This document shows, one piece after another, positions 1-64,000 of a DNA stretch of 64,000 bases. Each line of letters begins with the position of its first letter. The first letter of the stretch is position 1. A program made the position numbers and the translations under genes. The DNA is from a bacterium. GTDB lineage: Bacteria > Actinomycetota > Acidimicrobiia > Spongiisociales > ZC4RG35. The DNA is taken from assembly GCA_028823995.1 (NCBI GenBank), contig JAPPFD010000002.1, positions 53,654 through 117,653 of the forward strand. The letters are read 5' to 3'. The notes below the pieces were generated by a model. That model saw nothing but the letters and a program-made list of their open reading frames with translations. It did not search any database and was not told where the DNA came from.

Positions 1-1011
1 GCTTCTCTGGCGTCCGCCGCAGCGCTCTTGCACGCCCTGTATCTGAACCCGGTCGCATGGCTGGTCCTGCGGCTTCTGTCGGGGTTCTGCATGTCGGGCA
101 TCTTCATCACCGCCGAAAGCTGGCTGAACGAGGTCGCCGACAACCGCAACCGGGGTCGGGTCCTCTCCATCTACATGGTGATGGGAATGGGAGGCGCCAC
201 CTTCGGACAACTCCTGATCGGGGTCGACAATCCGGGCGGCTTCGGCCTGTTCATCCTGGTTTCGGTGCTCTTCTCGCTATCGCTGGTGCCGCTGTCGCTC
301 ACCCGCACCAACCCCCCGAGGATCCGCCAACGGCACAAGGCCGACATCGCCGCGGTGTACCGGGCCGCTCCCCTCGCCATCGTCGGCGCCGCGGTGGCGG
401 GCCTCACCCACAGTTCGGTCCTCACCATGGGACCCGTGTACGCCACCCAGGTGGGCCTCACCAGCGCCCAGGTGGGATGGATGATGGGCGCCCTCCTGTT
501 CGGAGCGGTGGCCAACACCATCCCGCTCGGACGCCTGTCGGACCGCTTCCCCCGCCGACGGGTCATCCTGGTGGTCGCCCTGGGGTCCACCCTGGTGGCA
601 GCCCTCATGTCCACCGCCACCGCCGGGCCGGCGCTGCTCACGGCCGCCATGATGATTTACGGGGCCGTCACCTTCCCGGTGTACGCCCTCTCCATGAGCC
701 ACATGAACGACCTCTTGGACATCGACCACCTCATTCCCGGGGCGACCGCCCTGGTCACCTTCAGAGGAGCAGGCGCCATAGCAGGTCCCGTGCTCACCGC
801 CGGAACGATGACGCTCATGGGACCGGACGGCATGTGGTTAGCCCTGGCGGTCTTCCACGGCCTGTTCGTCATCTACATCGTCCGCCGTTTCCTGGCGCGG
901 CCCCACATCCCCCTCGCTCTGCAAAGGGTCTTCGCCCCCATCCCGGTCCGCAGTTCAGCGGTCGTCGCCAACCTCATCCGCCGGCGCCGTCGCGGACCCC
1001 GAGAGGACTGA
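1..1011 (+). CDS. MFS transporter, 5'-truncated at window edge (C-terminal about 330 aa present)
   Basis: ORF 28..1011 is open in frame back to nt 1 with no stop. The translation has multiple hydrophobic TM segments and typical MFS loops (GRLSDRFPRRRV). The reported M at 28 is a TTG, so the true start lies upstream of the window. Confidence 0.7.
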   Translation, partial: ASLASAAALLHALYLNPVAWLVLRLLSGFCMSGIFITAESWLNEVADNRNRGRVLSIYMVMGMGGATFGQLLIGVDNPGGFGLFILVSVLFSLSLVPLSLTRTNPPRIRQRHKADIAAVYRAAPLAIVGAAVAGLTHSSVLTMGPVYATQVGLTSAQVGWMMGALLFGAVANTIPLGRLSDRFPRRRVILVVALGSTLVAALMSTATAGPALLTAAMMIYGAVTFPVYALSMSHMNDLLDIDHLIPGATALVTFRGAGAIAGPVLTAGTMTLMGPDGMWLALAVFHGLFVIYIVRRFLARPHIPLALQRVFAPIPVRSSAVVANLIRRRRRGPRED

Positions 1012-1094
1012 CCTCCCTCCCCGCCACCGGGACGGAGCTTCGCCGCGAAGACCTGCCATCCCCAGCCTGGAACCCGACCGTTAGAGTCTCTTTC

Positions 1095-2759
1095 ATGATG
1101 ACCGGCGCCCGGGCGCTAGCCGAGATGCTCAACGGCTACGGGGTGACGCACGTGTTCATGGTCCCTGCGATCCTGCGGCGCACCATGGTGGAACTGGAGC
1201 GGTTCGGGGTGCACCGCATCGGGACCCACGGCGAGAAACCGGCCGCCTACATGGCCGACGGCTTCGCCAGGATATCGGGCAGGCCCGGTATCTGCATGGC
1301 CCAGGCGGTGGGCGCGCTCAACCTGGCGGCGGGCCTGCGCGACGCTTACCTGGCCAACTCCCCGGTGGTCGCCTTCACGGGAGGCCTCCATCTGACGATG
1401 GCCGACAGGGGCGTCTACCAGGAGGTCGACGATCGGCCCGCCTTCTCCAACGTCACCAAGTTCAACACGTCCATCGAACGGGTGGAGCGGATCCCCGACG
1501 CCATCCGGCAGGCCTTCCGATCGGCTGTGTCGGGCCGTCCGGGACCGACTCATGTCCAGTTCGCGGGCAACGAGGGCCAGATCGACGTCGAGGAGGGCGA
1601 CCTCGACCCGTGGGTCGACGAAGGATTCGCCTCCGTACCTCCGGTGCGGCCCCTCCCCGACCCCGACGGCGTGGCCGCGGCTCTGAACCTGTTGGACCGC
1701 GCCGAGCGGCCCGTGATCGTGGCGGGAGGCGGGGTCCGGATCTCCCGCGCCTCCAGCCAACTGGTGGCCCTGGCGGAGCGTCTATCCATTCCGGTGGTGA
1801 CCTCCCTCAACGGGAAGGACACCATCCCGGGTACCCATCCGCTGGCGGTCGGGGCGGTCGGTCGGTACTCTCGCAGCGCCGCCAACCGGGTGGTGAACCG
1901 GGCCGACTTGATGTGTTTCGTCGGTTCGAGCACCGGCAGCATGACCACCCACTCCTGGCAGGTCCCCGCACCGGGCGTGACCGCCATCCAGGTGGACATC
2001 GACCCGGTCATGCTGGGCCGCAACTATCCCCTGGGGGCCGCCATCAACGCCGACGCCCGCATGACCCTCGCCGCGCTCCTGGAACTGGCCGGCCCGCGGG
2101 ACCCAGGACGGGAGGAGTGGCTGGCGGAGGCGCGCCGGGAGGTCGACGGATGGCGGGAGCAGCACCGGCGCCATCTCGAATCCGATGAGACGCCCATCCG
2201 CCCGGAGCGGATGTGTCGGGATTTGACCGCCCTGGCGCCGGACGACGCCTGCGTGGTGGTCGACACCGGGCACGCCGGCATGTGGATGGGCGGCATGTAC
2301 GACACCCGAACATCCCGGCAGAGCTACCTGCGCAGCGCCGGTCACCTGGGCTGGGCCTTCCCCGCCTCTCTCGGCGCCAAATGCGCGGCGCCGGACCGCC
2401 CGGTGATCTGTTTCACCGGCGACGGGGGGTTCTGGTACCACATAGCCGAGGTGGAGACCGCGGTCCGCTGGGGCATCAACACCGTGACGGTGGTCAACAA
2501 CAACTCCTCGGGCAACCAGTCGACCATCGGCTACGACCGAGCCTACGGAGGAAAACAGACCCCGGAGGGACGCCGCCTCTGGACCTTCACCGACGTGGAC
2601 TTCGCCCAACTCGCCGAGGGAATGGGAGCGATGGGCATCCGGGTGACACGACCCGGCCAACTCCGCCCCGCCCTGGAGCGGGCGCTGGAGGCGGAGTGCC
2701 CGGTCGTCGTCGACGTGGTGACCGACATCGAGGCGCTGGCCCCCCTTCCCGTGGTCTGA
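1095..2759 (+). CDS. Thiamine-pyrophosphate-dependent enzyme (acetolactate synthase large-subunit-like family)
   Basis: In-frame ATG at 1095 inside ORF 57..2759. N-terminal TPP-enzyme pyrimidine-binding region (GVTHVFMVPA, GICMAQAVGALN). Central FAD-like domain and C-terminal TPP-binding motif (FTGDGGFWYH...NNNSSGNQ). About 554 aa. Confidence 0.8.
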   Translation: MMTGARALAEMLNGYGVTHVFMVPAILRRTMVELERFGVHRIGTHGEKPAAYMADGFARISGRPGICMAQAVGALNLAAGLRDAYLANSPVVAFTGGLHLTMADRGVYQEVDDRPAFSNVTKFNTSIERVERIPDAIRQAFRSAVSGRPGPTHVQFAGNEGQIDVEEGDLDPWVDEGFASVPPVRPLPDPDGVAAALNLLDRAERPVIVAGGGVRISRASSQLVALAERLSIPVVTSLNGKDTIPGTHPLAVGAVGRYSRSAANRVVNRADLMCFVGSSTGSMTTHSWQVPAPGVTAIQVDIDPVMLGRNYPLGAAINADARMTLAALLELAGPRDPGREEWLAEARREVDGWREQHRRHLESDETPIRPERMCRDLTALAPDDACVVVDTGHAGMWMGGMYDTRTSRQSYLRSAGHLGWAFPASLGAKCAAPDRPVICFTGDGGFWYHIAEVETAVRWGINTVTVVNNNSSGNQSTIGYDRAYGGKQTPEGRRLWTFTDVDFAQLAEGMGAMGIRVTRPGQLRPALERALEAECPVVVDVVTDIEALAPLPVV

Positions 2760-2822
2760 ACCCACATAGCCGCGGATCACCGCCAGCCACACCAACCGCC
2801 CAGCCTCCGCCCACATTAAAAG

Positions 2823-2854
2823 ACAGTGACCGGTGAGATCACCGGTCACTGTCG
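2823..2854. terminator. Perfect 15-bp inverted repeat (gacagtgaccggtga / tcaccggtcactgtc) between convergent genes; candidate bidirectional terminator hairpin
   Basis: Read directly in the sequence between the TPP-enzyme stop (2759, + strand) and the binding-protein stop (2877, - strand). GC-rich stem, followed by a T-containing stretch (gtcgttt). Confidence 0.45.
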
Positions 2855-2876
2855 AATTGTCTAGTCGTTTAGTGGT

Positions 2877-4298
2877 CTATTGCTCGGCTACGTTGGCGCG
2901 CCAGCCTTCCTCAATGATGGGAACCCAGTCGCCGCGCAACTCGGGCAGACCGGAGATGTCACCGGGATCGACCACCGAGGGATGCCTCGGGACATCGGCG
3001 AAGTGGGACTGTGACTCGACGTTGAGAACGTTGATCTGACCCCAGACGTCCGGATAGGCCTTTTGCAACTGCGCATCAAGGCTCAGCAGGAAGTCTGCTG
3101 TCACCAGGGCGGCCGCCTTGTTGGGCGAGTTGTAGGGAATGGCTACGAAGTTGGTGTTGCCGATCTGACCGCTGGCAAGACCATAGGTCCTGGTCGACTC
3201 GGGGAAGACGCCGCTGTCCACCTTGGAACCCGCGGCCGCGGGCCCGTAGGCGAGGAAGTGGGTGACTTCGGAGTTGGAGTACAGGACTTCCAGAGCGGGC
3301 TGGTCCACCGGGTAGGTGGAGCCTTCACGCCACAGGCAGGGCTCGAGGTCGTTGAGGGTCTGCCAGGTCGCCTCCGCCACCGTGTCGTAGAGAGCCTGGT
3401 CGAAGGGAACCAGGAGGTCCCCGTACCCGCCGGGGAGGATCTTGTTGGCCTCGTTGTAGAACACGTGACGCACGAAAACGCTTCCGGTGAAGTCCGGAGG
3501 CGCCGGATAGGTGAAGGTCCCCGGGTTGGCGCAGGCCTGGGCAAGCAGGGCATCCATGTCCGCGGGAGGATCGGGCAACAGGGCGCTGTTGTAGAACACC
3601 GCCGACTGGGCCTTGTTCCAGGGGGTTTCGCACTCCTCGACCGGGGTGCCGAAGTCGAACAGCAACGTCCCGTCGGTCATGTCAACGTTCTGGAAACTGG
3701 GCAACAGGTCCCAGTAGCCGCACAGCAGCAGACCACCCTGCACCATGGTGCGGAAGTTCTCACCGTTGATCCAGATCATGTCTACCGATCCGCTGGTGTA
3801 CTCGCCGGCCTCGGTCTCGCTGAGCACGGTGTCCACCACGTTGACGGTGTCGGTGACCCTCACCTGGTTGAGGTCGATGTTGAACCGCGACTTGAGTTCG
3901 GCGCCTACCCACTCGTTCACGTAGGCGTTAATCGTGGCGCTGCCGCCCCACATGAACCAGTTGACGCGTCCGCCGTCGGCGGCGGCCACGATCTCGTCCC
4001 AGCTCATTCCGCCGACCTCGGAGTTGTCCACGTCGAGGAGTCCGGGACCGGTCGGGCCCATCATCATGGGCTCCTCTTCCTCCATCTCCTCTTCCTCGTG
4101 GTCGTGGTCGTCCTCCTCCATGGGCTCTTCAGCAGGAGCCGCAGTGGTGGTGGGCGCCGCAGTCGTGGCGGGAGCGGCCGTCGTGGCGGGGGCTGCCGTC
4201 GTGGCGGCGGGCTCTTCGTCGTCACCGCACGCCGCGGCTACCAACGCAAGACACGCCATCACGATCAGCCATCGGGCAAATCGAGAATGCATTTTCAA
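2877..4298 (-). CDS. ABC transporter substrate-binding lipoprotein (solute-binding protein, specificity unknown)
   Basis: N-terminal signal peptide with lipobox (LALVAAAC). Thr/Ala-rich linker (APATTAAPATTAAP) and an acidic His-rich stretch (HDHEEEEMEEEE), then a periplasmic-binding-protein-like body. The first codon of the ORF is TTG. ATG at 4292 (MHSRF...) is preceded by GGAGGA and is the likelier start. Confidence 0.7.
   Translation of the reverse strand: MKMHSRFARWLIVMACLALVAAACGDDEEPAATTAAPATTAAPATTAAPTTTAAPAEEPMEEDDHDHEEEEMEEEEPMMMGPTGPGLLDVDNSEVGGMSWDEIVAAADGGRVNWFMWGGSATINAYVNEWVGAELKSRFNIDLNQVRVTDTVNVVDTVLSETEAGEYTSGSVDMIWINGENFRTMVQGGLLLCGYWDLLPSFQNVDMTDGTLLFDFGTPVEECETPWNKAQSAVFYNSALLPDPPADMDALLAQACANPGTFTYPAPPDFTGSVFVRHVFYNEANKILPGGYGDLLVPFDQALYDTVAEATWQTLNDLEPCLWREGSTYPVDQPALEVLYSNSEVTHFLAYGPAAAGSKVDSGVFPESTRTYGLASGQIGNTNFVAIPYNSPNKAAALVTADFLLSLDAQLQKAYPDVWGQINVLNVESQSHFADVPRHPSVVDPGDISGLPELRGDWVPIIEEGWRANVAEQ
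4141..4215. repeat. About 3.5 copies of an imperfect 21-nt tandem repeat inside the binding-protein gene (encodes the TTAAPA linker repeats)
   Basis: Units gccgcagtcgtggcgggagcg / gccgtcgtggcgggggctgcc / gtcgtggcggcgggctcttcg seen on the + strand. Coordinates are approximate. Confidence 0.5.
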
Positions 4299-4465
4299 TA
4301 GTCCTCCTGTTTGAAAAACGGGTTACCGACTTGCCAACGGCATGAGACATCGCGACAAGTCCGCATATCACCATAGCTTTACGCTGGTTGATCGACAAAA
4401 TTCGCCAGGCAGGTAGGCAAACGGGACCTCACCTCCATTGACGCACCGCTTTAATGATGTGCATC

Positions 4466-4723
4466 ATGCGCATCACGATCTCTCTCGAAGACCAACTTGG
4501 CAAGCAGGTACGCCAGGCAGCCGCAGCCCTGGGTCTCAGCGTGAGGGCGTTCATTACCGAGACGTTGGACGATGCCTTGAAGCGCCACGATCCATCGGAG
4601 CAACCGCCCTTCCGGTCCATCACGATGGGTGGAGTCCATCCCCGTCCGGGAGTAGATCTGGATCGTCCCAGAGCGCTCGACGTCCAGGATGACGAAGCCC
4701 GTTTCGTGTCTGCCCGTCAGTGA
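4466..4723 (+). CDS. Ribbon-helix-helix (CopG/VapB-type) type II antitoxin, apparently without a cognate toxin
   Basis: MRITISLEDQLGKQVRQAAAALGLSVRAFITETLDDALKR is a classic RHH antitoxin N-terminus. The C-terminal ...HPRPGVDLDRPRALDVQDDE resembles the toxin-neutralising tails of actinobacterial VapB-like antitoxins. Alternative ATGs lie at 4454/4457. There is no PIN/RelE-like ORF downstream; the next gene (4758, - strand) is convergent. Confidence 0.55.
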   Translation: MRITISLEDQLGKQVRQAAAALGLSVRAFITETLDDALKRHDPSEQPPFRSITMGGVHPRPGVDLDRPRALDVQDDEARFVSARQ

Positions 4724-4757
4724 CTCGGAGTGCAACCTCCCGATAGCAATGTCCTGT

Positions 4758-5957
4758 TTATTCCTTGAAGGTCTCCCCCGAGGTACGAAACCGCGCCGCA
4801 CCTCGGCCCGGTGCCACCCCCAGCCCGGGTTCCCCACTCAGTCGGAGACGCCCGTCGGAAAGAATGGGGAAGGGCCGGGCGAGACCCTCCCGAAGCGGGT
4901 TGGGGTTGCTGTCCACCTCCAATAGCCCATCACCTCCCACGGCGGCCAGGAGATGTGCCGAGGCCATCAGCCCGATGCCCCCTCCAAGGTGGTGGGGACA
5001 GAACCGCCTGCCGGCCCCAAGCGCTTTCCTCGCGACCCGAAGACACCCCGAGATCCCACCCCACTTGGTGACGTCGGGCTGGATGACAGCCAGCGCCCCA
5101 TCCTGGATTGCGCGGCGGAAGTCACCCTCGCCAATCAGGTTCTCCCCTCCCGCCAATGGGATCGGCGAGACCTCCGCCAGACTGGCCCACACCCCGGTTG
5201 GTTGGTCAGCGGCGATCGGCTCCTCCAGCCACATTGGAGCGTAGGCCTCGAGTACCTTGCTCCACCGCGCCGCCTCCTCCGGAGACCAGGCCTGGTTGGC
5301 GTCCACCGCCCCTGGTGCGTCCGGCCCAAGCAGGTGACGCAACGCCTCTAGGTTTCGGAGGTCGGTCTCCTCGCCGAATCCCACCTTGAGCTTGAAGGCC
5401 CGATAACCCGATTCCAGGGCACCCTGTGCCTGGTCGGTTACTCCCTCCGGCCCGATACCGCTGGCGTAGGCCGCCACGGCGCCGGCACTCGCCTCCCCTC
5501 CCAGGAGTCTCCACAGCGGCTCTTCCGCCCGACGGGCCGCCATGTCCCACAGGGCTATGTCGATCCCGGCGATCGCCTGGGAGAAAGGACCCGGCTCTCC
5601 CGACTGGATGGCCACGATGCGGCTCTTCGAAGACAGGTACTCGTACACCGCCGCCGGGTGGGGCCACTCACGACGCACGATCAGGGGAGCCAGGACCGAG
5701 ACGATCAAACGCGCCCGGTATTCGGCGGCGGGAGCCGGAAAGTTGCACCAGGCCTCCCCGTACCCGACCGATCCCTCCGAGGACCGGACCCTGACCACCA
5801 CCGCCGGACGGTCCTGCATGACACCGAAGGAGGTACGGACGGTACGGGGCGTGGGCGCCCGGTAGACCTCAGCCGACACCGACTCGATGGTGAACGGGTC
5901 GGTCTCCGGCCAGCCTGCGGGGGTCTCCCCCGCCGGTGCGCCGTCTTTGTCCGCCAT
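4758..5957 (-). CDS. Enolase-superfamily enzyme (mandelate racemase / muconate-lactonizing enzyme family; probable acid-sugar dehydratase)
   Basis: ATG at 5957 (MADKDG...) within ORF 4758..6119. MR/MLE N-terminal capping domain plus barrel with the KxK motif (FKLKVG) and conserved D/E metal ligands (DANQAW, EEP). Confidence 0.75.
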   Translation of the reverse strand: MADKDGAPAGETPAGWPETDPFTIESVSAEVYRAPTPRTVRTSFGVMQDRPAVVVRVRSSEGSVGYGEAWCNFPAPAAEYRARLIVSVLAPLIVRREWPHPAAVYEYLSSKSRIVAIQSGEPGPFSQAIAGIDIALWDMAARRAEEPLWRLLGGEASAGAVAAYASGIGPEGVTDQAQGALESGYRAFKLKVGFGEETDLRNLEALRHLLGPDAPGAVDANQAWSPEEAARWSKVLEAYAPMWLEEPIAADQPTGVWASLAEVSPIPLAGGENLIGEGDFRRAIQDGALAVIQPDVTKWGGISGCLRVARKALGAGRRFCPHHLGGGIGLMASAHLLAAVGGDGLLEVDSNPNPLREGLARPFPILSDGRLRLSGEPGLGVAPGRGAARFRTSGETFKE

Positions 5958-6003
5958 CGGGTCAAGTATGGTTATCCGTGGTTCGAACGACGAAGCGAGT
6001 TGG

Positions 6004-8244
6004 ATGCCCGAAGACCTCCCTACCGCCTTACCCGATGCCGACTTCCCCGGCGTGATCGGACCGGACTTTCGCACGTCGACACCCTGGTGGCCGCCGATGG
6101 AGAACGACGCCCGCGGCAAACCCGATGTGGTGGTCGTGGTGCTCGACGACGTCGGGTTCGCAGGGCTGGGGTGTTACGGCGCGGAGATCGACACGCCCAC
6201 CATCGACGCTTTGGCCACCGGCGGCATCCGTTTCAACGACTTCAACGTCACTCCCCTGTGCTCTCCCACCCGGGCCTGCCTTCTGACCGGCAGGAACCAC
6301 CACAGCGTGGGGATGGCCTACCTGTCCAACGTCGACTCGGGCTTTCCCGGCTACCGGGGCCGGGTCACCGAGTCGGCGGCCACCATGGCCGAGGTTCTCC
6401 AGGGCGCCGGCTACGCCACCCTGGCCATCGGAAAGTGGCACCTCGCACCCTTGGAGGACACCACCGCGGTTGGACCCTACGACCAGTGGCCCCTGGGACG
6501 CGGCTTCGGCCGCTATTACGGGTTCCTGGACGCTTTGACCGATCACTTCTACCCCGACGTGGTCGAGGACAACCACCGGGTCGATCCCCCGGGACGGCCC
6601 GAGGACGGCTATCACCTCACCGAGGACCTGATCGACCACTCCATCTCCTACATCCGGGACCAGGTCTCGGTCAAGCCCGAACAGCCCTTCTTCCTGTACC
6701 TGTCCTTCGGGACCGCCCACTGCCCCCACCAGGCGCCCCAGGAATACCTCGACAAGTACCGGGGCCGCTACCACGAGGGATGGGACGTGATCCGCGAGCG
6801 CCGCTTCCGGAGACAGAAGGAACTGGGCATCATCCCCCCCGACGCGGTGCTGGCGCCCCTCAACCCGGGAGTCGAGGAATGGGCGAACCTCACGCCCGAC
6901 CAGCACCGCCTGTTCGCCCGCTTCCAGGAGGCCTACGCGGCGATGCTCGACCACACCGACGCGGAGTTGGGAAGGCTGATGGAGTTCCTCGACTCGATCG
7001 GGCGCCTCGACAACACCATCATCGTGGTCCTCTCCGACAACGGCGCCAGCCAGGAGGGAGGACCGGACGGGGGCGCCGACATCGTCACCTACGAGGAGGA
7101 CCGGTTCTGCACGGTCGAGTTCAACCTGGAACGCTTCGACACCATCGGCGGGCCCCACTCGCAGACCAACATCCCCTGGGGATGGGCACAGGCCGCCAAC
7201 ACACCCCTGCGGTGGTACAAGCAGAACACCTACGCAGGCGGGGTGCGAACTCCCCTGGTCATCTCCTGGCCGGACGGAATCGCCGACGCCGGTGCCGTCC
7301 GGGCCCAGTTCGTGCACGCCATCGACATCGCCCCCACCCTGTTCGACCTGGTCAGGGTGACCCCCAAGGCTTCCTACAACGGAGTGGAGCAGATGCCCTA
7401 TCACGGCGCCAGCATCCGACAGGTCCTCGACCACGCCGACTCTCCGCCTGCCCGCGATCGCCAGTACTTCGAAATGATCGGGCACAGGGCCATGTGGCAG
7501 GACGGGTGGAAGGCCCTGGCCCGCCATCGCCGCAACGAGCCCTTCGAGGACGACCCCTGGGAGTTGTACCACATCGACTCGGACTTCTCCGAGTGCCGGG
7601 ATGTCGCCTCAGACCACCCTGACCTCCTGGCCGACCTGGTCGGCCAGTGGACCGAGGAGGCGGGACGGTACTCGGTGTTCCCCCTCGACGACCGTTACCT
7701 GGCCGTCCGCGCCTCGACCTTCCAGACTCCCGGGTCGCCCAGAGCCCGCGACACCTTCACCTACCTGGGAGGCGCCACCCGCGTTCCCGGCGGCGTCACC
7801 CCCCTGGTCTTCAACCGTTCCTTCTCGATCACCGCCCGGGTCGACCCGCTATCCGAGAACGATCGGGGAGTGCTGGTGGCAGTGGGCGACACCAGCGGCG
7901 GTTACGTCCTGTACCTAACCGAGGGCCGCCTGGTGTTCGAGTACTGCTACCTGGGAGACCGCCAGACCGTCGTCTCCGAGGTGGCAACAGTGCCTGCAGA
8001 AACCACGGAGTTGGCCTTCCGGTTCGAGCGCACCGGCGACTACCGGGGAACCGGACGCCTCGAGGCCGACGGGGAGGTGCTGTGCGAACAATCCATGTCC
8101 GACATGGCCCGCGGCATGATCTCGTGGGGCTCGCTGAGCGTCGGCGCCGACACCCTCTCGCCGGTCAGCGACTCCTACGACGGTGAGTTCGCATTCAGCG
8201 GCAACATCCAACTCATCGAATTCGGCCTGGCCGACCGCGGGTAG
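6004..8244 (+). CDS. Cys-type sulfatase (arylsulfatase AtsA-like, about 750 aa, with C-terminal beta-rich extension)
   Basis: Formylglycine motif CSPTR at the expected position (PLCSPTRACLLTGRNHH). N-terminal metal-binding segment DVVVVVLDDVGF and GKWHL. About 785 aa length class like mycobacterial AtsA. The start is uncertain (ATGs at 5968, 6004, 6097). No signal peptide is evident. Confidence 0.8.
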   Translation: MPEDLPTALPDADFPGVIGPDFRTSTPWWPPMENDARGKPDVVVVVLDDVGFAGLGCYGAEIDTPTIDALATGGIRFNDFNVTPLCSPTRACLLTGRNHHSVGMAYLSNVDSGFPGYRGRVTESAATMAEVLQGAGYATLAIGKWHLAPLEDTTAVGPYDQWPLGRGFGRYYGFLDALTDHFYPDVVEDNHRVDPPGRPEDGYHLTEDLIDHSISYIRDQVSVKPEQPFFLYLSFGTAHCPHQAPQEYLDKYRGRYHEGWDVIRERRFRRQKELGIIPPDAVLAPLNPGVEEWANLTPDQHRLFARFQEAYAAMLDHTDAELGRLMEFLDSIGRLDNTIIVVLSDNGASQEGGPDGGADIVTYEEDRFCTVEFNLERFDTIGGPHSQTNIPWGWAQAANTPLRWYKQNTYAGGVRTPLVISWPDGIADAGAVRAQFVHAIDIAPTLFDLVRVTPKASYNGVEQMPYHGASIRQVLDHADSPPARDRQYFEMIGHRAMWQDGWKALARHRRNEPFEDDPWELYHIDSDFSECRDVASDHPDLLADLVGQWTEEAGRYSVFPLDDRYLAVRASTFQTPGSPRARDTFTYLGGATRVPGGVTPLVFNRSFSITARVDPLSENDRGVLVAVGDTSGGYVLYLTEGRLVFEYCYLGDRQTVVSEVATVPAETTELAFRFERTGDYRGTGRLEADGEVLCEQSMSDMARGMISWGSLSVGADTLSPVSDSYDGEFAFSGNIQLIEFGLADRG

Positions 8245-8566
8245 GTCCGGGAGAAGAGCTAATGGGACCGGGTCGCGAAAAAAGAGGTCGCTGAAGTGTT
8301 GCCACTGTCACAGGCCCCGATGCACATTGGGAGGGTCGAACACCTCCCGGTCCGCTCCGACGTCGCCCGGACCGCACAGAGACCACTGTGAAGCGAGGTC
8401 ATATTCCCAGAACGCGCCCCATGCGGCGACCGGCAAAACGCGCTCTGGCCAAATGGTGGTGGCGGCGGGGGCGGGCCCATCGGGTAATTCCGCGCACCCG
8501 TTTTTCGCGGGATAGGTCTCGATTTCGCGATGTGCCGTTCTGCCGGCCGACTCTCTTTCCTGTCCC

Positions 8567-9781
8567 GTGACTACATCGGCGGAGAGCGGGGCGCTGGTTG
8601 CCGGGGTGGGCATGACCCCCTTCGTCGGCTTCCGGGACGACGCTTCGGTGCGGGACATGGTGGCCGAGGCCGCCCGAGCGGCTCTCCTCGACGCCGGGCT
8701 CTCCTCCCCGTCGCCGGTCGACATGGGCGTGGCCGCCTACGAGAGCGATCACTTCAACCGCCAACTGAGCCTCGGGCAGGTCCTCTCCGACACCGTGGGA
8801 CTCACAGGCAAACCCGTGATGCGCGTGGAGGGAGGCGGCGCCACCGGGGCGCTCGCCATCCGCACCGCCCTGACGGCCATCCGCTCCGGAGAGGCCCGCT
8901 CGGTGCTGGTGTTCGGCGGGGAGACCAACGGGCGCTCGGTGGACCGGACCACCGCCATAGAGATCCTGGCCCTCTCCGCCGACTTCGAGTGGGAGACCCC
9001 GGTGTTCGGCACCTTCGCCGCTCCCTACGCACTGATGATCACAGAGCACATGCGACGCTACGGCACCACCGCGGAGCAGTTCGCCGAGATCGCGGTGAAG
9101 AACCGCCGCATGGCCCTCGACAACCCACTGGCGCACCGCGGCATGTCGATCACGGTGGAGGACGTCCGGTCGTCGGCGCCGCTGTCGGACCCCTACCGGC
9201 TGTTCGACGCAAGCCTCCTGAGCGACGGTGCGGCGGCCGTGCTCCTGGCCACCGGGGACTGGGTCGAGCAGCACTCCCCCACCTTCACCGAGCGCCCGCC
9301 AGTGGCCATCCTGGGAAGCGGGTCCGCCACCGACCGGCCCCGCCTCTCGGACCGATCCGAAGAGATGTTCCCGCACTTCGCGGCCAAGCGGAAAGCCGCC
9401 GCCCGGGCATACCGCGAGGCAGGCATCGACAACCCTCCCGACCAGATCGACCTCGCCGAGGTCTACGACTCCTTCAGCGGAGCGGAACTCCAGGCCTACG
9501 AGGACCTGGGACTCTGCCCGGTCGGCCACGGTGGACTGGCCGCCGCGGACGGACGGTTCGACCAGGGTGGCCAGGTGGTGGTGAACCCCTCGGGAGGCCT
9601 GATGGGGCGGGGCTCGGCGGTGGGCGCCACCGGGATAGCCCAGGCGGTGGAGGTGGTCTCCCAGATCCGGGACGAAGTCGGCGGTCCCCGCCAGGTGCCC
9701 GGTGCCCGCATCGGGATGACCGACACCCATGCCGGGGTGGGGTCGCTCAGCGTGGTGAACGTCTTCGGGAGGGTGGGCTGA
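8567..9781 (+). CDS. Thiolase-family protein (SCP-x / nonspecific lipid-transfer-protein-type thiolase)
   Basis: Thiolase-like fold motifs (GGGATGALAIRTA, NPSGGLMGRGSAVGATG) and a Cys-less active-site region typical of the DUF35-partnered SCP2-type thiolases. Confidence 0.75.
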   Translation: MTTSAESGALVAGVGMTPFVGFRDDASVRDMVAEAARAALLDAGLSSPSPVDMGVAAYESDHFNRQLSLGQVLSDTVGLTGKPVMRVEGGGATGALAIRTALTAIRSGEARSVLVFGGETNGRSVDRTTAIEILALSADFEWETPVFGTFAAPYALMITEHMRRYGTTAEQFAEIAVKNRRMALDNPLAHRGMSITVEDVRSSAPLSDPYRLFDASLLSDGAAAVLLATGDWVEQHSPTFTERPPVAILGSGSATDRPRLSDRSEEMFPHFAAKRKAAARAYREAGIDNPPDQIDLAEVYDSFSGAELQAYEDLGLCPVGHGGLAAADGRFDQGGQVVVNPSGGLMGRGSAVGATGIAQAVEVVSQIRDEVGGPRQVPGARIGMTDTHAGVGSLSVVNVFGRVG

Positions 9782-10257
9782 TGCGGGTGACGGGAACAGA
9801 GCGGAATGTGGGCCCCGACGGCCGACCCGTCTACCTGCTGGGGGTGGAGATGGCCCAGCGCTACCGCCATGCAGTGGGGTCCTCCAGCCCCTTCTACCTA
9901 GGGCTGGAACAGGGCGTCCTCCGCGCCACCCGCTGCACGGGGTGCGGAGCGTCCTGGTTCCCTCCCCGCCGGTTCTGCGAGGAAGACCTCACCGAGACCG
10001 ACTGGTACGACCTCCCCGGGACCGGGACGGTCGTCGCCGCCACCCGGGTGCACAGCCCTCCGCCGTTCGGGGGGATCGATCCGCCCTACGTCCTTGCCTC
10101 GATCCGCCTGGACGGGGTGAGAGGAGGCATCACCCACCGGGTGATCGGCGACGAGACGCCCGAGCACGGCGCGGCGGTCACCGTGGAATTCATTGACGGA
10201 GCACCCGCCCATCCCCTCCTAGCATTCGCCTTCGCAATCGAAGGAGAGGCGCCATGA
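9781..10257 (+). CDS. DUF35 / OB-fold plus zinc-ribbon thiolase-partner protein
   Basis: ATG overlaps the thiolase stop (TGATG). Zn-ribbon-like CTGCGASWFPPRRFC followed by an OB-fold-like segment. Gene order thiolase then DUF35 is the canonical pair. About 158 aa. Confidence 0.65.
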   Translation: MRVTGTERNVGPDGRPVYLLGVEMAQRYRHAVGSSSPFYLGLEQGVLRATRCTGCGASWFPPRRFCEEDLTETDWYDLPGTGTVVAATRVHSPPPFGGIDPPYVLASIRLDGVRGGITHRVIGDETPEHGAAVTVEFIDGAPAHPLLAFAFAIEGEAP

Positions 10258-11096
10258 CCCGCCCGGTCGGGATCGAGATCTTCTACTGGCTGGACAGCTG
10301 GTACGACGACCAGTCGGCGGTGTTCCACAAGGCCGCCGAGGCGGGCTTCGACGGAGTGGAGATGTCGTTCGTGGCCGGGACCGATGTGGGAGTGCGCGAC
10401 ATCGCCAGCACCGCATCGTCACTGGGTCTCGATGTCCTGTGCAGCACCGGCCTCACCCCGACCATGGACGTCTCCAGCCCCGACTCCGGCATTCGCTCAT
10501 CGGGGATCTACCACCTGAAGTGGTGTCTCGACCAGGCCGCCGACCTAGGAAGCCCGATCCTGGGAGGCGTCACCTACGCACCGTGGATGGGGTTCCCCAA
10601 AGGCGACCTCGCCGGTCACCGGGAAAGATCCGCCGAGTCGCTGCACACGGTGGCCGAGTACGCCGCCGAGGTGGGAGTCGACCTGTGCCTGGAGGTGCTC
10701 AACCGCTTCGAGACCTACATGTTCAACACCGTCTCGGACTGCCTGTCGTTCATCGAGACGGTGGGACACGACTCGGTCAAGGTCGAACTCGACACCTTCC
10801 ACATGAACATGGAGGAGGACGACCTGGCCGGGGCGGTCCGCCAGGCAGCCGGGAGGATCGGCCATGTCCAGGTGGCGGCCAACAACCGCCGCGCACCCCA
10901 GTACGGCCACATCGACTGGGCCTCTTTCAAAGAAGCCCTGGACGACGTGGGCTACGACGGCTACGTGGTGTTCGAGACATTTCCCAACTCGGCGGTCCAG
11001 ACCGGCCGGGACACCTACGCATGGCGGGACCTCTACGAAGACCTGGACGCCGAAGCCGCCGGCGCCGCCGCCTTCATTCGCCAACACCTGGCATGA
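10254..11096 (+). CDS. Sugar phosphate isomerase/epimerase (xylose-isomerase-like TIM barrel; ketose 3-epimerase family)
   Basis: AP-endonuclease-2/xylose-isomerase-like TIM-barrel features (GFDGVEM, CLEVLNRFE, metal-binding E/D/H pattern, HVQVAANNR). ATGA overlap with the upstream gene. Confidence 0.75.
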   Translation: MTRPVGIEIFYWLDSWYDDQSAVFHKAAEAGFDGVEMSFVAGTDVGVRDIASTASSLGLDVLCSTGLTPTMDVSSPDSGIRSSGIYHLKWCLDQAADLGSPILGGVTYAPWMGFPKGDLAGHRERSAESLHTVAEYAAEVGVDLCLEVLNRFETYMFNTVSDCLSFIETVGHDSVKVELDTFHMNMEEDDLAGAVRQAAGRIGHVQVAANNRRAPQYGHIDWASFKEALDDVGYDGYVVFETFPNSAVQTGRDTYAWRDLYEDLDAEAAGAAAFIRQHLA

Positions 11097-12109
11097 GCGT
11101 CCGAACCCGGCTGTTTCTCAACAACCCGGCCGACGCGGTCGGAGAAATGCTGGAGGGCTACGCCGCCGCACACTCGGACGTCATCAAGCTGTCCGACGGG
11201 ATGGTGGTACGCGCCACGCCCAAGCCCGAGGGACACGTGGGCGTGGTGATCGGCAACGGGTCCGGGCACGAGCCGGCCATGATCGGCTGGGTCGGAGAGG
11301 GCCTCTTCGACGTCAACGTGCCGGGCCCGATCTTCTCCTCGCCCGGTCCGGGCGGCATAGTCGACGGCATCCGGGCGGCCGACCGGGGCGGCGGGGTGCT
11401 GCTCCTGGTCTCCAGCCACGCAGGCGACATCATGAACGCCGAACTCGCCATCGACGAAGCAGACGACGAGGGCATCGAAGACGTGGAGATGGTGATCCTC
11501 TACGACGACATAGCCTCGGCGCCCAAGGAGCAGATCACCGAGCGCCGGGGTGGCGCGGGGCTGTTCTTCGTCTGGAAGATGGTGGGCGCCATCGCCGAGC
11601 GGGGCGCTTCCCTGGCCGACTGCGCCCGGATCGTCCGCAAGGCCCGCGACCGCACCCGCTCACTGTCGGCCGCCATGGGGACCGTCGCGCACCCGGTCAG
11701 CGGCCAACCCCTGGGAGACCCCGACGACACCTCGGTAGCGGTGGGCCTCGGAGTGCACGGAGAGGCGGGAACCCGCCTGGGCGAGGACGTGGAGGCCGAC
11801 CATATCTCGGAGTTGATGATCCGCCGCCTGGTGGAGGACGCCGACCTCCCGGCAGGCGCCAGGGTCGGTCTCCTCCTCAACAACGGCGGTTCTCTCACCA
11901 TCATGGAACTCTCGGTCCTCTACCGGGGGGCGCGGGCCGAACTGGAACGCCGGGGCATCAAGGTGGCCCGCTCGTGGGTAGGGCCCTACGCCACCACCCT
12001 GGACATGGCGGGCTTCGCCTTCGCCATTTGCCAGATGGACAGTGAATTGTTGGCTCTTTACGATGCTCCCGCCCGCGGCGCCGGTTTCGTCATGCCGGGT
12101 GCTCACTAA
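11093..12109 (+). CDS. dhaK: Dihydroxyacetone-kinase DhaK subunit (Dak1 domain)
   Basis: Dak1-domain motifs (VIGNGSGHEPAMIGWVGEG, LLLVSSHAGD, GxGVHGE). ATG overlaps the upstream stop (ATGA). 338 aa. Confidence 0.8.
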   Translation: MSVRTRLFLNNPADAVGEMLEGYAAAHSDVIKLSDGMVVRATPKPEGHVGVVIGNGSGHEPAMIGWVGEGLFDVNVPGPIFSSPGPGGIVDGIRAADRGGGVLLLVSSHAGDIMNAELAIDEADDEGIEDVEMVILYDDIASAPKEQITERRGGAGLFFVWKMVGAIAERGASLADCARIVRKARDRTRSLSAAMGTVAHPVSGQPLGDPDDTSVAVGLGVHGEAGTRLGEDVEADHISELMIRRLVEDADLPAGARVGLLLNNGGSLTIMELSVLYRGARAELERRGIKVARSWVGPYATTLDMAGFAFAICQMDSELLALYDAPARGAGFVMPGAH

Positions 12110-12115
12110 CCGGCG

Positions 12116-12754
12116 GTGTTGGACGGAGACCTTTCAAGAAGGTTGGTCGACGCCGCCCGGCGGCGGGTGAGCGACCACCAGGACGAACTCTCCCGCTTGG
12201 ACGCGGTGGCCGGCGACGGTGACCACGGGGTGAACATGGCCACCGCCCTCTCCGAGGCGATGGAACGAATCGAAGCGTCGGATGACCCCACGCCCGCCGA
12301 GGTGTTCCGGACCACCGGCCGGGCTTTCCACGACGCGGTTGGCGGCGCCGCTGGAGCGCTGTTCGGATCCTTCTTCGGCGCCATCGGGGGACAACTAAAC
12401 AGGTCCGACAACCCCGCCACTCCCGCGGACATGGTGACCGGCATGGAGAAGGGACTAACCCGGGTGATGCGGATCGGGAAAGTGGAGCCGGGCCAGAAGA
12501 CCATGGTGGACGCACTCACACCGGCAGTGGACGCAGCTAGAACCGCATCCGGAGAAGGAGCCTCCCTGGCCCGGATACTCGACGCCGCCGCCCGGGCCGC
12601 CCGACGGGGAGCGTTGTCCACCACCTCCTTGGAACCCCGAGCCGGGCGCGCCCGCTACGCCGCCGAGCAAAGCATCGGGTCTGAGGACCCCGGCGCCTGT
12701 ACCGTGGCGCTTATATTCGAGGCCTGGGCCGAGGCCGTCGAGTCACAGGGGTAG
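12116..12754 (+). CDS. dhaL: Dihydroxyacetone-kinase DhaL subunit (Dak2 nucleotide-binding domain)
   Basis: Dak2 motifs (DAVAGDGDHGVNMA, GGAAGALFGSFF, ARYAAEQSIG). The start may be GTG at 12113. No dhaM is seen nearby. Confidence 0.75.
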   Translation: MLDGDLSRRLVDAARRRVSDHQDELSRLDAVAGDGDHGVNMATALSEAMERIEASDDPTPAEVFRTTGRAFHDAVGGAAGALFGSFFGAIGGQLNRSDNPATPADMVTGMEKGLTRVMRIGKVEPGQKTMVDALTPAVDAARTASGEGASLARILDAAARAARRGALSTTSLEPRAGRARYAAEQSIGSEDPGACTVALIFEAWAEAVESQG

Positions 12755-12963
12755 CACCGGTGGAAGGAAAGTCAGCTTCGGATCGCGAATCTAATCACCA
12801 AGCGATTCGCTCCCTCATGCCCAAACGCCATTATGCTCCGTGCGTAGGGAGAGAGGAGGAACCCGGGACCGGTGAAGCTCACCAAACGCTCATGTCCCCC
12901 GGACACCCCATCTTCAAAACCGAACGCTGGCCAACTTGAACACAAGGCGAGGACCGTAAGCAA

Positions 12964-13170
12964 ATGTCCGACATGACGACACCAGCCGAGCAAGAACTGC
13001 ATCGGGCCCTACGTATGTTGAGAGACATTCATGCACACCGGTCAACATACGACTACATCAGGGAGGCTTACGAGGAACAGGCGATTGCGACCCGCTTCGC
13101 TTGGGAGGAACTGGGCAAACATCTTCAGACAGCCATTGACCGCGTGGGGACCGCGGTTGCCAATGAGTGA
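12964..13170 (+). CDS. Hypothetical small helical protein (68 aa), first gene of a low-GC two-gene insert
   Basis: ORF only, no recognisable motif. Overlaps the next gene by 8 nt. Local GC is about 55%, clearly below the flanks. Confidence 0.35.
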   Translation: MSDMTTPAEQELHRALRMLRDIHAHRSTYDYIREAYEEQAIATRFAWEELGKHLQTAIDRVGTAVANE

Positions 13171-13591
13171 GTTGGCACAATCCTCGAGTGACGACGAACC
13201 CACCGGCGACCAGACGAAGTCAGGATTGCCAGCCCAACCTGAGCAAATTGATCCCCAGGACCTGGCTGCGGTGTTCAAGGCGTTCTCCGTCCACTTGCAG
13301 TCATGGTGGTCCGGGCCCCTGCCTACCCCCTCGGATTTCGTAGCCTACAACGAAGCCCAACCCGATGCCTCCGAACGCATCCTCAGAATGGCCGAGCGAC
13401 AGCAGCGATACCATATGTGGAACAGGATGGTTCCGCTTCTGGTAATCGCCCTCGGAGCGACTGGATCTCTGTGGGGCGCAATGAACGGCCACAGCTCTCT
13501 CGCATTCGGGGGAGTGCCGCTCGGAACCGGCATCGCAATAGCGGCAATCATTACCGCCAGACGGTTACCCCGACGACTTTCGGGAAGCTAA
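13163..13591 (+). CDS. DUF2335-like predicted membrane protein
   Basis: ATG at 13163 (MSELAQSS...). Conserved DUF2335-like core (ERILRMAERQQRYHMWNRM) followed by two hydrophobic helices. About 142 aa. Confidence 0.5.
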   Translation: MSELAQSSSDDEPTGDQTKSGLPAQPEQIDPQDLAAVFKAFSVHLQSWWSGPLPTPSDFVAYNEAQPDASERILRMAERQQRYHMWNRMVPLLVIALGATGSLWGAMNGHSSLAFGGVPLGTGIAIAAIITARRLPRRLSGS

Positions 13592-13633
13592 GGTAGTCCT
13601 AGTTCAAACCGCCCTCGACTCCCCAGGACTGAA

Positions 13634-15076
13634 GTGACGAATAAGAGGCGAGTGAAAATCGGATACGTTGGGGTGGCGTTCGGCACCTACTACGCCGACG
13701 AGCACGACCAGTACGGCCGGGCGATCAGGGGCCTCGAGGCCCTGGCGGACGAGTTCGACTTCGACCTGGTGGCGATCGACAGCGGCGTCCCCGACATGGA
13801 AACCGCCCTAGAGGTTGCGGCACGGCTCAAGTCCGAACAGATCGACTTTCTCCTTTTGCAGACCGCCGCCTGCGCCTCGGGTGAACTCCTGGAGCCCCTG
13901 GCCGAGGTGGCGCCCCGCCTGGGCATCTGGGCCACTCCCGAGCCGGTCCTGGAAGGCTCCATCCAGCTCCACTCCCTGGTGTCGGCCAGCCACTACGCCT
14001 CCATCATCCGCCGCCACCTGTCGGAGAAGAAGATCCCCTACAAGTGGTTCTTCGGCCACATCGACGAACCCGACACCGACCGGCGCCTCCGGGTGACCAT
14101 CCGCGCACTGCAGGGCATCAAGGCCATGGCGTCGGCGCGGATCGGGTGGATCGGCGGCATCTCGCCGGGCTTTTACAACATGAACTTCGACGAAGACTGT
14201 CTGAAGGACCGCTTCGGCGTCACCATAGGCACCCACTCCATCACAGAAGTTGTGGATCTTGCCCGAAGCATCGACGCCCAATCGGCCCAGTCGATGGTCC
14301 AGACGGCCACCGACCTGGCCACCGAGGTGACCGCCGGCCCGATGGGCATGGACCGCAACGCCCGGGTCTACCTGGCGTTGGGCCAACTGATCAAAGACGA
14401 AGGCTACGACGCGCTGGCCGTGCAGTGCTGGCCCACCTTCCAGGAGGAGTACCACATGGCCCCCTGCATGGCCTACAGCCTCCTCGGATCCGAGGACGGC
14501 TTCGCGGTCTCCTGCGAGGGAGACGTCCCGGGAGCCGTCACCATGCTGTTGATGAACTCGATGTCGCAGATCCACGGCTCCTCCACGCTCCTCGACCTAA
14601 CCGCCCTCGACCAGGCGTCCGACGCGGCGCTCTTCTGGCACTGCGGGGTCACCCCCCGCCACTTCGGAGGCGACAACGGGATCCGCTGGGTCGACCACGT
14701 CACCCTGGGCCGGAAGTCCGACGTCACCTACGGAGTGTCGGGCGATCTTCGCTTCGCTCCCCAGAAGACCACAATCGCCTATGCCGGTGACGACTTCACC
14801 GAGATGTTCATCGCCACCGCCGACGTGGTCGAGACCGGCAACGCCGGATTCGAGGGCACCCGCGGCTGGTTCTCGAACTTCCGCCTCTCGGGCGAACCGA
14901 TCAGCCTCGACGACCTGGTGAACACCGCGGTGGTGCAGGGACACGAGCACCACTTCGCGGTGGCCCAGGGCGACCTCTCCTCAGAGCTTGCGGAAGTGGC
15001 CGCCTGGCTCGGCATGCGCACCACCCGTCCGGTACCCCTGAAGGACTATCTGCAGATCGACGGGCTCAACGCCTGA
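13634..15076 (+). CDS. L-fucose / L-arabinose isomerase family protein
   Basis: FucI/AraA-like C-terminal domain motifs (QCWPTFQEEY, EGDVPGAVTMLLM, FWHCG). 480 aa. Confidence 0.7.
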   Translation: MTNKRRVKIGYVGVAFGTYYADEHDQYGRAIRGLEALADEFDFDLVAIDSGVPDMETALEVAARLKSEQIDFLLLQTAACASGELLEPLAEVAPRLGIWATPEPVLEGSIQLHSLVSASHYASIIRRHLSEKKIPYKWFFGHIDEPDTDRRLRVTIRALQGIKAMASARIGWIGGISPGFYNMNFDEDCLKDRFGVTIGTHSITEVVDLARSIDAQSAQSMVQTATDLATEVTAGPMGMDRNARVYLALGQLIKDEGYDALAVQCWPTFQEEYHMAPCMAYSLLGSEDGFAVSCEGDVPGAVTMLLMNSMSQIHGSSTLLDLTALDQASDAALFWHCGVTPRHFGGDNGIRWVDHVTLGRKSDVTYGVSGDLRFAPQKTTIAYAGDDFTEMFIATADVVETGNAGFEGTRGWFSNFRLSGEPISLDDLVNTAVVQGHEHHFAVAQGDLSSELAEVAAWLGMRTTRPVPLKDYLQIDGLNA

Positions 15077-15099
15077 TCGAGACCCAGGCGCAGAGACTC

Positions 15100-15990
15100 A
15101 TGGAAACATCCGCCGCCGCAACTGACAGTGTCCGATCGGCCCGGCTCCAGAAGGTGGCCACCCCCACCGGGCACTTCGCGGTGCTGGCCATCGACCATGT
15201 CGGATCGTTCGCAGCCACCGTCCGACCCGACGACCCAGGCTCGATGACCACAGAAGACATCTGGGCGGCCAAACTGCCGCTAATCAACGGAGTAGGTCCA
15301 GCGGGAGGAGCCATGCTGATCGATCCCGGGTTCCTGGAGGGAACCGGCTTCACCCGCTCGGGTCCGTTGTCGGAGACCGGCCTGATCCTCGGCATCGAGG
15401 ACGGCGACTACGCGGACGTCCTCACCGCTCCCCGGTTCCTGCCCGGCTGGAGCGTGGAGAGAGCCGCCCGCCTCGGAGTGGACGCGGTGAAGATCTCGAT
15501 GTTCTTCGAGCCCGGCGGCGAAACCACCGCAGCGGAGGCCTTCGTAACCGAGGTGGTGGACCAGTGCCGGCAACAAGACATGCCGCTCTTCGCCGAGCCC
15601 CTGGCGCTCTACGACCACTCCCATGAGCGCAGCGAAGCGGTCCTCGAGGGGGTGCGACTATTCGGACACCTGGGCGCCGACGTCCTGAAGCTCCAGTTCC
15701 CCGAGCCTGCGGAGAACACGTCCGAAGAAGCCTGGACCGAGGCCTGCGAGGAGATCGACCGCCTCAGCCCGGTCCCCTGGGCCATCCTGTCCGAGGGCGG
15801 CGACTACCGACTGTTCCGCCGCCAGCTCCGGGTGGCCTGCCGCGCCGGCGCCTCAGGCTTCCTGGGAGGACGGGCGGTATGGAGGGAAGCTGCAACGGGC
15901 GAAGGGACTCTGGAGAGCGCCGCCGCACGCCTGCGAGAGCTGAATTCAATCGCGGTGACAGAGGGTGTAGATTGGAGAAGTCGAAAGTGA
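15100..15990 (+). CDS. Class I aldolase (tagatose/fructose-bisphosphate aldolase LacD/DeoC-like family)
   Basis: TIM-barrel aldolase pattern with the Schiff-base lysine context (GVDAVKISMFFEP, DVLKLQFP). 296 aa. Confidence 0.6.
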   Translation: METSAAATDSVRSARLQKVATPTGHFAVLAIDHVGSFAATVRPDDPGSMTTEDIWAAKLPLINGVGPAGGAMLIDPGFLEGTGFTRSGPLSETGLILGIEDGDYADVLTAPRFLPGWSVERAARLGVDAVKISMFFEPGGETTAAEAFVTEVVDQCRQQDMPLFAEPLALYDHSHERSEAVLEGVRLFGHLGADVLKLQFPEPAENTSEEAWTEACEEIDRLSPVPWAILSEGGDYRLFRRQLRVACRAGASGFLGGRAVWREAATGEGTLESAAARLRELNSIAVTEGVDWRSRK

Positions 15991-16005
15991 GCGCGAAAGG
16001 CTGGA

Positions 16006-17136
16006 ATGACCGTATTTCCAAATGTGAGTGAGGAACGCCGCCGGGAGATGTTCGCTGACGTGGAGGGGCCGACCCGGGTACTGATCGACACCGACACCAA
16101 CAACGAGATCGACGACCAGTTCGCCATGGCCTGGGCGCTCCTCTCTCCGGAGCGGATCGAGGTGGAGGCGGTGGTAGCCGAGCCCTTCGGTCACCTCCAC
16201 TACCGCGAACGGGTGGTGGAGGCCGCACAGGCCCTCCGGGCGGGCCGCGAGCCCGACTCGGACAACCTGATGGGATACTGGGCGCGCCACCTCGTCTCCG
16301 AAGGCATCGATCCGGCCACCATGGACATGTGGGGCCCCGCCGAGGGCATGGAGACCTCCTATGAGGAGATCAAGACCGTCCTCTCCAAGATGGGCCTCCC
16401 CTCTGACGGCGTGGCCTTCCGGGGCGCCGACCGGTACATGTCCGCTCCCGACATCCCGGTCGAGAGCGAGGGCGCGGAACGCATCATCGAGTTAGCCCTG
16501 GCAAACGACGAACGACCCCTGCACGTGGTGGCGATCGGCTGTGTCACCAATGTCTCGTCTGCTCTCCTGATGGCGCCCGAGATCGCCACCAAGATGGTGG
16601 TGAGCTGGACCTCGGGCTTTCCCACCTGGACCGACTTTACGAACCACACCTCGCTCAACCTGGTCCAGGACCCCCACGCGTCGCGGCTCCTCTACGACTC
16701 GGGCGTTCCCCTGGTGTACCTCCCGGGCTTCTACATCGGCGCCCAGTTGGTGATCTCCCTCCCCGAGATGGAGGCCTACTTCAAGGGCAAGGGCGAGATC
16801 GGCGACTACCTATATCACCTCTACACCCACAACCCGATCCGCATCGACCGGGGGGTCAAGTTCTTCCCCGGCCAGTCATGGATAGTCTGGGACCTGATCA
16901 ACATCGCCTGGCTGATCAACCGCCACTGGGTTCCCACCCGCACCGTGCAGACCCCCCGGCTGGACGAGAACCTGGTCTGGCGGCAACGCTCCGACGCTCC
17001 CACCATGCTGGAGGCGATCGACATCAACCGCGACGCCATCTACGGCGACCTCATCGAAAAGCTCGACCGACAGGACGAGATCCTGCCCGGCGTCCGAGCT
17101 CAGCTACAAAGCATCACCGGAGGCGCCGGCGCCTGA
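16006..17136 (+). CDS. Nucleoside hydrolase (IU-NH family)
   Basis: N-terminal DTDTNNEIDDQFA is the DXDXXXDD Ca-binding signature of nucleoside hydrolases. 376 aa. Confidence 0.75.
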   Translation: MTVFPNVSEERRREMFADVEGPTRVLIDTDTNNEIDDQFAMAWALLSPERIEVEAVVAEPFGHLHYRERVVEAAQALRAGREPDSDNLMGYWARHLVSEGIDPATMDMWGPAEGMETSYEEIKTVLSKMGLPSDGVAFRGADRYMSAPDIPVESEGAERIIELALANDERPLHVVAIGCVTNVSSALLMAPEIATKMVVSWTSGFPTWTDFTNHTSLNLVQDPHASRLLYDSGVPLVYLPGFYIGAQLVISLPEMEAYFKGKGEIGDYLYHLYTHNPIRIDRGVKFFPGQSWIVWDLINIAWLINRHWVPTRTVQTPRLDENLVWRQRSDAPTMLEAIDINRDAIYGDLIEKLDRQDEILPGVRAQLQSITGGAGA

Positions 17137-18179
17137 TGAAAGCCGCTGTGCTCCACCCCGAGGGCGGCCTCGAGATCGAAGAGCGCCCGGTCCCCGAACC
17201 GGGACCCGAGGAGGTATTGGTCTCCCCCCGCCTGGTGGGGATCTGCGGGTCCGACCTCCACTACTACAAGGAGGGTCGGATCGGCGACTGGCGGGTTACA
17301 GAGCCCCACGTGCTGGGACACGAGTTCGCCGGAGTGGTCGAAGAGATCGGACCGGACACCGAAACCGTCCCGGTCGGCACCCACGTGGCGGTGGAGCCCA
17401 TCCTCCCATGCTGGAACTGCGACTCCTGCAACAGAGGGGTCTACAACCTGTGTCCCCACATCTCGTTCACCGGATCCCCCCACACCGACGGAGCACTCCA
17501 GGAGTCGGTGGTGGTCCCCGCCCGGGGACTCCACCCTCTACCCGACGACATGGACTTCCAACTGGGAGCCCTGGTAGAGCCCACCTCCATCGCGGTCCAC
17601 GCCGTCCGCCGGAGCGGCCTGCGACCCGGAGAGACGGTCACCATCATCGGCGCCGGACCGATCGGCCTCCTGATCCTGGCGGTGTGCCGAGGCTACGGCG
17701 CCGGAGCGGTCCACATCACCGACATCGACCCCGGCCGCCTCGCCATCGCCGAGGCCCTGGGCGCCACTACCGCAATCAATGTACGGGGAATGGAGACAGA
17801 AGAGATCCGCCAAGCCACCGACCGGGCAGGCACCGACATCGCCTTCGAAGCGGTGGGAAGTGCCCGGACCCTCGAGACCGCCATGGAACTGGTCCGCCCC
17901 AGCGGCCGCGTTGTCGCGGTCGGCGTCAACATCACAGAGCGCATCCCCTTCAACCTGATGCTCGCCCAGTCCCGGGAAGCCACCGTCATTCCCATCTACC
18001 TGGGACGAGACGCCTTCCCCGAGGCCATCGAACTCCTCAGTTCGGGACGGATCCAGGGTGACCGGCTGGTGAGCCACCGTTTCCCCCTCGAGTTCGCCGC
18101 CGAAGCGATGGACACCGCCCTCCAAGGCGGCGAGGGCTCCGTCAAAGTGATGATCGAAGTAAACAGTCAACCGAAGTGA
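17136..18179 (+). CDS. Zinc-dependent alcohol/polyol dehydrogenase (MDR family, sorbitol/threonine-dehydrogenase-like)
   Basis: GHEFAGVVEEIG catalytic-Zn motif, structural-Zn cysteines (CWNCDSCNRGVYNLC) and Rossmann GAGPIGLL. Start overlaps the upstream stop (TGATG). Confidence 0.8.
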   Translation: MKAAVLHPEGGLEIEERPVPEPGPEEVLVSPRLVGICGSDLHYYKEGRIGDWRVTEPHVLGHEFAGVVEEIGPDTETVPVGTHVAVEPILPCWNCDSCNRGVYNLCPHISFTGSPHTDGALQESVVVPARGLHPLPDDMDFQLGALVEPTSIAVHAVRRSGLRPGETVTIIGAGPIGLLILAVCRGYGAGAVHITDIDPGRLAIAEALGATTAINVRGMETEEIRQATDRAGTDIAFEAVGSARTLETAMELVRPSGRVVAVGVNITERIPFNLMLAQSREATVIPIYLGRDAFPEAIELLSSGRIQGDRLVSHRFPLEFAAEAMDTALQGGEGSVKVMIEVNSQPK

Positions 18180-18195
18180 ACGAGAAGCGGGTGAG

Positions 18196-19080
18196 ATGAA
18201 CCGGTTCCGTCTGTCCGAGAGGGGCGCCGAGCGGCTCAGCATCTCGGTCCTCCTCGCCCCGGCGGTGGCCGTCATCGTCCTCCTCTTCCTGGGAGGACTG
18301 GCGTCGGGTTTCCTGCGGAGCCTCAACTACTTCCCTCTGATCGGGCTGAACGACTTCAATTTCGACGCCTACTTCGCGATCTTCACCGACAACGGGTTCC
18401 TGCAGAGCCTGGTGCTCACCTTCCACATCGCCTTCACCTCCACCCTGATCGCCAGCATCCTGGCGGTGGCCTCCGCGCTGTTGCTCCGCCCCGCCTTCCG
18501 GGGAAAGCGCATCGTCCACTTCTTCTTCTCCCTCAACCTCACCATTCCCCACCTGGTCGGCGCCATCGGAGTCCTCTACCTCTTCCAGAACAGCGGACTG
18601 GTATCGCGGATCATGACCGGCCTCGACATCATCCAACGCCCCGCCGACTTTCCCGCCATGGTGTTCGACCCGTGGGCGATCGGGATCATCATCCAGTACG
18701 TGTGGAAGGAGATCCCCTTCATCGGGGTGATCGTCCTCGCCATCCTGCTGTCGGTCGGAGAGGACTACGAGTCGGTGGCCCGCTCCCTGGGCGCCAACCG
18801 CTGGCAGGCCTTCAGACAGGTCACCCTCCCCCTGATCATGCCCGGGGTGGTATCGGCATCGGTGATCGTGTTCGCCTTCACCTTCGGCGCCTTCGAGATC
18901 CCCTACCTCCTGGGACGAACCTTCCCCGCCGCGCTACCCGTCCTTGCCTACCAGAGCTACACCGACGTCGACCTGGCCGCCCGCCCCCAGGCAATGGCCA
19001 TGGCCATGGTGATCGCCTTCATCTCGACGCTCCTGATCATGGCATACATGAAGCTGTCGCGGGTCTACATAAGGGAATGA
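18196..19080 (+). CDS. ABC transporter permease (PotB/spermidine-putrescine-type, binding-protein-dependent family)
   Basis: 6-TM permease with the EAA-like loop (ESVARSLGANRWQAFRQVTLP). Confidence 0.8.
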   Translation: MNRFRLSERGAERLSISVLLAPAVAVIVLLFLGGLASGFLRSLNYFPLIGLNDFNFDAYFAIFTDNGFLQSLVLTFHIAFTSTLIASILAVASALLLRPAFRGKRIVHFFFSLNLTIPHLVGAIGVLYLFQNSGLVSRIMTGLDIIQRPADFPAMVFDPWAIGIIIQYVWKEIPFIGVIVLAILLSVGEDYESVARSLGANRWQAFRQVTLPLIMPGVVSASVIVFAFTFGAFEIPYLLGRTFPAALPVLAYQSYTDVDLAARPQAMAMAMVIAFISTLLIMAYMKLSRVYIRE

Positions 19081-19093
19081 CGGTGAAACACTC

Positions 19094-19942
19094 ATGACCA
19101 CCGCGCCCGCGCCCCTCCCCGGCATAGCCCCCCGCACAATCGGGCGGACCACCCTGCGCTGGGCGGGGATCATGGGCCTTCTCGCCTTCCTGGTGGCGCC
19201 CATGGTGCCGCTCTTCATCTGGTCGATCAGCTTCCGGTGGTTCTACCCCGACATCCTGCCCAGCGAGTACTCGGCCCGCGCCTGGGAACAGGTGATCTCC
19301 CCCACCAACAACGTCATAGGCGCCACCGGGCAGACCACCCTGATCGCCCTCTTATGCACCGTCCTCTCGGTCCTCTTGGGAGTGCCGGCCGGCCGCGCGC
19401 TGGGACTCCACAACTTCAAGGGAAAGCGCATCGTCGAGGTCCTGATCCTCGCTCCCATCATCGTCCCCGGCCTGGCGGTGGTGCTCGGCATCGACACCAT
19501 GTTCATCCGCTACGGGCTCTCGGGAAACATCCTGGGAGTGACCCTCGTCCACCTGGTGCCCACCCTCCCCTACATGACCCTGGTGATGTCCGGCGTCTAC
19601 GCCAACTACGACGTCGACTACGAGCTCCAGGCGCGCTCTTTAGGCGCGGGACGCTGGGCCACCCAGCGCTACGTCACCCTCCCCGCCGTCTTTCCCGGCG
19701 TGGTGGTGGGCGCACTCTTCACCTTCCTGATCTCCTGGAGCCAGTACGTCCTCACCCTCCTGATCGGTGACGGACAGGTGGAGACCCTCCCCATCCTGTT
19801 GTTCAATTTCGCCCGCTCCGAACCAGCCATCGCCGGCGCGCTGAGCGTGGTCTTCATCCTGCCGGGCATACTGGTGCTGCTCCTGAGCTCCAAGTACCTG
19901 TCCGGCGACAGCGCCGCAGTAGGAGGTATCGGCAACATATGA
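19094..19942 (+). CDS. ABC transporter permease (PotC-type)
   Basis: 6-TM permease with the EAA loop (ELQARSLGAGRWATQRYVTLP). Confidence 0.8.
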   Translation: MTTAPAPLPGIAPRTIGRTTLRWAGIMGLLAFLVAPMVPLFIWSISFRWFYPDILPSEYSARAWEQVISPTNNVIGATGQTTLIALLCTVLSVLLGVPAGRALGLHNFKGKRIVEVLILAPIIVPGLAVVLGIDTMFIRYGLSGNILGVTLVHLVPTLPYMTLVMSGVYANYDVDYELQARSLGAGRWATQRYVTLPAVFPGVVVGALFTFLISWSQYVLTLLIGDGQVETLPILLFNFARSEPAIAGALSVVFILPGILVLLLSSKYLSGDSAAVGGIGNI

Positions 19943-21012
19943 CCCAAGTGACACTCAGCGGACTGACCAAGATCTTCGACCAGAAGTCGCCCCCCGCCGT
20001 GGACAACCTGGACCTGGAGATCGAGTCCGGAAAGCTCACCGCCCTCCTGGGACCCTCGGGATGCGGAAAGACCACCACCATGAAGATGATCGCCGGCCTC
20101 CTCCGGCCCACCGCGGGAGACATCCTCTTCGACGGAGACTCGATCCTCAGCATCAAGCCCGAAGAGCGCGGCGCGGTGATGGTGTTCCAGAACTACCTGC
20201 TGTTCCCCTACATGAACATCGCCGACAACATCGGCTTCGGCCTGAAGATGCGAAAGGTGAACAAAAAAGAGATCCGATCGCGGGTGCAGGACATGCTCGA
20301 CCTGGTGCAGCTCCCCGGCTTCGAGGACCGAAAGCCCAACCAGCTCTCGGGCGGACAGCAGCAGCGGATCGCCCTGGCCCGCGCGCTGATAGTCCAGCCC
20401 AACGTGTTGCTGTTGGACGAGCCCCTCTCCAACCTCGACGCCCACCTCCGCGACGAGATGCGCGTGCTGATCCGGAGGATCCAGACCGAGATGGGGATCA
20501 CCACCGTCTTCGTCACCCACGACCAGGAGGAAGCCGTGGTGCTGGCCGACAAGGTGGCACTCCTATTCGACGGGCGCCTCCAGCAGTTCGACGCTCCCGA
20601 TTCCTTCTACGACACGCCCAACACCGTCGATATCGCCACCTTCTTCGGCGGCACCAACTTCATCCCGGGCTACTACCTGGACGGTACGATCACCACCGAC
20701 ATCGGAGTCTTCGACGCACCCAACTCGCTGGTTCCCGAAGGAGACGCAGTGCTGAGCATCCGCCCCGAAGCGGTCGACCTGGGCGAAGGAGGCGAGAACA
20801 GCGTCTCCGGCACCGTCCTGTCCCATGTCTACGCGGGACGCTACGCGCGCTTCCAGATCAGGATCGGCGACATCGAGATCGAGGCGGTCACCGAACCCGG
20901 ACAGGTCAAGTTGTTCGCCGACGGAGACAATATCCCGGTGAAGTTCGATCCCGACAAGATCTGGGTCCTGGGACCGAACACCGCCGAACAACCCGCCGCC
21001 ACCACCGGTTAG
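19939..21012 (+). CDS. ABC transporter ATP-binding protein (PotA/MalK-like with C-terminal TOBE-like domain)
   Basis: Walker A GPSGCGKTT, signature LSGGQQQRIALARAL, Walker B LLLDEP, H-loop. ATGA overlap with the upstream permease. Confidence 0.8.
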   Translation: MTQVTLSGLTKIFDQKSPPAVDNLDLEIESGKLTALLGPSGCGKTTTMKMIAGLLRPTAGDILFDGDSILSIKPEERGAVMVFQNYLLFPYMNIADNIGFGLKMRKVNKKEIRSRVQDMLDLVQLPGFEDRKPNQLSGGQQQRIALARALIVQPNVLLLDEPLSNLDAHLRDEMRVLIRRIQTEMGITTVFVTHDQEEAVVLADKVALLFDGRLQQFDAPDSFYDTPNTVDIATFFGGTNFIPGYYLDGTITTDIGVFDAPNSLVPEGDAVLSIRPEAVDLGEGGENSVSGTVLSHVYAGRYARFQIRIGDIEIEAVTEPGQVKLFADGDNIPVKFDPDKIWVLGPNTAEQPAATTG

Positions 21013-21019
21013 GGACCCC

Positions 21020-22246
21020 TTGGCCCGCTCCGGTCCTTCCGGTGGGTCCATCTCCACGCCCGACAACGGAACCCGCTGGGGTCTGATCGTCGCCGGATGG
21101 TCGGTGTACGCCCTCTACTACATGGGGAGGGTCAACTTCTCTGTGGCAGTCCCCGGACTCGGGGAGGAACAGGGACTCGACGCCATTCGCATCGGCGCTC
21201 TGGCGGCCGGGTTCTTCTGGGTGTACTCGCTGTCGGCGCTCCCGGTCGGGATCCTGGCCGACCGGATCGGCGCACGCCTCCTGGTCGGACTGGGCCTGGT
21301 GGGAAGCGGGCTGATGAACGTCCTCTTCATCCTGACCATCCACAACTTCGCCCTATCGCTGGTCATCTGGTCGGCCAACGGGATCTTCCAGGCCATGGGA
21401 TGGACACCAATCATGGGAGCAATAGGCCGCTGGGTATCCCAGAAGGGAGCCGGACGGATCATCTCCTCCTTCGGTTCCTCCTTCGTAGCCGGGACCGCTC
21501 TCACCTTCGCCCTAGGGGGCTCCATCGTCGAACAAGGCGGGGTCGCAGCCGTGTTCATGGCCGCCGGCATCGTTCTGATTCCCGCCGGCGTCGCCTGGTG
21601 GATCGGAGTGCGCGATCCGATCCAACCGTCATCGGGTGCCAACCGCCCGCGTGCCTCGATCGCCCGAGCGCTCGGACTCCTCCCCCCGGCGGTGGCCTTG
21701 GGTGCCGCGTTCGTTGCGCTGGTGGTGTGGACGCCTGCCTACTTCGTAGAGGTGCACAACCAGGCGGTGGGCCGTTCCGGACTACTCTCCGCCGCCATGC
21801 CGGCCATAGCCATCGGCGCCATCCTCGCCATCGGGCGCTGGTTTCGACACTCCCGCGGTCCGGGCGCCGCCCAGAGGGGCGCCCTGGTGCTGGGAGCCAC
21901 CGCAGCGGCACTGGCAATGGTCAGCCAGGCGTCCGGTCTGCTGGCGGGATTCGCCACCGTCGCGGTAGCCACCGCCCTGGTCGGCGCGTCATCTTCCATC
22001 GTGCTCAGCCTGTTTCCCAGGATGACCTCTCCCACAGGCGTGGCGTTGGTCAGCGGCATCTATTCGCTGGGTTTCAACCTGGGCGGCGGCGCAGGATCAC
22101 CGATCGTGGGAAGGCTCGTCGACCAGGACGCCTGGGACGGGGTGTTCCTATTCCTGGCCGGATCCGTCCTGGCAGGTGCAATCTGGATCATCGGCTGGTA
22201 CATATGGACACGATCCCGCCTACACGAAGTGAGACTCGGCCGATGA
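21020..22246 (+). CDS. MFS transporter
   Basis: 12 predicted TM helices and MFS loop motifs (ILADRIGARLL). The start is uncertain (possibly ATG at about 21122, MGRVNF). Confidence 0.7.
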   Translation: MARSGPSGGSISTPDNGTRWGLIVAGWSVYALYYMGRVNFSVAVPGLGEEQGLDAIRIGALAAGFFWVYSLSALPVGILADRIGARLLVGLGLVGSGLMNVLFILTIHNFALSLVIWSANGIFQAMGWTPIMGAIGRWVSQKGAGRIISSFGSSFVAGTALTFALGGSIVEQGGVAAVFMAAGIVLIPAGVAWWIGVRDPIQPSSGANRPRASIARALGLLPPAVALGAAFVALVVWTPAYFVEVHNQAVGRSGLLSAAMPAIAIGAILAIGRWFRHSRGPGAAQRGALVLGATAAALAMVSQASGLLAGFATVAVATALVGASSSIVLSLFPRMTSPTGVALVSGIYSLGFNLGGGAGSPIVGRLVDQDAWDGVFLFLAGSVLAGAIWIIGWYIWTRSRLHEVRLGR

Positions 22247-23031
22247 ACGATCGCCAACCCAAACACAGAGCCGTGATGGACCTCGGCCGAGAAGAATGGC
22301 TGGAGGCGCTCGGAATGGACGCCGCAGACATCCCGAAAGCAGTGATCATGGAGGGCTCCTGGTGGCGAGCCCAACGCACCGAGTGGCGCCTGAGCTACCT
22401 GGACGACGTGCGTGAACTCGCCTTCCCAGACATGTTCTACGGCTTCTGGCAAGGATCACCCGTCGTCTACTCCTGCGTCTACGGAGCACCAAGGGCCGTC
22501 GAGTTGGCACACCTGTTCGGAGTACTGGGCACCTCCCGGATGGTGATAATCGGCACCTGCGGCGCTCTAGATCCCGGGTTGGCTACCGGGGACGTGGTCG
22601 TCCCTTCGCGAGCCGTGGCTCGGGAGGGCGTAGCGCACCTCTACAAGACAGTGACCTCAGACCCCGGCATCGTCCGCTCCGACCGGCACCTGACCGCGCA
22701 AGGTAGGACTGCCCTGGAGAACAGGGGTATCAGAACCGCGGACTCCCTACATCTGACCTGGAGTTCCATCTTCGCCCAGAGCGGAGCCATGGTCGAGGAA
22801 TGGCGGGAGACAGCCTACGGATCAGTCGACATGGAAGCCGCCACACTCTTCGCCGTAGCAAAACACTTCGGCTTCGCCGCCACAGCGCTGCTGGTGGTCT
22901 GGGATCAACTCACCGCCGATCGAAGCTTCCTCGACCCCCTAACGCCTGAGGAGCAAAGCAGTCTTGAGGTTGCCAACATGACCGTATTCGAGGCAACTCT
23001 GGACATAGTGTTGAGTCCAGACCACCTTTGA
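22243..23031 (+). CDS. Nucleoside phosphorylase (PNP/UDP family 1)
   Basis: ATG in ORF 21097..23031 overlapping the upstream stop (ATGA). PNP_UDP_1-like motifs (IIGTCGALDP, MEAATLFAVA). 262 aa. Confidence 0.7.
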   Translation: MNDRQPKHRAVMDLGREEWLEALGMDAADIPKAVIMEGSWWRAQRTEWRLSYLDDVRELAFPDMFYGFWQGSPVVYSCVYGAPRAVELAHLFGVLGTSRMVIIGTCGALDPGLATGDVVVPSRAVAREGVAHLYKTVTSDPGIVRSDRHLTAQGRTALENRGIRTADSLHLTWSSIFAQSGAMVEEWRETAYGSVDMEAATLFAVAKHFGFAATALLVVWDQLTADRSFLDPLTPEEQSSLEVANMTVFEATLDIVLSPDHL

Positions 23032-23143
23032 CACATAAACCGGATTACCACAGACTCGCCTTAAGATCGAAGAAAAGCATAACCAACGATTTGGAGGTCA
23101 TCCACGGTCCTCTTCTTCTGGGACCACGACCCAGACAACTCTC

Positions 23144-26100
23144 CTATCCATCGGATCCTAGCAACTCGATCATCCCTTCAGGTAAACCAAAGCGTTCCGA
23201 TACCCTGACTTCCCTAAAACGGCTTGTCCTTCTTCCCAGGGATTCCTCAAGTAAGCTGACGTAGCGCCTTTGTGCACGATAGTCTCTTGCCGGCATCAAT
23301 GCCTTCAATGCTATCACAAACCCCGTTGCTTCATCACCCAGTAATCGATTGTTTTCCAATGTGTTAACTATTCTATTGAAGGCATCGCCGCGTGAACACC
23401 CGATATCTTGGGCAATGGATATCAGATCTTCCTTGCCGCCACCTAGCCAGACATTCTGTTGGCAGAGCTTGATCAACAGACCTGCTAGCTTTTCGTTCGG
23501 CTTGTCAAGCGCTTCGACTTTCTTGATCTCCAGTCCCAGATCGCCTAACTGCCCTCGTTCTGCTACTGCCCCCAGAACCGGCAACATCGCCGTGTCCCTA
23601 TTCAGAACATCGTAAGCTCTCCGCAAGACTTCAACACCATCGTCGACCAGTGACGAGTTACCAACGTGGCAGTCAAAGGAGGAGTGTCTTCTTCCCACGG
23701 TAAGAAATAGCTTTGCCCCAGCAGTTGGTGATTCACTGACCAAGTTAGCCAACACATGAAGGGGAACAGGCTGTCCCGCAGGAAGCACTCGATAAATCTC
23801 TTCTAATGTATCCACATCCGTCTGCCGTAAGGTAGGAAAGTCCTCTAAGCGTGCGGGGAAGGAGTAAAGGAACATTAACCAGTTGATAACTTCAGCAACG
23901 AACTGACGGGACCTACCGGAAGGCAAATTACTAAACAGTGGTATCACATCTTCTAAGGTTCTTCTATCCGCATCCATAATAAACATCGGATTAAAAACCT
24001 TCAACGGCGATAACGTTACTGGAAATCCAGTAGTCCCAATTCTCGCGTCGAACGGCAAACGCTGATCCGCCATTGAAAGCACATCTTCCCACACGATACC
24101 CTCATCGAACCAGCGAGTCTCGGCTGTGATCCAATCGTCTTGGTCGCCCAATCTCCCTTCTTTGGCTCCGTCTGCCAGCTCCAATAGCTTTTTCGCATCG
24201 GTACATGACTCCAGACACGCTACAATAGGCCACGGTAATGTTCGCCACACAGTCCTATTCGCTGCATGGTCCTCGTCAAAGGAGACCTTTGCAAAGGCCT
24301 TAAGTGTACTCGCTAACATATCTTTGGAAGGTGCCTCTAAGAATCTGCCAGCCCACTTATACGGTAGCCAACTGGGATGCCAGTCAGAAATCGCATTAAG
24401 CGTTTGCAAAACCGTCGCGCTACCAGGAGTCAACCGGTTAATTGGCCCGTAGGACAACATCGTATCTAAAACCGTGACTCTAGGGCCGCCGTGATGTCTA
24501 GGAGACTCCAGTATTGAAATCGCGGCTTTTAGGGTCGGGTCCACGTCCTGTCGCTCCAATAATGCCCTTCGTTTTTCTGACTGGAACACACCTACAAACG
24601 TACCAATGGGTGTCCTCGGAATTAGGCGCAGCACCTGCTCAGTTGCCCAACCGTTCTTAGTGTGGTCAGTGTCGGCTAACAGAATATCAACCTGGTCTTG
24701 GACGCCATTAGGCCAATAACTGTTTGCCATGTCGGTAGCCCAGTCGACGTCATTAGCGACAAGCGCAAGTAAACAATTCCAAGCTCCTAAGAACTTAACA
24801 TGGTCGCTACCTGTAAGTCGCAGCCCTAATTCGTCTCGGTAAATGGTCTCCATTTGAGAATCATACACATTAGCTAACTGTGCATGCAGACGGGGGTTGG
24901 CCTTATCCAGCGCTCTAATCGCCAGTCTCCCTAGCAGCGTTTTGTATTTCGGCTGCCGCCGTGCCGAACCCTCCTCTAGCAAGGCGATGGCCAGGTCCGC
25001 ACCCACTAAGTGCAAACCTTCCCCCTCGTTACCGTCTTCTTCATTCAAAGCGGCACAAGTTGAATGCACCAACTCGCGAAGCTCCTGCCGCTGAGCAAAA
25101 CATTTGCCCGCAGCAAACAAGAAAACGTTCCTCCAGAATGGGATGGGAGCTATTTCCTCTAATCGCGCCTGGATGTCGGGATAGGTGTCCTCCACTAAGC
25201 TCTCTGCCGCCATAAACTCTTGCAACGAGCGGATTTCAAATCCTATTCTCTCCGCTTCCATTTCGACCAAAAACACCAAACGCTCCGAGGCCGCTGCCAC
25301 GATCTGTTCGGCGATAGTGCGTCGATCCTCCTCCGGATGTTCCTCCGCCCTTAGCCGCGCTTCTACAAGAGACACAAATCGATGGCGATCCAACAAAGCG
25401 TCTGTTCTGCCTGTCCTTTCAGAGTCCACTTGAAGGATGAGGCCCACTTGGTTGTGGATAGTCCTAATGTCGGGTTCGTATTCACTCAATATCCTTGACG
25501 CAGAGATGTCCCTTTCCATTTCTCTGTCGTATATGACGTCGTAATATGAATTAAACAGATTCCAACGCGCTTGTGGAGGCTGCCCTAAACGATCTACCAA
25601 CGCAGTCATAATCGTTACCTGCAACGGTGTCCTCATCAAACGACTGGTTGATGGATCTCCAAAAGCCCGCCTTAACCGGCCTAACACCTTTTCTTTCCGA
25701 TCTTCGTCAGCACCATACCGGACTGCAGCGAGCCGCTGCGCATAATGCCAACCAAGTTGTTCCGACAACTCGGCCAGATGTTGGTGTTGGTAATACAGCG
25801 GTGAAAAGTCCTCATTGTAGCCTTGGGGGCGACTAGTCGCTATTGAGAGAATGTCCGCGTTAGCACTGCTGGCATCCACCCAGAACTCTCTAATGGCACG
25901 CAGAACTTCATCTCTGTTGCTTGAAGGTGGTACCTCATCTAATCCGTCAAAAATGAAGACACTTGGATAGACCGCGAGGAACTGACGTAGATCCGCCGGT
26001 GATACCTCGGCATCAGTGCGTCTCTTTATTTGTGATGACAAATAGCCAAGCACGGAGTATATTGGCGACTCCGAACTGGGAGCCAAAGCCTTGGCAAAAT

Positions 26101-27205
26101 CGTTTAATGTCAATTTAAAAGGAAAGCGAGGCACGACTTTATGCGAGATGTTTTCGCTTTCGCAATGGTGCTGAATCGTTCCTAAGGCACCCTTTGTGGG
26201 CGGAGACCATGTATGCTCAGGTTTTCTCGCGATGACCGCAGCACGGAAGATTTGGCAAATGAACTGCGTCAACGTAGTCTTTCCCTGACCTGGACCTCCG
26301 ATCAATACAAACCGCCCGCGGGATGCTCCAGCTAAACCTGCCTCAATGCGGTCTGGCACTGGAGAGGCACCCACAGAAGCAGGATCAAGACGTTCGGAAG
26401 ATGCGGCCAATACGTTTCTGATGAATCCTTCCTTAAGCTGAGGCCGGCCGACATCATTAAGATCCTCAAGGGCCTCGCCCAGCATATGTGACCTAATCAT
26501 ATTGGGCTCATGTTGAATAGGCAGGTCAACAAACACCGTGGCTAGAGGTATAGGTTCGTTTACAGTGTGACCAGCTTGCTCCAGATTGACGTACTCATCG
26601 CTTAGCAATTCCTTTTCCAAAAACCGCGTCATGGTAGTATGCATGTCAACCGATGCCGGTTTTAGTGTCGCAAAGGCGGCCGCGAGCACATCGCCTGGCG
26701 TTATGAAAGTGGAATAGGTGGTCCTAACTTCAGGATAAATGTCAAGGAATATGCGAATCTGGTCATAGTCCCATATGGCGTAGTCCTTGAGATGTGATTG
26801 CGATTTGAATTCCTTTAGAACGGCAAATGCCTTGTCTTTGGAACCTTTATCCTTTACTGGTGTTAGAACCACATTCGTAGCGTAAATGAAGAAATCAGGT
26901 GACCGTATGTTGGTGTCTGGGTCGGTATACTTTTGTAACTCGTCCCTTAGTTGCTCTACTGCCCATAGCCCGTCTTCATAGACATTGCCGGAACGCTGCC
27001 GGAATTTTGCCTGTACAACGCCATAACCATCCCAGCCATCTAAATGCGTGGGGTAAGGTACCTTCCGTTCGAAAGTCGCCTCTCGCCCACCGTCGGGGCC
27101 ATCCCCAAACACCACAATCCCAGGGCCCAAAACCTTAGCTGCTAACGCTTGAATCAACTGCTCAAACGAGCGGGGAGATAAAGTTGAAAGGTTGTAGTCA
27201 GCCAT
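23144..27205 (-). CDS. Bacterial NLR-like (bNACHT / Avs-like) STAND NTPase with an N-terminal Mrr-type restriction-endonuclease domain and a long C-terminal helical sensor-like region (1353 aa). Putative antiviral defence protein.
   Basis: Residues 1-70 match the Mrr_cat pattern (SFEQLIQAL...GDGPDGGRE...GVVQAKF). NACHT-type NTPase: Walker A at about aa 300-312 (FVLIGGPGQGKTT), Walker B (VFIFDGLDE) and the NACHT-specific TSR motif (ILSIATSRPQGY). About 750 C-terminal residues are helical-repeat-like. The gene is about 50% GC against a host background near 68%. Confidence 0.75.
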   Translation of the reverse strand: MADYNLSTLSPRSFEQLIQALAAKVLGPGIVVFGDGPDGGREATFERKVPYPTHLDGWDGYGVVQAKFRQRSGNVYEDGLWAVEQLRDELQKYTDPDTNIRSPDFFIYATNVVLTPVKDKGSKDKAFAVLKEFKSQSHLKDYAIWDYDQIRIFLDIYPEVRTTYSTFITPGDVLAAAFATLKPASVDMHTTMTRFLEKELLSDEYVNLEQAGHTVNEPIPLATVFVDLPIQHEPNMIRSHMLGEALEDLNDVGRPQLKEGFIRNVLAASSERLDPASVGASPVPDRIEAGLAGASRGRFVLIGGPGQGKTTLTQFICQIFRAAVIARKPEHTWSPPTKGALGTIQHHCESENISHKVVPRFPFKLTLNDFAKALAPSSESPIYSVLGYLSSQIKRRTDAEVSPADLRQFLAVYPSVFIFDGLDEVPPSSNRDEVLRAIREFWVDASSANADILSIATSRPQGYNEDFSPLYYQHQHLAELSEQLGWHYAQRLAAVRYGADEDRKEKVLGRLRRAFGDPSTSRLMRTPLQVTIMTALVDRLGQPPQARWNLFNSYYDVIYDREMERDISASRILSEYEPDIRTIHNQVGLILQVDSERTGRTDALLDRHRFVSLVEARLRAEEHPEEDRRTIAEQIVAAASERLVFLVEMEAERIGFEIRSLQEFMAAESLVEDTYPDIQARLEEIAPIPFWRNVFLFAAGKCFAQRQELRELVHSTCAALNEEDGNEGEGLHLVGADLAIALLEEGSARRQPKYKTLLGRLAIRALDKANPRLHAQLANVYDSQMETIYRDELGLRLTGSDHVKFLGAWNCLLALVANDVDWATDMANSYWPNGVQDQVDILLADTDHTKNGWATEQVLRLIPRTPIGTFVGVFQSEKRRALLERQDVDPTLKAAISILESPRHHGGPRVTVLDTMLSYGPINRLTPGSATVLQTLNAISDWHPSWLPYKWAGRFLEAPSKDMLASTLKAFAKVSFDEDHAANRTVWRTLPWPIVACLESCTDAKKLLELADGAKEGRLGDQDDWITAETRWFDEGIVWEDVLSMADQRLPFDARIGTTGFPVTLSPLKVFNPMFIMDADRRTLEDVIPLFSNLPSGRSRQFVAEVINWLMFLYSFPARLEDFPTLRQTDVDTLEEIYRVLPAGQPVPLHVLANLVSESPTAGAKLFLTVGRRHSSFDCHVGNSSLVDDGVEVLRRAYDVLNRDTAMLPVLGAVAERGQLGDLGLEIKKVEALDKPNEKLAGLLIKLCQQNVWLGGGKEDLISIAQDIGCSRGDAFNRIVNTLENNRLLGDEATGFVIALKALMPARDYRAQRRYVSLLEESLGRRTSRFREVRVSERFGLPEGMIELLGSDG

Positions 27206-27576
27206 GTTTATGCATCGGCTGCTGTTGTGTGATAGGCGTATCCGGGCGAACCTTTACACGGTCCGGGGCATGCCAGGAAAAGAATTTGAGCATGATGAGA
27301 GAATACTAGCCGTCGACACATCGACTCTGCCGCAAGCCTAGGTGCATGAGGTTGTTCAATGTTGGGTAGTTTCCATACATGCTGCCCCCGAAGCCGCACC
27401 CCCTTTTGCCCCAGAATCCGCGCCCCACACTTCGCCGTAGCTAAACAGTCGGGATGACTGCGACCGCCCTACTGGCACTTCGGCATCAGGGTACAGAGCT
27501 TTCAGGGCCGCTCCATGCGTGTCACACCCGGATAGGTATCCTGGCGGGGGAGCCCATCCCAGGAGGATGATTGAGA

Positions 27577-27924
27577 ATGCGGTTGGAAGACCTGAACCCC
27601 GAAACGGTGGTCGATGGTCTCGTGGCGGGGGAACGGGCCACCGTGGTGGCCGTCTATTGGCATGGTGCGGGGACTGTCCAAGTGGTGTATCGCACATCCC
27701 AAGGTGTGTCTGAGAGGCTTCTGTCCCGCGACGACGAGGCCCGCCTGTTGGTTGCCACCGCAGAGCGTCCCTGGACGCTCGATGCGCCTGGTCACGCTTT
27801 CAAACTCGCATCAGAAGCGCTCCGCATCCACTTGGCGCATCTGTTCGATCCCTACCTAGCCGTCCAAGGGTCGAACATTAGCTGCATGTTGTGGAGGGAA
27901 TCGGCACTGCAGGCCAGAGGTTAG
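27577..27924 (+). CDS. Hypothetical protein (115 aa), divergent from the NLR-like gene
   Basis: Strong RBS aggagga 9 nt upstream of ATG 27577; a TTG at 27571 is also possible. No recognisable domain. Low-GC context. Confidence 0.4.
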   Translation: MRLEDLNPETVVDGLVAGERATVVAVYWHGAGTVQVVYRTSQGVSERLLSRDDEARLLVATAERPWTLDAPGHAFKLASEALRIHLAHLFDPYLAVQGSNISCMLWRESALQARG

Positions 27925-28074
27925 TCCCCTAAACAAAACTCCGTCTTACGGATCAGGGTTGCTAGCTCAACTGGTGTGGAAAGGAGATCTTCCTTTTCTC
28001 TTGCTACGATGGCACTTCGTCCTTGGTGACAGGATCCGTCGTGGTGGGTTGCCGAGAAAAGAGATCTCTGGGGA

Positions 28075-29187
28075 GTGCTGTTTTATAGTATGTTGTCTGA
28101 CTGGGTGGCTTCGATGGAGATGCTTGTGGTGTTCCAGAGAGAGTGTCAGCGAATCTTTGCAGAGTTATCGGAGTGGAATGACGGCCATCCAGAGTGGCAG
28201 AAGATGTTTGGTGGATGGTTGGGGTTGATGTTTACAGCGGTGGTTTTGGCTGGGTCGGGATGGGCAGATCCGGTCCGGCTAGAGGAATTCCTGCGCCTTA
28301 TTGTGACTCCGCTAGCCGTTTTCTGGGGCTTTGGGGAGTATGGCAGAAGATGGCAGTCTGACGACCATCCCGGCGAGGTGGGGCCTTCTTCCGCTGAGGG
28401 TCGAGAAATCGATTGGCGGCGGACATTAGTAGGAGTGACCCACTTGGCAGGAATAGTTGCCGTCCTCGCCATCCTGATTCTTGTGGTTTTCGTTGATGGG
28501 CCTTCGGAACTGTGGACTGCGTTTGCCCCTGGAGTTCTCATTTTTGTGTGTCTAGCGATTACCAACGCTGTCGCTCGTGCAGTGGGCAGCAGGCCGGCCC
28601 GTTTCTCTGTTGCGCACACCGTGCCTGACGTCGGGAGGGGCCGAGTGCTGGCAGCCACGTTGATAGACAGTGTTATGGCGTGCGTATTTTCGCTTTTCCT
28701 GCTGATGATGCTCCTGGCGGCTTTGGCAGTAGAGGACCAGGTGGGTTCCGACATGCTGCCCTTTACAAACAAGGACTTGGGAAATTCCTTCGATGGCATC
28801 TGGATACCGTTGATGGTGTTCTTGGCAGTCTTCTTGGTGTACCGGTGGGTCGCCCTTCGGAGATGGGGATGTGGACTGGGTGGGCTTTCGATGCGATTGC
28901 AACTCCGTGACCACGGGGGCGAGAGGCCAGGACGGTTCAGGCTTCTCCTAAGGTGCGCATTCGATACTGTATGTATGGGTATGGCTGTGGCCGCGGTTGC
29001 GTTCCTCCCGGCCGATCGGGGGGTCCCGGCGATGGGCGCGGTTGTAGTGATCGCTGTTTGCGTTGGTACCAATGAAGGCAGAAGCCTGACCCATGTACTG
29101 TCGGGCACACAGTACGAACTGCGACAACGCGGTGGACCCAGCCAAAGATCGAACCCAAATGGCGGGATAGACCCACTTGAAACCTAG
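28075..29187 (+). CDS. Hypothetical polytopic membrane protein with an RDD-family-like C-terminal region
   Basis: At least 6 hydrophobic helices. The C-terminal segment resembles RDD-domain proteins (RWGCGLGGLSMRLQLRDHGG..RLLLRCAFD). Start uncertain. GC about 54%. Confidence 0.45.
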   Translation: MLFYSMLSDWVASMEMLVVFQRECQRIFAELSEWNDGHPEWQKMFGGWLGLMFTAVVLAGSGWADPVRLEEFLRLIVTPLAVFWGFGEYGRRWQSDDHPGEVGPSSAEGREIDWRRTLVGVTHLAGIVAVLAILILVVFVDGPSELWTAFAPGVLIFVCLAITNAVARAVGSRPARFSVAHTVPDVGRGRVLAATLIDSVMACVFSLFLLMMLLAALAVEDQVGSDMLPFTNKDLGNSFDGIWIPLMVFLAVFLVYRWVALRRWGCGLGGLSMRLQLRDHGGERPGRFRLLLRCAFDTVCMGMAVAAVAFLPADRGVPAMGAVVVIAVCVGTNEGRSLTHVLSGTQYELRQRGGPSQRSNPNGGIDPLET

Positions 29188-29541
29188 TAGCAGGGTGGTT
29201 CAAACCAACACCTGTTCCCCTATGCCAAAGCAGGTCCCCTGTCGGATCCTGTCCAGCAGGGGTGCCACAGGACAAACGGGGAGCCCTCAGCAGTTGGACG
29301 CCGATAATCATGGTCCTAGCGGCAATAACAGCGGGCGTGCTCATCGGCGGGTACCCAGGAGCCGGGCCCGGGTATAGGCGTATCCGCCATAGCACTGCAC
29401 ACCTGGCGAGCAGGATCCAAACGGAACTAATCCACTGTGTCGGGTGCAAGTTATCCCAAAAAGAGCTGACGCCTCTTGGCCACCGGACCTGGGAAGTGCC
29501 AGATAGGGGCCCTCGGGGATGCGGAACCGAAGTCGGATCGG

Positions 29542-30759
29542 CTAGGCGGCGGGGTCGACCAGGCGTCCTATGAATAAGAAGGCGCCGGTTTCGGGGTGAA
29601 CGATGGCCCAGAGGAAGGGGCGGTCGGCGACCACCGTGAGGTCCGGTGGTGGTGGTGCTGACTCCTTGAAGGCCATGGCGGTGGCTGCAGCGGCTTCGGT
29701 GCCTTTCTCGTCGACGATCACCTTGGCGCCGTGGAGGGCGGCGGTGATGAAGATGCCCGGGGCGATGTCATCGAAAGGCGCTCCGGCGCAGAACCCCCGG
29801 GGGCAGAGCCACTCGAACAGGTCGGTGGGCGGCAGGGTTTGTTCCCACTTGGGCATGGTTAGATCGACAAAGCCCTGTTGGGCAATGTCCTCAAGGCCGG
29901 TCAGGTCCTGTGAGTCGAGCAATTCCTCGACCGCTGGAAGTCCTCCTGGGTCGTGGGGCACGATCAGCCACATGGCCAACCGGCCCCCCTGGTATGGGAG
30001 TTGTACCGCGTCGGCGCCGTCGAGTCGGACGAAGCGACGAGCGACCGGCTCCCGGTCGCGCATGAACGGTACCGTCACCGCGAGGCCGTCTCCGGTGGTG
30101 AACGGGCCATCTTCGGTCCACTCGGGGAGGAACGGCTCTGCCCAGTCGGCCTTCAGGTACACCGTGTTCACCAGGACCAGTTCCTGGCTTTGGACGGTCT
30201 GTTCGGTGACGATGGTGGGAACCAGACCGCGGGTGGTGTCCGATACCCATCCGTTGATGGTCTCGGCCGCCGACGCGCCGTCGTCGAGGTCGATCGGGTG
30301 GACCGCCGCTCCGTAGTGGGCGCCGGCAATCTCCAAGAAACCGGGCAGTGGAGAGAACTCGTCGTCGGGGAAGAGACGGTTGGCCACCTCCAGGGTGGTC
30401 GGTTCCACCGAGGCGGTGGCCAGCATCAGATCGACCGCATTGGCCGCAGGGTGAAGATCAAGCTCGGGGAACCCGAAGATCTCATCGAGCACCGCCCCGG
30501 TGTCTCCGGATGCGCCGGCCCGGCTGAGGCTGAAAGCCAAACCGAGGCTGACCGGACTGGAGACCGCGTTGCCCACCAGGTGGCGATGAAAGTCCCAGCC
30601 GGCCGCGTTGGCTCCGGCCACCCAATCCGCCGTCGGCGCCAGGGGATCGGCTGGCAGCCGGTCGGCCACCGGCTCCAACAACGTCGTGGTGGTGACCGAG
30701 GGACCGCATGCCGCGGTCAAGAAACACAGGAGAACGAGAAACCTGAGCAATTTTGTCAT
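29542..30759 (-). CDS. Serpin-family protease inhibitor, lipoprotein (bacterial serpin)
   Basis: ATG at 30759 (MTKLLRFLVLLCFLTAACG is a signal peptide plus lipobox). Serpin hinge GTEAAAAT, then the reactive-centre loop. C-terminal serpin signature (VADRPFLWAIVHPETGAFLFIGRLVDP). About 405 aa. Confidence 0.8.
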   Translation of the reverse strand: MTKLLRFLVLLCFLTAACGPSVTTTTLLEPVADRLPADPLAPTADWVAGANAAGWDFHRHLVGNAVSSPVSLGLAFSLSRAGASGDTGAVLDEIFGFPELDLHPAANAVDLMLATASVEPTTLEVANRLFPDDEFSPLPGFLEIAGAHYGAAVHPIDLDDGASAAETINGWVSDTTRGLVPTIVTEQTVQSQELVLVNTVYLKADWAEPFLPEWTEDGPFTTGDGLAVTVPFMRDREPVARRFVRLDGADAVQLPYQGGRLAMWLIVPHDPGGLPAVEELLDSQDLTGLEDIAQQGFVDLTMPKWEQTLPPTDLFEWLCPRGFCAGAPFDDIAPGIFITAALHGAKVIVDEKGTEAAAATAMAFKESAPPPPDLTVVADRPFLWAIVHPETGAFLFIGRLVDPAA

Positions 30760-31034
30760 AGCTTGTTCGATCGTAAGAAGAGCCTCAGAGAACCTCGTTG
30801 TCAACTCTAGAACGCGGCCTAGCAGATGTGCGGAGACCACATGGTCGGCTATTCGAAGGGACGCCGGGGCCAATCGAGGAGGACGGCCCACTTATCATCC
30901 TCGACCAATGGCCTCTTTGATTGACCACTTCTCTCCTCCAAAGCGCCCCTCAACGCGACTCGGGGAGGCGAAGTGTCACACCCCCTTCCCATGCTTGCTG
31001 CAAGCAGCATTCCAGCAGGGAGGAGGCCTACATC

Positions 31035-31784
31035 TTGAGTAACCGATCTGGGATCGAGTGGACTGAGACGACGTGGAACCCGACGACTGGTTGCGACCAG
31101 GTGTCCATGGGGTGTGACAACTGCTACGCGCTGACTTTCGCGAAGCGTCTCAAGGCCATGGGCCAACCCAAGTATCAGAACGACGGTGATCCTCGCACCA
31201 GCGGTCCCGGATTTGGACTCACCCTACACCCGGATGTCTTGGCCGAGCCAAGGCGATGGAGGGCGCCTAGGTTGGTGTTTGTGAACTCAATGAGCGACTT
31301 GTTTCATCCCGAAGTCCCTCTCGAGTTCATCCAAGAGGTGTTTAGTGTGATGGCCGAAACGCCACAGCACACCTACCAGATCCTTACCAAGCGTTCCAAG
31401 CGACTTGCATCTCTCGGGCCCCAGCTGGACTGGTCCCGAAATGTTTGGATAGGTGTCAGCGTTGAAACCAGTCGCTATGTCTTCCGCATCGACCACCTCA
31501 GAACCGTTCCTGCCGAAGTCCGCTTCATCAGTGCGGAACCTCTACTGGGTCCTCTTCCCAATCTGGATCTCTCGGGCATCCACTGGCTGATCGCAGGGGG
31601 AGAGAGCGGCCCCGGGGCAAGACCCATCGAAGAAGCATGGGTCCTCGACTTGCGGGATCAGTGTGCAGCCGCCGACGTAGCCTTCTTCTTCAAGCAGTGG
31701 GGAGGCCTCCACTCAAAATCCGGTGGCCGGGAACTTGATGGTGCTCTATATGACAATTTGCCATCACTCAGCAAGGCAAGCTAG
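31035..31784 (+). CDS. Phage Gp37/Gp68-family protein (DUF5131) with an N-terminal three-Cys motif
   Basis: TTG start at 31035 preceded by ggaggagg. N-terminal IEWTETTWNPTTGCDQVSMGCDNCYA matches the family hallmark (C-x6-C-x2-C). About 250 aa. Confidence 0.7.
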   Translation: MSNRSGIEWTETTWNPTTGCDQVSMGCDNCYALTFAKRLKAMGQPKYQNDGDPRTSGPGFGLTLHPDVLAEPRRWRAPRLVFVNSMSDLFHPEVPLEFIQEVFSVMAETPQHTYQILTKRSKRLASLGPQLDWSRNVWIGVSVETSRYVFRIDHLRTVPAEVRFISAEPLLGPLPNLDLSGIHWLIAGGESGPGARPIEEAWVLDLRDQCAAADVAFFFKQWGGLHSKSGGRELDGALYDNLPSLSKAS

Positions 31785-31798
31785 GCCGGGCCAACATT

Positions 31799-32785
31799 GT
31801 GCGGGTATGGGGATGCTGGACCAAAGGCAAGTTGGACATTCTGCGGCGGTATCTGGATGCCTTCACCACAACGACCAAGCACAAGTCAGATGAAAGGATT
31901 TATATTGATGCTTTCGCTGGTGAGCAGGAAAACCGACTTCGTCTGACAGATGAGCCTCTGGAAGGTTCGGCAAGAATTGCGTTATCAATTGAAGATCCAC
32001 CCTTCACCCGATTGCGTTTCTTTGAAACCGAAGCCAACGCATCCGCGCTTGAGTCATCGTTGAGGCGCGACTACCCAAACCGTGATCTGGAAGTGTTAGG
32101 TGGGGATTGTAATGAACTCATCCCCAGGGAACTTGCTCGGTTGCGGCGGCTCAATCGAGTTCCGACGTTCGCCTTTATTGACCCTAACGGTATGGAGGCG
32201 GAGTGGCGAACGTTAAAGGCATTGGCGCATTTCAAAGAGGGACACCGGTGGAAAGCCGAGATTCTCTACTACTTTGCACCGCCGATGTTTACGCGAGTAT
32301 TGCCGGTTGATGGCCAACCGGTCAGCAAGAAAAACGCTGCGAGAATTGATCGTCTCTACGGTACGAAGGACTGGCGTTTCATTTACGAGGCCCGCCTACG
32401 TTGTGCCTTAGAGCCTTGGCAAGCCCGACAAGAGTACCTCAATCTGATGAGATGGCGCATGGAAGAATCCTTAGGATATGAATGGACACTCCCGATTGAA
32501 GTTCGAAATGAGCGGGGCGTCGTCATCTATTACATGATCTTTGCCACTGATCACGAAGCGGGTGAACGCATAATGGGGAGCGTTTACGCTAAAGCTGCCG
32601 AAGAGTTTCCGATAATGCGCGAGAAGGCGCGAAGGATTCGCAAACAGGAAGAAAACAAAGAACGCGGCGTAACAAGCCTTTTCGGTGAGGACGATGGAGA
32701 ACTCTGGGGCCCAATTCTGCCAGGAGAACGGTTTTACGAACACGAGCCACCTACCAGGCCATGGTTCCTGCGCGAGTGCCCTTGA
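31799..32785 (+). CDS. Three-Cys-motif partner protein TcmP-like, with Rossmann/methyltransferase-like motifs
   Basis: Immediately downstream of the DUF5131 gene. N-terminal WTKGKLDILRRYLDAFTTT resembles the TcmP family start. IYIDAFAGEQ and FAFIDPNG resemble MTase motifs I and IV (weak). GTG start. About 48-50% GC. Confidence 0.55.
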   Translation: MRVWGCWTKGKLDILRRYLDAFTTTTKHKSDERIYIDAFAGEQENRLRLTDEPLEGSARIALSIEDPPFTRLRFFETEANASALESSLRRDYPNRDLEVLGGDCNELIPRELARLRRLNRVPTFAFIDPNGMEAEWRTLKALAHFKEGHRWKAEILYYFAPPMFTRVLPVDGQPVSKKNAARIDRLYGTKDWRFIYEARLRCALEPWQARQEYLNLMRWRMEESLGYEWTLPIEVRNERGVVIYYMIFATDHEAGERIMGSVYAKAAEEFPIMREKARRIRKQEENKERGVTSLFGEDDGELWGPILPGERFYEHEPPTRPWFLRECP

Positions 32786-32972
32786 ACTCGATGGAAGTGT
32801 CACTGGCCTGCGAGCATCACAGCACTGCTGGCAAGAACGATTTAGCCAACCCCCGTTGTTTCATCACCCGGTGCTACAACTAAGCGATAGATCGAGAGGG
32901 TGCCCCAGCAACACTTCCGCGTCGGACTTCCCGACCTCGATCGCCAACCCACATGGGCATCGGAAGGTCAGA

Positions 32973-33827
32973 TCAGTTCTGGTCCCCACCCACAAAGGAA
33001 GAAAGCACCTCCGGTATCGCCTCCCATGCAACCGAGCGGGTGAGACGATTCAGTGTTCCCACCCCCACACTCTTCTGTCCACCAAGTTCCTCATCGAGCA
33101 CTGAGGTTGGGACCACCCAAAATACCCAGCACAGTGGATCCTGAACATCCTTATTGGTTGCGGGTACGGTGTCATGAAGGCAGAACACATAAATGTCAGC
33201 CAGACGCCGGGGCGGATCGAAGGTTTGCCACTGGTCTGTGTCGGGATCCCATGCCATCTTCCTAGGCCTAATGTCGAATCTCGGTGTCGACATCTGTTCG
33301 AGGTTCCACGTCTGGCTGATTCCCGAGGCCTTGACTTCGATGGTGAGGTTGCGGTAGCGGAGATCATACGAGTTCCACTCGGTTCGATGGTCGGCGTCAT
33401 CAATGATGCCGAGTGCTTGACCGACCAGCCACTCGGCATATAAGCCTCTGTTGACGTTGTCAACAAGATTCCCGACGGCCCAACGGTTGAAGCTCCCGGG
33501 TGGAGGGCTGGGGGGAGGCTTAAGCCAAACAATGGGAATGTCAGGAGCAGCAGGCGACAACAAATCCATCGCGTGGTACATCTCATCCTGGTAGTAGAGC
33601 CACCAGCGCCCCATGGGCCCTCCTGCCCAGCTGTCAAACCCCAGTTCTATCCCGTTGCCAAGCTTGATAAGCGCTATGGCTTCGAATTCCCACCATTCGT
33701 TGTACCGGGGGCCGGCAAACAGTTGGGGGCCAAAGGCCAGGTAGGAATGCTCTCGCTCGATCAGCCGATATACAGCTACCGATCCTTTGGTGATCCTGTC
33801 GGGTTCTCCGTTGCGTTCTCTGTTCAT
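32973..33827 (-). CDS. Hypothetical protein with a C-terminal PD-(D/E)xK-nuclease-like signature
   Basis: The E...D...E-x-K arrangement (YAEWLVGQALG ... YDLRYRNLTIEVKASG ... DIYVFCLH) is typical of the restriction-endonuclease fold. Second gene of an operon with the HNH-DUF433 gene (ATGA overlap). Confidence 0.45.
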   Translation of the reverse strand: MNRERNGEPDRITKGSVAVYRLIEREHSYLAFGPQLFAGPRYNEWWEFEAIALIKLGNGIELGFDSWAGGPMGRWWLYYQDEMYHAMDLLSPAAPDIPIVWLKPPPSPPPGSFNRWAVGNLVDNVNRGLYAEWLVGQALGIIDDADHRTEWNSYDLRYRNLTIEVKASGISQTWNLEQMSTPRFDIRPRKMAWDPDTDQWQTFDPPRRLADIYVFCLHDTVPATNKDVQDPLCWVFWVVPTSVLDEELGGQKSVGVGTLNRLTRSVAWEAIPEVLSSFVGGDQN

Positions 33828-34384
33828 AGAGTCTTGGCCCTAACGGTTCGCAGAAGCTCGATCTGACGGTCGATGATCCGCTCGGCATCCGACATCTCGA
33901 TGCCCTCGTAGCAATCCAGGAACTGGTCGAGGGTTATGCCTTCGTTGAGCTCCTCGAATAGCTCGGCAATAGGCAACCAAGTACCGGCAAATACCCACTC
34001 ACCGCTAAGACGGTCCGTACGTCTCTCAACAGCTCCGCATGTTTCCCAGATCGACTGGCGTTGTTCTGAGGACTTGCCGAATTGCCTCACTACAAGGGGT
34101 GGCTGCCACCCGCAACCGCAATTCCGCTCGGCCGCGAGGCGACGCTCTGGTGATCGGTAGTCAATGGGTTGATCGGTTTTCCGTCGATTGCAAGTTTGGC
34201 AGAGGGTTTGGAGGTTGTTCCAACAGTCTGGCCCGTCAGCGGCTTGCGGGACTATGTGGTCGATCTCAAGATCCTGGGAGCTTCCGCAAGAAAGGCATTG
34301 ATCCCCATCGAGACTGAACACCCGTTCGCGACGTCCCTTCTTTTTACTCATACGTGGGAATCTTAACGAGCGGGTGTGACGCAT
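33824..34384 (-). CDS. HNH endonuclease fused to a C-terminal DUF433 domain
   Basis: HNH motif CLSCGSSQDLEIDHIVPQAADGPDCWNNLQTLCQTCNRRK. C-terminal GTWLPIAELFEELNEGITLDQFLDCYEGIEMSDAERIID matches DUF433. The likelier start is ATG at 34351 (MSKKKGRR). Confidence 0.7.
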   Translation of the reverse strand: MRHTRSLRFPRMSKKKGRRERVFSLDGDQCLSCGSSQDLEIDHIVPQAADGPDCWNNLQTLCQTCNRRKTDQPIDYRSPERRLAAERNCGCGWQPPLVVRQFGKSSEQRQSIWETCGAVERRTDRLSGEWVFAGTWLPIAELFEELNEGITLDQFLDCYEGIEMSDAERIIDRQIELLRTVRAKTL

Positions 34385-34574
34385 TCCCCTCGGGTTCGTG
34401 CCGAAGCAGGGGAAAGCGGCAACACCCGCGCCGGTTACCGCCTCGAAACTGCTAACAGCAACACCAGAACGGCCGCGCCATGACCCACCATGCCGGCTTC
34501 ATCCGCCGGAGATACTGACCGGGTAGGCAACCGAGGCCCGTGCAACGCCGATTTCTCTCTCCTCCTAGGGTCTC

Positions 34575-34600
34575 GGGATTTGTCATAATATAATGATCTT
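34575..34600. promoter_or_regulatory. AT-rich near-palindrome (tgtcataatataatgatc) just upstream of the GntR gene; candidate operator or -10 region
   Basis: Seen in sequence about 5-25 nt upstream of the gntR-family start. 12 of 14 positions of tcataatataatga are dyad-symmetric. Coordinates are approximate, because text and ORF track disagreed by 1 nt here. Confidence 0.3.
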
Positions 34601-34602
34601 CC

Positions 34603-35352
34603 ATGAGCGGCGGCTTGGACAGACACCTTCAACGTGGCCCTCTCCCACTGTGGTTCCAGATCAAGGAACAACTCAGACGGGCCATCGATATGGGCGAGTG
34701 GGCGCCGGGCGAACAGTTGCCAACCGAGAGCGAACTCACCGAGTTCTTCGGTGTCAGCCGGATCACGGTCCGTACTGCTTTCGAGCGGCTGGGCGACCAG
34801 GGTCTGGTTGAACGGACTCCCGGGCGGGGCACCTTCGTGGCCCAACGCAGTTTCGAACAGCCGGTCACTCGTCTGGCCGGATTCCACGAGGACATGGCTA
34901 GCCGTGGCTTCGTCCCCTCCGCTCACACCCTCTCAGTCGGAGTCGTTCCCGGACCCTCCGATGCGGCGTCGGCACTGGGTGCCGAGGGCGAGGACCTGGT
35001 GGAGGTCCGGCGTCTCCTCTCAGCCGACAACACGCCCATGGCTTTCCAACACGGCTATCTGCCTACCTGGGTGTTGGGAAACGGCGAGTTCACCACCGCC
35101 GACCTTCACAACAAGTCGCTTTATCGGATCATGGAGGAACGGACCGCGTCGCATCCGGCGACCGCCGAAGGGACCATCGAAGCGGTCCGGGCTGACCGCA
35201 CCCGAGCCGACCTGCTGGACGTGCCGGAGGGATCGCCCCTCCTCCTCGCCACCCGCTTGTCTCTCGATAGGTCCCGACGCCCGGTCGAGTGGGTGCGGCT
35301 TTGGTACCGGGCGGACCGCTACCGCTTCCGGGTGGAGTTGCAACTCCCATGA
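34603..35352 (+). CDS. GntR-family transcriptional regulator (HutC subfamily, UTRA effector domain)
   Basis: N-terminal winged HTH (LPTESELTEFFGVSRITVRTAFERLGDQGLVERTPGRGTFV) and a C-terminal UTRA-like domain. 249 aa. Confidence 0.8.
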   Translation: MSGGLDRHLQRGPLPLWFQIKEQLRRAIDMGEWAPGEQLPTESELTEFFGVSRITVRTAFERLGDQGLVERTPGRGTFVAQRSFEQPVTRLAGFHEDMASRGFVPSAHTLSVGVVPGPSDAASALGAEGEDLVEVRRLLSADNTPMAFQHGYLPTWVLGNGEFTTADLHNKSLYRIMEERTASHPATAEGTIEAVRADRTRADLLDVPEGSPLLLATRLSLDRSRRPVEWVRLWYRADRYRFRVELQLP

Positions 35353-36251
35353 TCGACGTGGTGGGTGACGCCTGTGTCGACCTGGTCCTTCCAGTTTCCC
35401 GGGTCCCGGACCCGGATGAGAAGGTGCACACCGGGGAGGCGGTGGTGAGCCCCGGCGGGGTGGCGCTGAACGTGGCCGTCGCCCTGGCTCGGCTGGGTTC
35501 GGAGGTGGCCCTCCATGCCCGGGTCGGCCAGGACGCCTTCGGTTCCATGGTGCTGGAGACACTCGAGGAGGAAGCGGTGAACACCACCAGCGTGGTGACG
35601 GACCCTTCCATCGACACCTATTTCACCATGTCGCTGATCACCGACGACTCTCCGGAAAAGCGCATGGTCGTGGCGGTCACGCCCGGTCTGTACCCCGCCG
35701 AGGCCACATTAGGACCCTCGACGTGGGGTCATACGGCGCCCTTCGATCTGGATGCCGCCGCGAAGGTCACCGACCGGTGGCGCACTCTCGGCGTCCCGTT
35801 CTCGATAGATCTGGAGCCGGCCTGCATACCCGAAGATCCGGCCGAGATCGCCTCGGTGACCACCGGCGCCGACACCCTGATCGCCAATGCCCGGACCCGG
35901 GATCTCCTTGCGGAGTCAGCCGAGGGCGCGCTCGATGTCCTGTCGGGGCCGCTCGGCGGTCGCCACGCAGTGATCACCGGCGGATCCGACGGGATCGTCT
36001 TCCGCTCGGAGGGGACCACTGGTCGGATCCCCGCCCACCGGGTGGATGCGGTCGACACTACCGGGGCCGGCGACGGCTTCGCGGCCGGATACATCTGGGC
36101 TCGCACCCGGGGTTCTGAGGTCGTCGAAGCGCTAAGAGTCGGAGTCCTGGTGGGAGCGCTGGCCTGCCGGAGCCTGGGAGCGCTGGCATCGTTTCCGCGA
36201 AGAGAGGAGATCGATCCATGGCTCAGGACCCAACGGGAGGACAGCTCATGA
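35349..36251 (+). CDS. PfkB-family carbohydrate kinase (ribokinase-like)
   Basis: ATGA overlap with gntR. PfkB signatures (GGVALNVAVALARLG and the C-terminal DTTGAGDGFAAG anion-hole motif). Confidence 0.75.
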   Translation: MIDVVGDACVDLVLPVSRVPDPDEKVHTGEAVVSPGGVALNVAVALARLGSEVALHARVGQDAFGSMVLETLEEEAVNTTSVVTDPSIDTYFTMSLITDDSPEKRMVVAVTPGLYPAEATLGPSTWGHTAPFDLDAAAKVTDRWRTLGVPFSIDLEPACIPEDPAEIASVTTGADTLIANARTRDLLAESAEGALDVLSGPLGGRHAVITGGSDGIVFRSEGTTGRIPAHRVDAVDTTGAGDGFAAGYIWARTRGSEVVEALRVGVLVGALACRSLGALASFPRREEIDPWLRTQREDSS

Positions 36252-37090
36252 GCCTGCTGCCCAAGAAGCCGGATCCTTTGGCGGCTACATTCGATCAACC
36301 CAAGCCGATCATCGGCGTCATACATCTCCCTCCCCTTCCCGGGGCGCCCCGGTACGACGGCCAACCGGTGGAGGAGATCTACGCGGCGGGAGTGGCGGAC
36401 GCGGTGGCCATGTCGGAAGCGGGGATCGATGGGATCATCGTCGAGAACGCCTTCGACCTTCCCTTCTCCCGGCCCGAGGCGATCGGCGCCGAGACGGTGG
36501 CTGCCTTGACCGCGGCCGGTCTGCGGGTCCGCGACGCGGTGGATCTCCCGATCGGGATCACCTGCGTCGCCAACGGGGTGATACCCGCCCTGGCCATCGC
36601 CAAGGCGGTGGGCGCCCGGTTCGTGCGAGCCAACCAGTGGGCCAACGCCTATGTGGCCAACGAGGGGATCATCAACGGCCCAGCCGGCGAGGCCCTTCGC
36701 TACCGGTCGGCGATCGGAGCCCGGGAGGTACAGATCTATGCCGACGTCCACGTCAAGTTCGGCGCCCATGCCATCACCGCGGACCGCTCGGTGACAGAGC
36801 AGGCCCGCGACGCCGAGTTCTTCGACGCGGACGTGCTGATCGGGAGCGGACAGCGCACCGGGTCTCCCACCGAGGCGGGCGAGATCCGCGCCATCCAAGC
36901 CGGCACCTCGCTTCCGGTGCTGGTGGGAAGCGGCATGGACGTGGACAACGCGGCGGAACTGCTGTCTGTGGCGGACGGCGCGATCGTGGGGAGCTCAATC
37001 AAATACGGAGGCACCTGGTGGAATCCGGTCGACCCCTCCATCGCCAGAAGGCTGATGAAGGTCGTGCGGAGCGTAAGAAACGGAAAATGA
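36248..37090 (+). CDS. BtpA/SgcQ-family TIM-barrel protein
   Basis: ATGA overlap with the kinase gene. BtpA-like motifs (IIGVIHLPPLPGAP, IIVENAFDLPF, VLVGSGMD). Confidence 0.65.
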   Translation: MSLLPKKPDPLAATFDQPKPIIGVIHLPPLPGAPRYDGQPVEEIYAAGVADAVAMSEAGIDGIIVENAFDLPFSRPEAIGAETVAALTAAGLRVRDAVDLPIGITCVANGVIPALAIAKAVGARFVRANQWANAYVANEGIINGPAGEALRYRSAIGAREVQIYADVHVKFGAHAITADRSVTEQARDAEFFDADVLIGSGQRTGSPTEAGEIRAIQAGTSLPVLVGSGMDVDNAAELLSVADGAIVGSSIKYGGTWWNPVDPSIARRLMKVVRSVRNGK

Positions 37091-37112
37091 AAGCAACATC
37101 TAGGAGGACAAA

Positions 37113-38681
37113 GTGAAGCATCACCTGCGGTTGTGGACCGCACTGTTTGCCATCCTGGCTCTGGTGGCCGCATCCTGTGGCGACGCCGAAGACGAGGCCG
37201 AGGTCGCCGAGCCGACCACCACGGCGGCGGCTCCCGAGCCGGAGCCGGAACCCGAGATGGCCGATCCCGGCACCCCCGGGAACATCCCCGACCCGGGCAC
37301 CGCGGCCGGACGCTTCGACGGAGTCGAGGTCGTGGTGGCAGGCCCGGCAGGCCAGCTCGAATACATGAAGGACAAGGCAGCCGAATGGGCGACCGAGACC
37401 GGCGCCACCGTCCGGGTCGACGAGATTCCCTTCGGAGAACTCAACGACAAGGTCCTGGCGGCGCTCTCCACCGACACCTTCATCGCCGACGTGATCAACA
37501 TCGGTTCGAACCTGGGTGGCGACCTGATGGGCGGCGGATTCATGGCCGCCGCGCCCGAGTGGGCCCAACAGCGGGCCGATTGGGAAGGCATCCTTCCGAT
37601 CTTCCGTTCGAACCAGTTGTCGTTCGGCGGGGTTGCCTACGGAATGCCCTGGGACGGCGACGTCCTGATGTACTACTGGCGCGCCGACGCCTTCGAGGCC
37701 AACGCCGACGCCTACGAGGCGGCCACCGGCAACGCCCTCCGTCCGGCCGAGTCGTGGAGCGAGTACGCAGAAATCGCCAAGTTCTTCACCGAGAACGACT
37801 GGTCCGGCCAGGACGAGGGTTACGGCCTGGTGGAGTTGCCGATGCGCAACAACCAGGGTTGGAACGGCTTCATGACCCGCGCCGCGGGATACGCCAAGGC
37901 GCCCAACGACCCCGGCTTCTTCTTCGATCCCGAGACCATGGAGCCCCGGATCAACAATCCGGGCTTCGTGCGGGCTCTCGAGGACTGGGGAGCCGTGATC
38001 GAGTACGGTCCCCCGGGAATGCTCAACTTCGGTTGGATCGAGAACGCCCTCAGCTTCGTGGGCGGCCTGGCGGCACAGGACATCCAGTGGGGAGACATCG
38101 GCCCGATGTCCAAGTCTCCCGACTCGGTCGTCGAGGGAGCGGTCGGATACGGCCCCGCCCCCGGCGCGGATGAGTACTGGGACCCGGTTGCCGAAGAGTG
38201 GGCTTCCGGTGACGGACCCAACAAGGCGCCGTTCCTAGGCTTTGGTGGATGGTTCAACCTGGTTCCCGCCACATCCAACCACCTGGCGGCCGCCTTTGAC
38301 CTGGCCTCCTTCCTGGGCAGCCCGGCTGTCCTGGCCGAGGCGGCTGTGACCGCCGGAACCGGCGTCAACCCCGGGACCGCCGCCACGCTCGATGTGGACC
38401 TGTGGGTGAGTGCGGGATGGCCCGAGGACGAGGCGAAGGCCTACACCGACGCCATCCGGGCGTCGCTCGATCACCCCAATGCGGTGTTCGACATGCGCCT
38501 GCCCGGCTTCCCCGAATACAAGGACGCATTGGAACTGGCAGTGTCTGAGGCTCTGTCCGGTCAGCACAGCGCCCAAGAGGCACTGGATGAGGCCGCGGAC
38601 AAGTGGAATGAGATCACCGACCGTCTGGGTCGTGACGAACAACTCCGCATTTACCGCGAGGCCCTGGGGCTTACCGGCTGA
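37113..38681 (+). CDS. Sugar ABC transporter substrate-binding lipoprotein (family-1 extracellular solute-binding protein)
   Basis: Signal peptide plus lipobox (LALVAASCG), a Pro/Glu/Thr-rich linker and an SBP fold. 522 aa. Confidence 0.75.
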   Translation: MKHHLRLWTALFAILALVAASCGDAEDEAEVAEPTTTAAAPEPEPEPEMADPGTPGNIPDPGTAAGRFDGVEVVVAGPAGQLEYMKDKAAEWATETGATVRVDEIPFGELNDKVLAALSTDTFIADVINIGSNLGGDLMGGGFMAAAPEWAQQRADWEGILPIFRSNQLSFGGVAYGMPWDGDVLMYYWRADAFEANADAYEAATGNALRPAESWSEYAEIAKFFTENDWSGQDEGYGLVELPMRNNQGWNGFMTRAAGYAKAPNDPGFFFDPETMEPRINNPGFVRALEDWGAVIEYGPPGMLNFGWIENALSFVGGLAAQDIQWGDIGPMSKSPDSVVEGAVGYGPAPGADEYWDPVAEEWASGDGPNKAPFLGFGGWFNLVPATSNHLAAAFDLASFLGSPAVLAEAAVTAGTGVNPGTAATLDVDLWVSAGWPEDEAKAYTDAIRASLDHPNAVFDMRLPGFPEYKDALELAVSEALSGQHSAQEALDEAADKWNEITDRLGRDEQLRIYREALGLTG

Positions 38682-38776
38682 CATCTAAAGCAGCGCGCGC
38701 ACCGGTCCGTCCCGGCAGGTCGCTGGGACGGACCGGGCTTGCGCCGCGCTGGTTCATCTCGCCCGCCACCACCGCG

Positions 38777-39601
38777 GTGCTGGCCCTCAGCATTTTTCCG
38801 CTGGTTTTCTCGCTGGGCCTCACCTTCACCAACGTCAATCTCTTCCGGCGGGTGCCGCTTCGCTTCGTCGGCCTGGAGAACTGGGCGCGCATCTTCTCGG
38901 ACGAGGCTCTCCTGGAGACGCTGGTCAACACCGTCATCTTCGTGGGCGGCGGCGTGGCGATCCAGTACTCGTTGGGCCTGGCGCTGGCGGTGGCGCTCAA
39001 CCGGGGCCTTCGGGAACAGCGCCTGATGCGCGTCCTGTTCCTGCTCCCGATGATGGTGAGCCCCATCGCGGTGGGCTTCATCATCGGGCGGATGGTGTTC
39101 AGCGAGGGCTTCGGGCCGATCAACGACATGCTTGGGGCCCTGGGCCTTCCGGCCGTGGCCTGGGTCACCTCGCCGGGCGTGGCCAAGTTGACCATCATCC
39201 TGGTGGACACCTGGCAGTGGACGCCCCTGATGATGCTGTTGATCCTGGTCGGTCTGCAGGGCATACCCGGTGAGCCGATCCAGGCGGCCCGGGTGGACGG
39301 CGCCTCGGAGTGGCAGATCTTCCGCCACATCGTCTTCCCACTCCTGCTGCCGGTCAGCATCACCGCCATCCTGATCCGCGCCCTGGAGGCGTTCAAGATC
39401 ATCGACATCATCCGGGTGGTGACCGGCGGCGGCCCGGGACGCGCCACCGAGTCGGTGACCGCGTATGTCTACAACGTCGGCGCCAAGCAGGGTGACCTGG
39501 CGTACGCGGCGTCGGCAGCCTATGTCCTGCTGTTCGTGGTCATCGGGGTCAGCTTCCTTGCGCTGTATGTCATGCGCCGGGTGCAGGCGAGGTACGAATG
39601 A
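38777..39601 (+). CDS. Sugar ABC transporter permease (MalF/UgpA-type). The N-terminus probably extends upstream of the annotated GTG.
   Basis: EAA loop and 6 TM helices. The in-frame upstream translation (...LGRTGLAPRWFISPATTAV) looks like the canonical N-terminal cytoplasmic and TM1 region. It has no ATG/GTG/TTG back to the SBP stop; a CTG sits at about 38678. Confidence 0.7.
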   Translation: MLALSIFPLVFSLGLTFTNVNLFRRVPLRFVGLENWARIFSDEALLETLVNTVIFVGGGVAIQYSLGLALAVALNRGLREQRLMRVLFLLPMMVSPIAVGFIIGRMVFSEGFGPINDMLGALGLPAVAWVTSPGVAKLTIILVDTWQWTPLMMLLILVGLQGIPGEPIQAARVDGASEWQIFRHIVFPLLLPVSITAILIRALEAFKIIDIIRVVTGGGPGRATESVTAYVYNVGAKQGDLAYAASAAYVLLFVVIGVSFLALYVMRRVQARYE

Positions 39602-40434
39602 AGGGTCGACTGATCACCCGTGCGTTCCTGGTGGCGGCGGCCTTCGTCACCCTCTTTCCCATCTACTGGATCGTGATCACCTCCTTCAAAACCCAACTCG
39701 ACATCGTGGTGAACCCCACCTACCTGCCTTGGGTCGACTTCATGCCCACCCTGGAGGGCTGGCGGTGGTTGCTGACCGAGGCGCGGGGGGACGTGATCCG
39801 AGCCATCACCAACAGCTTGATCGTGTCGGGGGGCAGTGCGGTGATCGCCACCATGCTGGGCGCCGCGGCGGGGTACGGCCTCACCCGCTTTCAGTACCGC
39901 TGGCGGTTCTGGCGCAACGAGGACATCGCCTTCTGGTTCATCTCCCAGCGGATGCTTCCGCCCGTCGCCATCGTGCTGGCCTTCCTTCTGATGTTCCGAT
40001 GGCTCAGCCTGCTGGACACCCAGGTGGGCCTGACCATCGCCTACACCGGGTTCGCCATCCCCTTCACCGTGTGGATCATGCGCGACGCCTTCGCGCAGGT
40101 GCCGTTGGAGTTGGAGGAGAGCGCGGGGGTGGACGGCGCATCGGCCGCCGGCATCTTCTTTCGCATCTCCCTCCCGCTAGCGCTCCCGGGGGTGGTCGGG
40201 TCGATGCTGTTCGCCTTCGTCTTCGCCTGGAACGAGTACCTCTTCGCACTGATGCTCACCTTCCAGGAAGCCACCACGGTGCCCCTGCTCCTGGCGTCGC
40301 GCATCACCTCGTTCGGGACGCATTGGGACCAGCTGTCCGCGCTCACTCTCACCAACTTGATTCCGGCCGCGATTCTGGGGATCATGCTGGAGAGGTTTTT
40401 AATCAGGAACAGAACGGAAGGATCCCTCAAATGA
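39598..40434 (+). CDS. Sugar ABC transporter permease (MalG/UgpE-type)
   Basis: ATGA overlap with the upstream permease. EAA loop (ESAGVDGASAAGIFFRISLP). Confidence 0.75.
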   Translation: MKGRLITRAFLVAAAFVTLFPIYWIVITSFKTQLDIVVNPTYLPWVDFMPTLEGWRWLLTEARGDVIRAITNSLIVSGGSAVIATMLGAAAGYGLTRFQYRWRFWRNEDIAFWFISQRMLPPVAIVLAFLLMFRWLSLLDTQVGLTIAYTGFAIPFTVWIMRDAFAQVPLELEESAGVDGASAAGIFFRISLPLALPGVVGSMLFAFVFAWNEYLFALMLTFQEATTVPLLLASRITSFGTHWDQLSALTLTNLIPAAILGIMLERFLIRNRTEGSLK

Positions 40435-41087
40435 CCACAGGCGTCACCTTCATCACCGAAGCACTACGGCTTCCGGGCGCGATTGCCGAGTTGTCGCGGA
40501 CACTGCGGAGTCTCGGCGACGCCGGCTGGCTGCTGGATCCCCAGCACATCGCCGGCCGGCGGGAGACCGGCGCGCCCACCGTCTACTGGTCCGAGCCCTT
40601 CGGAGACACCGCCGCGTTCGGCCTGTTCGAAGCGCCGGGTCTCGAGGAGGCGCACCGGGGAATCAGCGAGTTGGTGAAAGCTGGCTGGGGGTGGATGTTC
40701 GGACGGACCCAGTGGATCGTGGGGCCCCGCGACCTTCCCCCGTCGCTGGGTGAAGGACCGTTCGAGCAGGGTCTGGGGTTCCTGGCGCTGTGGGATTGGA
40801 ACGACGCCTGGCACAGCGCAACGCCCGAGGAGCGGGCCGTTTACGACCGCGACTGCGATGTGGCGTTCGCATACGACGTGGAGTTGGGGATCGACATTTT
40901 CGGCCGCTTCGACACCGCCGGGACCTCGGACTGGGACCATGCGGCGTTGTGGGAGGTGCCGGACCTTCCGACCCTCACCGAAGCCATGCACGGACACGAG
41001 ATCCAGGACGACTTCATGTTCACCACGTCTTACCATCTCATCGGGCGCCCTATCGCCTTCGACCGATTGGAGGAACAGCTCCAGTGA
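40431..41087 (+). CDS. Hypothetical protein (218 aa), translationally coupled to the sugar ABC permease genes
   Basis: ATG overlapping the permease stop (ATGA). No confident family; it may consist of two small alpha+beta domains. Confidence 0.4.
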   Translation: MTTGVTFITEALRLPGAIAELSRTLRSLGDAGWLLDPQHIAGRRETGAPTVYWSEPFGDTAAFGLFEAPGLEEAHRGISELVKAGWGWMFGRTQWIVGPRDLPPSLGEGPFEQGLGFLALWDWNDAWHSATPEERAVYDRDCDVAFAYDVELGIDIFGRFDTAGTSDWDHAALWEVPDLPTLTEAMHGHEIQDDFMFTTSYHLIGRPIAFDRLEEQLQ

Positions 41088-41401
41088 TCACATGGATACA
41101 CACCTACCGCCCGCGGCCCGACTGGTACGAGGCCACCAGGCAAGCCCGGGACCGGTTGCTCGCCGGCTGGGACGGCGCAGCTTCGGTCTCGATCGAATCC
41201 GGCGCCACCCGGGTGGGTCCGCTGTCGATCCGCGGCCAGTCCCGCCAGGAGCACCTGGAGATCTGGACCTTCACCGACCTAGAGGAACTCGAGAACCACT
41301 GGACCCGGCTCCGGAAGCTTGGCTACGCCGATTGGCGGGAGTCCGAGAACACCGTCGCCACCGAGATCGTCGAGAGCAGGCTCACCGGACCGGCACACTG
41401 A
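41084..41401 (+). CDS. Hypothetical small protein (105 aa)
   Basis: GTG start overlapping the upstream stop (GTGA), with GGAGG about 10 nt upstream. No confident family. Confidence 0.4.
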   Translation: MITWIHTYRPRPDWYEATRQARDRLLAGWDGAASVSIESGATRVGPLSIRGQSRQEHLEIWTFTDLEELENHWTRLRKLGYADWRESENTVATEIVESRLTGPAH

Positions 41402-41464
41402 GGGTCCGGGTCCCTAAGTTGCCCTGAGTCCCCGGCGTCGAAACCGACGGGCGCCGTGGTCCAG

Positions 41465-41794
41465 TTAGCCCGTTTGTGCAGCAGGAACCTTGGCAAGCCG
41501 CTCGGAAATGCGGTCCTGGGTGGTCTCAAGATCGTATTGGCTCTGCAATCCCATCCAGAACCCCGGAGAATTACCGAAGAAGCGAGCCAGCAGCAAAGCG
41601 GTCTCGGCTGTAATGGCCCGGTCACCATGGACGATGGAGTGAATCCGCCTGGCGTCCACTCCGATAGCTTTGGCCAGCCGGTACTGAGTGATTTTCATGG
41701 GAACGAGGAACTCCTCGTTCAGGATTTCACCCGGGTGGATCGGGGGTAGTTTCGACTCGGTGGTCATCTGGGCCTCGACTTCAGTGGTAGTCAA
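41465..41794 (-). CDS. higA: HigA-family antitoxin (XRE-type HTH)
   Basis: PIHPGEILNEEFLVPMKITQYRLAKAIGVDARRIHSIVHGDRAITAETALLLARFFGNSPGFWMGLQSQYDL is a near-textbook HigA sequence. Start may be the second ATG (41767). Confidence 0.75.
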   Translation of the reverse strand: MTTTEVEAQMTTESKLPPIHPGEILNEEFLVPMKITQYRLAKAIGVDARRIHSIVHGDRAITAETALLLARFFGNSPGFWMGLQSQYDLETTQDRISERLAKVPAAQTG

Positions 41795-42086
41795 CTATCT
41801 CGACTTGGTAGGCGTTGCCGTCGCTCCATAGGAAGCAGATCCGCCATTGATCGTTGATGCGGATGCTGTGCTGTCCGGCACGATCTCCCGACAGAGCTTT
41901 CAGCCGGTTCCCCGGCGGAATCCGAAGGTCCTCGAGATTCATGGCATTGTTCAGGATCATCAGTTTTCTCTGTGCTCGCCTCTGGATGTCCTCAGGCAGT
42001 TTCCGGACGCGACGACGCTCGGCGACCGCCTGGGTGTCTCTGTTCCGGTAGCTCCGGATCACAGCACTCGAATAATAGCGCGCCAC
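41781..42086 (-). CDS. higB: HigB-family toxin (RelE/ParE superfamily; plasmid-maintenance-system killer protein)
   Basis: VIRSYRNRDTQAVAERRRVRKLPEDIQRRAQRKLMILNNAMNLEDLRIPPGNRLKALSGDRAGQHSIRINDQWRICFLW matches HigB. Sits upstream of higA in the same orientation. Alternative GTG start at 42062 gives the canonical 94 aa. Confidence 0.7.
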   Translation of the reverse strand: MARYYSSAVIRSYRNRDTQAVAERRRVRKLPEDIQRRAQRKLMILNNAMNLEDLRIPPGNRLKALSGDRAGQHSIRINDQWRICFLWSDGNAYQVEIVDYH

Positions 42087-42328
42087 ACTATTAGTGGCAA
42101 GTACAAATGCCTATGCCTTGGTGAATTCTCCAAAAGATAGCCGAAGGATGGGCGGCGGGTTCGCCAGCCCTACGGAAAGGGTGGCAGGCTCAGCCGGGAG
42201 CCCTTACCCGGTATCCCCGGGGTGGTGGTTGCCCCATGACAGGTAACCATCCGCATGCCAGACACCGGATGCATTACCCCCTGATGGCCAGGAACAACTC
42301 GGCCGGTTCCGGTAAGTACCATCGAGAC

Positions 42329-43330
42329 ATGTCCGAGGGCAGCTTCGGGGTGATTCTGCCGAGCAACCACATCAGGGAAGCGATTCCATTGGCCAAGTGG
42401 GCGGATGCCGAGTCCGTCGACTCGCTCTGGACCATCGAAACCCGGCTGACAGGAGATGCGATCACCCCACTCTCGGTGTACGCAGCCAATACGGCCCGTA
42501 TCCGCGTGGGTACCGCCGGAATCCCCATCTGGACGCGGAATCCCGCGTTGATCGCTCAGACATTCGCGACACTTCATGCGCTGGCGCCCGGGCGATTGGT
42601 GCTCGGTCTGAGCGCCTGGTGGGACCCGTTGGCGACTCGCGTGGGTCTCAGCCTCCACAAGCCCGTTAAGGCCATGCACGAGGTCATCGAATCGATCCGG
42701 CTTCTTCTTACTGCAGAGGGTCCGGTGAGTTACGCCGGCGAATTCGTCCGGCTACGGGATGTTCTGCTGGAGAACCGGGGTGAAGATACGCACAAGATCC
42801 GAATCTACGTAGGCGCCGTGGGCCCTCAGCTTCTGCGTTTGGCCACCCGCGTGGCGGATGGCATCGTATTGAACGGCGGTCACACCGTGGCCGTAATCCG
42901 CCGCGAGGTTGAGGTGATCCGCGAGGAGGCGATGAAGGTGGGCCGCCCCTTTGACGAGATTGAGATTCTCAAGATGATGCGGATCCGTGTCGATGACAAC
43001 AAGCAGCGGGCGATTGCAGGGCACAAGCCGGATGTTGCACGCTACATAGCCGAACAAGCCCACATCGCCCGGTCATCTGAAGCCGATCCCGAGCTTGTAA
43101 CCCGTCTGAGATCGATGATGTCCTGGCCTTCATCCGAGAGCGAGGCCGTCAGGGCTGCTGGCCTGATCCCAGATAGTCTCGTCGAAAGCCTCGGGTGTTA
43201 CGGTGACCCCCAAGAGGTGCGCGAGAGACTCCGGGAGTACATGGCGGCTGGTATCACGAAGCCTCTGCTCCTACCCGATAACATCACGTACATGCGCCGA
43301 GCGGTAGACCTGATGCTGGAAGGCTGGTGA
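42329..43330 (+). CDS. Luciferase-like (LLM-class) flavin/F420-dependent oxidoreductase
   Basis: ATG at 42329 (MSEGSFGVILPS) in ORF 42236..43330. LLM TIM-barrel pattern. Paralog of the gene at 47387. Confidence 0.7.
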   Translation: MSEGSFGVILPSNHIREAIPLAKWADAESVDSLWTIETRLTGDAITPLSVYAANTARIRVGTAGIPIWTRNPALIAQTFATLHALAPGRLVLGLSAWWDPLATRVGLSLHKPVKAMHEVIESIRLLLTAEGPVSYAGEFVRLRDVLLENRGEDTHKIRIYVGAVGPQLLRLATRVADGIVLNGGHTVAVIRREVEVIREEAMKVGRPFDEIEILKMMRIRVDDNKQRAIAGHKPDVARYIAEQAHIARSSEADPELVTRLRSMMSWPSSESEAVRAAGLIPDSLVESLGCYGDPQEVRERLREYMAAGITKPLLLPDNITYMRRAVDLMLEGW

Positions 43331-43412
43331 CTTGACGCCTCCATGCTGTACACCGCGCCGGAAGAGCATGGCCGACTAGCCATCCACGGACGCCGTAGCG
43401 AAGGGTGACGCT

Positions 43413-44369
43413 GTGCTTGAAGTCACCAACCTCAAGGTCCACTTCACAACGAGGCAGGGAACCGGGCGAGCTGTCGACGGTGTCTCCTTCCATTTGGACC
43501 GAGGCGAGACGTTGGGGTTGGTGGGCGAGTCGGGATGCGGAAAGAGCATCACCGCCCTCTCGATCATCGGGCTGCATCCGAGGCCTGCCTCGAGGATTGT
43601 CGGCGGTGAGATAGAACTGGACGGGGAGTCCATTCTCACGCTTTCGAAGCGGGAGATGCGAAAGGTCCGAGGAGAACGAATCTCCATGATTCTCCAGGAT
43701 CCCCTGACGTCGCTGAATCCGGTTCTCACCATTGGCAAGCAGGTGGGCGAGCCGTTGCGACTCCACCGCAACATGGACAAGGCGGCGTCGCGGAATCGGG
43801 TGATCGAGTTGCTCCGTCAGTTGCACATCCCCGAGCCTGAGTCGAAGCTCGGTGATCACCCCCACCAGTTCAGCGGCGGGATGCGTCAGAGAGTGGTGGG
43901 GGCGATCTCGCTGGCCGCAGACCCTGATCTGCTCATAGCGGACGAACCAACCACCGCGCTGGACGTTACGATCCAGGCTGCCTTTCTCGCTCACCTGAAA
44001 GCAGTCCAGAGAGCGCGGGGTCTGGCGATTCTGTTCATCACTCATGACTTCAGCATCATCGCCAAGATGTGCGACAGGGTGGCTGTCATGTACGCAGGAA
44101 AGATCGTTGAGACCGGACCCACCGCTGAACTGCTCTCTGATCCGAAACACCCTTACACCCAAGCGCTCCTTGAATCCGTTCCGTCAGTCGACCGGGGCAC
44201 GGAGCGGCTCCACTCCATCGGGGGGAGTCCACCGTCGATCTACGACCTGCCGAAGGGATGCACGTTCGAACCGCGATGCCCACACGCCATGGACCGCTGC
44301 CGAGAGTCCTATCCCCTGCGGTTCGAGGTCGCCGACGATCACTCAGCGAGTTGTTGGTTGCTGGAATGA
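43413..44369 (+). CDS. Peptide/nickel-type ABC transporter ATP-binding protein (DppD/OppD-like)
   Basis: Walker A GESGCGKS, signature FSGGMRQRV, Walker B LLIADEPTTALD, C-terminal oligopeptide-ATPase extension. Confidence 0.8.
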   Translation: MLEVTNLKVHFTTRQGTGRAVDGVSFHLDRGETLGLVGESGCGKSITALSIIGLHPRPASRIVGGEIELDGESILTLSKREMRKVRGERISMILQDPLTSLNPVLTIGKQVGEPLRLHRNMDKAASRNRVIELLRQLHIPEPESKLGDHPHQFSGGMRQRVVGAISLAADPDLLIADEPTTALDVTIQAAFLAHLKAVQRARGLAILFITHDFSIIAKMCDRVAVMYAGKIVETGPTAELLSDPKHPYTQALLESVPSVDRGTERLHSIGGSPPSIYDLPKGCTFEPRCPHAMDRCRESYPLRFEVADDHSASCWLLE

Positions 44370-45385
44370 GCCGCCCCGATCCCATCATCGGCGTCAGAGA
44401 CCTGAAGAAACACTTCCCGGTCGGCGGTGGGACTCTGTTGCCGGGACGGGGGAGGAAGCTCCTTCATGCTGTGGATGGTGTGACCTTCAACCTCCATGCA
44501 CGAGAGACCTTGAGCCTGGTTGGCGAATCCGGTTCGGGAAAGACGACCACTGCTCGCATGATCCTCCGGCTCATAACCCCCACGTCCGGCCGTGTCGTCT
44601 TCGAGGGGGAAGACGTGGCGAACTTACGTGGCGCCGGGCTGAAGCACTTTCGGGCATCGGTTCAGGCGGTGTTCCAGGACCCTTGGAGTTCTCTCAATCC
44701 CCGCAAGCGCGCTGAATCGATCATCGCCGAGCCCATGGTCATCAACCAACCGCTGCCGAAGGAGGAGCTTCGGGCTCGTGTCGAGGAGCTTCTTGCTGCA
44801 GTGGGGCTCGGTCCCGCCGTCATGAGGCATTACCCGCACGAGTTCAGCGGTGGAATGCGTCAGCGCATTGCGGTTGCCCGGGCACTGGCGCTCAATCCAT
44901 CCGTCATCATCCTCGACGAGCCCGTCTCAGCACTTGACGTCTCTATCCGGGCTCAGATCATGAATCTCCTTCGTGATCTCCAAGAGACCTTTCATATTTC
45001 ATATCTACTCATCGCTCACGACCTGGCGACCGTCCGCTATCTGAGCGACAGGGTGGCTGTGATGTATCTCGGAAGACTGGTGGAGGTGGCGCCTTCGGAA
45101 GAGCTGTTCGAGAACCCGCTGCATCCCTATACCCAGGCGCTCATTGCCGGCTCACGATCGACCACAATGGTGGATGAAGAAGCAGCACGTCTTCTGGCTT
45201 CCGACATCCCGTCGCCCGTCAAGCCCCCTTCCGGTTGTGCCTTCTATGCGCGCTGTCCGGTCTCGGTGGCAGCAAAGAGCGACGACCCGACCTTCTATGA
45301 AAGGACCGTGACCGAGAGACCGGGGCTCATCGAAGTCCGGCCTGGTCACCTGGTCGCCTGTCATCAATTCGATCCCAAGGATTGA
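44366..45385 (+). CDS. Peptide/nickel-type ABC transporter ATP-binding protein (DppF/OppF-like)
   Basis: ATGA overlap. Walker A GESGSGKTT, FSGGMRQRIAVARAL, IILDEPVSALD. Confidence 0.8.
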   Translation: MSRPDPIIGVRDLKKHFPVGGGTLLPGRGRKLLHAVDGVTFNLHARETLSLVGESGSGKTTTARMILRLITPTSGRVVFEGEDVANLRGAGLKHFRASVQAVFQDPWSSLNPRKRAESIIAEPMVINQPLPKEELRARVEELLAAVGLGPAVMRHYPHEFSGGMRQRIAVARALALNPSVIILDEPVSALDVSIRAQIMNLLRDLQETFHISYLLIAHDLATVRYLSDRVAVMYLGRLVEVAPSEELFENPLHPYTQALIAGSRSTTMVDEEAARLLASDIPSPVKPPSGCAFYARCPVSVAAKSDDPTFYERTVTERPGLIEVRPGHLVACHQFDPKD

Positions 45386-45609
45386 GAGGACAGTCCGGCG
45401 ATTCGGTTGCGCAAGCTCGCCAACCGCCGAGTCCGTTCACTCCTTTACGCCACCAGACTCAACTGGGACGTCCCAGCATCGGTATTCCTCAGTGAGTCCG
45501 ATGAGTCTTCAAACACCGATTATGGAAAATATGTTGCATCTTCCAAGGCTGGCATCCGATTGTTGCGTTAGGGTTTCTGATAGCCCAATCCCGATTTGGA
45601 GATTTCATA

Positions 45610-47349
45610 ATGCGACGTCACCTGGCTCTCTTGTCTTTACTCCTACTGATACTGGCTGCTTGTGGAGACGGTGATGCGGACACACCTGCAACCACCGAAG
45701 CCCCGGCAGCGGCTACCACTGAAGCCACTGCTGCACCCACCACCGAACCCACCGCCGCGCCTACCACTGCGGCGGAGACCACAACCGAAGAAACGACTGC
45801 GACGACCGAGGCGCCGGCCACAACGACGACTGCCGCCGCCGCCCCGCCGGCGGTTGTGCCCACGGGGACCGTGACCGTCGCGCTTCCAACCTTCGGCAAT
45901 GAACTCCTTGATCCGACCCGGTCCTCGAACCCCGACCTGCCCTACTGGGCCAACTCCTTCGACTTCCTCCTAGGCATGGATGAGAACGGGAACCCGACCA
46001 CCGAAACCGGTGCGGCAATATCGGTCGAATCCTCCCCGGACGCCAAGGTCTGGACGATCGAACTCCGCGAGGGCATGACTTTCCACGACGGTGTGGAGGT
46101 CACCGCAGAAGACGTCGCCTTCAGTTTCGAGTTGTACGCCAGGGAAGAGTCTGCCTGCACCTCCTGCGGAAAGATGCAGAGAAACTTCGATTCAGCGACT
46201 GTCACGGGCACATACACCCTTGAAGTGACCTTCAAGGAGCCGAACGCCCTGTTCCTTCGGGACCTGACCAGAGTGAACGACACTCTTGCCATCATTCCCA
46301 AGCACCACTGGGAAGCAGTGGGTGGCGGCGATGGGTTCAACGAGAATCCTCTCGGAAGTGGACCCTATGTCTTCAGCGATCGCGCCATCGGAGAGTACGT
46401 CGAGTTCAAGGCGAACACCGAATACTGGAACCCTGACCGGATACCCGGGTTCGAGACTCTTCGCATAGTCCTCGCTCCTGAAGCGACCAGCCGACTGGCT
46501 CTGCTCGAGCGCGGAGACGCCGATCTTGCCTTGATGGACCCGTTTACCGCCCCCGACGTGTTGGCGGCCGGTTTGGAGATTGCCGGGCCGAAACGCGTCC
46601 AGACATTGAGTATGGCGTTTGGTATGCCCTGGAAGACCGAGTTCTTCTACAACGACCAAGCTGCCCGTGAAGCTCTGATCAAAGCAGTTGATGTCGCAGC
46701 GATCGTATCCGCCATTTACCCTGAGGGCACCGCCACACCGGCCGCCAGTTTCGCAGCGGTTCCCAGCCAGGAAGGGCACGATCCCAGCCTGACGCCGTAC
46801 GTGTACGATGCTGCCGCCGCCGCGCAGGAAATCCAAGACCTGGGGCTGGCCGGCCAAGAGATCACCATGTACCAATACGCGTTCGGCGCAACGCCGGAGT
46901 TCCCGCGGATACAGGAAGCTGTGGCGGCCTTTTGGACCGTGGCCGGGCTTAGCCCTCAGTTGAGGCCCACCGATTTCGCCACCATCCGTCCGAATTTCCT
47001 CGAGGCCCCCTACTTCACCGAGCCCTTTACGCACCTTTGGTTCGTCACGGCCGGCACAACCACAGAGAACGCTCTGAGGATCGGGGTCATCAGCAAGGAT
47101 GCCGGCGGCTTCTACGCGGCCTTCGGCGATCCGGAACTCGACGACATCTACAGCCAATACCGATCGGAAGTTGATCCCGGGGAGAGAGAGGCTCTGGCCG
47201 GCAGGGCTGTCAGCCTGATCTACGACACCTACGCGGTGCTTCCCATCGCCACTACCGACATGATCTGGGGCATGGGTCCGCGGATATCCAGTTGGTCGCC
47301 GACCAACGGGTCTGTGGCGGCCGTGAACTTCGAGACCCTCCGGCCATGA
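45610..47349 (+). CDS. Peptide/nickel ABC transporter substrate-binding lipoprotein (family-5 SBP)
   Basis: Signal peptide plus lipobox (LLLILAACG), a long Thr/Ala/Glu linker and an SBP_bac_5-like body. 579 aa. Confidence 0.8.
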   Translation: MRRHLALLSLLLLILAACGDGDADTPATTEAPAAATTEATAAPTTEPTAAPTTAAETTTEETTATTEAPATTTTAAAAPPAVVPTGTVTVALPTFGNELLDPTRSSNPDLPYWANSFDFLLGMDENGNPTTETGAAISVESSPDAKVWTIELREGMTFHDGVEVTAEDVAFSFELYAREESACTSCGKMQRNFDSATVTGTYTLEVTFKEPNALFLRDLTRVNDTLAIIPKHHWEAVGGGDGFNENPLGSGPYVFSDRAIGEYVEFKANTEYWNPDRIPGFETLRIVLAPEATSRLALLERGDADLALMDPFTAPDVLAAGLEIAGPKRVQTLSMAFGMPWKTEFFYNDQAAREALIKAVDVAAIVSAIYPEGTATPAASFAAVPSQEGHDPSLTPYVYDAAAAAQEIQDLGLAGQEITMYQYAFGATPEFPRIQEAVAAFWTVAGLSPQLRPTDFATIRPNFLEAPYFTEPFTHLWFVTAGTTTENALRIGVISKDAGGFYAAFGDPELDDIYSQYRSEVDPGEREALAGRAVSLIYDTYAVLPIATTDMIWGMGPRISSWSPTNGSVAAVNFETLRP

Positions 47350-47386
47350 CGAGCAGTCACGGAAAAGCCTGAGAACGCGTCGCTCG

Positions 47387-48385
47387 ATGAACGACCTGCC
47401 CAAAAGATTCGGAATCAAGCTGCCGGGCGCCGGAATCCGGAACAATATCGAGTTGGCTCAATACGCCGACGACGTTGGCGCGGAGTCCGCCTGGATGGCC
47501 GAAGGGCGTCTCACCTTTGATGCGATAACCCCGATGGCCGTATATGCGGCGAGCACGAAGAGGATCAGGGTCGCATGTGGCGTGCTCCCCACCTTCACTC
47601 GCAATCCGGCCCTGATCGCACAGACCATGGCGACCTTGGACTTCCTGGCGCCGGGGAGGATAATTCTCGGTCTGGGTGTATGGTGGGATCCGATCGCCAC
47701 CAAGGTTGGCATTGACCGCGGGACCAAACTCATCCGGGCGGCCCGTGAATACCTCGAAGCGATTCGACTTCTGCTGGAACGCAGGGAACCGGTCACCTAT
47801 GAGGGCGAATGTGTACGGCTCAATGACGTGTTCCTCGACCACGGCGCAACCGGTCCACACCATGTTCCGATCTACCTGGCGGCCGTCGGCCCGCAGATGC
47901 TCAGACTGGCCGGTCGCCTTGCCGACGGTGTGGTCCTGAACAGCAGTCACACTGTCGAGGCCACGCGGGACGAGGTTGAGCAGGTGCGGGTGGGAGCCGA
48001 GGCAGCAGGCCGCAGCCTCGACGACGTGGACATCGTGCAGCCATGCACCATTCGTCTCACGAACGACAAGCCGGCCGCCATCGCCCAGGACAAGGTGGTA
48101 GTCACACAGTTCATCGCGCAGCAAGCACATGTTGCGGGACCTACCGGGATCGAACCGGAGTTGGCTGATCGAATCCGGGACATAGTGGGCGGTTGGCCGG
48201 CGAGCCCAAGCTCCATCGTGGAGGCGTCCAAGCTCGTCCCCGACGAGATCATCGAGAATATCGGTTGTTACGGGAGCGAAGATGAAGTGAGAGAGCGGCT
48301 GCGCGCATACGAAGGAGCAGGGGTGGACTGCCTCTATGCCGCAGCCGACAAAACGCTGATCGACTTCCTCGCGCAGGGCTGGTGA
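47387..48385 (+). CDS. Luciferase-like (LLM-class) flavin/F420-dependent oxidoreductase, paralog 2
   Basis: About 45% identity by eye to the 42329 gene (RIRVACGVLPTFTRNPALIAQTMATL vs RIRVGTAGIPIWTRNPALIAQTFATL). Confidence 0.7.
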   Translation: MNDLPKRFGIKLPGAGIRNNIELAQYADDVGAESAWMAEGRLTFDAITPMAVYAASTKRIRVACGVLPTFTRNPALIAQTMATLDFLAPGRIILGLGVWWDPIATKVGIDRGTKLIRAAREYLEAIRLLLERREPVTYEGECVRLNDVFLDHGATGPHHVPIYLAAVGPQMLRLAGRLADGVVLNSSHTVEATRDEVEQVRVGAEAAGRSLDDVDIVQPCTIRLTNDKPAAIAQDKVVVTQFIAQQAHVAGPTGIEPELADRIRDIVGGWPASPSSIVEASKLVPDEIIENIGCYGSEDEVRERLRAYEGAGVDCLYAAADKTLIDFLAQGW

Positions 48386-48403
48386 CCTGAACAGTCACTT
48401 CCG

Positions 48404-49219
48404 ATGCTCACTGTAGACACCCACTGCCATGTCCTCGACACATGGTTTGAACCGGTTGAGGTACTCCTGTTCCAGATGGCGCGAGCCGACGTCGACAAAG
48501 CTGTTTTGGTTCAGATGTCCTCCAACTATGACAACAGCTATCTCGTCGAGTGCTCCGATCGATTCCCGGGGCAGTTTGCCATCGTCGGGTCCGTGGACAC
48601 TTCCGCACCAGACTGCCTGGAGAAACTCGAACACTGGGCCGGCCTGGGTGTGGTGGGGGTCCGGCTCACGCCGATGCAGAGGTCAGGAGGCGAGGATCCT
48701 CTGGCGGTCTGGAAGAAGGCGGACTCGTTGGGCATGTTGGCGGATCTGTGGGCCCTGCACGGCCCTGACGCCATGAAGGGATTCGTGTCCGATGAATTCG
48801 TCGGATTGGTGGAACGCTTTCCGCAGATGCCATTCGTCATCGAACACCTCGGTTTTGTCGCCAATGATCCCGATCCTCCCTATGCCGACTTCACAAGGAT
48901 CCTGGCGCTAAGTCGATACCCCAATGTCTTTATGAAACTTCCCGGGATCGGCGAGTTCGTTCCCAAACCGGTCCCTCACCGCAGTCCACCATTTGACCTT
49001 GACGCTATCCCACCCTTCATCGACATGGCTCTCGATGCTTTCGGGACGGATCGGGTAATGGTCGGCTCCGACCATCCTCGCTGCTCGGACTGGGAAGGCT
49101 ATTCGAACGTCTTCGGGTACCTGCGGGAGTACCTCGGGCGCTTGCTGAACGCCGACGAGATGGCCTCGGTCCTGGGGGCTACCGCCGAGCGGATCTATTT
49201 CGCCAACCACGTGGGGTGA
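48404..49219 (+). CDS. Amidohydrolase-2 family metal-dependent hydrolase (PF04909-like TIM barrel)
   Basis: N-terminal DTHCHV and C-terminal MVGSDHP metal-ligand motifs. Confidence 0.65.
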   Translation: MLTVDTHCHVLDTWFEPVEVLLFQMARADVDKAVLVQMSSNYDNSYLVECSDRFPGQFAIVGSVDTSAPDCLEKLEHWAGLGVVGVRLTPMQRSGGEDPLAVWKKADSLGMLADLWALHGPDAMKGFVSDEFVGLVERFPQMPFVIEHLGFVANDPDPPYADFTRILALSRYPNVFMKLPGIGEFVPKPVPHRSPPFDLDAIPPFIDMALDAFGTDRVMVGSDHPRCSDWEGYSNVFGYLREYLGRLLNADEMASVLGATAERIYFANHVG

Positions 49220-49341
49220 AAATCGTGGCCCCGGGGTATGACACCCTTACACGAAGAGGGTGTTCGGTCGTGAGCCGGCGTCCTGGCCACGGCGAAAGTG
49301 GACTCGAAGGGTACGCGAACAGTACCCGGTGCGGTGGCTGA

Positions 49342-50481
49342 ATGAGGCCGGCTCGGGTTACGACAGTCGCGTCGAGCGTGGTGGCGCTCGCTGCCGTACC
49401 GGTATTCCTAACCGGTGCCATGGGCGTGCAGATACGCGCCGAATTCGGGCTTGGTCCTGCTGGATTCGGCATAATGCTGAGCGCGTTTCACGTCAGCTCT
49501 ACCTTGGCGTCGCCGGCCTTGGGGCGCGCTGCCGAAAGACATCCAGCGTCAATGCGATGGGCTGTGACTCTCACTCTTGTATCCCTTGTCGGTGTCGCGC
49601 TGGGCGGGAGAAGTCCCGTCCTGTACGCAGGATTCCTAGTTGGGACCGGGCTGGGGTTCGCACTGGCGCAGACTTCTACCAATCTCTTCATCACCCGAAC
49701 AGTGCCTGCCGGCAACCGGGCCACGGTGCTGGGCATCAAGCACGCTGCCATACCACTGGCGGCTTTGTTGGCAGGATTGGCGGTGCCTACGGTTGCCGTG
49801 ACGATCGGCTGGCGCTGGGCCTTCGCCATCGCGGCAGGCGGTGTGACTCTCCTATTGGCATGGCTGCCGAAGTCGTTCGCCGGGTTCAGGAACCCTCCCC
49901 CGCAGGATGGCGGAGGCAGTCCCCCGAAGGAACTCGTCGTGCTGGTAGTGGCGACCATTCTGGCGATGGCCAGCGGTTCTGCTCTCAGTGCTTTCCTGGT
50001 CTCCTTCGCGGTCGCAACGGGCATCGGCGCGGCTTCCGCCGGTTTCCTGCTGTCCGCAGGCGGCGCCTCGGCTATTGCCATGCGAGTCACATGGGGATGG
50101 TTGGCCGATCGGCGGTCGACCCGAGGTTTCTTTGGCATAGTGGGGCTTCTGACTGTTGGCAGCGTGGGCTATCTGCTGCTCAGCACCGAGCAGCCAGCGC
50201 TGGTCCTCGTCGGGGCCATGACCTCGTTCGCGGGGGTTTTGGGTTGGTCCGGGCTCCTGGTTCACGCGGTAGTTGACAGGAATCTTCAGGCGCCCGCCCG
50301 CGCCACAGGGGTTACCCAAGTCGGGTTCTACGCCGGAGGCGGTATCGGGCCGCCACTCTTCGGTTTTCTGATCGATCAATTCTCGTATCGCTTCGCATGG
50401 ATGACAGCCGCAGGCTTGGTGCTGGTCGCAGCCGGTCTCGTGCTTGCAGTGGAGTTGAGTAGTCGCGCCAAACAGACCTGA
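49342..50481 (+). CDS. MFS transporter
   Basis: 12 TM helices. Start uncertain. Confidence 0.7.
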   Translation: MRPARVTTVASSVVALAAVPVFLTGAMGVQIRAEFGLGPAGFGIMLSAFHVSSTLASPALGRAAERHPASMRWAVTLTLVSLVGVALGGRSPVLYAGFLVGTGLGFALAQTSTNLFITRTVPAGNRATVLGIKHAAIPLAALLAGLAVPTVAVTIGWRWAFAIAAGGVTLLLAWLPKSFAGFRNPPPQDGGGSPPKELVVLVVATILAMASGSALSAFLVSFAVATGIGAASAGFLLSAGGASAIAMRVTWGWLADRRSTRGFFGIVGLLTVGSVGYLLLSTEQPALVLVGAMTSFAGVLGWSGLLVHAVVDRNLQAPARATGVTQVGFYAGGGIGPPLFGFLIDQFSYRFAWMTAAGLVLVAAGLVLAVELSSRAKQT

Positions 50482-50643
50482 ATACTCGAATGTGGATCAC
50501 GCACCAACTCACCTGCAAAAGGAAGCATCCTGGGGGCTCACCAACACAACGACCAGCTCAAAGTCGACACGAGAGTTCACGGAAACACTATTCTCAACTC
50601 ACACTGAGGTAGGTTGTCCATCCTGAATAGGAGGTCTGGCCGG

Positions 50644-50865
50644 ATGAGCCCAGCTATTCCGGAGATGGAACGTTACCGCCAAATCACCCCCGGGTCTCGA
50701 GCGCTATGGGAGCGAGCCGCACGTGTCCTGCCGGGCGGGGACACCCGATCCAGCGTCTATTGGCGACCTTATCCGATCTACCTCTCACGCGGTGCCGGCG
50801 CCCGGGAGAGCCTTGGACGCGTAGTGACTCACCTCGGATCAGCACCGTCGAAGGTCGGGGCCTGA
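50644..50865 (+). pseudogene. Remnant of a class-III (glutamate-1-semialdehyde aminomutase-like) aminotransferase gene: N-terminal about 50 aa intact, then truncated
   Basis: MSPAIPEMERYRQITPGSRALWERAARVLPGGDTRSSVYWRPYPIYLSRGAGA matches the conserved N-terminus of class-III aminotransferases up to the GxGA(Y/H) motif. It then diverges and stops after 73 codons. RBS (aggagg) and ATG are retained. The next gene starts at its stop. Confidence 0.5.
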
Positions 50866-52442
50866 TGGTCGAAACTCTCATCAGGAACGGAAAAGTTTAC
50901 GACGGTACAGGTTCAGAGTGGTTCGGCGCCTCCGTTGCCATTGAGAAGGCCAGGGTGCGACTCATCTCGGGTGACACCTCAAGTCTGAAGGCGGAGAGGG
51001 TGATCGATGCCACGGGCAAGATAGTGTGCCCGGGTTTCATCGATATGCACGCCCACTCAACGATGGTCATCCTTGAGCATCCGGAGCACGAGCCAAAGGT
51101 GCGCCAGGGTGTCACCACCGAGTTGATTGGTGTCGACGGCAATTCTTACGCCCCCTTCCTTTCTGCGGAGGACCTCCGTAACTGGGGCATGCTCAACGGG
51201 GGCCTGGATGGTCACCTCCCCGAGGACCCGCAGTGGCTCACCGTCGACGAGTACCTCTCTCAATACGATCGACGGGTTGCCGTCAACATTGCCTATGTCA
51301 TAGGGAATGCTCCTCTTCGAATCTCGTCCGTTGGCTGGAATGACCGTCCTCCCTCTGACTCCGAGGCAAAGAAGATGCTGGAATTGCTTCGTTCCGGGAT
51401 GCGTGACGGCGCATTTGGCATGTCCACCGGGCTCACCTACCCACCAGGCAGCTATGCAACAGCCGATGAGGTCGCCGCGCTCTGCAAGGTTGTCCGCGAC
51501 ATGGGAGGTGTGTACGTCACTCACATTCGTTACGGATCCGGTGATGGCTTCATAGATCCCAACCGTGAGGCGCTCGACGTCGGGAGAAGAACGGGAGTGC
51601 CGGTCCACGTCTCGCACTACGCCAGCACCTGGAAGCGCAACGGCCAGTTCCGCCCCTTGCTGGGCCTCGTGGAGGATGCAAATTCCGACGGCGTTGATGT
51701 GACATTCGATGCCTACCCGTACGTACACACTGGCAGCCGCGCCCTGGTGATGATCCCCGAGTGGACGCATGAGGGCGGGCCGCAGGCCCTTCTGGCGAGG
51801 CTCCGCGATCCGAAGGCTCGCAGTCGGATGCGCCAGGAGACCGATCCGAGAGCAGCTCGCTGGCGAGCGGGCGACGGGATCACGCTGGGCGGGTTCCGTC
51901 AGTCTCGGAACAAGAAGCTTGACGGGATGACCATCGGCCAGATTGCGGACAAGTTGAAAAAAGACCCGCTCGATGCCCTATGCGATCTCTTGCTCGACGA
52001 GGACCTCGGCATCTCAGAGGTGGGTCTGTACGCCAACAACGCCACCAACAACCGCAAGATCCTGGCCCACCCCAGATGCATGGTCGGAAGCGACGCCCTT
52101 CTCCTGGGCGACTACCCGAGCCCGCGGTCCTATGGGACGTTTCCCAAGATGCTGGGTGACCTCGTGCGTGAAGAAGGCCTATTGTCGATGGCGGATGCGA
52201 TTCGCAAAATGACTTCCCTGCCGGCCCAGCGACTCGGGTTACAAGATCGAGGGATTCTGCGCGATGGCTTCGCAGCCGATCTGGTCATATTCGATCCGCT
52301 CAAGATTCACTCGCCGGCCACCCTGGAGAGCCCGCGCCAGTTCCCTCGAGGGATTTCGCACGTCATTGTCAATGGTGTCCTGGTGATAGACGATGGGGAG
52401 CACACCGGCGCTCTCCCGGGCCGAGCCTTGCGGCATGGATGA
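50865..52442 (+). CDS. N-acyl-D-amino-acid deacylase (D-aminoacylase) family amidohydrolase
   Basis: ATG at 50865 in ORF 50706..52442. GFIDMHAHS metal site and D-aminoacylase-like insertion domain. About 525 aa. Confidence 0.75.
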   Translation: MVETLIRNGKVYDGTGSEWFGASVAIEKARVRLISGDTSSLKAERVIDATGKIVCPGFIDMHAHSTMVILEHPEHEPKVRQGVTTELIGVDGNSYAPFLSAEDLRNWGMLNGGLDGHLPEDPQWLTVDEYLSQYDRRVAVNIAYVIGNAPLRISSVGWNDRPPSDSEAKKMLELLRSGMRDGAFGMSTGLTYPPGSYATADEVAALCKVVRDMGGVYVTHIRYGSGDGFIDPNREALDVGRRTGVPVHVSHYASTWKRNGQFRPLLGLVEDANSDGVDVTFDAYPYVHTGSRALVMIPEWTHEGGPQALLARLRDPKARSRMRQETDPRAARWRAGDGITLGGFRQSRNKKLDGMTIGQIADKLKKDPLDALCDLLLDEDLGISEVGLYANNATNNRKILAHPRCMVGSDALLLGDYPSPRSYGTFPKMLGDLVREEGLLSMADAIRKMTSLPAQRLGLQDRGILRDGFAADLVIFDPLKIHSPATLESPRQFPRGISHVIVNGVLVIDDGEHTGALPGRALRHG

Positions 52443-52460
52443 CCAAGCCCAACCTTCGAT

Positions 52461-53852
52461 GTGTCCGGAGATTCGGATGACGCCACCATGATCATCAAAG
52501 GCGGCCGCGTTGTGACAGAAACCGGCGTTGTCGATGCGGACATCCTCGTCGTCGACGGGTCCATCCGCTCGATCGGATCTGACTCTTCCGGGGGTCCGGT
52601 CGTGGATGCTCGCGGAGCATGGGTGTTACCCGGCGTCGTCGATCCGCACCTTCACACATCGGTGGGTGGTTTCCACACCATGGATCCTCTCGCCGAGGAT
52701 CTGAAGGAGGCGACCGCCGCGGCTCTCATGGGCGGTGTCACGACGGTCTCAGCCTATGTCAATCGTGGACCCGGGATGGGACTGATCGACGCCGTCAGAT
52801 ATCAAATCCAGTTCGGGAAAGAGCATTCTGCGGTCGACTTCGCCATCAACGCTCTGTGTCTTCCGGGGGACCCGCTGACCGAGGCGGTTGAGGAGGGCGT
52901 GAGGTTGGGCGTCACCACATACAAGGCCTTTCTCGGGTATTACGTGCGCGGTGTCATGATGGAAGACAACGAGTTGGTCGAGTTGATGACGGCAGTGGCC
53001 TCCCACGATGGCCTGGTACTGATACATCCGGAGAACGGGAGGGCAACCAAGTACTACCACGACATCGAATACGCACACGATCCAACTGATATCGAGGGCT
53101 TTATGCGTTGTTCGCCGGGAATACTCGAAGCCGAAGGCATGTTCCGTGCAGCCGCGCTGGCCGAACTCACCGGGTGCGATGTGCTGTTTGTTCACCTGTC
53201 CGCAGCCGAGACCGTACGCGTGCTCTCCTGGCTCAAGGAGGGTGGAACTTCAGTACGGGTATGGAGCGAGACGCAGCCGCATTACCTCATATTGACGGAG
53301 GACGCCCTCCTCGAGCACGGTCCCCTCGCCAAGATAGGCCCCCCGCTTCGCAGGAGTGAGGATGTGGCTGCAGTCTGGGACGCCGTCGAGGCAGGGCACC
53401 TTGACTTGCTGTCAAGCGATCACTCACCTCGCACGAAGGCAATGAAGCAAGCTGCACCAAACATTTTCGACGCCCCATACGGCGGTATCACGCCGTCGGA
53501 GGCCCTACTTCCGCTTGCTTACGCGCTGGGCGTCGAGACGGGTCGATTCGACATGGGTAGATTGGCGGAGTTGACCGCGACAAGTGCCGCAAAGGCATAC
53601 GGTCTCTACCCCCGGAAAGGCGCCATACGAGTTGGCGCCGACGCCGATTTTGCGATCGTCCCGATCGAGGGGGAACCCCGTGAGATAGGACCCCGGAATC
53701 TGCACGGTCGCTCGGACTACTCGATCTACACAGGCCTCACATCCAGAGGGTTCCCAAAGTACGTGGTGAGGCGTGGGCGTCTGGCAGTGTCGGAGGGTGA
53801 GGTGTTGGACAACCCGAGCGGCAGGTACCTCGCTCGAGGTATGAAGCCATGA
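52461..53852 (+). CDS. Cyclic amidohydrolase (dihydropyrimidinase / D-hydantoinase family)
   Basis: GGRVV...PGVVDPHLH metal site, KAFLGYY (carboxylated-Lys region), LSSDHSP and GADADFAIV. Likely start ATG at 52488. Confidence 0.75.
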   Translation: MSGDSDDATMIIKGGRVVTETGVVDADILVVDGSIRSIGSDSSGGPVVDARGAWVLPGVVDPHLHTSVGGFHTMDPLAEDLKEATAAALMGGVTTVSAYVNRGPGMGLIDAVRYQIQFGKEHSAVDFAINALCLPGDPLTEAVEEGVRLGVTTYKAFLGYYVRGVMMEDNELVELMTAVASHDGLVLIHPENGRATKYYHDIEYAHDPTDIEGFMRCSPGILEAEGMFRAAALAELTGCDVLFVHLSAAETVRVLSWLKEGGTSVRVWSETQPHYLILTEDALLEHGPLAKIGPPLRRSEDVAAVWDAVEAGHLDLLSSDHSPRTKAMKQAAPNIFDAPYGGITPSEALLPLAYALGVETGRFDMGRLAELTATSAAKAYGLYPRKGAIRVGADADFAIVPIEGEPREIGPRNLHGRSDYSIYTGLTSRGFPKYVVRRGRLAVSEGEVLDNPSGRYLARGMKP

Positions 53853-54812
53853 TTGCCGGCTCCCGCGTCGAGTACTGACGGATTCTTCAGAATGACCAGA
53901 GTCATAGCAAGTCGTGCACTGCAAGCGTTGGTCACCCTCCTCGGCGTCAGCGTGGTGGTATTCGCGTTGAGCCAATCGACCGGTAACCCGGTGGACGTCC
54001 TGCTACCGGTAGAAGCGACGCCCGAACAGCGGATGCAACTGATCGATGAGTTGGGGTTGGATGAGCCGCTCGTTGTTCAGTATCTCACGTTTTTGGGCAA
54101 TGTGGTCCAGGGCGATTTTGGCAAATCGATCCGGACCAAGCTTCCCGTTCTGGAACTCGTTGTGGACCGCCTTGGGAACTCGGTCCTGCTGGTCAGCACG
54201 TCGCTGCTCTTCATGCTGGTATTCAGTCTGCCTCTCGGTGTCCTTGCGGCAGTCAAGCGCGATACGATCGTGGATCGGATCGCAATGGGCCTGGCTGTTC
54301 TGGGCCAATCACTTCCGCCTTTTTTCACCGGTGTCCTGGCGATCATTGTGTTCTCAGTCATATGGCAGGTGTTACCTGCGCAGGGTTCGGGCACCTGGCA
54401 GCATCTGTTGCTTCCCGCCGCAACGATGGGCCTGTTCACCGGGGCCGGGATCACGCGACTGATGCGGTCGGCCATGCTTGAAGTGCTGGACAGCGAATAC
54501 GCCAAGCTTGCTCGTATCAAGGGCGCGAGCGAGATGAGGGTTGTGTGGGGGCACGCCTTCCGAAATGCCTTGATTCCGGTCGTGACGTTTGTGGTACTCA
54601 TGTACGGTGTTCTGGTGGCAGCCGCGGTCACCACAGAAGTCGTCTTTGCCTGGCCGGGTTTGGGTCGGCTTGCCTTCGAGGCAGTTCTGTGGAGGGACTT
54701 TCCCGTGCTGCAGGCCGTGGTCATCCTGTGGGCGGCGCTCATTGTCGTTGCCAATCTTCTCGTAGATCTGTCGTATGCAGTCATCGACCCGCGGATTCGT
54801 CGCAGTGTCTGA
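53853..54812 (+). CDS. Peptide ABC transporter permease (DppB/OppB-like)
   Basis: 6 TM helices and an EAA-like loop. Likely start ATG at 53892 (MTRVIASRALQ). Confidence 0.75.
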   Translation: MPAPASSTDGFFRMTRVIASRALQALVTLLGVSVVVFALSQSTGNPVDVLLPVEATPEQRMQLIDELGLDEPLVVQYLTFLGNVVQGDFGKSIRTKLPVLELVVDRLGNSVLLVSTSLLFMLVFSLPLGVLAAVKRDTIVDRIAMGLAVLGQSLPPFFTGVLAIIVFSVIWQVLPAQGSGTWQHLLLPAATMGLFTGAGITRLMRSAMLEVLDSEYAKLARIKGASEMRVVWGHAFRNALIPVVTFVVLMYGVLVAAAVTTEVVFAWPGLGRLAFEAVLWRDFPVLQAVVILWAALIVVANLLVDLSYAVIDPRIRRSV

Positions 54813-55674
54813 GTTCTTCGGCAAGGTACGGATCGGATTGGGCGCGGTGTGGCGCAGCTTTCCCATCCTTCCCCTGCTGATTGTCTTGTTGGCCGTAGCG
54901 GCAGCCCTATTGGCGGACTTCATCGTTCCCCACGGACCGGACGCATTGAACTTGGAGCACGCCCGCCAGGGATGGGTCTTTTCGGAAGGAGGTAGCTGGA
55001 CGTTCCCTCTGGGGACTGATAGCTTGGGCCGCGACATCCTCAGTCGGATTATCAAAGGCGCTCAGGTGTCTATGGCCGTGGCAGCCGGCACGGTCCTACT
55101 TGCGGCGTCTATCGGGACGACCCTCGGTACTATCGCCGGCTACTTCGGAGGTTGGGTTGACACGGTGATCATGCGACTGGTCGACGGTTGGCTTGCCTTT
55201 CCGGCAATCTTGATCGCTCTCGTTTTCGCTGTCACTGTCGGTCCGAGTGTGACGGTTGTGGTGTCAGTAATGGCGCTCATCCTCTGGGCACGCTATGCCC
55301 GTCTGATACGAGGGGAAGTCCTCAGCTTGAAGGAGCGCGACTTCATCGCCCTGGCGCGAGTGGCGGGGGGGTCCCCCTTGCGGATAATGGCTTCACACCT
55401 GCTGCCAAACGTGCTCAACAGCGTGATCGTCCTTTCCACCCTGCAGGTCGGTTGGGCCATCACGGTCGAAGCCACCTTGAGTTTTCTGGGTGCGGGTGTT
55501 CCCCCACCGACGCCAACGTGGGGTGGCATGGTCGCCGAGGGGCGTGACCTGATCCGGTCGGCCTGGTGGATTTCGGTGTTCCCCGGAGCTGCGATAGGCC
55601 TTGTGGTGCTTTCCTTCAACCTGATCGGCGACCGCATTCGAGACCTCCTGGATCCCAAACTCAGAGCGCTTTAG
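54775..55674 (+). CDS. Peptide ABC transporter permease (DppC/OppC-like)
   Basis: 6 TM helices and an EAA loop (ERDFIALARVAGGSPLRIMASHLLPN). The start may be GTG at 54805, giving an 8-nt overlap with the upstream permease. Confidence 0.75.
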   Translation: MQSSTRGFVAVSEFFGKVRIGLGAVWRSFPILPLLIVLLAVAAALLADFIVPHGPDALNLEHARQGWVFSEGGSWTFPLGTDSLGRDILSRIIKGAQVSMAVAAGTVLLAASIGTTLGTIAGYFGGWVDTVIMRLVDGWLAFPAILIALVFAVTVGPSVTVVVSVMALILWARYARLIRGEVLSLKERDFIALARVAGGSPLRIMASHLLPNVLNSVIVLSTLQVGWAITVEATLSFLGAGVPPPTPTWGGMVAEGRDLIRSAWWISVFPGAAIGLVVLSFNLIGDRIRDLLDPKLRAL

Positions 55675-55763
55675 CGGCTCATGGGATTCCGGTGGGGAGG
55701 TTGACCGTCAATCTCTGAGAGCCTCCGGGTGTCAAGGTGTGTCGGTTCCGCAACTGGTGGCGG

Positions 55764-56594
55764 CTATTCCAAGACCTGTTGAGACCTGTAATCGATGCCG
55801 CCAACTGTCATCAGCGTGATCGAGGGTCGCGTCTCAAGGATTGGCAAGGACGCCAGCGCGTTGACAATGTTGAATAGTGTCGGGAGGTCCTCCCACGTCG
55901 ACTCGTGAAAAGACACAGACCCTTCCCCGGTCCAGGCTTCTTTGAGATAGCGACTCAGTTCGGGAGGAGGCGTATACGTGACGTACTCGACATCAGGTTC
56001 CCCCCAGTCGTGGGTCCGAGGCATGTATTTGTAGAGAAGAAGACCCGGTTGGTTCATGGCCAAGTCGGCCATCTCGTCGTCGTCCAACTTGGTTTGCTCA
56101 CGAACCGTCATTGACATGAACTGGTGTCCCAGCCAACCCGCGCTGCAATGTATCGCGCCGTTGGAGTGACGCGGCTCAGGGATCTCCCCGTAGATCTTCG
56201 GATATCCCAGTTCCTCGCGGCCGGTGATAATCGGGTCGGTTAGGTTCTCCCACAAAACCATGAGGAGAGCGCCCGAAGTATTCGTCTGTTCACCACGAAA
56301 GACAACTGGACAAGTGACCCCAAGCGTGTTGTATCCGCGCCCCGCCAGCCACTCGATGTTGGTGATGTAGCTCGCCGTTACGGTGACGATCGGCTCACCG
56401 GCGAGTTCGAATCTGGGCGGAAGTAACTTGTCCAACGCTTCAGCCGTAGTACGAAACCTGACGGAATGAATCGTTTTCTTGGGACTGTCCGGGTTCGCGT
56501 ATCGGTTTCCATCCACCCCCTGTCGAGGACCCAGGCTCGGGCCGAAGTGGGTCGGCATCCTGTACATCTGGCCTGGTTCAAAATCGTATGGCAC
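55764..56594 (-). CDS. Acetoacetate decarboxylase (ADC) family protein
   Basis: ADC-family length and motifs (YGEIPEPR, FHESTWEDL). 276 aa. Confidence 0.65.
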   Translation of the reverse strand: MPYDFEPGQMYRMPTHFGPSLGPRQGVDGNRYANPDSPKKTIHSVRFRTTAEALDKLLPPRFELAGEPIVTVTASYITNIEWLAGRGYNTLGVTCPVVFRGEQTNTSGALLMVLWENLTDPIITGREELGYPKIYGEIPEPRHSNGAIHCSAGWLGHQFMSMTVREQTKLDDDEMADLAMNQPGLLLYKYMPRTHDWGEPDVEYVTYTPPPELSRYLKEAWTGEGSVSFHESTWEDLPTLFNIVNALASLPILETRPSITLMTVGGIDYRSQQVLE

Positions 56595-56670
56595 GGGTGT
56601 CTCCCCTCAATGTAGGGCGCAGGACCCTCGTCCCGCTATTCAGTCTTCGTAACACCCTACCGCGGCCTTG

Positions 56671-58965
56671 CTACGGGGCAGCCACCTGGTATCCCCGGGG
56701 TGGTTGTTCACCCATGAGGTGCTCGACGAAGTAGTCCCAGCGGCGGCGGGTGAAGTAGGGGTCCTCGTTCCATGTGCCCCAGGTTCCGGCGAAGTCGTGA
56801 TTGCGGTTGGGAAGCACTAACAGGTCGAAGTCCCGGTTGGCCGCCACCAGGGCGTCGACCAGTTGCATGGTTGCGGCGGGGTTGACGTTGTCGTCCAGGT
56901 CTCCTGTCACCAGGAGGAGCTTGCCTTGGAGGTTGTGAGCCAGGGTCGGGTTGGCCTGGGTGTCCCAGCCGGGTCCCGGGAGGGGCCCGATCCAGCGTTC
57001 CCCCCAGGTGACGTTGGTGAGCGCCTGGTCGTGGTTTCCCGCCGAGGCGACGCCCACTCGGTACACCTCGGGGTACTCCAGCATCGCCCTGACCGCCGCG
57101 TACCCGCCCGCCGAGTGACCGTAGATGCCGACCCGGTCGAGGTCCAGGTACGGCCGTTCCTCGGCCAGTTGGGCGAGCACCGCCACGTGATCGGCCAGGA
57201 GTTCCGCCGTCCCGGACCTGCCGTATCCGGCATCCAGGAAGGCCTTGGACCGTCCGGGCGTGCCCCGGCTGTCGACGGTGAAGACCACGAACCCCAGGTC
57301 GGCGAGACACCGGGTGCTCTCCCCCACCACGTCGGTGAAGCCACGGGGAGTCCTGGTGGCCTGGGGACCCGGGTAGATGCTCTCGATCACCGGGTACCTG
57401 CGGGCGGGATCGAAGTCATGGGGCAGGACGATCATCCCCCGAAGGTCGGTCTCGCCGTCGCTTGCCCTGGCGGTGAAACTCTCGGGGAATCTCCACCCGG
57501 TGGCTAGGAGTGGGGAGACGTCGGTCCCGGTCACCTGCGCCACCAACTCGCCGGTGGACCTGCGCAGCACCGTCCTGGGCGGCTGGTCGATCCGGGAGTA
57601 GCGGTCCACAAAGTATTGACCGTCGGGCGAGAAGTCCACGAAGGGAGGCCACTCGCCATGCTCGGCGTCCTCGGGAGTGAGGAGGACCGGGTCTCCCCCG
57701 TCGAGGCTCACCGAATAGAGGTGGTGGTAGTAGGGATCGCGGGACGGCTCCCTTCCTGTGCCCATGAATAGGGCGGTCCGAGTCTCCTCGTCGACTCTCA
57801 CCAGGTCGGTGACCAGCCAATCTCCGGCGGTCAACTGGCGGATGGGATCACCGGCACCGTCCAGGAGATAGAGGTGACCCCAGCCGCTCCGGGACGAGTA
57901 CCAGATTATCTCTCTGCGGTCCCTCCCCACCCAGACGTTGGGACGTCCGTAGTAGACGGCGTTGAGGTCGATGGGCGTCTCGCTCGCCTCCTCCACCAAC
58001 ACCGTGCACTCACCCGTCGACGGATCGGCCGAGACCAAACGGACCGAGCGGCGGTCCCGGTCCCAGTCCAGGAAGAAGACCGCGTCTGAGCCGGAGGCCC
58101 ACCAGACGTGTTCCAGTTCGATGGGAGTGAGGAACGGCGACGCGAGCGGTTTCCAGCGCAGGTCGGCGTGCCGGGCGGTCTCCACCTCGAACACGACCAG
58201 TTGCGCCAACGGCAACTCGGCGTCGCCCGGGAGGGCCTGGCGGTAGGAGTGGATGTGGGGACGCAACGATCCCTCGGGAGCGCCCTGGTAGAGGTGCAAC
58301 ATCCCCACCCGCCGTTCATCGAGACGGTGGGTCAACATATAGCGCTCGTCGGGAGACCACACCACCCTGGGGGGAACCTCGCGGTTTGCGAGCCGGTCGG
58401 TCACGGCCGAGTTGCGGCCCTCCGGCGACGACCCGTAGCCATGGGATGGCTGGGCGTCGTTGGTAAGCGCGGTGGAGGAACCCCTGACATGGTCGAACAG
58501 CACCAGGTTGCCGGCGTCGATCCTTGCCTCGTACCTCCCCGATGGAGAGAGACTCCCCCGCGCATCTGTCGGCGCGGAATCGGGCAGCACCGCCAACTCG
58601 GAACCGTAGACCCCGCACTCCCACTGCCGGCCATCGACCTTGAAGCGGATGCGGGACCCTCGGGAGGTGAACTCGAAGGTCTCGAATGGGAGACCGGATG
58701 GGAGGATCTCCCTTCCCAGGGCTTCAGTGAGCGCCTGCGCCACTCCCCTGTGATCGAACGCCTGCTGTTGGCGGCCGGTCGGTGCGTCGACCAGCATGAA
58801 CCGCCCCCCTGAGGCCGACTCGGAGCGGTACCAGAACGAACTGGAGTCCGGGAGCCAGTGCACCGTCGTCTCCAGGTTGAACACCAACGACTTGACGTTG
58901 CGGTAGAGCATTGCTTCGGCCCGCCGGTAGCGCTCCCACATGCCGGACTCGGGAACCGAGTTCAC
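56671..58965 (-). CDS. S9-family serine peptidase (dipeptidyl-aminopeptidase / prolyl-oligopeptidase-like: beta-propeller plus alpha/beta-hydrolase)
   Basis: Catalytic GHSAGGYAA (GxSxGG nucleophile elbow), C-terminal D/H, long N-terminal propeller region. 764 aa. Confidence 0.75.
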   Translation of the reverse strand: MNSVPESGMWERYRRAEAMLYRNVKSLVFNLETTVHWLPDSSSFWYRSESASGGRFMLVDAPTGRQQQAFDHRGVAQALTEALGREILPSGLPFETFEFTSRGSRIRFKVDGRQWECGVYGSELAVLPDSAPTDARGSLSPSGRYEARIDAGNLVLFDHVRGSSTALTNDAQPSHGYGSSPEGRNSAVTDRLANREVPPRVVWSPDERYMLTHRLDERRVGMLHLYQGAPEGSLRPHIHSYRQALPGDAELPLAQLVVFEVETARHADLRWKPLASPFLTPIELEHVWWASGSDAVFFLDWDRDRRSVRLVSADPSTGECTVLVEEASETPIDLNAVYYGRPNVWVGRDRREIIWYSSRSGWGHLYLLDGAGDPIRQLTAGDWLVTDLVRVDEETRTALFMGTGREPSRDPYYHHLYSVSLDGGDPVLLTPEDAEHGEWPPFVDFSPDGQYFVDRYSRIDQPPRTVLRRSTGELVAQVTGTDVSPLLATGWRFPESFTARASDGETDLRGMIVLPHDFDPARRYPVIESIYPGPQATRTPRGFTDVVGESTRCLADLGFVVFTVDSRGTPGRSKAFLDAGYGRSGTAELLADHVAVLAQLAEERPYLDLDRVGIYGHSAGGYAAVRAMLEYPEVYRVGVASAGNHDQALTNVTWGERWIGPLPGPGWDTQANPTLAHNLQGKLLLVTGDLDDNVNPAATMQLVDALVAANRDFDLLVLPNRNHDFAGTWGTWNEDPYFTRRRWDYFVEHLMGEQPPRGYQVAAP

Positions 58966-60137
58966 CGGTCCCGGTCCTCCAGGATCTCAGCCAGCCGCTC
59001 GGCGATGATCATCTCCTGGCCGTCCTGGAGGGTGGAGACCCGGATGTCCATGTAGTCCCGGTCGGGATCGACCCACTGGTAGTGCGGACGGAGGATGATG
59101 CACGGCTCCCCCTGCTGCAACTCCCTCACTACCTCGGCCAAGCTCTTGGGCGAGCGGGAGCGGTCGAAGGTGATCCGGAGGGAGTCGGGCGGCTTCGGCT
59201 CGGCGGTCGCCGAACCGTCGGCGTCGGCGAAGCTCAGGAACGAGAACCCTTCGAGGCGGGTCCGCATGTTGTCGAGGAGCCTCCGGTAGCGGTGGAAGCG
59301 TTCGGCGTGGTCCATCTCCAGCCATTGTTTCAGCGCTGCGTAGGCGGCCACTATCTCGCTGCGCCCAACTTTCATGTGCCTCCCGAACGCCAGGGCGTTG
59401 GGTCCCTCGAAGGCCAGGTAACTGTTCTTTCGCGCCGCCGCGATCCCCTCGGCCGTACCGGTGAGGATGCCCGCCATGGAACCGGCGCCGAAGAACTTGC
59501 CGCTGTAGGTTGCGAAGTCGGCGCCGGCCCGGACGTATTTGCTGAAATTCTCAAGGGGATAGACCTGCTCGGCGGCGTCGACGATGAGAGGCAACCGGTG
59601 GTGCTTGGCGACCTCCAGGACCTGCTCGAACCCGATCCCCCCGGACCCTCCCGGAGCGTAGAAAAAGAGCCCGGCGGTCCTCTCGGAGATGCAGCGTTCG
59701 ATGTCGGAGGGGGTGGTGGAACCGGCCTCTCCGGCCAGCACGATCTTTCCCCCGGCGCCTTCGAGGCTACGGTCGTAGAAGGTCCTCCGGTCGGCGGGGA
59801 CCACGAACTCACAGGCCAGCCCCGAGGTGTCCGGTATCCGGGCCACCAGGTCGTCCCTTCCTCCGGTGATGCAGGCGGCCGTGGCCAACACCGCCCCGGC
59901 GGCGGCGCCCGGGGTGACCATTGCCGCCTCGATCCCCAGCATCTCGGATATGGCCTCCCCGGCTGTGTCGGAGAGGCTCTCCACCTCCACGAATGCCTGG
60001 TTGGCGGCCGCGATCGCCTCGAGGACCGGGCCCGTGGGAAGGCTCCCGCCCAGGCCGGTGAGGTCGTTGTGGGCGTTGATCACCGGACCGATCCCCAGGT
60101 CGGACAGGACAGTGCGGCCGCTCCTTCCCCCGCTCAT
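58962..60137 (-). CDS. SelA-like / DgaE-like fold-type-I PLP-dependent enzyme
   Basis: L-seryl-tRNA(Sec) selenium-transferase-like pattern (VINAHNDLTGLGGS, SGKFFGAGSMAGIL with the PLP-lysine context). 4-nt overlap with the downstream peptidase gene. Confidence 0.55.
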   Translation of the reverse strand: MSGGRSGRTVLSDLGIGPVINAHNDLTGLGGSLPTGPVLEAIAAANQAFVEVESLSDTAGEAISEMLGIEAAMVTPGAAAGAVLATAACITGGRDDLVARIPDTSGLACEFVVPADRRTFYDRSLEGAGGKIVLAGEAGSTTPSDIERCISERTAGLFFYAPGGSGGIGFEQVLEVAKHHRLPLIVDAAEQVYPLENFSKYVRAGADFATYSGKFFGAGSMAGILTGTAEGIAAARKNSYLAFEGPNALAFGRHMKVGRSEIVAAYAALKQWLEMDHAERFHRYRRLLDNMRTRLEGFSFLSFADADGSATAEPKPPDSLRITFDRSRSPKSLAEVVRELQQGEPCIILRPHYQWVDPDRDYMDIRVSTLQDGQEMIIAERLAEILEDRDR

Positions 60138-60194
60138 GACCTAGCCATCCCCCCGGTCGCCACCCGCAACCAGGGGTGTCCGTTCTCTTCTGGT

Positions 60195-61037
60195 CTATCC
60201 GTTGGCCGCATTCTCCTCGTCTTCGGAGAATATCGGAGAGTGGGGTATGCACATGGGCGAGCCGGTCACAGGATCGGGGACCACCGAGGCCTCCACGCCG
60301 AAGCAGTCCCGGAGTAGCCGGGGGGTCAGAACCTCTGCGGGAGGGCCGTCGGCCACCACGTCACCGGCGGACATGGCGATCATGCGGTCGGAGAACCGGG
60401 CGGCATGGTTGAGGTCATGGAGCACCATCACGATGGTCACTCCCCGGTCGCGGTTCAGACCGGAGATCAGTTCCAGCAGGTCCAGTTGGTGCCCGACGTC
60501 AAGGAAGGTGGTGGGCTCGTCCAACAACAGGATGTCGGTCTGCTGGGAGAGCGCCAGAGCCATCCAGGCTCGCTGGCGCTCCCCGCCCGACAGGGTGTCG
60601 ATGGGACGGTGGACGAAATCTGCGAGGCGGGTCATACCGATGGCGTCCTGTATCGCTTCATCGTCGCGGCGCCGGAGCATCCCCAGCGCGCCCACGTGGG
60701 GAAAGCGGCCCTGTTCGACCAGTTCCATGACGGTGAGTTCGGCCGGGACCTCGTGGACCTGGGGAAGGATGGCCATCTGTCGGGCCACCTGGCGTGTGGG
60801 CAGGCGGTTGATGTCCTGGCCGGACAGGTAGACGGCGCCCCGGAGCGGCGCGATCAGGCGCGCCAGGGTCTTGAGGGTGGTGCTCTTTCCCGACCCGTTG
60901 GGACCCACCAGGGCCGTCCTGGTCCCGTGTTCGATGGTGAGGCTGAGCCGGCGGGAGACCACGTGGCTCCCATAGCCGGTGGAGACGTGATCGGTGGTGA
61001 AGGCGGGATCTGACATCATGGGCTCGTGTTCGGTCAT
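60195..61037 (-). CDS. Iron-siderophore ABC transporter ATP-binding protein (FecE/FepC-like)
   Basis: ATG at 61037 (MTEHEPMM) within ORF 60195..61523. Walker A GPNGSGKST, LSGGERQRAWMALAL, LLLDEPTTFLD. Confidence 0.8.
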   Translation of the reverse strand: MTEHEPMMSDPAFTTDHVSTGYGSHVVSRRLSLTIEHGTRTALVGPNGSGKSTTLKTLARLIAPLRGAVYLSGQDINRLPTRQVARQMAILPQVHEVPAELTVMELVEQGRFPHVGALGMLRRRDDEAIQDAIGMTRLADFVHRPIDTLSGGERQRAWMALALSQQTDILLLDEPTTFLDVGHQLDLLELISGLNRDRGVTIVMVLHDLNHAARFSDRMIAMSAGDVVADGPPAEVLTPRLLRDCFGVEASVVPDPVTGSPMCIPHSPIFSEDEENAANG

Positions 61038-62149
61038 CGCATGCGCTCTCTCATAAGGTAGAGGAAGAAGGGCGCTCCCACCAGGGCGGTGAAGGCGCCT
61101 ACGGGGACGCGGCTGCCGCTCTCGGTCTGGATCTCCCAGAAGGGGATCCAGTCGAGCGAGAAGACCCTGGCCAGGAGGTCTGCGCTGACCAGGATGATGG
61201 CCCCCACAAGCGCCGAACAGGGCAGAAGACGCCGGAGGTCGGATCCCACCAGGGTCCGCGCCAGGTGCGGGGCGATCAGACCCAGGAAGGCGATGCCCCC
61301 CACCACCGACACGGATCCTGCGGCCAAGACCACCGCGGTCATGAGGGTGATGGCGCGGGCCTCCTCGGTCCGAAGCCCCAGGCTCACCGAGGAGGCGTCT
61401 CCCAGTTGCAGGGCGTTGGCCAAGGGGACGGCCATCACCACCAGGGGAAGGATGAGCACCGCCACCGGGACCAGGAAGACCAGGTGTTCCCAGGTCCTGT
61501 TGCCGAGCGACCCGACCAGCCACCTCACGATCGAATCGATGTGGCTACCCGAGACCAGGACTATGAACGAGGTGACCGAGGAGACCGCGGCGGCCACGAT
61601 CACCCCGGTGAGAATGAGCCTGACGGGGTCGGTGCCGGCCCGCCGGTAGCTCAGCACGTAGACGAGACCGCCCGCCAGGAGTCCCCCCAAGATGGCCGCC
61701 ATCGGCACGAAGGCGTTGAGGTCGTCGAGCGCCCCCTCCGTTCCGAAGCTGATGGCCAGCGCCAGCACCGCTCCCAGGACGGCGCCCTGGGTCACACCCA
61801 CTGTGGCGGGAGCGGCGAGGGGATTGCGGAGGACCGACTGCAGGAACGCTCCCGAGGAGGCCAGCATAGCTCCGGCCAGCGCGGCGATCAGCACCCGGGG
61901 AACCCGCACCTCCCACACCGAGATGCGATGAAAGACCTCGTCGGCCTGGTCAATGAGCGCCTTCCAGACCTGTTCGGGACCGAAGATCACCGGACCCAGC
62001 ATCACATAGGCGAACATCACTCCTAGGAGCAAGGCTCCGAGGGTCACCAGGATCCGCCGAGAGCCCACCCCGGTGGCTGTCCGATCAGAGACGGCCCCGG
62101 CGCCGGAAACGGTTCCGGGGTGCTGGCCGTTGGGAGACGCGCCGGTCAC
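61034..62149 (-). CDS. Iron-chelate ABC transporter permease (FecCD family)
   Basis: FecCD-type TM architecture. GTG start at 62149 overlapping the upstream stop (GTGA); ATGA overlap with the ATPase gene. Confidence 0.75.
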   Translation of the reverse strand: MTGASPNGQHPGTVSGAGAVSDRTATGVGSRRILVTLGALLLGVMFAYVMLGPVIFGPEQVWKALIDQADEVFHRISVWEVRVPRVLIAALAGAMLASSGAFLQSVLRNPLAAPATVGVTQGAVLGAVLALAISFGTEGALDDLNAFVPMAAILGGLLAGGLVYVLSYRRAGTDPVRLILTGVIVAAAVSSVTSFIVLVSGSHIDSIVRWLVGSLGNRTWEHLVFLVPVAVLILPLVVMAVPLANALQLGDASSVSLGLRTEEARAITLMTAVVLAAGSVSVVGGIAFLGLIAPHLARTLVGSDLRRLLPCSALVGAIILVSADLLARVFSLDWIPFWEIQTESGSRVPVGAFTALVGAPFFLYLMRERMR

Positions 62150-63177
62150 GAGAGGACCCTTCTGCGCAGGAGGCCGCGTTGCATTAGCACCAGGAGCGCC
62201 GGAGCGCCCAGCACCACCGTCCACAGGCCGACCGCGATCTCGTGGGGATGGAGCGCCAGGCGGGCTCCCATGTCGGCCGACAGGACCAGGACCGCCCCGA
62301 TCACGGCCGAGAGGGGCACCACGATCCGGGCGTCGGACGTCCTAAGCAATCTCCGGACGATGTGCGGGGACACCAGGGCTATGAAGCCGATCGGCCCGGC
62401 GATGGCGATCACCGGCGCCACCAGCAGGACCGCCGATGCGAACAGCAACGCCCTGGTCCGCCGGACGCCGACGCCGAGACCCTCGGCCACCTCGTCACCC
62501 AGCTTCAGGATGTTCAACGGCCTCCCAGAGAGGAGGAACACCAACCCGAGAGTGATCGTCCAGGGCGCCACCAGGCGGACCTCCTCCCACTGGACGTCGG
62601 AGAGGCTTCCCACCAGGAAGCGGTAGATGACCGAGACGCCCCCGAAGTTGGGCGCCAGGGTGATGACCGCGATCACCAGGGCGTTAAGAAGAGCGGTGAA
62701 GGCCGCTCCCACCAGCAGCATTCGCATGGGATTGGACTTGAGACTCACCAGCGACAGGATCGCCGTTCCGGTGGCCAGTCCGGCCAGGAGGGCGGCGATC
62801 GGCAGGGCGATGCCCGGGAAGGGGAGACGGAAGGCGATGATGGTGGCCACCGCCAGGGACGCTCCGGCGGAGACGCCGATCAACTCCGGCCCCGCCAGTG
62901 GGTTGCGGAGGGTGTCCTGCATCACCGCTCCCGAGGCGCCCAGCATGGCGCCGGCCACCACTGCGCCGACCACCCGGGGAAGCCGCAGGTTCCGGACGAT
63001 GAACTGGCGGTTCCCTTCCGACTCGGAACCGAACAGGGCTTCCAGGACCTCCCCGACCGACAGGTCGGGCGTTCCCTGCATGAGCGACACCACGGCCACC
63101 AGCGCGCAAAGGGAGACGATGGCGGCCACCACCCCGGCTGCGCGCATCCATCGGCTCCGGTATAGGGAGTCTTTCAC
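62146..63177 (-). CDS. Iron-chelate ABC transporter permease (FecCD family)
   Basis: FecCD-type TM architecture (LLVGAAFTALLNALV, GPIGFIALVSPHIVRRL). Confidence 0.8.
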   Translation of the reverse strand: MKDSLYRSRWMRAAGVVAAIVSLCALVAVVSLMQGTPDLSVGEVLEALFGSESEGNRQFIVRNLRLPRVVGAVVAGAMLGASGAVMQDTLRNPLAGPELIGVSAGASLAVATIIAFRLPFPGIALPIAALLAGLATGTAILSLVSLKSNPMRMLLVGAAFTALLNALVIAVITLAPNFGGVSVIYRFLVGSLSDVQWEEVRLVAPWTITLGLVFLLSGRPLNILKLGDEVAEGLGVGVRRTRALLFASAVLLVAPVIAIAGPIGFIALVSPHIVRRLLRTSDARIVVPLSAVIGAVLVLSADMGARLALHPHEIAVGLWTVVLGAPALLVLMQRGLLRRRVLS

Positions 63178-63280
63178 CTTCTGGGAGGAGGAGGGCCGCA
63201 GGAACCGGCGGCCCTCTCACCTCGGATGAAGGAGGGCTGCGAGCGAAGGAAGACAGCCCTCCTTACATTTACGTGGCCTG

Positions 63281-64000
63281 CTATCGGCCCGCCGGCAACC
63301 ACACCGACAGGTCGCCCGGGTAGTCGTAGAGGTCGGGCCATCCAGCGTTCAGGTAACACTGGTACGCCCACTGGAGCATCAGCAGTCCGTGACCGAAGGA
63401 ACCGGCCGAGTCCTCCTCGCACACCCTGCCTTCGCGATGGGCGTTGGTCTGCAGCCAGACCTCGGCGGTGACGGTGTCCTTTCGGGCGCTCCCGGGCCAG
63501 GTGATCATCACCCACACCTCGGGGTCGACCTCCAGGATGAACTCCCACGAGAACTCGCTGTCGGGAGAGCCCCACTCGGAGACGCCCTGGTCGGGGAAGA
63601 CACAGGTCCCCGCACCCTCGGCATGGAGGAACCGGCAGAACGAGGAGGAGTCCCAGATCATCCAGTTGGTGTCGCCGAACCCAACAGCCACCCTGGTGTC
63701 GACCGCCCCGTCGGGAAGGCTGGCCGCCAGGCCTCCGACGTTGGCCTCGAAGCGGGCGACGGCGGCCGCCGCCTCGTCTTCCTTACCGGTGAGGATGCCG
63801 ACATCGATCCATCCCTCCTTGAGGGTCTCGACGCCGCCGATGTCCACCAGGTACACCGGTGCGACGATCTCTAGGGCGTCGCGCACTTCTTCCTCGCCGA
63901 CCCGGCCGATGATCAGGTCCGGTTCAAACTGGGCGACTTCCTCCACCGACATGCGATCGCCGAGGACGGGGATCGCCGCGGCGCCATCGCCGTAGTAGGC
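63281..64000 (-). CDS. Iron-siderophore ABC transporter substrate-binding protein (FecB-like), 5'-truncated by the window edge
   Basis: Class-III periplasmic-binding-protein features (DLIIGRVGEEE..., Trp-rich C-terminal lobe). The reading frame stays open to nt 64000, so the N-terminus lies beyond the window. Confidence 0.6.
   Translation of the reverse strand, partial: AYYGDGAAAIPVLGDRMSVEEVAQFEPDLIIGRVGEEEVRDALEIVAPVYLVDIGGVETLKEGWIDVGILTGKEDEAAAAVARFEANVGGLAASLPDGAVDTRVAVGFGDTNWMIWDSSSFCRFLHAEGAGTCVFPDQGVSEWGSPDSEFSWEFILEVDPEVWVMITWPGSARKDTVTAEVWLQTNAHREGRVCEEDSAGSFGHGLLMLQWAYQCYLNAGWPDLYDYPGDLSVWLPAGR

What the first reader, a model, noticed from the sequence alone, without database searches (positions are those of the whole stretch)
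29542..30759. Lipoprotein serpin inside the accessory region
A complete serpin (hinge GTEAAAAT, C-terminal FLWAIVHPETGAFLFIGR signature) with a lipoprotein signal peptide. Bacterial serpins are sporadic and usually horizontally acquired. A surface-anchored protease inhibitor next to defence genes is unusual. Its GC is closer to the host than its neighbours, so it may predate the flanking insertions. The reactive-centre loop (AMAFKESAPPPP) does not indicate an obvious P1, so the target protease class is unclear.
Basis: partly seen in the sequence, partly recalled or inferred. Interest (0 to 1): 0.5.

Follow-up and report, generated by a model that had tools for sequence, protein, structure and literature searches.

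The report
Membrane-anchored serpin of a sponge symbiont
The gene is a genuine, intact, lipid-anchored protease inhibitor (serpin), but it is an ordinary resident gene of a large serpin family in sponge-symbiotic Acidimicrobiia that happens to sit at the edge of a hotspot where defence genes come and go.

Summary
Observation confirmed. Window 29542-30759 (-) encodes a 405-aa serpin (Pfam PF00079, E 1e-66) with a lipoprotein signal peptide (lipobox TAAC, Cys18), the inhibitory hinge EKGTEAAAA and intact shutter and breach residues. A confident AlphaFold model has the native serpin fold with a disordered reactive loop.

The gene is not a sporadic acquisition. It belongs to a family of more than 120 close relatives (66-90% identity), one to four or more copies per genome, found here only in Acidimicrobiia MAGs, many named as sponge associates. 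The family is under purifying selection (dN/dS about 0.29) and the gene's composition matches core genes. The defence genes beside it differ in every relative, so the adjacency is positional, not functional. Lipoprotein anchoring is usual in this bacterial serpin clade (64 of 99 outgroup representatives) and is known from miropin.

By count and alignment the canonical P1-P1' is Ser367-Ala368. Phe364, Ser367 and Pro370 are fixed, while P5, P3 and P1' evolve fast and P2 and P4' moderately. Paralogues differ mainly at P3, P2 and P1'. The target protease remains unknown, and no protease gene is linked.

Sister clades carry an ECF-sigma-type promoter 8-9 nt before the start codon; the window's clade has a different conserved upstream element. 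Verdict: new member of a known kind, modest interest.

The parts
29542..30759 (-). Serpin coding sequence: 405 aa plus stop, pre-prolipoprotein.
   Evidence: ORF. Pfam PF00079 E 1.1e-66. An identical protein, P0001, is in NCBI nr. The AF2 model has pLDDT 92.4. Foldseek gives TM 0.79-0.86 to native serpins.
30709..30759 (-). Signal peptide, residues 1-17 (MTKLLRFLVLLCFLTAA): basic n-region (K3, R6), hydrophobic core, lipobox L-T-A-A preceding Cys18.
   Evidence: Read directly from the sequence. Conserved in nearly all full-length family members. This is a rule-based call only; SignalP and LipoP were not available.
30706..30708 (-). Cys18, the predicted lipidated N-terminal residue of the mature protein.
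   Evidence: Invariant column C18 in alignment A1.
30625..30705 (-). Thr/Pro/Asp-rich tether, residues 19-45, between the lipid anchor and the serpin domain.
   Evidence: Relatives carry insertions of up to about 57 aa here, of T/P/D/E-rich sequence, in the 33-member alignment; longer family members (up to 534 aa) are listed. pLDDT is low at the N-terminus of the model.
29545..30624 (-). Serpin domain, residues 46-405.
   Evidence: Pfam match covers residues 63-403. 42 of 54 canonical conserved serpin positions are identical to alpha1-antitrypsin, including S53, S56, N186, W194 and H334 (the alpha1-AT sequence was verified).
29683..29709 (-). Hinge P17-P9, E351-KGTEAAAA-359.
   Evidence: Matches the inhibitory consensus ExGTEAAAA (cited). 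P17, P15-P12 show no non-synonymous change despite 5-19 synonymous changes per codon across 79 CDS; P16 and P11-P9 show 1-4.
29644..29682 (-). Bait region of the reactive-centre loop, residues 360-372 (TAMAFKESAPPPP). Canonical P1-P1' is Ser367-Ala368.
   Evidence: By count from P17 and by HMMER alignment to conserpin, S367 aligns with the P1 Arg. F364, S367 and P370 are fixed. P3 (K365) has dN/mean dS 1.36 (rank 4 of 360), P5 1.11 and P1' 0.99. The only segment of the model with pLDDT below 50 is residues 357-367.
29788..29805 (-). Family-specific invariant Cys pair C319/C324 (WLCPxGFC), a possible disulfide.
   Evidence: Invariant columns.
30760..30812 (-). Conserved non-coding 5' element (TTCTAGAGTT...CGAGGTTCTCTGAGGC...) immediately upstream of the start codon; probably a promoter or operator.
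   Evidence: Conserved upstream of the serpin copies aligned from the window's clade, including tandem paralogues, while sequence further upstream is unrelated. The motifs occur only upstream of serpin genes, apart from two 2-mismatch hits elsewhere, in 1.6 Mb of loci. No conserved RNA structure, no Rfam family and no sigma-70 consensus match.

Best explanation
The gene encodes a functional inhibitory serpin made as a lipoprotein.

Export and anchoring (inferred from the signal sequence): after Sec export, Cys18 is lipidated and the signal peptide is removed. The roughly 41-kDa serpin is then tethered to the outer face of the cytoplasmic membrane of this Gram-positive-type Acidimicrobiia cell by a 27-residue Thr/Pro-rich linker.

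Inhibition (inferred from the standard serpin mechanism, for which all sequence requirements are present): the exposed reactive-centre loop acts as bait. An attacking endopeptidase cleaves at or next to Ser367, at the canonical P1-P1' bond Ser367-Ala368 or the adjacent Glu366-Ser367 or Lys365-Glu366 bonds. It is trapped as an acyl-enzyme while the hinge EKGTEAAAA inserts into beta-sheet A.

Genomic status (shown): the gene is a long-resident member of a multi-copy family in sponge-associated Acidimicrobiia, not cargo of the adjacent islands. It marks the stable edge of a hotspot where defence systems and mobile elements are exchanged.

Likely role (inferred, not shown): protecting the symbiont's surface from exogenous proteases in the sponge mesohyl, from the host or from other community members. 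Paralogues cover different specificities through P3/P2/P1' variation.

Regulation: in sister clades, expression is probably driven by an ECF sigma factor from a promoter that gives a leaderless or near-leaderless mRNA. The window's own clade has a different, uncharacterised conserved upstream element.
For: Serpin identity and completeness:
- Pfam E 1.1e-66.
- 195 PDB serpin chains matched, best conserpin at 5e-38.
- 42 of 54 canonical residues conserved, including shutter, breach and hinge.
- AF2 pLDDT 92.4, pTM 0.90, with only the RCL disordered.
- Foldseek top hits include many native-state serpins, TM 0.79-0.86.

Inhibitory type: exact ExGTEAAAA hinge, with no non-synonymous change at P17 and P15-P12 and only 1-4 at P16 and P11-P9.

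Lipoprotein: the lipobox and Cys18 are conserved family-wide, followed by a variable-length tether.

Resident gene:
- GC and GC3 equal to core genes.
- More than 120 relatives at 66-100% identity.
- 131 genomic relatives, the best 80 all in Acidimicrobiia MAGs, many named Ca. Poriferisodalis, Poriferisocius, Spongiisocius or Aldehydirespirator. Several copies occur per chromosome and tandem pairs are common.
- Family dN/dS about 0.29.

Hotspot:
- The same serpin sits beside RDD plus a 1353-aa ORF here.
- Beside CBASS in L002.
- Beside NB-ARC plus type I R-M in L003/L004.
- Beside an IS3 transposase, DUF4062 and DUF499 in L085.
- Beside Vsr, Dcm, a HATPase_c_3-domain protein (possibly MORC-like) and an R-M system in L086.

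RCL diversification: P3, P5 and P1' are among the fastest-evolving codons, between fixed F364, S367 and P370. Tandem paralogues differ mainly there.

No linked protease: none appears in the top 25 Pfam families of 146 immediate neighbours.

Precedents:
- Miropin is a surface lipoprotein serpin that uses the P2-P1 bond and inhibits both serine and cysteine proteases.
- Secreted serpins are expanded in thaumarchaeal sponge symbionts.

ECF-type promoter: GG[GA]AAC-N17/18-CGTC, then mostly 8-9 nt, then ATG or GTG, lies upstream of 48 of 87 copies. Only 105 such motifs occur in 3.15 Mb. The consensus matches actinobacterial sigE/sigH GGAACC-N16-CGTT and the ECF AAC/CGTC rules.
Against: - There are no biochemical data. 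Inhibition, the scissile bond and the target class are all inferred.
- Canonical P1 = Ser is unusual for a serine-protease inhibitor.
- The loop is 3 residues longer than in alpha1-antitrypsin on the P' side.
- Lipoprotein status rests on a rule-based reading, because SignalP and LipoP were not available. Surface exposure through the cell wall is assumed.
- The host-protection role is an analogy. An endogenous target encoded elsewhere in the genome cannot be excluded, since only 21-kb loci were examined.
- The window's own copy lacks the ECF-type motif, so its regulation is unknown.
- Sponge association of the relatives is taken from organism names and MAG labels, not from sample metadata. One relative (SZUA-35) may come from a non-sponge habitat.
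Confidence: 0.75

Rival explanations
1. The serpin regulates the bacterium's own secreted or surface protease (endogenous control), as proposed for the serpins next to S8A subtilases in thaumarchaeal sponge symbionts.
For: Thaumarchaeal sponge-symbiont serpins are often adjacent to S08A endopeptidases. Bacterial serpins regulating their own proteases is a standard hypothesis. Only about 10 kb on each side of each locus was examined here.
Against: No protease family appears among the 25 most frequent Pfam families of 146 immediate neighbours in about 75 loci. No endopeptidase lies near the gene in the window. The nearest peptidase is a cytoplasmic-type DPP-IV 26 kb away. Diversification of the RCL among tandem paralogues fits varied external targets better than one housekeeping partner.
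Confidence: 0.2
2. The serpin is a component of, or functionally coupled to, the neighbouring anti-phage defence genes (the DUF5131-TcmP pair, the 1353-aa ORF and others).
For: The serpin is physically adjacent to DUF5131 in the window, L002, L003/L004 and L086. DUF5131 and TcmP match the PADLOC candidate system PDC-M41.
Against: The serpin itself has no PADLOC match. The gene is transcribed divergently from DUF5131. TcmP and the other cargo are absent or different in close relatives. Most family members lie in metabolic contexts such as ECH, P450 and permeases. The serpin's composition is core-like while the defence genes are 8-15 GC points lower. An exported lipoprotein also cannot act on intracellular phage processes.
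Confidence: 0.03
3. It is a non-inhibitory serpin-fold protein (binding protein, chaperone or remnant) that has lost protease-trapping activity.
For: Canonical P1 is Ser, followed by a Pro-rich P' side (APPPP), which is atypical. The loop is longer than in alpha1-antitrypsin. There are no functional data.
Against: The hinge matches the inhibitory consensus exactly and is almost free of non-synonymous change. Non-inhibitory serpins characteristically have bulky or charged hinge residues (established knowledge; Hopkins 1993 and Irving 2000, as cited). Shutter and breach residues are intact. The bait positions evolve fast between fixed anchors, as expected for a loop that is being 'read' by proteases.
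Confidence: 0.07

Closest known systems
Miropin (Tannerella forsythia serpin, PDB 5NCS family)
   Same: Both are bacterial serpins synthesised as lipoproteins and displayed at the cell surface. Both have the inhibitory hinge and no single obvious P1. Miropin uses several bonds, including the canonical P2-P1 bond, and inhibits both serine and cysteine proteases. It is thought to shield the cell from host and community proteases.
   Different: The sequence relationship is only distant (a PDB serpin entry 5ncs, assumed from memory to be miropin, at E 2.7e-24, no closer than eukaryotic serpins). Miropin is from a diderm Bacteroidota and is anchored in the outer membrane, whereas this protein is from a monoderm-type Actinomycetota. 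The RCL sequences are unrelated (VKT versus FKESAPP). Multi-site inhibition is not shown here.
Expanded secreted serpins of thaumarchaeal sponge symbionts (Ca. Nitrosospongia ianthellae, Cenarchaeum symbiosum)
   Same: Both are multi-copy I4 serpins with export signals in sponge symbionts. The same proposed roles apply: control of sponge or symbiont proteases and avoidance of digestion.
   Different: They belong to a different domain of life, and the sequence relationship was not tested here. The archaeal genes are often next to S8A proteases, whereas the family here has no linked protease. The family here is lipid-anchored and, in most clades, carries an ECF-type promoter.
Actinobacterial and other bacterial serpins of groups T and U (thermopin, Bifidobacterium longum serpin, tengpin, chloropin)
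   Same: They share the fold and the inhibitory hinge. Tengpin and chloropin are among the structural matches (TM 0.79-0.83). Bacterial serpins commonly carry N-terminal export signals. The nearest outgroups here are an Actinomycetota and an Anaerolineales MAG.
   Different: Identity to any characterised member is 22-28%. Chloropin has an obvious P1 Arg, unlike this protein. The family-specific Cys319/Cys324 pair and the F-x-E-S-[AG]-P-P bait are not described for those proteins.
SCCA1 (SERPINB3), a cross-class inhibitor of papain-like cysteine proteases
   Same: From memory, not tested: SCCA1 has Ser at canonical P1, an aromatic residue just upstream (Phe352) that serves as P2 for cathepsins, and a Pro on the P' side. 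This resembles F364-x-E-S367-[AG]-P here. SERPINB3/B4 chains are among the PDB sequence matches.
   Different: The aromatic-to-Ser spacing differs by one residue. There is no evidence here for cysteine-protease inhibition. This is a lead for choosing assay proteases, not a classification.

Membership tests
Serpin superfamily (Pfam PF00079 / MEROPS I4) | Full-length serpin domain and fold | tested here: met
   Pfam 226 bits against a cut-off of 27, covering profile 21-370 of 370. AF2 pLDDT 92.4. Foldseek TM 0.79-0.86 to native serpins.
Serpin superfamily (Pfam PF00079 / MEROPS I4) | Conserved shutter and breach residues (alpha1-AT S53, S56, N186, W194, H334 and others) | tested here: met
   42 of 54 canonical positions are identical and most of the rest are conservative, both in the window protein and across 107 family members. 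The list of positions was recalled from Irving et al. 2000. The alpha1-AT sequence was verified against PDB.
Inhibitory serpins | Hinge P17-P9 = ExGTEAAAA (small residues at P12-P9, Thr/Ser at P14) | tested here: met
   E351-K-G-T-E-A-A-A-A359 is an exact match. The consensus is as cited. Purifying selection on these codons is strong.
Inhibitory serpins | RCL length such that P1 lies 17 residues from P17, and an identifiable P1 | tested here: inconclusive
   The count gives P1 = Ser367, which aligns with conserpin's P1 Arg. Ser is an atypical P1, and the neighbouring bonds K365-E366 and E366-S367 are equally possible, as for miropin's P2-P1 site.
Inhibitory serpins | Formation of a covalent SDS-stable complex with a protease; stressed-to-relaxed transition | not testable with these tools
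   Requires recombinant protein and protease assays.
Bacterial lipoproteins (Lgt/LspA substrates) | Signal peptide with a basic n-region, a hydrophobic h-region and a lipobox [LVI..][ASTVI..][GAS]-C | tested here: met
   The N-terminus reads MTKLLRFLVLLCFLTAA-C18. It fits the PROSITE PS51257-type rule as recalled from memory and is conserved in the family. SignalP and LipoP were not run because they were unavailable.
Bacterial lipoproteins (Lgt/LspA substrates) | Actual diacylglyceryl modification and signal peptidase II cleavage; surface exposure | not testable with these tools
   Needs lipid labelling, globomycin treatment and localisation experiments.
Anti-phage defence system component | Match to a known defence protein model, or conserved co-occurrence with defence genes | tested here: not met
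   The serpin has no PADLOC hit. The neighbouring defence cargo differs in every relative. Most family members lie in non-defence contexts.
ECF-sigma regulon member | -35 GGAAC / -10 CGT(C/T) promoter at the proper spacing upstream of the gene | tested here: not met
   The feature is met for 48 of 87 family copies (consensus). The window's own copy and its clade lack it and carry a different conserved element.

The most novel reading that the evidence does not exclude
The family is a dedicated symbiosis factor: a stress-inducible (ECF-sigma-driven, leaderless) coat of membrane-tethered serpins that lets sponge-symbiotic Acidimicrobiia survive host phagosomal or digestive and immune proteases. 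This may include cross-class inhibition of cathepsin-L-like cysteine proteases through the fixed Phe364. Paralogue RCLs (P3/P2/P1') would then diversify in an arms race with host or community proteases. The gene also anchors a defence-island integration hotspot.
Probability: 0.2. Interest if true: 0.6.

Novelty: new member of a known kind. Interest (0 to 1): 0.3.

Why it matters
For the scan itself the finding is ordinary: a correctly spotted serpin gene that NCBI already labels 'serpin family protein' in relatives.

The wider family is of modest ecological interest. Serpin expansion has been reported for archaeal sponge symbionts. I found no report for the abundant acidimicrobial symbionts in the searchable literature.

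A lipid-anchored family that is probably ECF-controlled, with a diversifying bait loop, gives a concrete and testable candidate for how these bacteria resist sponge or community proteases. It also offers recombinant inhibitors of unknown specificity.

The locus is a clean example of a conserved gene marking a defence-island hotspot, which is useful for mining new defence systems in these genomes.

Tried and rejected
- AlphaFold with only close family members (33 sequences, at least 71% identity) gave pLDDT 50 and was discarded. A diverse 108-sequence alignment fixed this.
- NCBIfam has no model for the protein, and PADLOC has no match for it.
- The sigma-70 promoter and terminator scan found nothing meaningful around the gene. 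There are no tRNA genes in the window that could mark an integration site.
- Rfam gave only one sub-threshold chance hit (Prion_pknot, 26 bits against 39) inside the RCL coding region.
- RNAalifold on the conserved 5' element gave -0.88 kcal/mol with no covariation, so an RNA-structure explanation was dropped.
- The S9 peptidase proposed as a target is a DPP-IV-type exopeptidase with no signal peptide and was rejected.
- The upstream GTG 30891 start (449 aa) was rejected on homology and on in-frame stops in relatives.
- A search for the other boundary of the island (the MFS, PNP and ABC genes at 18-23 kb) in relatives found nothing within their 10-kb flanks, so island size could not be compared.
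- The supplements of the Actinobacteriota sponge comparative-genomics paper are not held, so prior reporting of serpin enrichment there could not be checked.
- Names for the nearest outgroup clusters were mostly absent.
- Model coordinates are not exposed, so the Cys319-Cys324 distance could not be measured.
Full report
**1. What is there**

The minus strand carries an ORF at 29542..30891. Three lines of evidence support this start over the upstream GTG:
- Almost all of 120 relatives begin MTKLL.
- Six close relatives have an in-frame TAG or TAA two codons upstream of the homologous ATG.
- An identical 405-aa protein is deposited in NCBI (P0001).

The window is part of a 331-kb scaffold from an ENA metagenome assembly (ROBB21-1, SAMN13943213), probably from a sponge.

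**2. Serpin identity and integrity**

- Pfam PF00079 scores 226 bits (E 1.1e-66) over essentially the whole profile.
- phmmer finds 195 PDB serpin chains. The best is conserpin at E 5e-38.
Of 54 canonical conserved serpin positions, 42 are identical. These include shutter S53, S56, N186 and H334, breach W194, and hinge E342, G344, T345, E346, A347 and A348. Most of the rest are conservative changes, and the same holds in 107 family members.
- The hinge E351-KGTEAAAA-359 matches the inhibitory consensus ExGTEAAAA exactly (consensus as cited).
- A first AlphaFold run with a shallow alignment failed (pLDDT 50). With 108 diverse serpins the model reached pLDDT 92.4 and pTM 0.90.
- The only stretch of the model below pLDDT 50 is residues 357-367, which is the exposed reactive-centre loop.
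- Foldseek top hits include many native-state serpins: antithrombin, iripin-4, tengpin and chloropin, with TM 0.79-0.86.

**3. Lipoprotein signal**

The N-terminus has basic residues (K3, R6), a hydrophobic core and the lipobox L-T-A-A-C18. Cys18 is invariant in the 33-sequence family alignment. It is followed by a tether rich in Thr, Pro, Asp and Glu whose length varies among relatives, with insertions of up to about 57 residues in the 33-member alignment.

This is a rule-based call, because SignalP and LipoP were not available. Lipoprotein anchoring is not unusual for this part of the superfamily. Of 99 cluster representatives at 52% identity or less, 64 also carry a lipobox. Miropin of Tannerella forsythia is an experimentally confirmed surface lipoprotein serpin.

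**4. The reactive-centre loop**

By counting from P17, and by the HMMER alignment to conserpin and conserpin-AAT, Ser367 is the canonical P1 and Ala368 the P1'. The loop is three residues longer than in alpha1-antitrypsin on the P' side.

Across 107 family proteins the positions behave as follows:

| Position | Residue in window | Behaviour across the family |
|---|---|---|
| P4 | Phe364 | essentially invariant |
| P1 | Ser367 | essentially invariant |
| P3' | Pro370 | essentially invariant |
| P3 | Lys365 | 6th most variable of 360 positions |
| P5, P1', P4' | Ala363, Ala368, Pro371 | variable |
| P2 | Glu366 | Glu in 87 of 107; otherwise A, T, K, S, V, R or Q |

A parsimony count of substitutions on a neighbour-joining tree of 79 coding sequences gives the following:
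- The family-wide dN/dS is about 0.29.
- P17 and P15-P12 have no non-synonymous change; P16 and P11-P9 have 1-4.
- Ser367 has 14 synonymous and 0 non-synonymous changes.
- Pro370 has 21 synonymous and 0 non-synonymous changes.
- dN over mean dS is 1.36 at P3 (rank 4 of 360), 1.11 at P5 and 0.99 at P1'.

This count is rough and is not a formal test. Tandem paralogues that are 73-89% identical overall differ mainly at P3, P2 and P1'. Examples are AFNESAGP versus AFATSEGP, and AFAESGPP versus FPTSMPPP.

The pattern fits a bait loop with fixed anchor residues and specificity positions that diverge between copies. The scissile bond cannot be assigned from sequence. There are three candidates:
- Ser367-Ala368, the canonical bond.
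- Glu366-Ser367, one residue shorter. Miropin uses its P2-P1 bond in this way.
- Lys365-Glu366, two residues shorter, with Phe364 as P2. This is the geometry papain-like cysteine proteases prefer. The SCCA1 analogy behind it is recalled from memory.

The F-x-E-S-[AG]-P-P core also appears in several more distant bacterial lipoprotein serpins at 37-43% identity. It is therefore not specific to this family.

**5. Family and distribution**

The protein search returned more than 120 relatives at 66-100% identity, mostly 405 aa. Where named, they are Acidimicrobiia, Acidimicrobiaceae or Candidatus Spongiisocius.

A scan of one genome per species found 131 relatives. The best 80 are all in Acidimicrobiia MAGs. 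Many are named Ca. Poriferisodalis, Poriferisocius, Spongiisocius or Aldehydirespirator(aceae). The Poriferisodalaceae and Aldehydirespiratoraceae are the two clades described as containing the sponge-symbiont acidimicrobial lineages.

Copy number is one to at least four per chromosome; for example, four loci lie on OZ244836.1. Tandem pairs are common. The nearest outgroups that carry names are an Actinomycetota MAG (52%) and an Anaerolineales MAG (43%).

The gene is therefore a lineage-wide, vertically maintained, duplicating family. It is not a sporadic recent acquisition. I found no paper describing serpins in acidimicrobial sponge symbionts. Expansion of secreted serpins in thaumarchaeal sponge symbionts is published, with the same functional speculation.

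**6. Genomic context**

Window neighbours:

| Coordinates (strand) | Gene | Notes |
|---|---|---|
| 23144-27205 (-) | 1353-aa ORF | no Pfam domain, 50% GC, weak N-terminal REase-like PADLOC hit |
| 28075-29187 (+) | RDD membrane protein | |
| 29542-30759 (-) | serpin | |
| 30921-31784 (+) | DUF5131 | divergent from the serpin; matches PADLOC candidate PDC-M41 |
| 31799-32785 (+) | TcmP | matches PADLOC candidate PDC-M41 |
| 32973-33827 (-) | 284-aa unknown | |
| 33824-34384 (-) | HNH-DUF433 | |
| from 34603 (+) | GntR, PfkB, BtpA, solute-binding protein (SBP), ABC permeases | core sugar-utilisation operon |

The serpin's composition is that of the core genes. The flanking genes are 8-15 GC points lower.

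Among close relatives (84-90% identical serpins), the GntR-PfkB-BtpA-SBP block recurs on one side in L006, L007 and L009 and partly in L013/L086, with variable inserts between it and the serpin; L008 and L085 have different upstream genes. The other side differs in every genome examined:

| Locus | Genes on the variable side |
|---|---|
| L002 | CBASS (patatin, DncV-like, E2) |
| L003/L004 | NB-ARC protein plus type I R-M; serpin duplicated in tandem |
| L085 | IS3 transposase, DUF4062-TPR, DUF499 |
| L086 | Vsr, Dcm, a HATPase_c_3-domain protein (possibly MORC-like), methylase plus restriction enzyme |

More distant family members lie in unrelated metabolic contexts.

Among 146 immediate neighbours of about 75 loci, the commonest Pfam families are ECH (13), P450 (11) and ArsP (7). 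No protease family is in the top 25.

I conclude that the serpin marks the stable edge of a defence and mobile-element integration hotspot, and that it has no functional tie to the cargo.

**7. Regulation (found in passing)**

In most of the family, the start codon is preceded by tCGGGAACC-N16/17-(G)CGTC, followed mostly by 8-9 nt and then ATG or GTG. This arrangement lies upstream of 48 of 87 copies. Only 105 such motifs exist in 3.15 Mb of both strands of the loci. The true fraction is probably higher, because long linkers put some start codons outside the search window.

The motif matches the actinobacterial sigE/sigH consensus GGAACC-N16-CGTT. It also fits the general ECF rule of AAC at -35 and CGTC at -10. 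Its position implies a leaderless or nearly leaderless mRNA, and no Shine-Dalgarno sequence is present.

The window's clade (12 copies at 80% identity or more) lacks this motif. It has its own conserved element of about 53 nt, TTCTAGAGTT...CGAGGTTCTCTGAGGC... at 30760-30812. Its motifs occur only upstream of serpin genes, apart from two 2-mismatch hits elsewhere, in 1.6 Mb of loci. The element shows no conserved RNA structure, no Rfam match and no sigma-70 consensus match. What recognises it is unexplained.

**8. Mechanism and verdict**

Shown: the gene is an intact serpin of inhibitory type with a conserved lipoprotein signal. It is under purifying selection, has a diversifying bait loop, is resident in the genome, and belongs to a multi-copy family seen here only in Acidimicrobiia MAGs.

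Inferred: lipidation at Cys18, tethering outside the membrane, and suicide-substrate trapping of an exogenous endopeptidase that cleaves at or next to Ser367. A protective role in the sponge mesohyl is also inferred.

The S9 peptidase suggested as a target is a cytoplasmic-type DPP-IV exopeptidase and is rejected.

Rival readings are less likely: an endogenous protease regulator (about 0.2), a non-inhibitory serpin (about 0.07) and a defence-system component (about 0.03).

The finding is a new member of a known kind. It is correct as an observation, over-read as 'unusual', and of modest interest, mainly to sponge-symbiosis research.

Noticed in passing
loci L005, L014-L084 (e.g. L014:9959-10003; L073:9959-10003): Most serpin genes of the sister clades are preceded by a stereotyped ECF-sigma-type promoter: GGGAACC, 17 nt, CGTC, mostly 8-9 nt, then the ATG or GTG start. 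It lies upstream of 48 of 87 copies, and only 105 such motifs occur in 3.15 Mb. This implies ECF control and a leaderless or near-leaderless mRNA.
   Followed up: partly
window 30760-30812 (-): The window's clade carries a different conserved 5' element (TTCTAGAGTT...CGAGGTTCTCTGAGGC) in place of the ECF-type motif. Its motifs occur only upstream of serpin genes, apart from two 2-mismatch hits elsewhere, in 1.6 Mb of loci and it travels with tandem duplicates. It has no RNA structure, Rfam hit or sigma-70 match. What recognises it is unknown.
   Followed up: partly
window 23144-27205 (-): A 1353-aa ORF with 50% GC (GC3 51%) has no Pfam or NCBIfam domain. It has only a weak N-terminal PADLOC hit to an Argonaute-associated REase-TIR model (E 2e-6). 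It is absent from all 84 related loci and is a candidate novel defence protein in the variable side of the hotspot.
   Followed up: partly
window 30921-32785 (+): A DUF5131 (Gp37/Gp68-like; PF07505 E 3e-97) and TcmP (TIGR04474 E 4e-52) gene pair matches the PADLOC candidate system PDC-M41. It is present in L002/L006, but only DUF5131 remains in L003/L008, L007 and L086.
   Followed up: partly
window 32973-34384 (-): A two-gene unit with overlapping stop and start: an HNH endonuclease fused to DUF433 (186 aa) followed by a 284-aa protein with no domain hit. It is conserved in L006 and L010. In L002 the gene call retains only the DUF433 part.
   Followed up: no
L003/L004/L008, L010, L026, L054, L070, L072: Tandem or near-tandem serpin duplicates occur whose RCLs fall into distinct types (x-E-S-[AG]-P versus P-T-S-[ML]-P versus R-K-S-[IL]-P). 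Linkers after the lipobox are expanded by T/P/D/E-rich repeats, giving proteins of up to 534 aa.
   Followed up: partly
proteins P0134, P0143, P0145, P0149 and others: The representative search lists many proteins of 700-1150 aa with two to four separate serpin-matching stretches. These appear to be multi-serpin fusion proteins, at about 26-32% identity to the query. Their origin is unknown.
   Followed up: no
window 56671-58965 (-): The 'S9 peptidase' is a DPP-IV-type protein (DPPIV_N plus Peptidase_S9) of 764 aa without an N-terminal signal peptide. An acetoacetate decarboxylase-family gene lies next to it at 55764-56594.
   Followed up: yes
window 41000-57000: A long stretch has about 60% GC against about 67% for the flanking core. 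It was not examined and may be a second accessory region.
   Followed up: no
window 29788-29805 (-): An invariant family-specific Cys pair (C319, C324, in WLCPxGFC) sits in a shortened loop after helix I. It could be a stabilising disulfide in the exported protein. This could not be checked because model coordinates are not exposed.
   Followed up: partly

Follow-up and report, generated by a model that had tools for sequence, protein, structure and literature searches.

Among the closest described systems is the three-Cys-motif pair, recognised by the profiles PF07505 (DUF5131, phage Gp37/Gp68) and TIGR04474 (TcmP). In the window, by which the whole analysed stretch of 64,000 nucleotides is meant, two neighbouring genes exceed the cut-offs of both profiles, and no difference from that pair was found. 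Together, DUF5131 and TcmP represent a large family distributed over phages, plasmids and defence islands.

The same two components are known from PADLOC-DB as the models PDC-M41 and PDC-M30. [quoted passage not shown] The window proteins match these models (PDC-M41B, 1e-108; the other B model, 8e-104; PDC-M41A, 1.1e-28), and the A and B components lie adjacent, as PDC-M41 requires. Nothing structural distinguishes the listed cassettes from the window pair, and their embedding beside Type I restriction-modification (R-M) operons was reproduced by an independent locus survey. Unlike those embedded copies, the window pair is not part of an R-M system but sits in a mixed island. The preliminary description had proposed an undescribed modification or defence function for the pair. 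As a candidate defence cassette, it is already listed and so not undescribed as such; its function is nevertheless uncharacterised, as was also claimed. No paper on the function of DUF5131-TcmP was found in the searchable literature, nor any experiment on a pair member, including a published phage-protection test of PDC-M41; a cold-seep study assayed other PDCs, M41 and M30 not being among them.

More distant relatives are informative about the possible chemistry. The predicted structure of DUF5131 is closest to spore photoproduct lyase (SPL, PDB 4fhc), a DNA-acting enzyme. The two proteins share 10% identity, with no match at the sequence level even when a profile is used, and they differ in their cysteine motif (CX6CX2C in DUF5131, CX3CX2C in SPL) and in length (249 aa versus 340 aa). 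In both sequence and motif, DUF5131 thus falls outside the SPL family. Moreover, unlike SPL, it has a methyltransferase-like partner and is mobile rather than linked to sporulation. A phage-borne, SPL-like radical-SAM enzyme is also known in gp53 of phage M6, an isomerase that rearranges a modified base within DNA (PMC8989533). Its substrate is a base that is already part of DNA, and it shows that chemistry of this kind occurs in phage-host conflict. However, M6 gp53 has the canonical CX3CX2C motif at residue 125, in contrast to the CX6CX2C of DUF5131, and, judged by its published motif only, it is not a PF07505 member. Moreover, it works within a 5-hmdU pathway of several genes for thymidine hypermodification (kinase, aGPT-Pplase and PLP enzyme), and none of these pathway genes recurs beside DUF5131.

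Two further systems resemble the pair in architecture or in genomic habit. The radical SAM mobile pair TIGR04471/TIGR04470 is likewise a two-gene radical-SAM cassette on mobile elements, but its partner is a second radical-SAM protein, whereas TcmP is predicted to have a methyltransferase fold. DUF5131 matches protein A of that pair (TIGR04471) only partially (E 2.3e-20), and the 73 bits obtained against a cut-off of 355 place it outside the family. PrrC and RloC are also small accessory cassettes inside or at the end of hsd operons, although these anticodon nucleases are unrelated to the pair proteins.

The DUF5131 and tcmP genes

The DUF5131 gene (31035..31784, plus strand) encodes a 249-aa protein assigned as a non-canonical radical-SAM enzyme. 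It matches PF07505 end to end (E 2.7e-97; 325.5 bits against a gathering threshold of 28.9; profile positions 2-243 of 243), which bears out the family assignment made beforehand from the letters of the DNA. The start codon is a TTG at 31035, and a Shine-Dalgarno sequence read directly from the DNA, GGAGGAGG (31019..31026, plus strand), lies 8 nt 5' of it. This start retains the invariant N-terminus IEWTETTWNPTTGC. In the public gene call on the same scaffold, DUF5131 is 225 aa long and begins at an internal ATG, and therefore loses the first cluster cysteine.

The string GCDQVSMGCDNC, quoted earlier as evidence of three cysteines, is present in the sequence. The three-Cys motif itself, CDQVSMGCDNC (31092..31124, plus strand), has the spacing CX6CX2C with residues C20, C27 and C30, and is followed by an invariant Y31. 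These cysteines are presumed, from their conservation, to be the ligands of a [4Fe-4S] cluster. A GGES sequence (G188-G189-E190-S191; 31596..31607, plus strand) was found to be invariant in two alignments and corresponds to GGE, a SAM-binding motif across the radical-SAM superfamily. Both the cysteines and GGES are invariant among 50 sequences from two clades; over 8,000 homologues of DUF5131 were scored in all. Structure modelling predicts the partial TIM-barrel fold of radical-SAM enzymes, and RadicalSAM.org places the protein in Megacluster-5-2, beside SPL (5-3). Searches of the PDB by sequence, with single sequences or profiles, returned no solved-structure relative of DUF5131 or of TcmP.

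The tcmP gene (31799..32785, plus strand) begins with GTG 14 nt past the DUF5131 stop and encodes a 328-aa partner with a predicted class-I SAM-methyltransferase fold. It matches TIGR04474 with E 3.6e-52 (177.9 bits against a cut-off of 53; profile positions 2-262 of 263), so that both genes hit the profiles foreseen for them far beyond chance. In contrast, a Pfam search of TcmP at E up to 0.01 gave no family. The family comprises 2,613 cluster representatives at 50% identity, and the window protein is a straightforward member of a subtype of approximately 330 aa; other subtypes, of approximately 360-410 aa and with DPFG, are found with DUF5131 proteins that hardly differ.

The weak methyltransferase-like motifs IDAFAG and FIDPNG, singled out in the preliminary description, are both there. 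Motif I, DAFAG (31907..31921, plus strand), contains an invariant D37 and a G41 found in at least 90% of sequences, and lies right after strand beta1 of the model. GDCN (G102-D103-C104-N105; 32102..32113, plus strand), conserved in at least 90%, lies right after beta3, where the adenine-binding acidic residue of class-I methyltransferases sits. Motif IV, DPNG (32180..32191, plus strand), with an invariant D128, lies right after beta4, where amino-methyltransferases have their catalytic motif of the (D/N)PP(Y/F) type. In the model, D37, E76, D103 and D128, which are invariant or at least 90% conserved, fall exactly after beta1 to beta4 of a Rossmann-like seven-strand fold, as expected of a class-I methyltransferase. 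Other subtypes carry DPDG or DPFG as motif IV. Because the DPNG of the window protein lacks an aromatic residue, it is not certain that a flipped base would receive a methyl group.

The best structural matches of the TcmP model are RlmJ (PDB 6qe5; DUF519) and Trm1 (PDB 3axt). RlmJ is the m6A2030 methyltransferase of 23S rRNA, and Trm1 produces m2,2G26 in tRNA. The likeness is structural only: identities are 9-14%, neither the RlmJ/DUF519 profile (PF04378) nor Trm1 is matched, and motif IV of the window subtype has no aromatic residue. Moreover, unlike RlmJ and Trm1, TcmP is mobile and always coupled to a radical-SAM gene. It can also be observed that these closest structural relatives act on RNA, not DNA, which speaks against a nucleic-acid model centred on DNA.

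At its C-terminus, TcmP carries the tail ERFYEHEPPTRPWFLRECP (32726..32782, plus strand), with a conserved Y-x-H-x-P-P-x-x-P pattern in which P321 occurs in at least 90% of sequences. A linker modelled with low confidence precedes it, and the tail may be a docking peptide. The two proteins have pI values of 6.1 and 6.6, neither being markedly basic, and net charge and pI give no clear nucleic-acid-binding signal for DUF5131 or TcmP. Among TcmP homologues, the domain fusions encountered were partial DUF5131-TcmP read-throughs and one weak AbiEi_4 match.

Linkage of the pair and its genomic contexts

DUF5131 and TcmP form a near-obligate and self-contained pair. Within this DUF5131 clade, profile searches find a gene of the TcmP family directly adjoining DUF5131 in 75 of 86 loci, while single-sequence tblastn undercounts badly (about 30 of 86); the conserved pairing claimed at the outset is thereby upheld. 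The locus search used the DUF5131 alignment because that of TcmP was too divergent to derive patterns. Three distant TcmP homologues were looked up as well: one (P0166) led to a usable locus (L090), and the other two lay on contigs too short. The two genes point the same way, 1-30 nt apart, or else converge so that their 3' ends overlap. One fragment (P0211) shows a plausibly real in-frame DUF5131-TcmP fusion, and another (P0250) is frameshifted. No third gene family recurs with the pair in more than 12 of 80 loci (at most 15%). In RefSeq, a plasmid-borne pair is labelled 'phage Gp37/Gp68 family protein' and 'tcmP'.

The two genes evolve under purifying selection, with dN/dS of 0.13 and 0.125 against an 85%-identical relative. 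DUF5131 retains 65-90% identity across Actinomycetota and their phages, whereas TcmP falls to 24-52%, and TcmP subtypes are swapped at one and the same locus. This combination is consistent with DUF5131 being a conserved catalytic subunit and TcmP a variable one that does the targeting. The pair also decays readily: one locus (L007) lacks TcmP, and another (L095) keeps only an 81-aa DUF5131 remnant.

The pair is horizontally mobile and is found for the most part in mobile or defence-related surroundings, not in housekeeping ones, in agreement with the phage and mobile-island habitat suggested beforehand; DUF5131 occurs on 440 plasmids and in 180 phage records. The commonest neighbours are HsdM of Type I R-M systems (12 loci, about 8 distinct contexts), tyrosine integrase (11) and HsdS (8), followed by SF1 helicase (7), HsdR (4) and IS481 transposase (4). 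In several loci, the order hsdR-hsdS-hsdM-DUF5131-tcmP runs in one direction; in all, hsd genes adjoin only some 15% of the pair loci. Among 672 neighbours, no family of nucleases recurs, so that the pair is without the co-occurring cognate nuclease of a restriction-modification system. Many copies lie on chromosomes outside any such element, and some have ordinary metabolic neighbours (L004).

On prophage and viral contigs, the pair stands beside integrases, CI/Xre repressors and ImmA proteases. For instance, in Gordonia phage BaxterFox it is flanked by the integrase and the immunity repressor. Where temperate phages carry the paired form, it belongs to a lysogeny module beside the repressor, not to a replication module. 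In lytic-type phages, most DUF5131 genes are solo and located among replication and recombination genes, suggesting that DUF5131 can work without TcmP. One such gene, encoding Panchino gp53, adjoins the early DNA-metabolism genes RecE, RecT and RusA.

The surrounding island

The window pair has a GC content of 54.4%, compared with 63-66% in the flanks, and the serpin gene upstream of it (29542..30891, minus strand; PF00079, E 1.6e-66) was likewise correctly anticipated, as was the range of 50-55% GC. The horizontally acquired island holds other genes as context. A 1353-aa P-loop NTPase of defence type (23144..27205, minus strand; 50% GC), with an N-terminal restriction-endonuclease-like domain, fills its variable slot, and a 117-aa HmaA helicase remnant (27571..27924, plus strand) covers profile positions 2-106 of 1176 with E 1.3e-30. 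No sigma-70-like promoter or intrinsic terminator was found at 30500-34700. The region 27000-35000 contained no riboswitch or Rfam family, its sole match being at chance level (E 0.18).

Downstream lie a 284-aa protein (32973..33827, minus strand), whose C-terminal domain has a PD-(D/E)xK-like signature (E..D..EVK), and an HNH endonuclease fused to DUF433 (33824..34384, minus strand; PF01844, 7.6e-13; PF04255, 4.7e-06), whose gene shares 4 nt with the start of the 284-aa gene. In Pfam, even at E up to 10, neither the 284-aa protein nor its homologues find a match. This is the 'nuclease operon' that had been named as a neighbour; it does adjoin the pair, but it is not part of the system. A three-gene restriction-like module including the 284-aa protein was considered, the lead being a PD-(D/E)xK-like domain that adjoins the pair at a second, non-syntenic locus (L012/L015/L016). 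It was rejected, as 75 of 79 loci from a metagenome scan with the alignment of the 284-aa protein are without the pair, and the remaining four, with DUF5131 or TcmP nearby, are copies of the same two loci.

A candidate base-modifying cassette and its alternatives

An even chance may be given to the reading that the pair is a two-enzyme, SAM-dependent cassette that modifies nucleic-acid bases in conflicts involving phages and mobile elements. The two proteins, presumably acting as a complex, would both use S-adenosylmethionine. TcmP, with its predicted RlmJ/Trm1-type class-I fold, would bind the target nucleic acid and present a base, which it would probably N-methylate, and DUF5131 would perform radical chemistry on the same nucleotide. 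Between them, the two would introduce or alter a base modification, in DNA or, less probably, in RNA. Its role would lie in the conflict between bacteria, phages and mobile elements, most likely as anti-phage defence encoded on islands and prophages, which is the hypothesis behind PDC-M41. The analysis thus narrows the question to a concrete model of an SPL-like radical enzyme and an RlmJ/Trm1-like targeting methyltransferase with no third component. Several observations sit uneasily with it, namely DPNG without an aromatic residue, the non-basic proteins, solo DUF5131, the metabolic neighbours at L004 and the ready decay.

Other readings draw on much of the same evidence. A rather unlikely one is that a mobile element modifies its own DNA so that host restriction cannot cut it, which would be counter-defence and not host immunity. 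The presence of DUF5131 in 180 phage records and on 440 plasmids suits such self-protection, as does the position of lytic-type copies among early DNA-metabolism genes (Panchino gp53 with RecE/RecT/RusA); placement beside Type I R-M operons could then reflect interplay with restriction, and the SPL-like enzyme of phage M6 makes a DNA hypermodification protecting phage DNA (PMC8989533). However, temperate-phage pairs occupy the lysogeny module beside the repressor instead of the replication module, and many copies are chromosomal without a surrounding element. Moreover, the early-gene-type DUF5131 proteins are mostly without TcmP, and for this reason may be a functionally different subfamily. 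It is unlikely that the pair acts by abortive infection or as a toxin-like effector pair, one protein sensing infection or restraining the other and the radical-SAM enzyme being the effector, which might produce a viperin-like toxic or chain-terminating nucleotide, abstract hydrogen from nucleic acid and so damage it, or burn SAM. The two-gene architecture, the position next to Type I R-M genes, reminiscent of PrrC-type retaliation modules, and the easy loss expected of costly effectors would agree with this. Against it, none of the cofactor and catalytic motifs that an active methyltransferase needs is missing from TcmP, which does not resemble a sensor or antitoxin; no nucleotide kinase or other viperin-type partner gene recurs, and DUF5131 has no sequence-level relation to viperins.

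A housekeeping-type function that happens to be mobile, such as rRNA or tRNA modification or SPL-like repair of DNA lesions, is highly improbable. The patchy distribution, the low-GC island, the occurrence on plasmids and prophages, the swapping of TcmP subtypes at a fixed locus, the frequent decay and the dominance of R-M, integrase and transposase genes among the neighbours all argue against it, even though the best structural matches are rRNA/tRNA methyltransferases and a DNA-repair lyase, one pair (L004) lies between ordinary metabolic genes, and purifying selection acts on both genes. Radical-SAM activases and RiPP maturases modify proteins or peptides, and the conserved C-terminal peptide of TcmP behind its disordered linker would be a conceivable substrate if DUF5131 acted on TcmP or another protein. 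Such protein modification has very little likelihood: DUF5131 solo proteins exist in phages without TcmP, no SPASM/twitch or RiPP-recognition domain is present, and no precursor-peptide gene recurs nearby.

Returning to the base-modifying cassette, a bolder version is tentative and stands well short of an even chance. In it, the variable, methyltransferase-like TcmP would bring the conserved, SPL-like DUF5131 to specific nucleic-acid sites, either to install a hitherto undescribed base modification or to damage invading DNA through radical chemistry, constituting a new kind of immune or epigenetic machine. If true, DUF5131 would be the first radical-SAM enzyme at the heart of a bacterial defence system to act on nucleic acid directly, and the several hundred solo phage DUF5131 genes would represent the same chemistry used for counter-defence. 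More generally, should DNA or RNA prove to be the substrate of the pair, nucleic-acid biology would gain new radical-SAM chemistry, and phage defence or counter-defence a new principle; possibly, a new tool for site-directed modification would follow as well. Lysogens of Gordonia phage BaxterFox offer a tractable system for the pair.

Two predicted enzymes encoded as a pair

The first gene of the cassette (31035–31784, + strand) encodes a 249-aa protein that covers the Pfam profile PF07505 (DUF5131, "phage Gp37/Gp68") end to end with an E-value of 2.7e-97. This bears out the identity assigned in the preliminary description, whose quoted sequence strings are all present. The true start, read from the sequence, is the TTG codon at 31035, with the ribosome-binding site GGAGGAGG 8 nt before it. 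Public annotation of the scaffold (L254/L255) takes an internal ATG as the start; the resulting 225-aa product lacks the invariant IEWTETTWNPTTGC, 24 invariant residues and the first of the three motif cysteines. In an alignment of 50 sequences, which form two clades about 50% identical to each other, the motifs C20-X6-C27-X2-C30 and GGES are invariant and C210 is nearly so. GGES is the "GGE" SAM-binding motif of radical-SAM enzymes, and RadicalSAM.org, an independent source, places DUF5131 in Megacluster-5-2, adjoining spore photoproduct lyase (SPL; 5-3). No sequence-level relatives of DUF5131 were found in the PDB.

The adjoining tcmP gene (31799–32785, +) encodes the methyltransferase-like partner of DUF5131, a 328-aa protein whose predicted structure is highly confident (pLDDT 92, pTM 0.90). 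Across 61 aligned sequences, with identity down to 29%, residues D37 (DxFAG), E76, G102-D103-C104-N105 and D128 (D-P-N/D/F-G) are invariant or nearly invariant, and alignment and model together place D37, E76, GDCN and D128 directly after strands beta1, beta2, beta3 and beta4, respectively. In amino-methyltransferases, these positions hold the cofactor-binding and catalytic motifs, so the Rossmann/methyltransferase-like motifs noticed earlier in TcmP are real. Assignment of DUF5131 to the radical-SAM enzymes and of TcmP to the class-I methyltransferase fold is considered highly probable. At the C-terminus of TcmP, behind a low-confidence linker, lies a conserved peptide, Y-E-H-x-P-P-x-x-P-W, which is suspected to serve in docking.

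The pair had been described as conserved, and a profile search of 86 loci (80 species-representative genomes with a close DUF5131 and another six contigs reached through TcmP) agrees, as a TcmP-family gene touches DUF5131 in 75 of them. The other 11 are mostly contigs ending too soon past DUF5131, or apparent deletions such as that in L007. The orientation of the partner varies: in some loci both genes point the same way with a tiny gap between them, in others they converge and their 3' ends overlap, so the linkage is more than an operon inherited once. DUF5131 is 65–90% identical across Actinomycetota and their phages, while TcmP identity falls to 24–52%, with at least three subtypes among the compared loci. 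At a chromosomal locus shared by L012, L015 and L016, where DUF5131 is 82–86% identical and the flanks 85–93%, TcmP belongs to one subtype in L012 and to a different one in L015, and is missing from L016. A conserved DUF5131 with a TcmP swapped at a fixed locus is what a conserved catalytic subunit with an exchangeable targeting or recognition subunit would show, roles that these comparisons suggest for the two proteins. An obligate partnership between them is very likely.

The DUF5131 copy of L016 (9974–10765, +) carries an in-frame 7-aa tandem duplication, SMSDLFN-SMSDLFH, inside a conserved motif; with no TcmP gene after it, it is probably decaying. In the metagenomic ORF fragment P0211, a single reading frame runs from the DUF5131 C-terminus across a basic linker of 14 residues into the TcmP N-terminus; it is a natural fusion or the result of a missing stop codon. 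Another ORF that looked like a fusion, P0250, contains frameshifted stretches and is an assembly artefact.

Genomic contexts and the proposed role

The expected location on phages and mobile islands is confirmed by several sources. DUF5131 occurs in 440 plasmid records, and on Rhodococcus ruber pYYL1.1 the pair adjoins a DUF262 protein, an EcoRI-type adenine methylase and an integrase. Among the best 80 DUF5131 matches in IMG/VR, 76 viral contigs were evaluable, and TcmP adjoins DUF5131 in 37 of these; Xre/CI repressors, tyrosine and serine integrases and ImmA/IrrE proteases recur as neighbours and together make up the lysogeny module. Gordonia phage BaxterFox carries the pair between its integrase and immunity-repressor genes. 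Panchino-type phages carry a solo DUF5131, about 45% identical, among RecE/RecT/RusA early genes. In 80 loci, the commonest neighbour is the Type I R-M subunit HsdM (12 loci, about eight distinct contexts), followed by tyrosine integrase (11), HsdS (8), SF1 helicase (7), HsdR (4) and IS481 transposase (4). In several genomes, hsdR-hsdS-hsdM-DUF5131-tcmP lie on one strand with gaps of 60–300 nt.

The pair had also been put forward as a candidate for an undescribed modification or defence function. It stands as a defence candidate but is already listed as one, since both window proteins match the PADLOC phage defence candidates (PDCs) PDC-M41 and PDC-M30. The PDC list goes back to a search by guilt-by-embedding, in which cassettes lodged inside BREX, DISARM and Type I R-M systems were collected; it produced 145 candidates, most without a phenotype test (bioRxiv 10.1101/2024.01.29.577857); a later study assayed eight, M41 and M30 not among them. 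Having been flagged in this way, the pair is no discovery of a new kind, and it belongs to a recognised but uncharacterised family. Full-text literature yielded no functional study of DUF5131, PF07505, TcmP or TIGR04474, in agreement with the preliminary description, whose observation was correct and whose interpretation was largely right. TcmP appears there only in gene lists, once beside the Hna defence gene of Sinorhizobium.

A single precedent is relevant: gp53 of phage M6, a radical-SAM enzyme of SPL-like type, rearranges a modified thymine inside DNA (PMC8989533). By the model proposed here, DUF5131 and TcmP would form a complex that acts on a nucleotide within nucleic acid, with TcmP providing SAM-dependent target recognition, and probably N-methylation too, and DUF5131 the 5'-deoxyadenosyl-radical chemistry. 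The cassette would play its part in conflicts of bacteria with phages or other mobile elements; its most probable use is defence supplied by islands and prophages. Taken as a whole, this proposal has about an even chance of being right; a nucleic-acid substrate is slightly favoured. The analysis shows the folds, motifs, pairing, mobility, contexts and selection; the complex, its substrate, the chemistry and the phenotype are inferred.

Defence is the tentative preference over self-protection of the element, in which the pair would modify the mobile element's own DNA against restriction; that reading is rather unlikely. Further competing explanations are an abortive-infection effector pair, viperin-like or SAM-burning, housekeeping RNA modification or repair, and protein modification. 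The large family, the confident prediction of both enzymes and a model specific enough for a test make the pair a worthwhile experimental target.

Several annotations in these contexts deserve mention. BaxterFox (L087, NC_031226.1) encodes a complete, unannotated DUF5131 at 32200–32943 (+), which shares 67% identity with the window protein across 248 aa and over which the record calls two short opposite-strand genes (40 and 41). Gene 42 encodes its TcmP under the label "hypothetical protein", and the homologue in phage Jablanski is labelled "methyltransferase". In three loci (L012, 14531–16672; L016, 12237–14357; L020), a RecQ-like helicase fused to a phosphoribosyltransferase (DEAD, Helicase_C, RecQ_Zn_bind, Pribosyltran) lies a few kb from the pair and is possibly another defence gene.

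The island and its other genes

In the window, which comes from a metagenome scaffold, the pair sits in a low-GC island at about 23.0–34.4 kb within a chromosome of ordinary metabolic genes; GC is 57% in the DUF5131 gene and 52% in tcmP, against 63–66% in the flanks. Relative to an 85%-identical relative, dN/dS is 0.13 for DUF5131 and 0.125 for tcmP, and this purifying selection marks both as live genes. Decay is seen in two relatives: L007 retains DUF5131 alone, and L095 the nuclease genes with an 81-aa DUF5131 stump.

A third recurrent component was not found among 672 ORFs clustered within 5 kb of the pair, as even the most widespread family is seen in just 12 of the 80 loci, which indicates that the pair is self-contained. 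The neighbouring 284-aa protein (32973–33827, −), with a PD-(D/E)xK-like E..D..EVK signature and no Pfam match, was considered for this role, since its domain adjoins the pair at a second, non-syntenic locus too. It was rejected: a metagenome scan with the domain gave 79 loci, only four of which contain the pair, all copies of the same two locations. It and the overlapping gene for an HNH endonuclease domain (residues 30–72) fused to DUF433 (residues 121–170; 33824–34384, −) are thus treated as neighbours.

The C-terminal 170 aa of the 284-aa protein define a family without a Pfam match that looks, from its conserved motifs (WALGNLV, AEWLVGQAL, D-L-x-Y-R-x3-(I/V)-E-V-K and YVFCLH), like a PD-(D/E)xK nuclease. 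It is represented in the window and in L012, L015, L016 and L095–L173; the 79 loci of the scan are mostly from marine metagenomes, where the usual form is a free-standing protein some 180 aa long. The window copy has an extra N-terminal domain of 105 aa fused to it, and its gene shares 4 nt with the HNH-DUF433 gene; the latter is present but uncalled in the relative L001.

The serpin-DUF5131-TcmP-284aa-HNH block is kept in a relative. In the adjoining slot, where the window has a 1353-aa nuclease-NTPase, this relative has another NTPase gene, with PRTase-CE/AAA_22 domains, which makes the slot a gene-exchange hot spot. The window's gene (23144–27205, −) encodes a P-loop NTPase with an N-terminal restriction-endonuclease-like domain (PADLOC Aga_REase, 2.4e-6; weak NACHT/AAA matches), and no other part of the window has a GC as low as its 50%. 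It is flanked by a 27-nt direct repeat, 24/27 identical (22839–22865 and 27421–27447), that looks like an insertion scar; the upstream gene, PNP_UDP_1, contains one copy in its 3' end. In the same variable slot, about 3 kb upstream of the pair, a 117-aa ORF (27571–27924, +) matches the first 106 of 1176 positions of the HmaA helicase profile (E 1.3e-30), which identifies it as a remnant of an Hma defence system.

The serpin (29542–30891, −; PF00079, E 1.6e-66) begins with a signal and a lipobox-like sequence, LLCFLTAACG, and adjoins the pair in L001 and L007 also. The genome that bears it is probably that of a sponge- or marine-associated member of the Acidimicrobiia.

Follow-up and report, generated by a model that had tools for sequence, protein, structure and literature searches.

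Members of the BisI family (NhoI and Eco15I; PDB 8q5n and 8q5m) are modification-dependent, Type IV-like restriction endonucleases with a QxK catalytic motif (NhoI having QVK and Eco15I QIK), and cleavage by these enzymes needs 5-methylcytosine within GCNGC together with an (H/R)(V/I/T/M) methyl-binding motif (PMC11347163). The DUF433 domain (COG2442) is known as the predicted DNA-binding antitoxin of PIN toxins and is described as having no other conserved neighbour (PMC2701414). We analysed a two-gene locus which shows similarities to both of these groups, as well as to HNH restriction enzymes of the McrA type and to PD-(D/E)xK homing endonucleases. The locus lies in a stretch of 64,000 nucleotides from a bacterium of the Acidimicrobiia (contig JAPPFD010000002.1), which is referred to as the window. 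All three recognisable domains encoded by the two genes fall in known superfamilies, and the gene pair matches none of the described systems that were tested, namely the PIN-DUF433 toxin-antitoxin pairs, the BisI family proper, intron-encoded homing endonucleases and the systems in PADLOC. What is new is the fusion of an HNH nuclease to DUF433, a widespread, solitary and unannotated PD-(D/E)xK family, and an orphan domain under strong constraint that in every case follows, and is coupled to, a nuclease gene.

Gene A (33824..34384, minus strand) is an open reading frame of 186 aa encoding the HNH-DUF433 fusion nuclease, which was recognised by its Pfam matches. Gene B (32973..33827, minus strand) encodes a mosaic protein of 284 aa that consists of the orphan N-terminal domain (B_N), a Pro-rich linker and a PD-(D/E)xK domain (B_C). 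The start codon of B lies over the stop codon of A in the tetranucleotide ATGA (33824..33827, minus strand), as read off the sequence, and this overlap of 4 nt is also kept in four related loci (L001, L002, L086 and L087), giving five lineages including the window. The coordinates, the strand and the overlap of the two coupled reading frames are therefore as given in the preliminary description. The gene layout suggests that A and B form an operon, and the intergenic region upstream of A (34385..34602), between A and a divergent gene for a GntR/UTRA regulator, is presumed to hold its promoter. Simple scans for a promoter or terminator of the pair gave none, and a sigma-70-type consensus was not present in 34385..34602. 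The low-GC, defence-like setting that had been noted before was also recovered: the GC content is 0.49-0.57 over the region from about 23 to 34.5 kb of the window, compared to 0.65-0.69 in the flanks, and a DUF5131/TcmP gene pair (30921-32785) that is convergent with B matches the PADLOC candidate PDC-M41. The window contains no tRNA and no member of any Rfam family (group I and group II introns among them), and the flanking repeats found were nothing above chance-level 14-23-mers; with no consensus promoter or terminator either, borders of a mobile element could not be defined. DNA homology between the loci that carry A ends within about 20 nt of the start of A.

The fusion of HNH and DUF433 in gene A, claimed in the preliminary description, is upheld by both Pfam profiles, each of which scores above its gathering threshold. 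The HNH profile PF01844 matches aa 30-72 (34169..34297, minus strand) with an E-value of 7.6e-13 and 48.8 bits against a threshold of 21.4, and the same region is also above threshold for PF14279 and PF13395. This beta-beta-alpha-Me domain has the arrangement CxxC...DH...N...CxxCN, and its motif CLSCG...DHIVPQ...NNLQTLCQTCNRRK, which is conserved in the family, contains two CxxC zinc pairs as well as the DH...N...N pattern of catalytic residues. The HNH core aligns to the HNH domains of Cas9, IscB and ZRANB3. The DUF433 profile PF04255 matches aa 121-170 (33875..34024, minus strand) with a score of 26.8 bits (gathering score 23.6) over positions 3-52 of the 56 in the profile, and corresponds to a three-helix domain of the DNA-binding type; DUF433 was recorded for 10 of the 18 clusters of A homologues. 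The two domains are joined by an Arg/Cys-rich linker (aa 73-120; 34025..34168, minus strand) with the pattern YRSPERRL..C.C.W..P.V.R.FG, which is conserved in the A family and has R77, S78, P79, R81, R82, A85, C89, W93 and R100 as invariant columns; its predicted structure has a pLDDT of about 30. The structure model of A as a whole is poor (pLDDT 59), and nothing could be recovered from it beyond the HNH core plus a generic bundle of three helices. Translation of A may in fact begin at M12 (34351), which is where most homologues start.

The combination of HNH and DUF433 is unusual, since DUF433 has been described as an antitoxin of PIN toxins that lacks any other conserved neighbour. Gene A shares with the VapBC-like type II PIN-DUF433 pairs a bona fide DUF433 domain, here at its C-terminus, and the coupled two-gene arrangement, but its DUF433 is fused to HNH, the partner is a PD-(D/E)xK protein instead of a PIN protein, and the pair is not obligate. 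The protein resembles McrA, TagI, VcaM4I and the HNH endonucleases of phages in having an HNH nuclease of the beta-beta-alpha-Me, Cys4-Zn type together with an accessory nucleic-acid-binding domain. It differs from the McrA/TagI/VcaM4I type in that the accessory domain is a C-terminal DUF433 attached via the Arg/Cys-rich linker and not an SRA, EVE or winged helix domain. A comparison with PADLOC-DB v2 gave no system match for A, only generic matches to HNH domains (PtuB, Cas9, DpdF and PDC-M01B; best E-value 7e-6). The A family is tiny, with 18 clusters among 5.8 billion proteins, all of them from sponge-associated metagenomes or MAGs. If the assignment is correct, this family would reuse, for DNA binding by an HNH nuclease, a domain that until now has been known solely as an antitoxin associated with PIN.

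For gene B, a PD-(D/E)xK-like protein with an unassigned N-terminal domain had been suggested, and this assignment stands. The B_C domain (aa 113-284; 32976..33491, minus strand) is predicted to have the alpha-beta-beta-beta-alpha-beta core fold of the PD-(D/E)xK superfamily. The predicted catalytic residues, all on the minus strand, are E132 (33432-33434), D155 (33363-33365), E164 (33336-33338) and K166 (33330-33332), and they are conserved in 118, 116, 118 and 117 of the 118 homologues, respectively. In the structure model of B, D155 directly precedes the strand 156-158 and the ExK motif lies within the strand 161-169. Because B_C folds as a nuclease and its ExK residues are conserved, the alternative that B belongs to a non-nuclease family fails. 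The best matches of B_C are restriction and homing enzymes (PvuII/BisI/I-Ssp6803I-like) and not resolvases; a Foldseek search of the whole B model against PDB gave no significant match. Searches of B against Pfam, NCBIfam, PADLOC and PHROG found no match, with no PIN match at E<=1, and scanning B_N and B_C separately, as well as 32 family members, against the same four collections gave no family.

The closest comparison for B_C is with the BisI family. Like the BisI-type enzymes, the relatives of B_C are small (about 150-180 aa), stand-alone PD-(D/E)xK proteins without a cognate methyltransferase, and in this last respect the family also differs from PvuII, a Type IIP enzyme that has one. When the profile of the B family is aligned to Eco15I, the match spans the catalytic helix (G.[FY]AEWLV..ALG) as well as the strands with D...x[VI]K; it has an E-value of 0.08 and 19-20% identity, which is not significant. 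Differences from the BisI family are that the B family has an invariant E164-V-K166 (ExK) and not QxK, that it was not possible to locate the (H/R)(V/I/T/M) methyl-binding motif in B_C, and that B has an extra orphan N-terminal domain and is coupled to an HNH gene. In the HMM alignment the first 'AD' of Eco15I is opposite W151-D152, and the protein of the window has N at position 152. D155 is tentatively favoured over D152 as the catalytic Asp, as it is far better conserved and lies at the start of strand 2. Full-length B proteins form three clusters among the 129 homologues (P0001-P0003), to which the B genes of L086 and L087 can be added. The other homologues are nearly all 165-230 aa long (most about 170-190 aa) and match only aa ~113-284. 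A further locus (L007) was considered as a long form of B in another lineage and rejected, as its upstream extension has neither a start codon nor real similarity to B_N.

The co-occurrence of A and B across genomes, proposed as a check in the preliminary description, largely fails. The neighbours of B were surveyed in the best 80 of the 344 loci that encode B relatives. A was found upstream in two of these 80, both with full-length B (L001 and L002), and the other 78 were without A. Clustering of the neighbours found no partner in more than 9 of the best 80 B_C loci, and an N6 methyltransferase accounted for one of 143 immediate neighbours. This survey indicates that the B_C family, whose members are mostly proteins of about 175 aa, is solitary and without a cognate methylase. 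Other immediate neighbours were genes for DUF5131/PDC-M41B, DUF4268/PDC-S11, GIY-YIG/PD-T4-3, PIN and HTH proteins and integrases.

The loci related to the window show the modules in several combinations. The window, L001, L002 (= L092/L093), L086 and L087 have A followed by long B, the two genes sharing the 4-nt overlap; in these five lineages the long, B_N-bearing B is always downstream of A. Five loci (L081-L085) have an intact A without a trace of B, three (L094-L096) have a decayed A without B, and on the contig with P0132 and P0009 both genes are decayed. In P0006 (L097), A is fused to B_C by a clean deletion of 293 bp which takes out exactly B_N and joins A to DIPIVWL. An assembly chimera is unlikely for P0006, which is 86% identical to its nearest relative and carries a single clean, frame-restoring deletion. 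P0004, which is 72% identical to B, is at the same hotspot without A, and its DNA (L098/L099) is 96% identical to L087 from about codon 83 of B onwards and unrelated upstream of this point. All breakpoints are at 'PAAPDIPIVWL', the boundary of B_N and the linker; the junction and Pro-rich linker (SPAAPDIPIVWLKPPPSPPPGS) cover aa 91-112 (33492..33557, minus strand). The flanks of the hotspot are conserved (Cupin_2/peptidase S15 or GntR/PfkB), and TacA, PemK, Fic and HTH_3 cassettes occupy the same site in related loci. A and B_C are thus each viable alone, and the site is a recombination hotspot where the modules are shuffled.

As the best explanation, which we hold tentatively, we propose that two autonomous DNA endonucleases make up a lineage-specific cassette here, located in a recombination-prone hotspot of sponge-associated Acidimicrobiia that is rich in defence and toxin-antitoxin genes. 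The A-B pair would most likely serve as a restriction-like defence against foreign DNA rather than as a toxin-antitoxin system. This view draws on the domain identities, the solitary nature of the B_C family, its defence-type and mobile neighbours, the low-GC island with its PDC-M41 pair, the conserved overlap, the selection on the three modules, the natural fusion in P0006, the coupling of B_N to RNase H in L088 and, as a hint of dependence, the higher dN/dS of A in loci that lack B (0.23-0.90). DUF433 would then be no antitoxin but the part of the HNH nuclease that binds DNA, and B_C may cut double-stranded DNA as a PvuII- or BisI-like dimer. To be tolerated in the absence of a cognate methylase, B_C would have to be modification-dependent (Type IV-like) or gated in another way. 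Any contact between the two proteins is conjectural, and since at least five loci have an intact A but no B, and B_C mostly occurs by itself, their pairing could also be incidental to the shuffling of cassettes. On the present evidence the A-B pair reveals no new principle of immunity. If B_C is what it appears to be, an unannotated PD-(D/E)xK family with hundreds of loci would represent candidate methylase-independent restriction enzymes. In practice, defence islands of uncultured symbionts would be better annotated, and new small nucleases that are sequence- or modification-specific might become available.

A combination of HNH and helix-turn-helix domains is a typical homing-endonuclease layout. 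Gene A, with HNH and a putative DNA-binding domain, would have a layout of this type, and the two genes could be selfish, with cuts made by A driving gene conversion and cassette turnover and with B_C as a free-standing relative of I-Ssp6803I. The match of B_C to I-Ssp6803I, the sharp end of DNA homology at the coding region of A, the unrelated flanks on the downstream side and the recent cassette replacement in which 96% identity resumes at a domain boundary are all in line with this, and so is the state of the A family itself, as 7 of its 18 clusters appear truncated or frameshifted and one contig has a second, decayed copy. I-Ssp6803I (PDB 2ost) is encoded in an intron, however, whereas B is free-standing, the window is without a group I or group II intron or any other Rfam family, and there is no intein context. 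Among 2.9 million viral contigs A was not found and B_C was present in only three loci. Furthermore, related genomes have A at the same two positions in the chromosome; its DNA identity is about 77-81% compared to about 83-85% for the flanking core genes, and these shared positions and the core-like divergence fit vertical descent of A. Both genes are also under purifying selection: where B is present, dN/dS is 0.18-0.39 for A, 0.25-0.53 for B_C and 0.07-0.17 for B_N, so that B_N, at about 0.1, is the most constrained of the three modules. Selfish homing is therefore considered unlikely.

The preliminary description had suggested a toxin-antitoxin-like or abortive-infection module in which DUF433 binds the partner; one of the nucleases would be the toxin and DUF433 would neutralise it. 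DUF433/COG2442 is indeed a predicted antitoxin family (PMC2701414), A and B are translationally coupled, and other toxin-antitoxin cassettes (TacA, PemK and HTH_3) are found in the hotspot. In addition, A is often decayed where B is missing and seems less constrained there, with a dN/dS of 0.23-0.90 that is higher than in the presence of B, although the sample is small; this is a hint of functional dependence. The gene arrangements argue against such a module, because either protein can do without its partner: L081-L085 have an intact A and no B, 78 of the best 80 loci hold a solitary B_C homologue, and the 72%-identical P0004 lacks A. There is no PIN partner either, as the only gene coupled to A is B with its PD-(D/E)xK fold, DUF433 is joined to a nuclease here and is not a free protein of 70-80 aa, and P0006 is a single polypeptide, which is unusual for a toxin-antitoxin pair. 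We therefore regard a toxin-antitoxin or abortive-infection function as improbable.

The B_C family comprises 344 loci in a survey of one genome each of 185,579 species. It is concentrated in sponge-associated Acidimicrobiia, reaches Acidobacteriota, Bacteroidota and Firmicutes, and has several paralogues in some genomes, such as OZ242375.1 and NZ_OZ240249.1. That A and B are nucleases with a housekeeping role in DNA repair or recombination (structure-specific and Hjc-, RecU- or Vsr-like) which merely lie in a variable region is again very unlikely. Conservation within the B_C family is good (45-60% identity among Acidimicrobiia, about 40% between phyla) and it has no conserved partner genes, but its distribution is patchy, several paralogues are present in some genomes, its neighbourhoods are variable and often of a defence or mobile type, with an island low in GC in the window, and its best matches are to restriction and homing enzymes instead of resolvases.

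The third module, B_N (aa 1 to about 90; 33558..33827, minus strand), is an orphan domain without a family match. An exhaustive phmmer search of 1.84 billion representatives found only two clusters at 50% identity and gave no hits beyond the B_N family itself and a stand-alone protein of 103 aa (P0139), and a search of PDB sequences with the B_N profile returned only noise. An over-extended gene call, with a true gene of about 175 aa inside the 284-aa reading frame, was rejected on the basis of the dN/dS of B_N (0.07-0.17 across five lineages). B_N may be a coupling or regulatory module that ties B to the nuclease encoded just upstream; with a pLDDT below 50 and no predicted structure for the domain, we infer this role purely from gene order. 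If it holds, B_N would stand out as a tightly constrained orphan that in all cases shows translational coupling to a nuclease gene located upstream. A bolder proposal, possible but doubtful, sees in B_N a new domain that serves as adaptor or sensor and physically joins a PvuII/BisI-like endonuclease to the upstream nuclease in a two-nuclease defence complex, with B_C as an unrecognised methylase-less, Type IV-like family that has expanded in sponge symbionts. In the locus of the stand-alone protein (L088), the upstream nuclease is not HNH-DUF433 as in the window but RNase H, and the gene for P0139 is coupled to the RNase H gene by the same ATGA overlap. Downstream of P0139, past a gap, a protein with a NucS-like nuclease motif is encoded, and P0139 itself terminates at ...QIVWL.

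The locus L087, in which gene A (the HNH-DUF433 fusion) is followed by the long form of gene B, was compared with the loci L098 and L099. From codon ~83 of gene B and downstream (position 3405 onward of L087), the DNA is 96% identical, whereas upstream of this codon L098 and L099 are wholly unlike L087 and carry an opposite-strand RNase H/RVT_3 gene in place of gene A and B_N, the orphan N-terminal domain of B. This identity downstream and its absence upstream are sequence evidence of a very recent cassette exchange at this hotspot. An RNase H gene is also found in L088 (4543-7120), where a stand-alone B_N gene is ATGA-coupled to it. The B_N gene is followed, after a gap of 358 bp, by a gene whose 335-aa product has a NucS-like PD-(D/E)xK region at its N-terminus (sub-threshold match to NF003270, E 1.9e-6), and then by a second RNase H copy, near-identical to the first. 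This arrangement looks like a cassette insertion accompanied by an RNase H gene duplication.

The dN/dS of gene A is 0.18-0.39 in the five loci with gene B (the window, L001, L002, L086, and L087) and 0.23-0.90 in those with an intact gene A but no B (L081-L085), a small sample in which some dS values are low. With the same small sample and low dS values in mind, constraint on gene A may have been relaxed after loss of B.

Window positions 29470-39803 are 89.5% identical over 10.4 kb to L001, an Acidimicrobiia MAG chromosome (OZ242375.1). The identical protein, P0001 among the full-length B homologue clusters, nevertheless has the NCBI label Caldilineaceae (Chloroflexota), probably reflecting a binning or label conflict. 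Positions 41485-41880 show 83-84% identity to the HTH_3 gene directly after gene A in L082 and L083, and thus a cassette that adjoins gene A elsewhere stands ~7 kb off in the window. The region of ~41-57 kb has a GC content of ~0.60, also below that of the flanks.

Beside gene B, and convergent with it, lie a DUF5131 (Gp37/Gp68-like) gene (30921-31784, forward strand; PADLOC candidate PDC-M41B, E 1e-108) and then a three-Cys-motif partner TcmP gene (31799-32785, forward; PDC-M41A of the same PADLOC candidate pair, E 1e-28). DUF5131 directly adjoins solitary homologues of the B C-terminal domain at 4 of 78 loci (among the best 80 of 344). The lowest-GC part of the island (GC 0.49-0.52) holds a 1353-aa ORF (23144-27205, reverse strand), which may encode a STAND-like defence ATPase; its P-loop/NACHT-type Walker-A matches (~aa 296-323) are all sub-threshold, and PHROG and NCBIfam scans returned no family. 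Also within the island are genes for an RDD-family membrane protein (28075-29187, forward) and a bacterial serpin (29542-30891, reverse; PF00079, E 1.6e-66). In L083 and L002, too, the serpin occurs in the vicinity of gene A.
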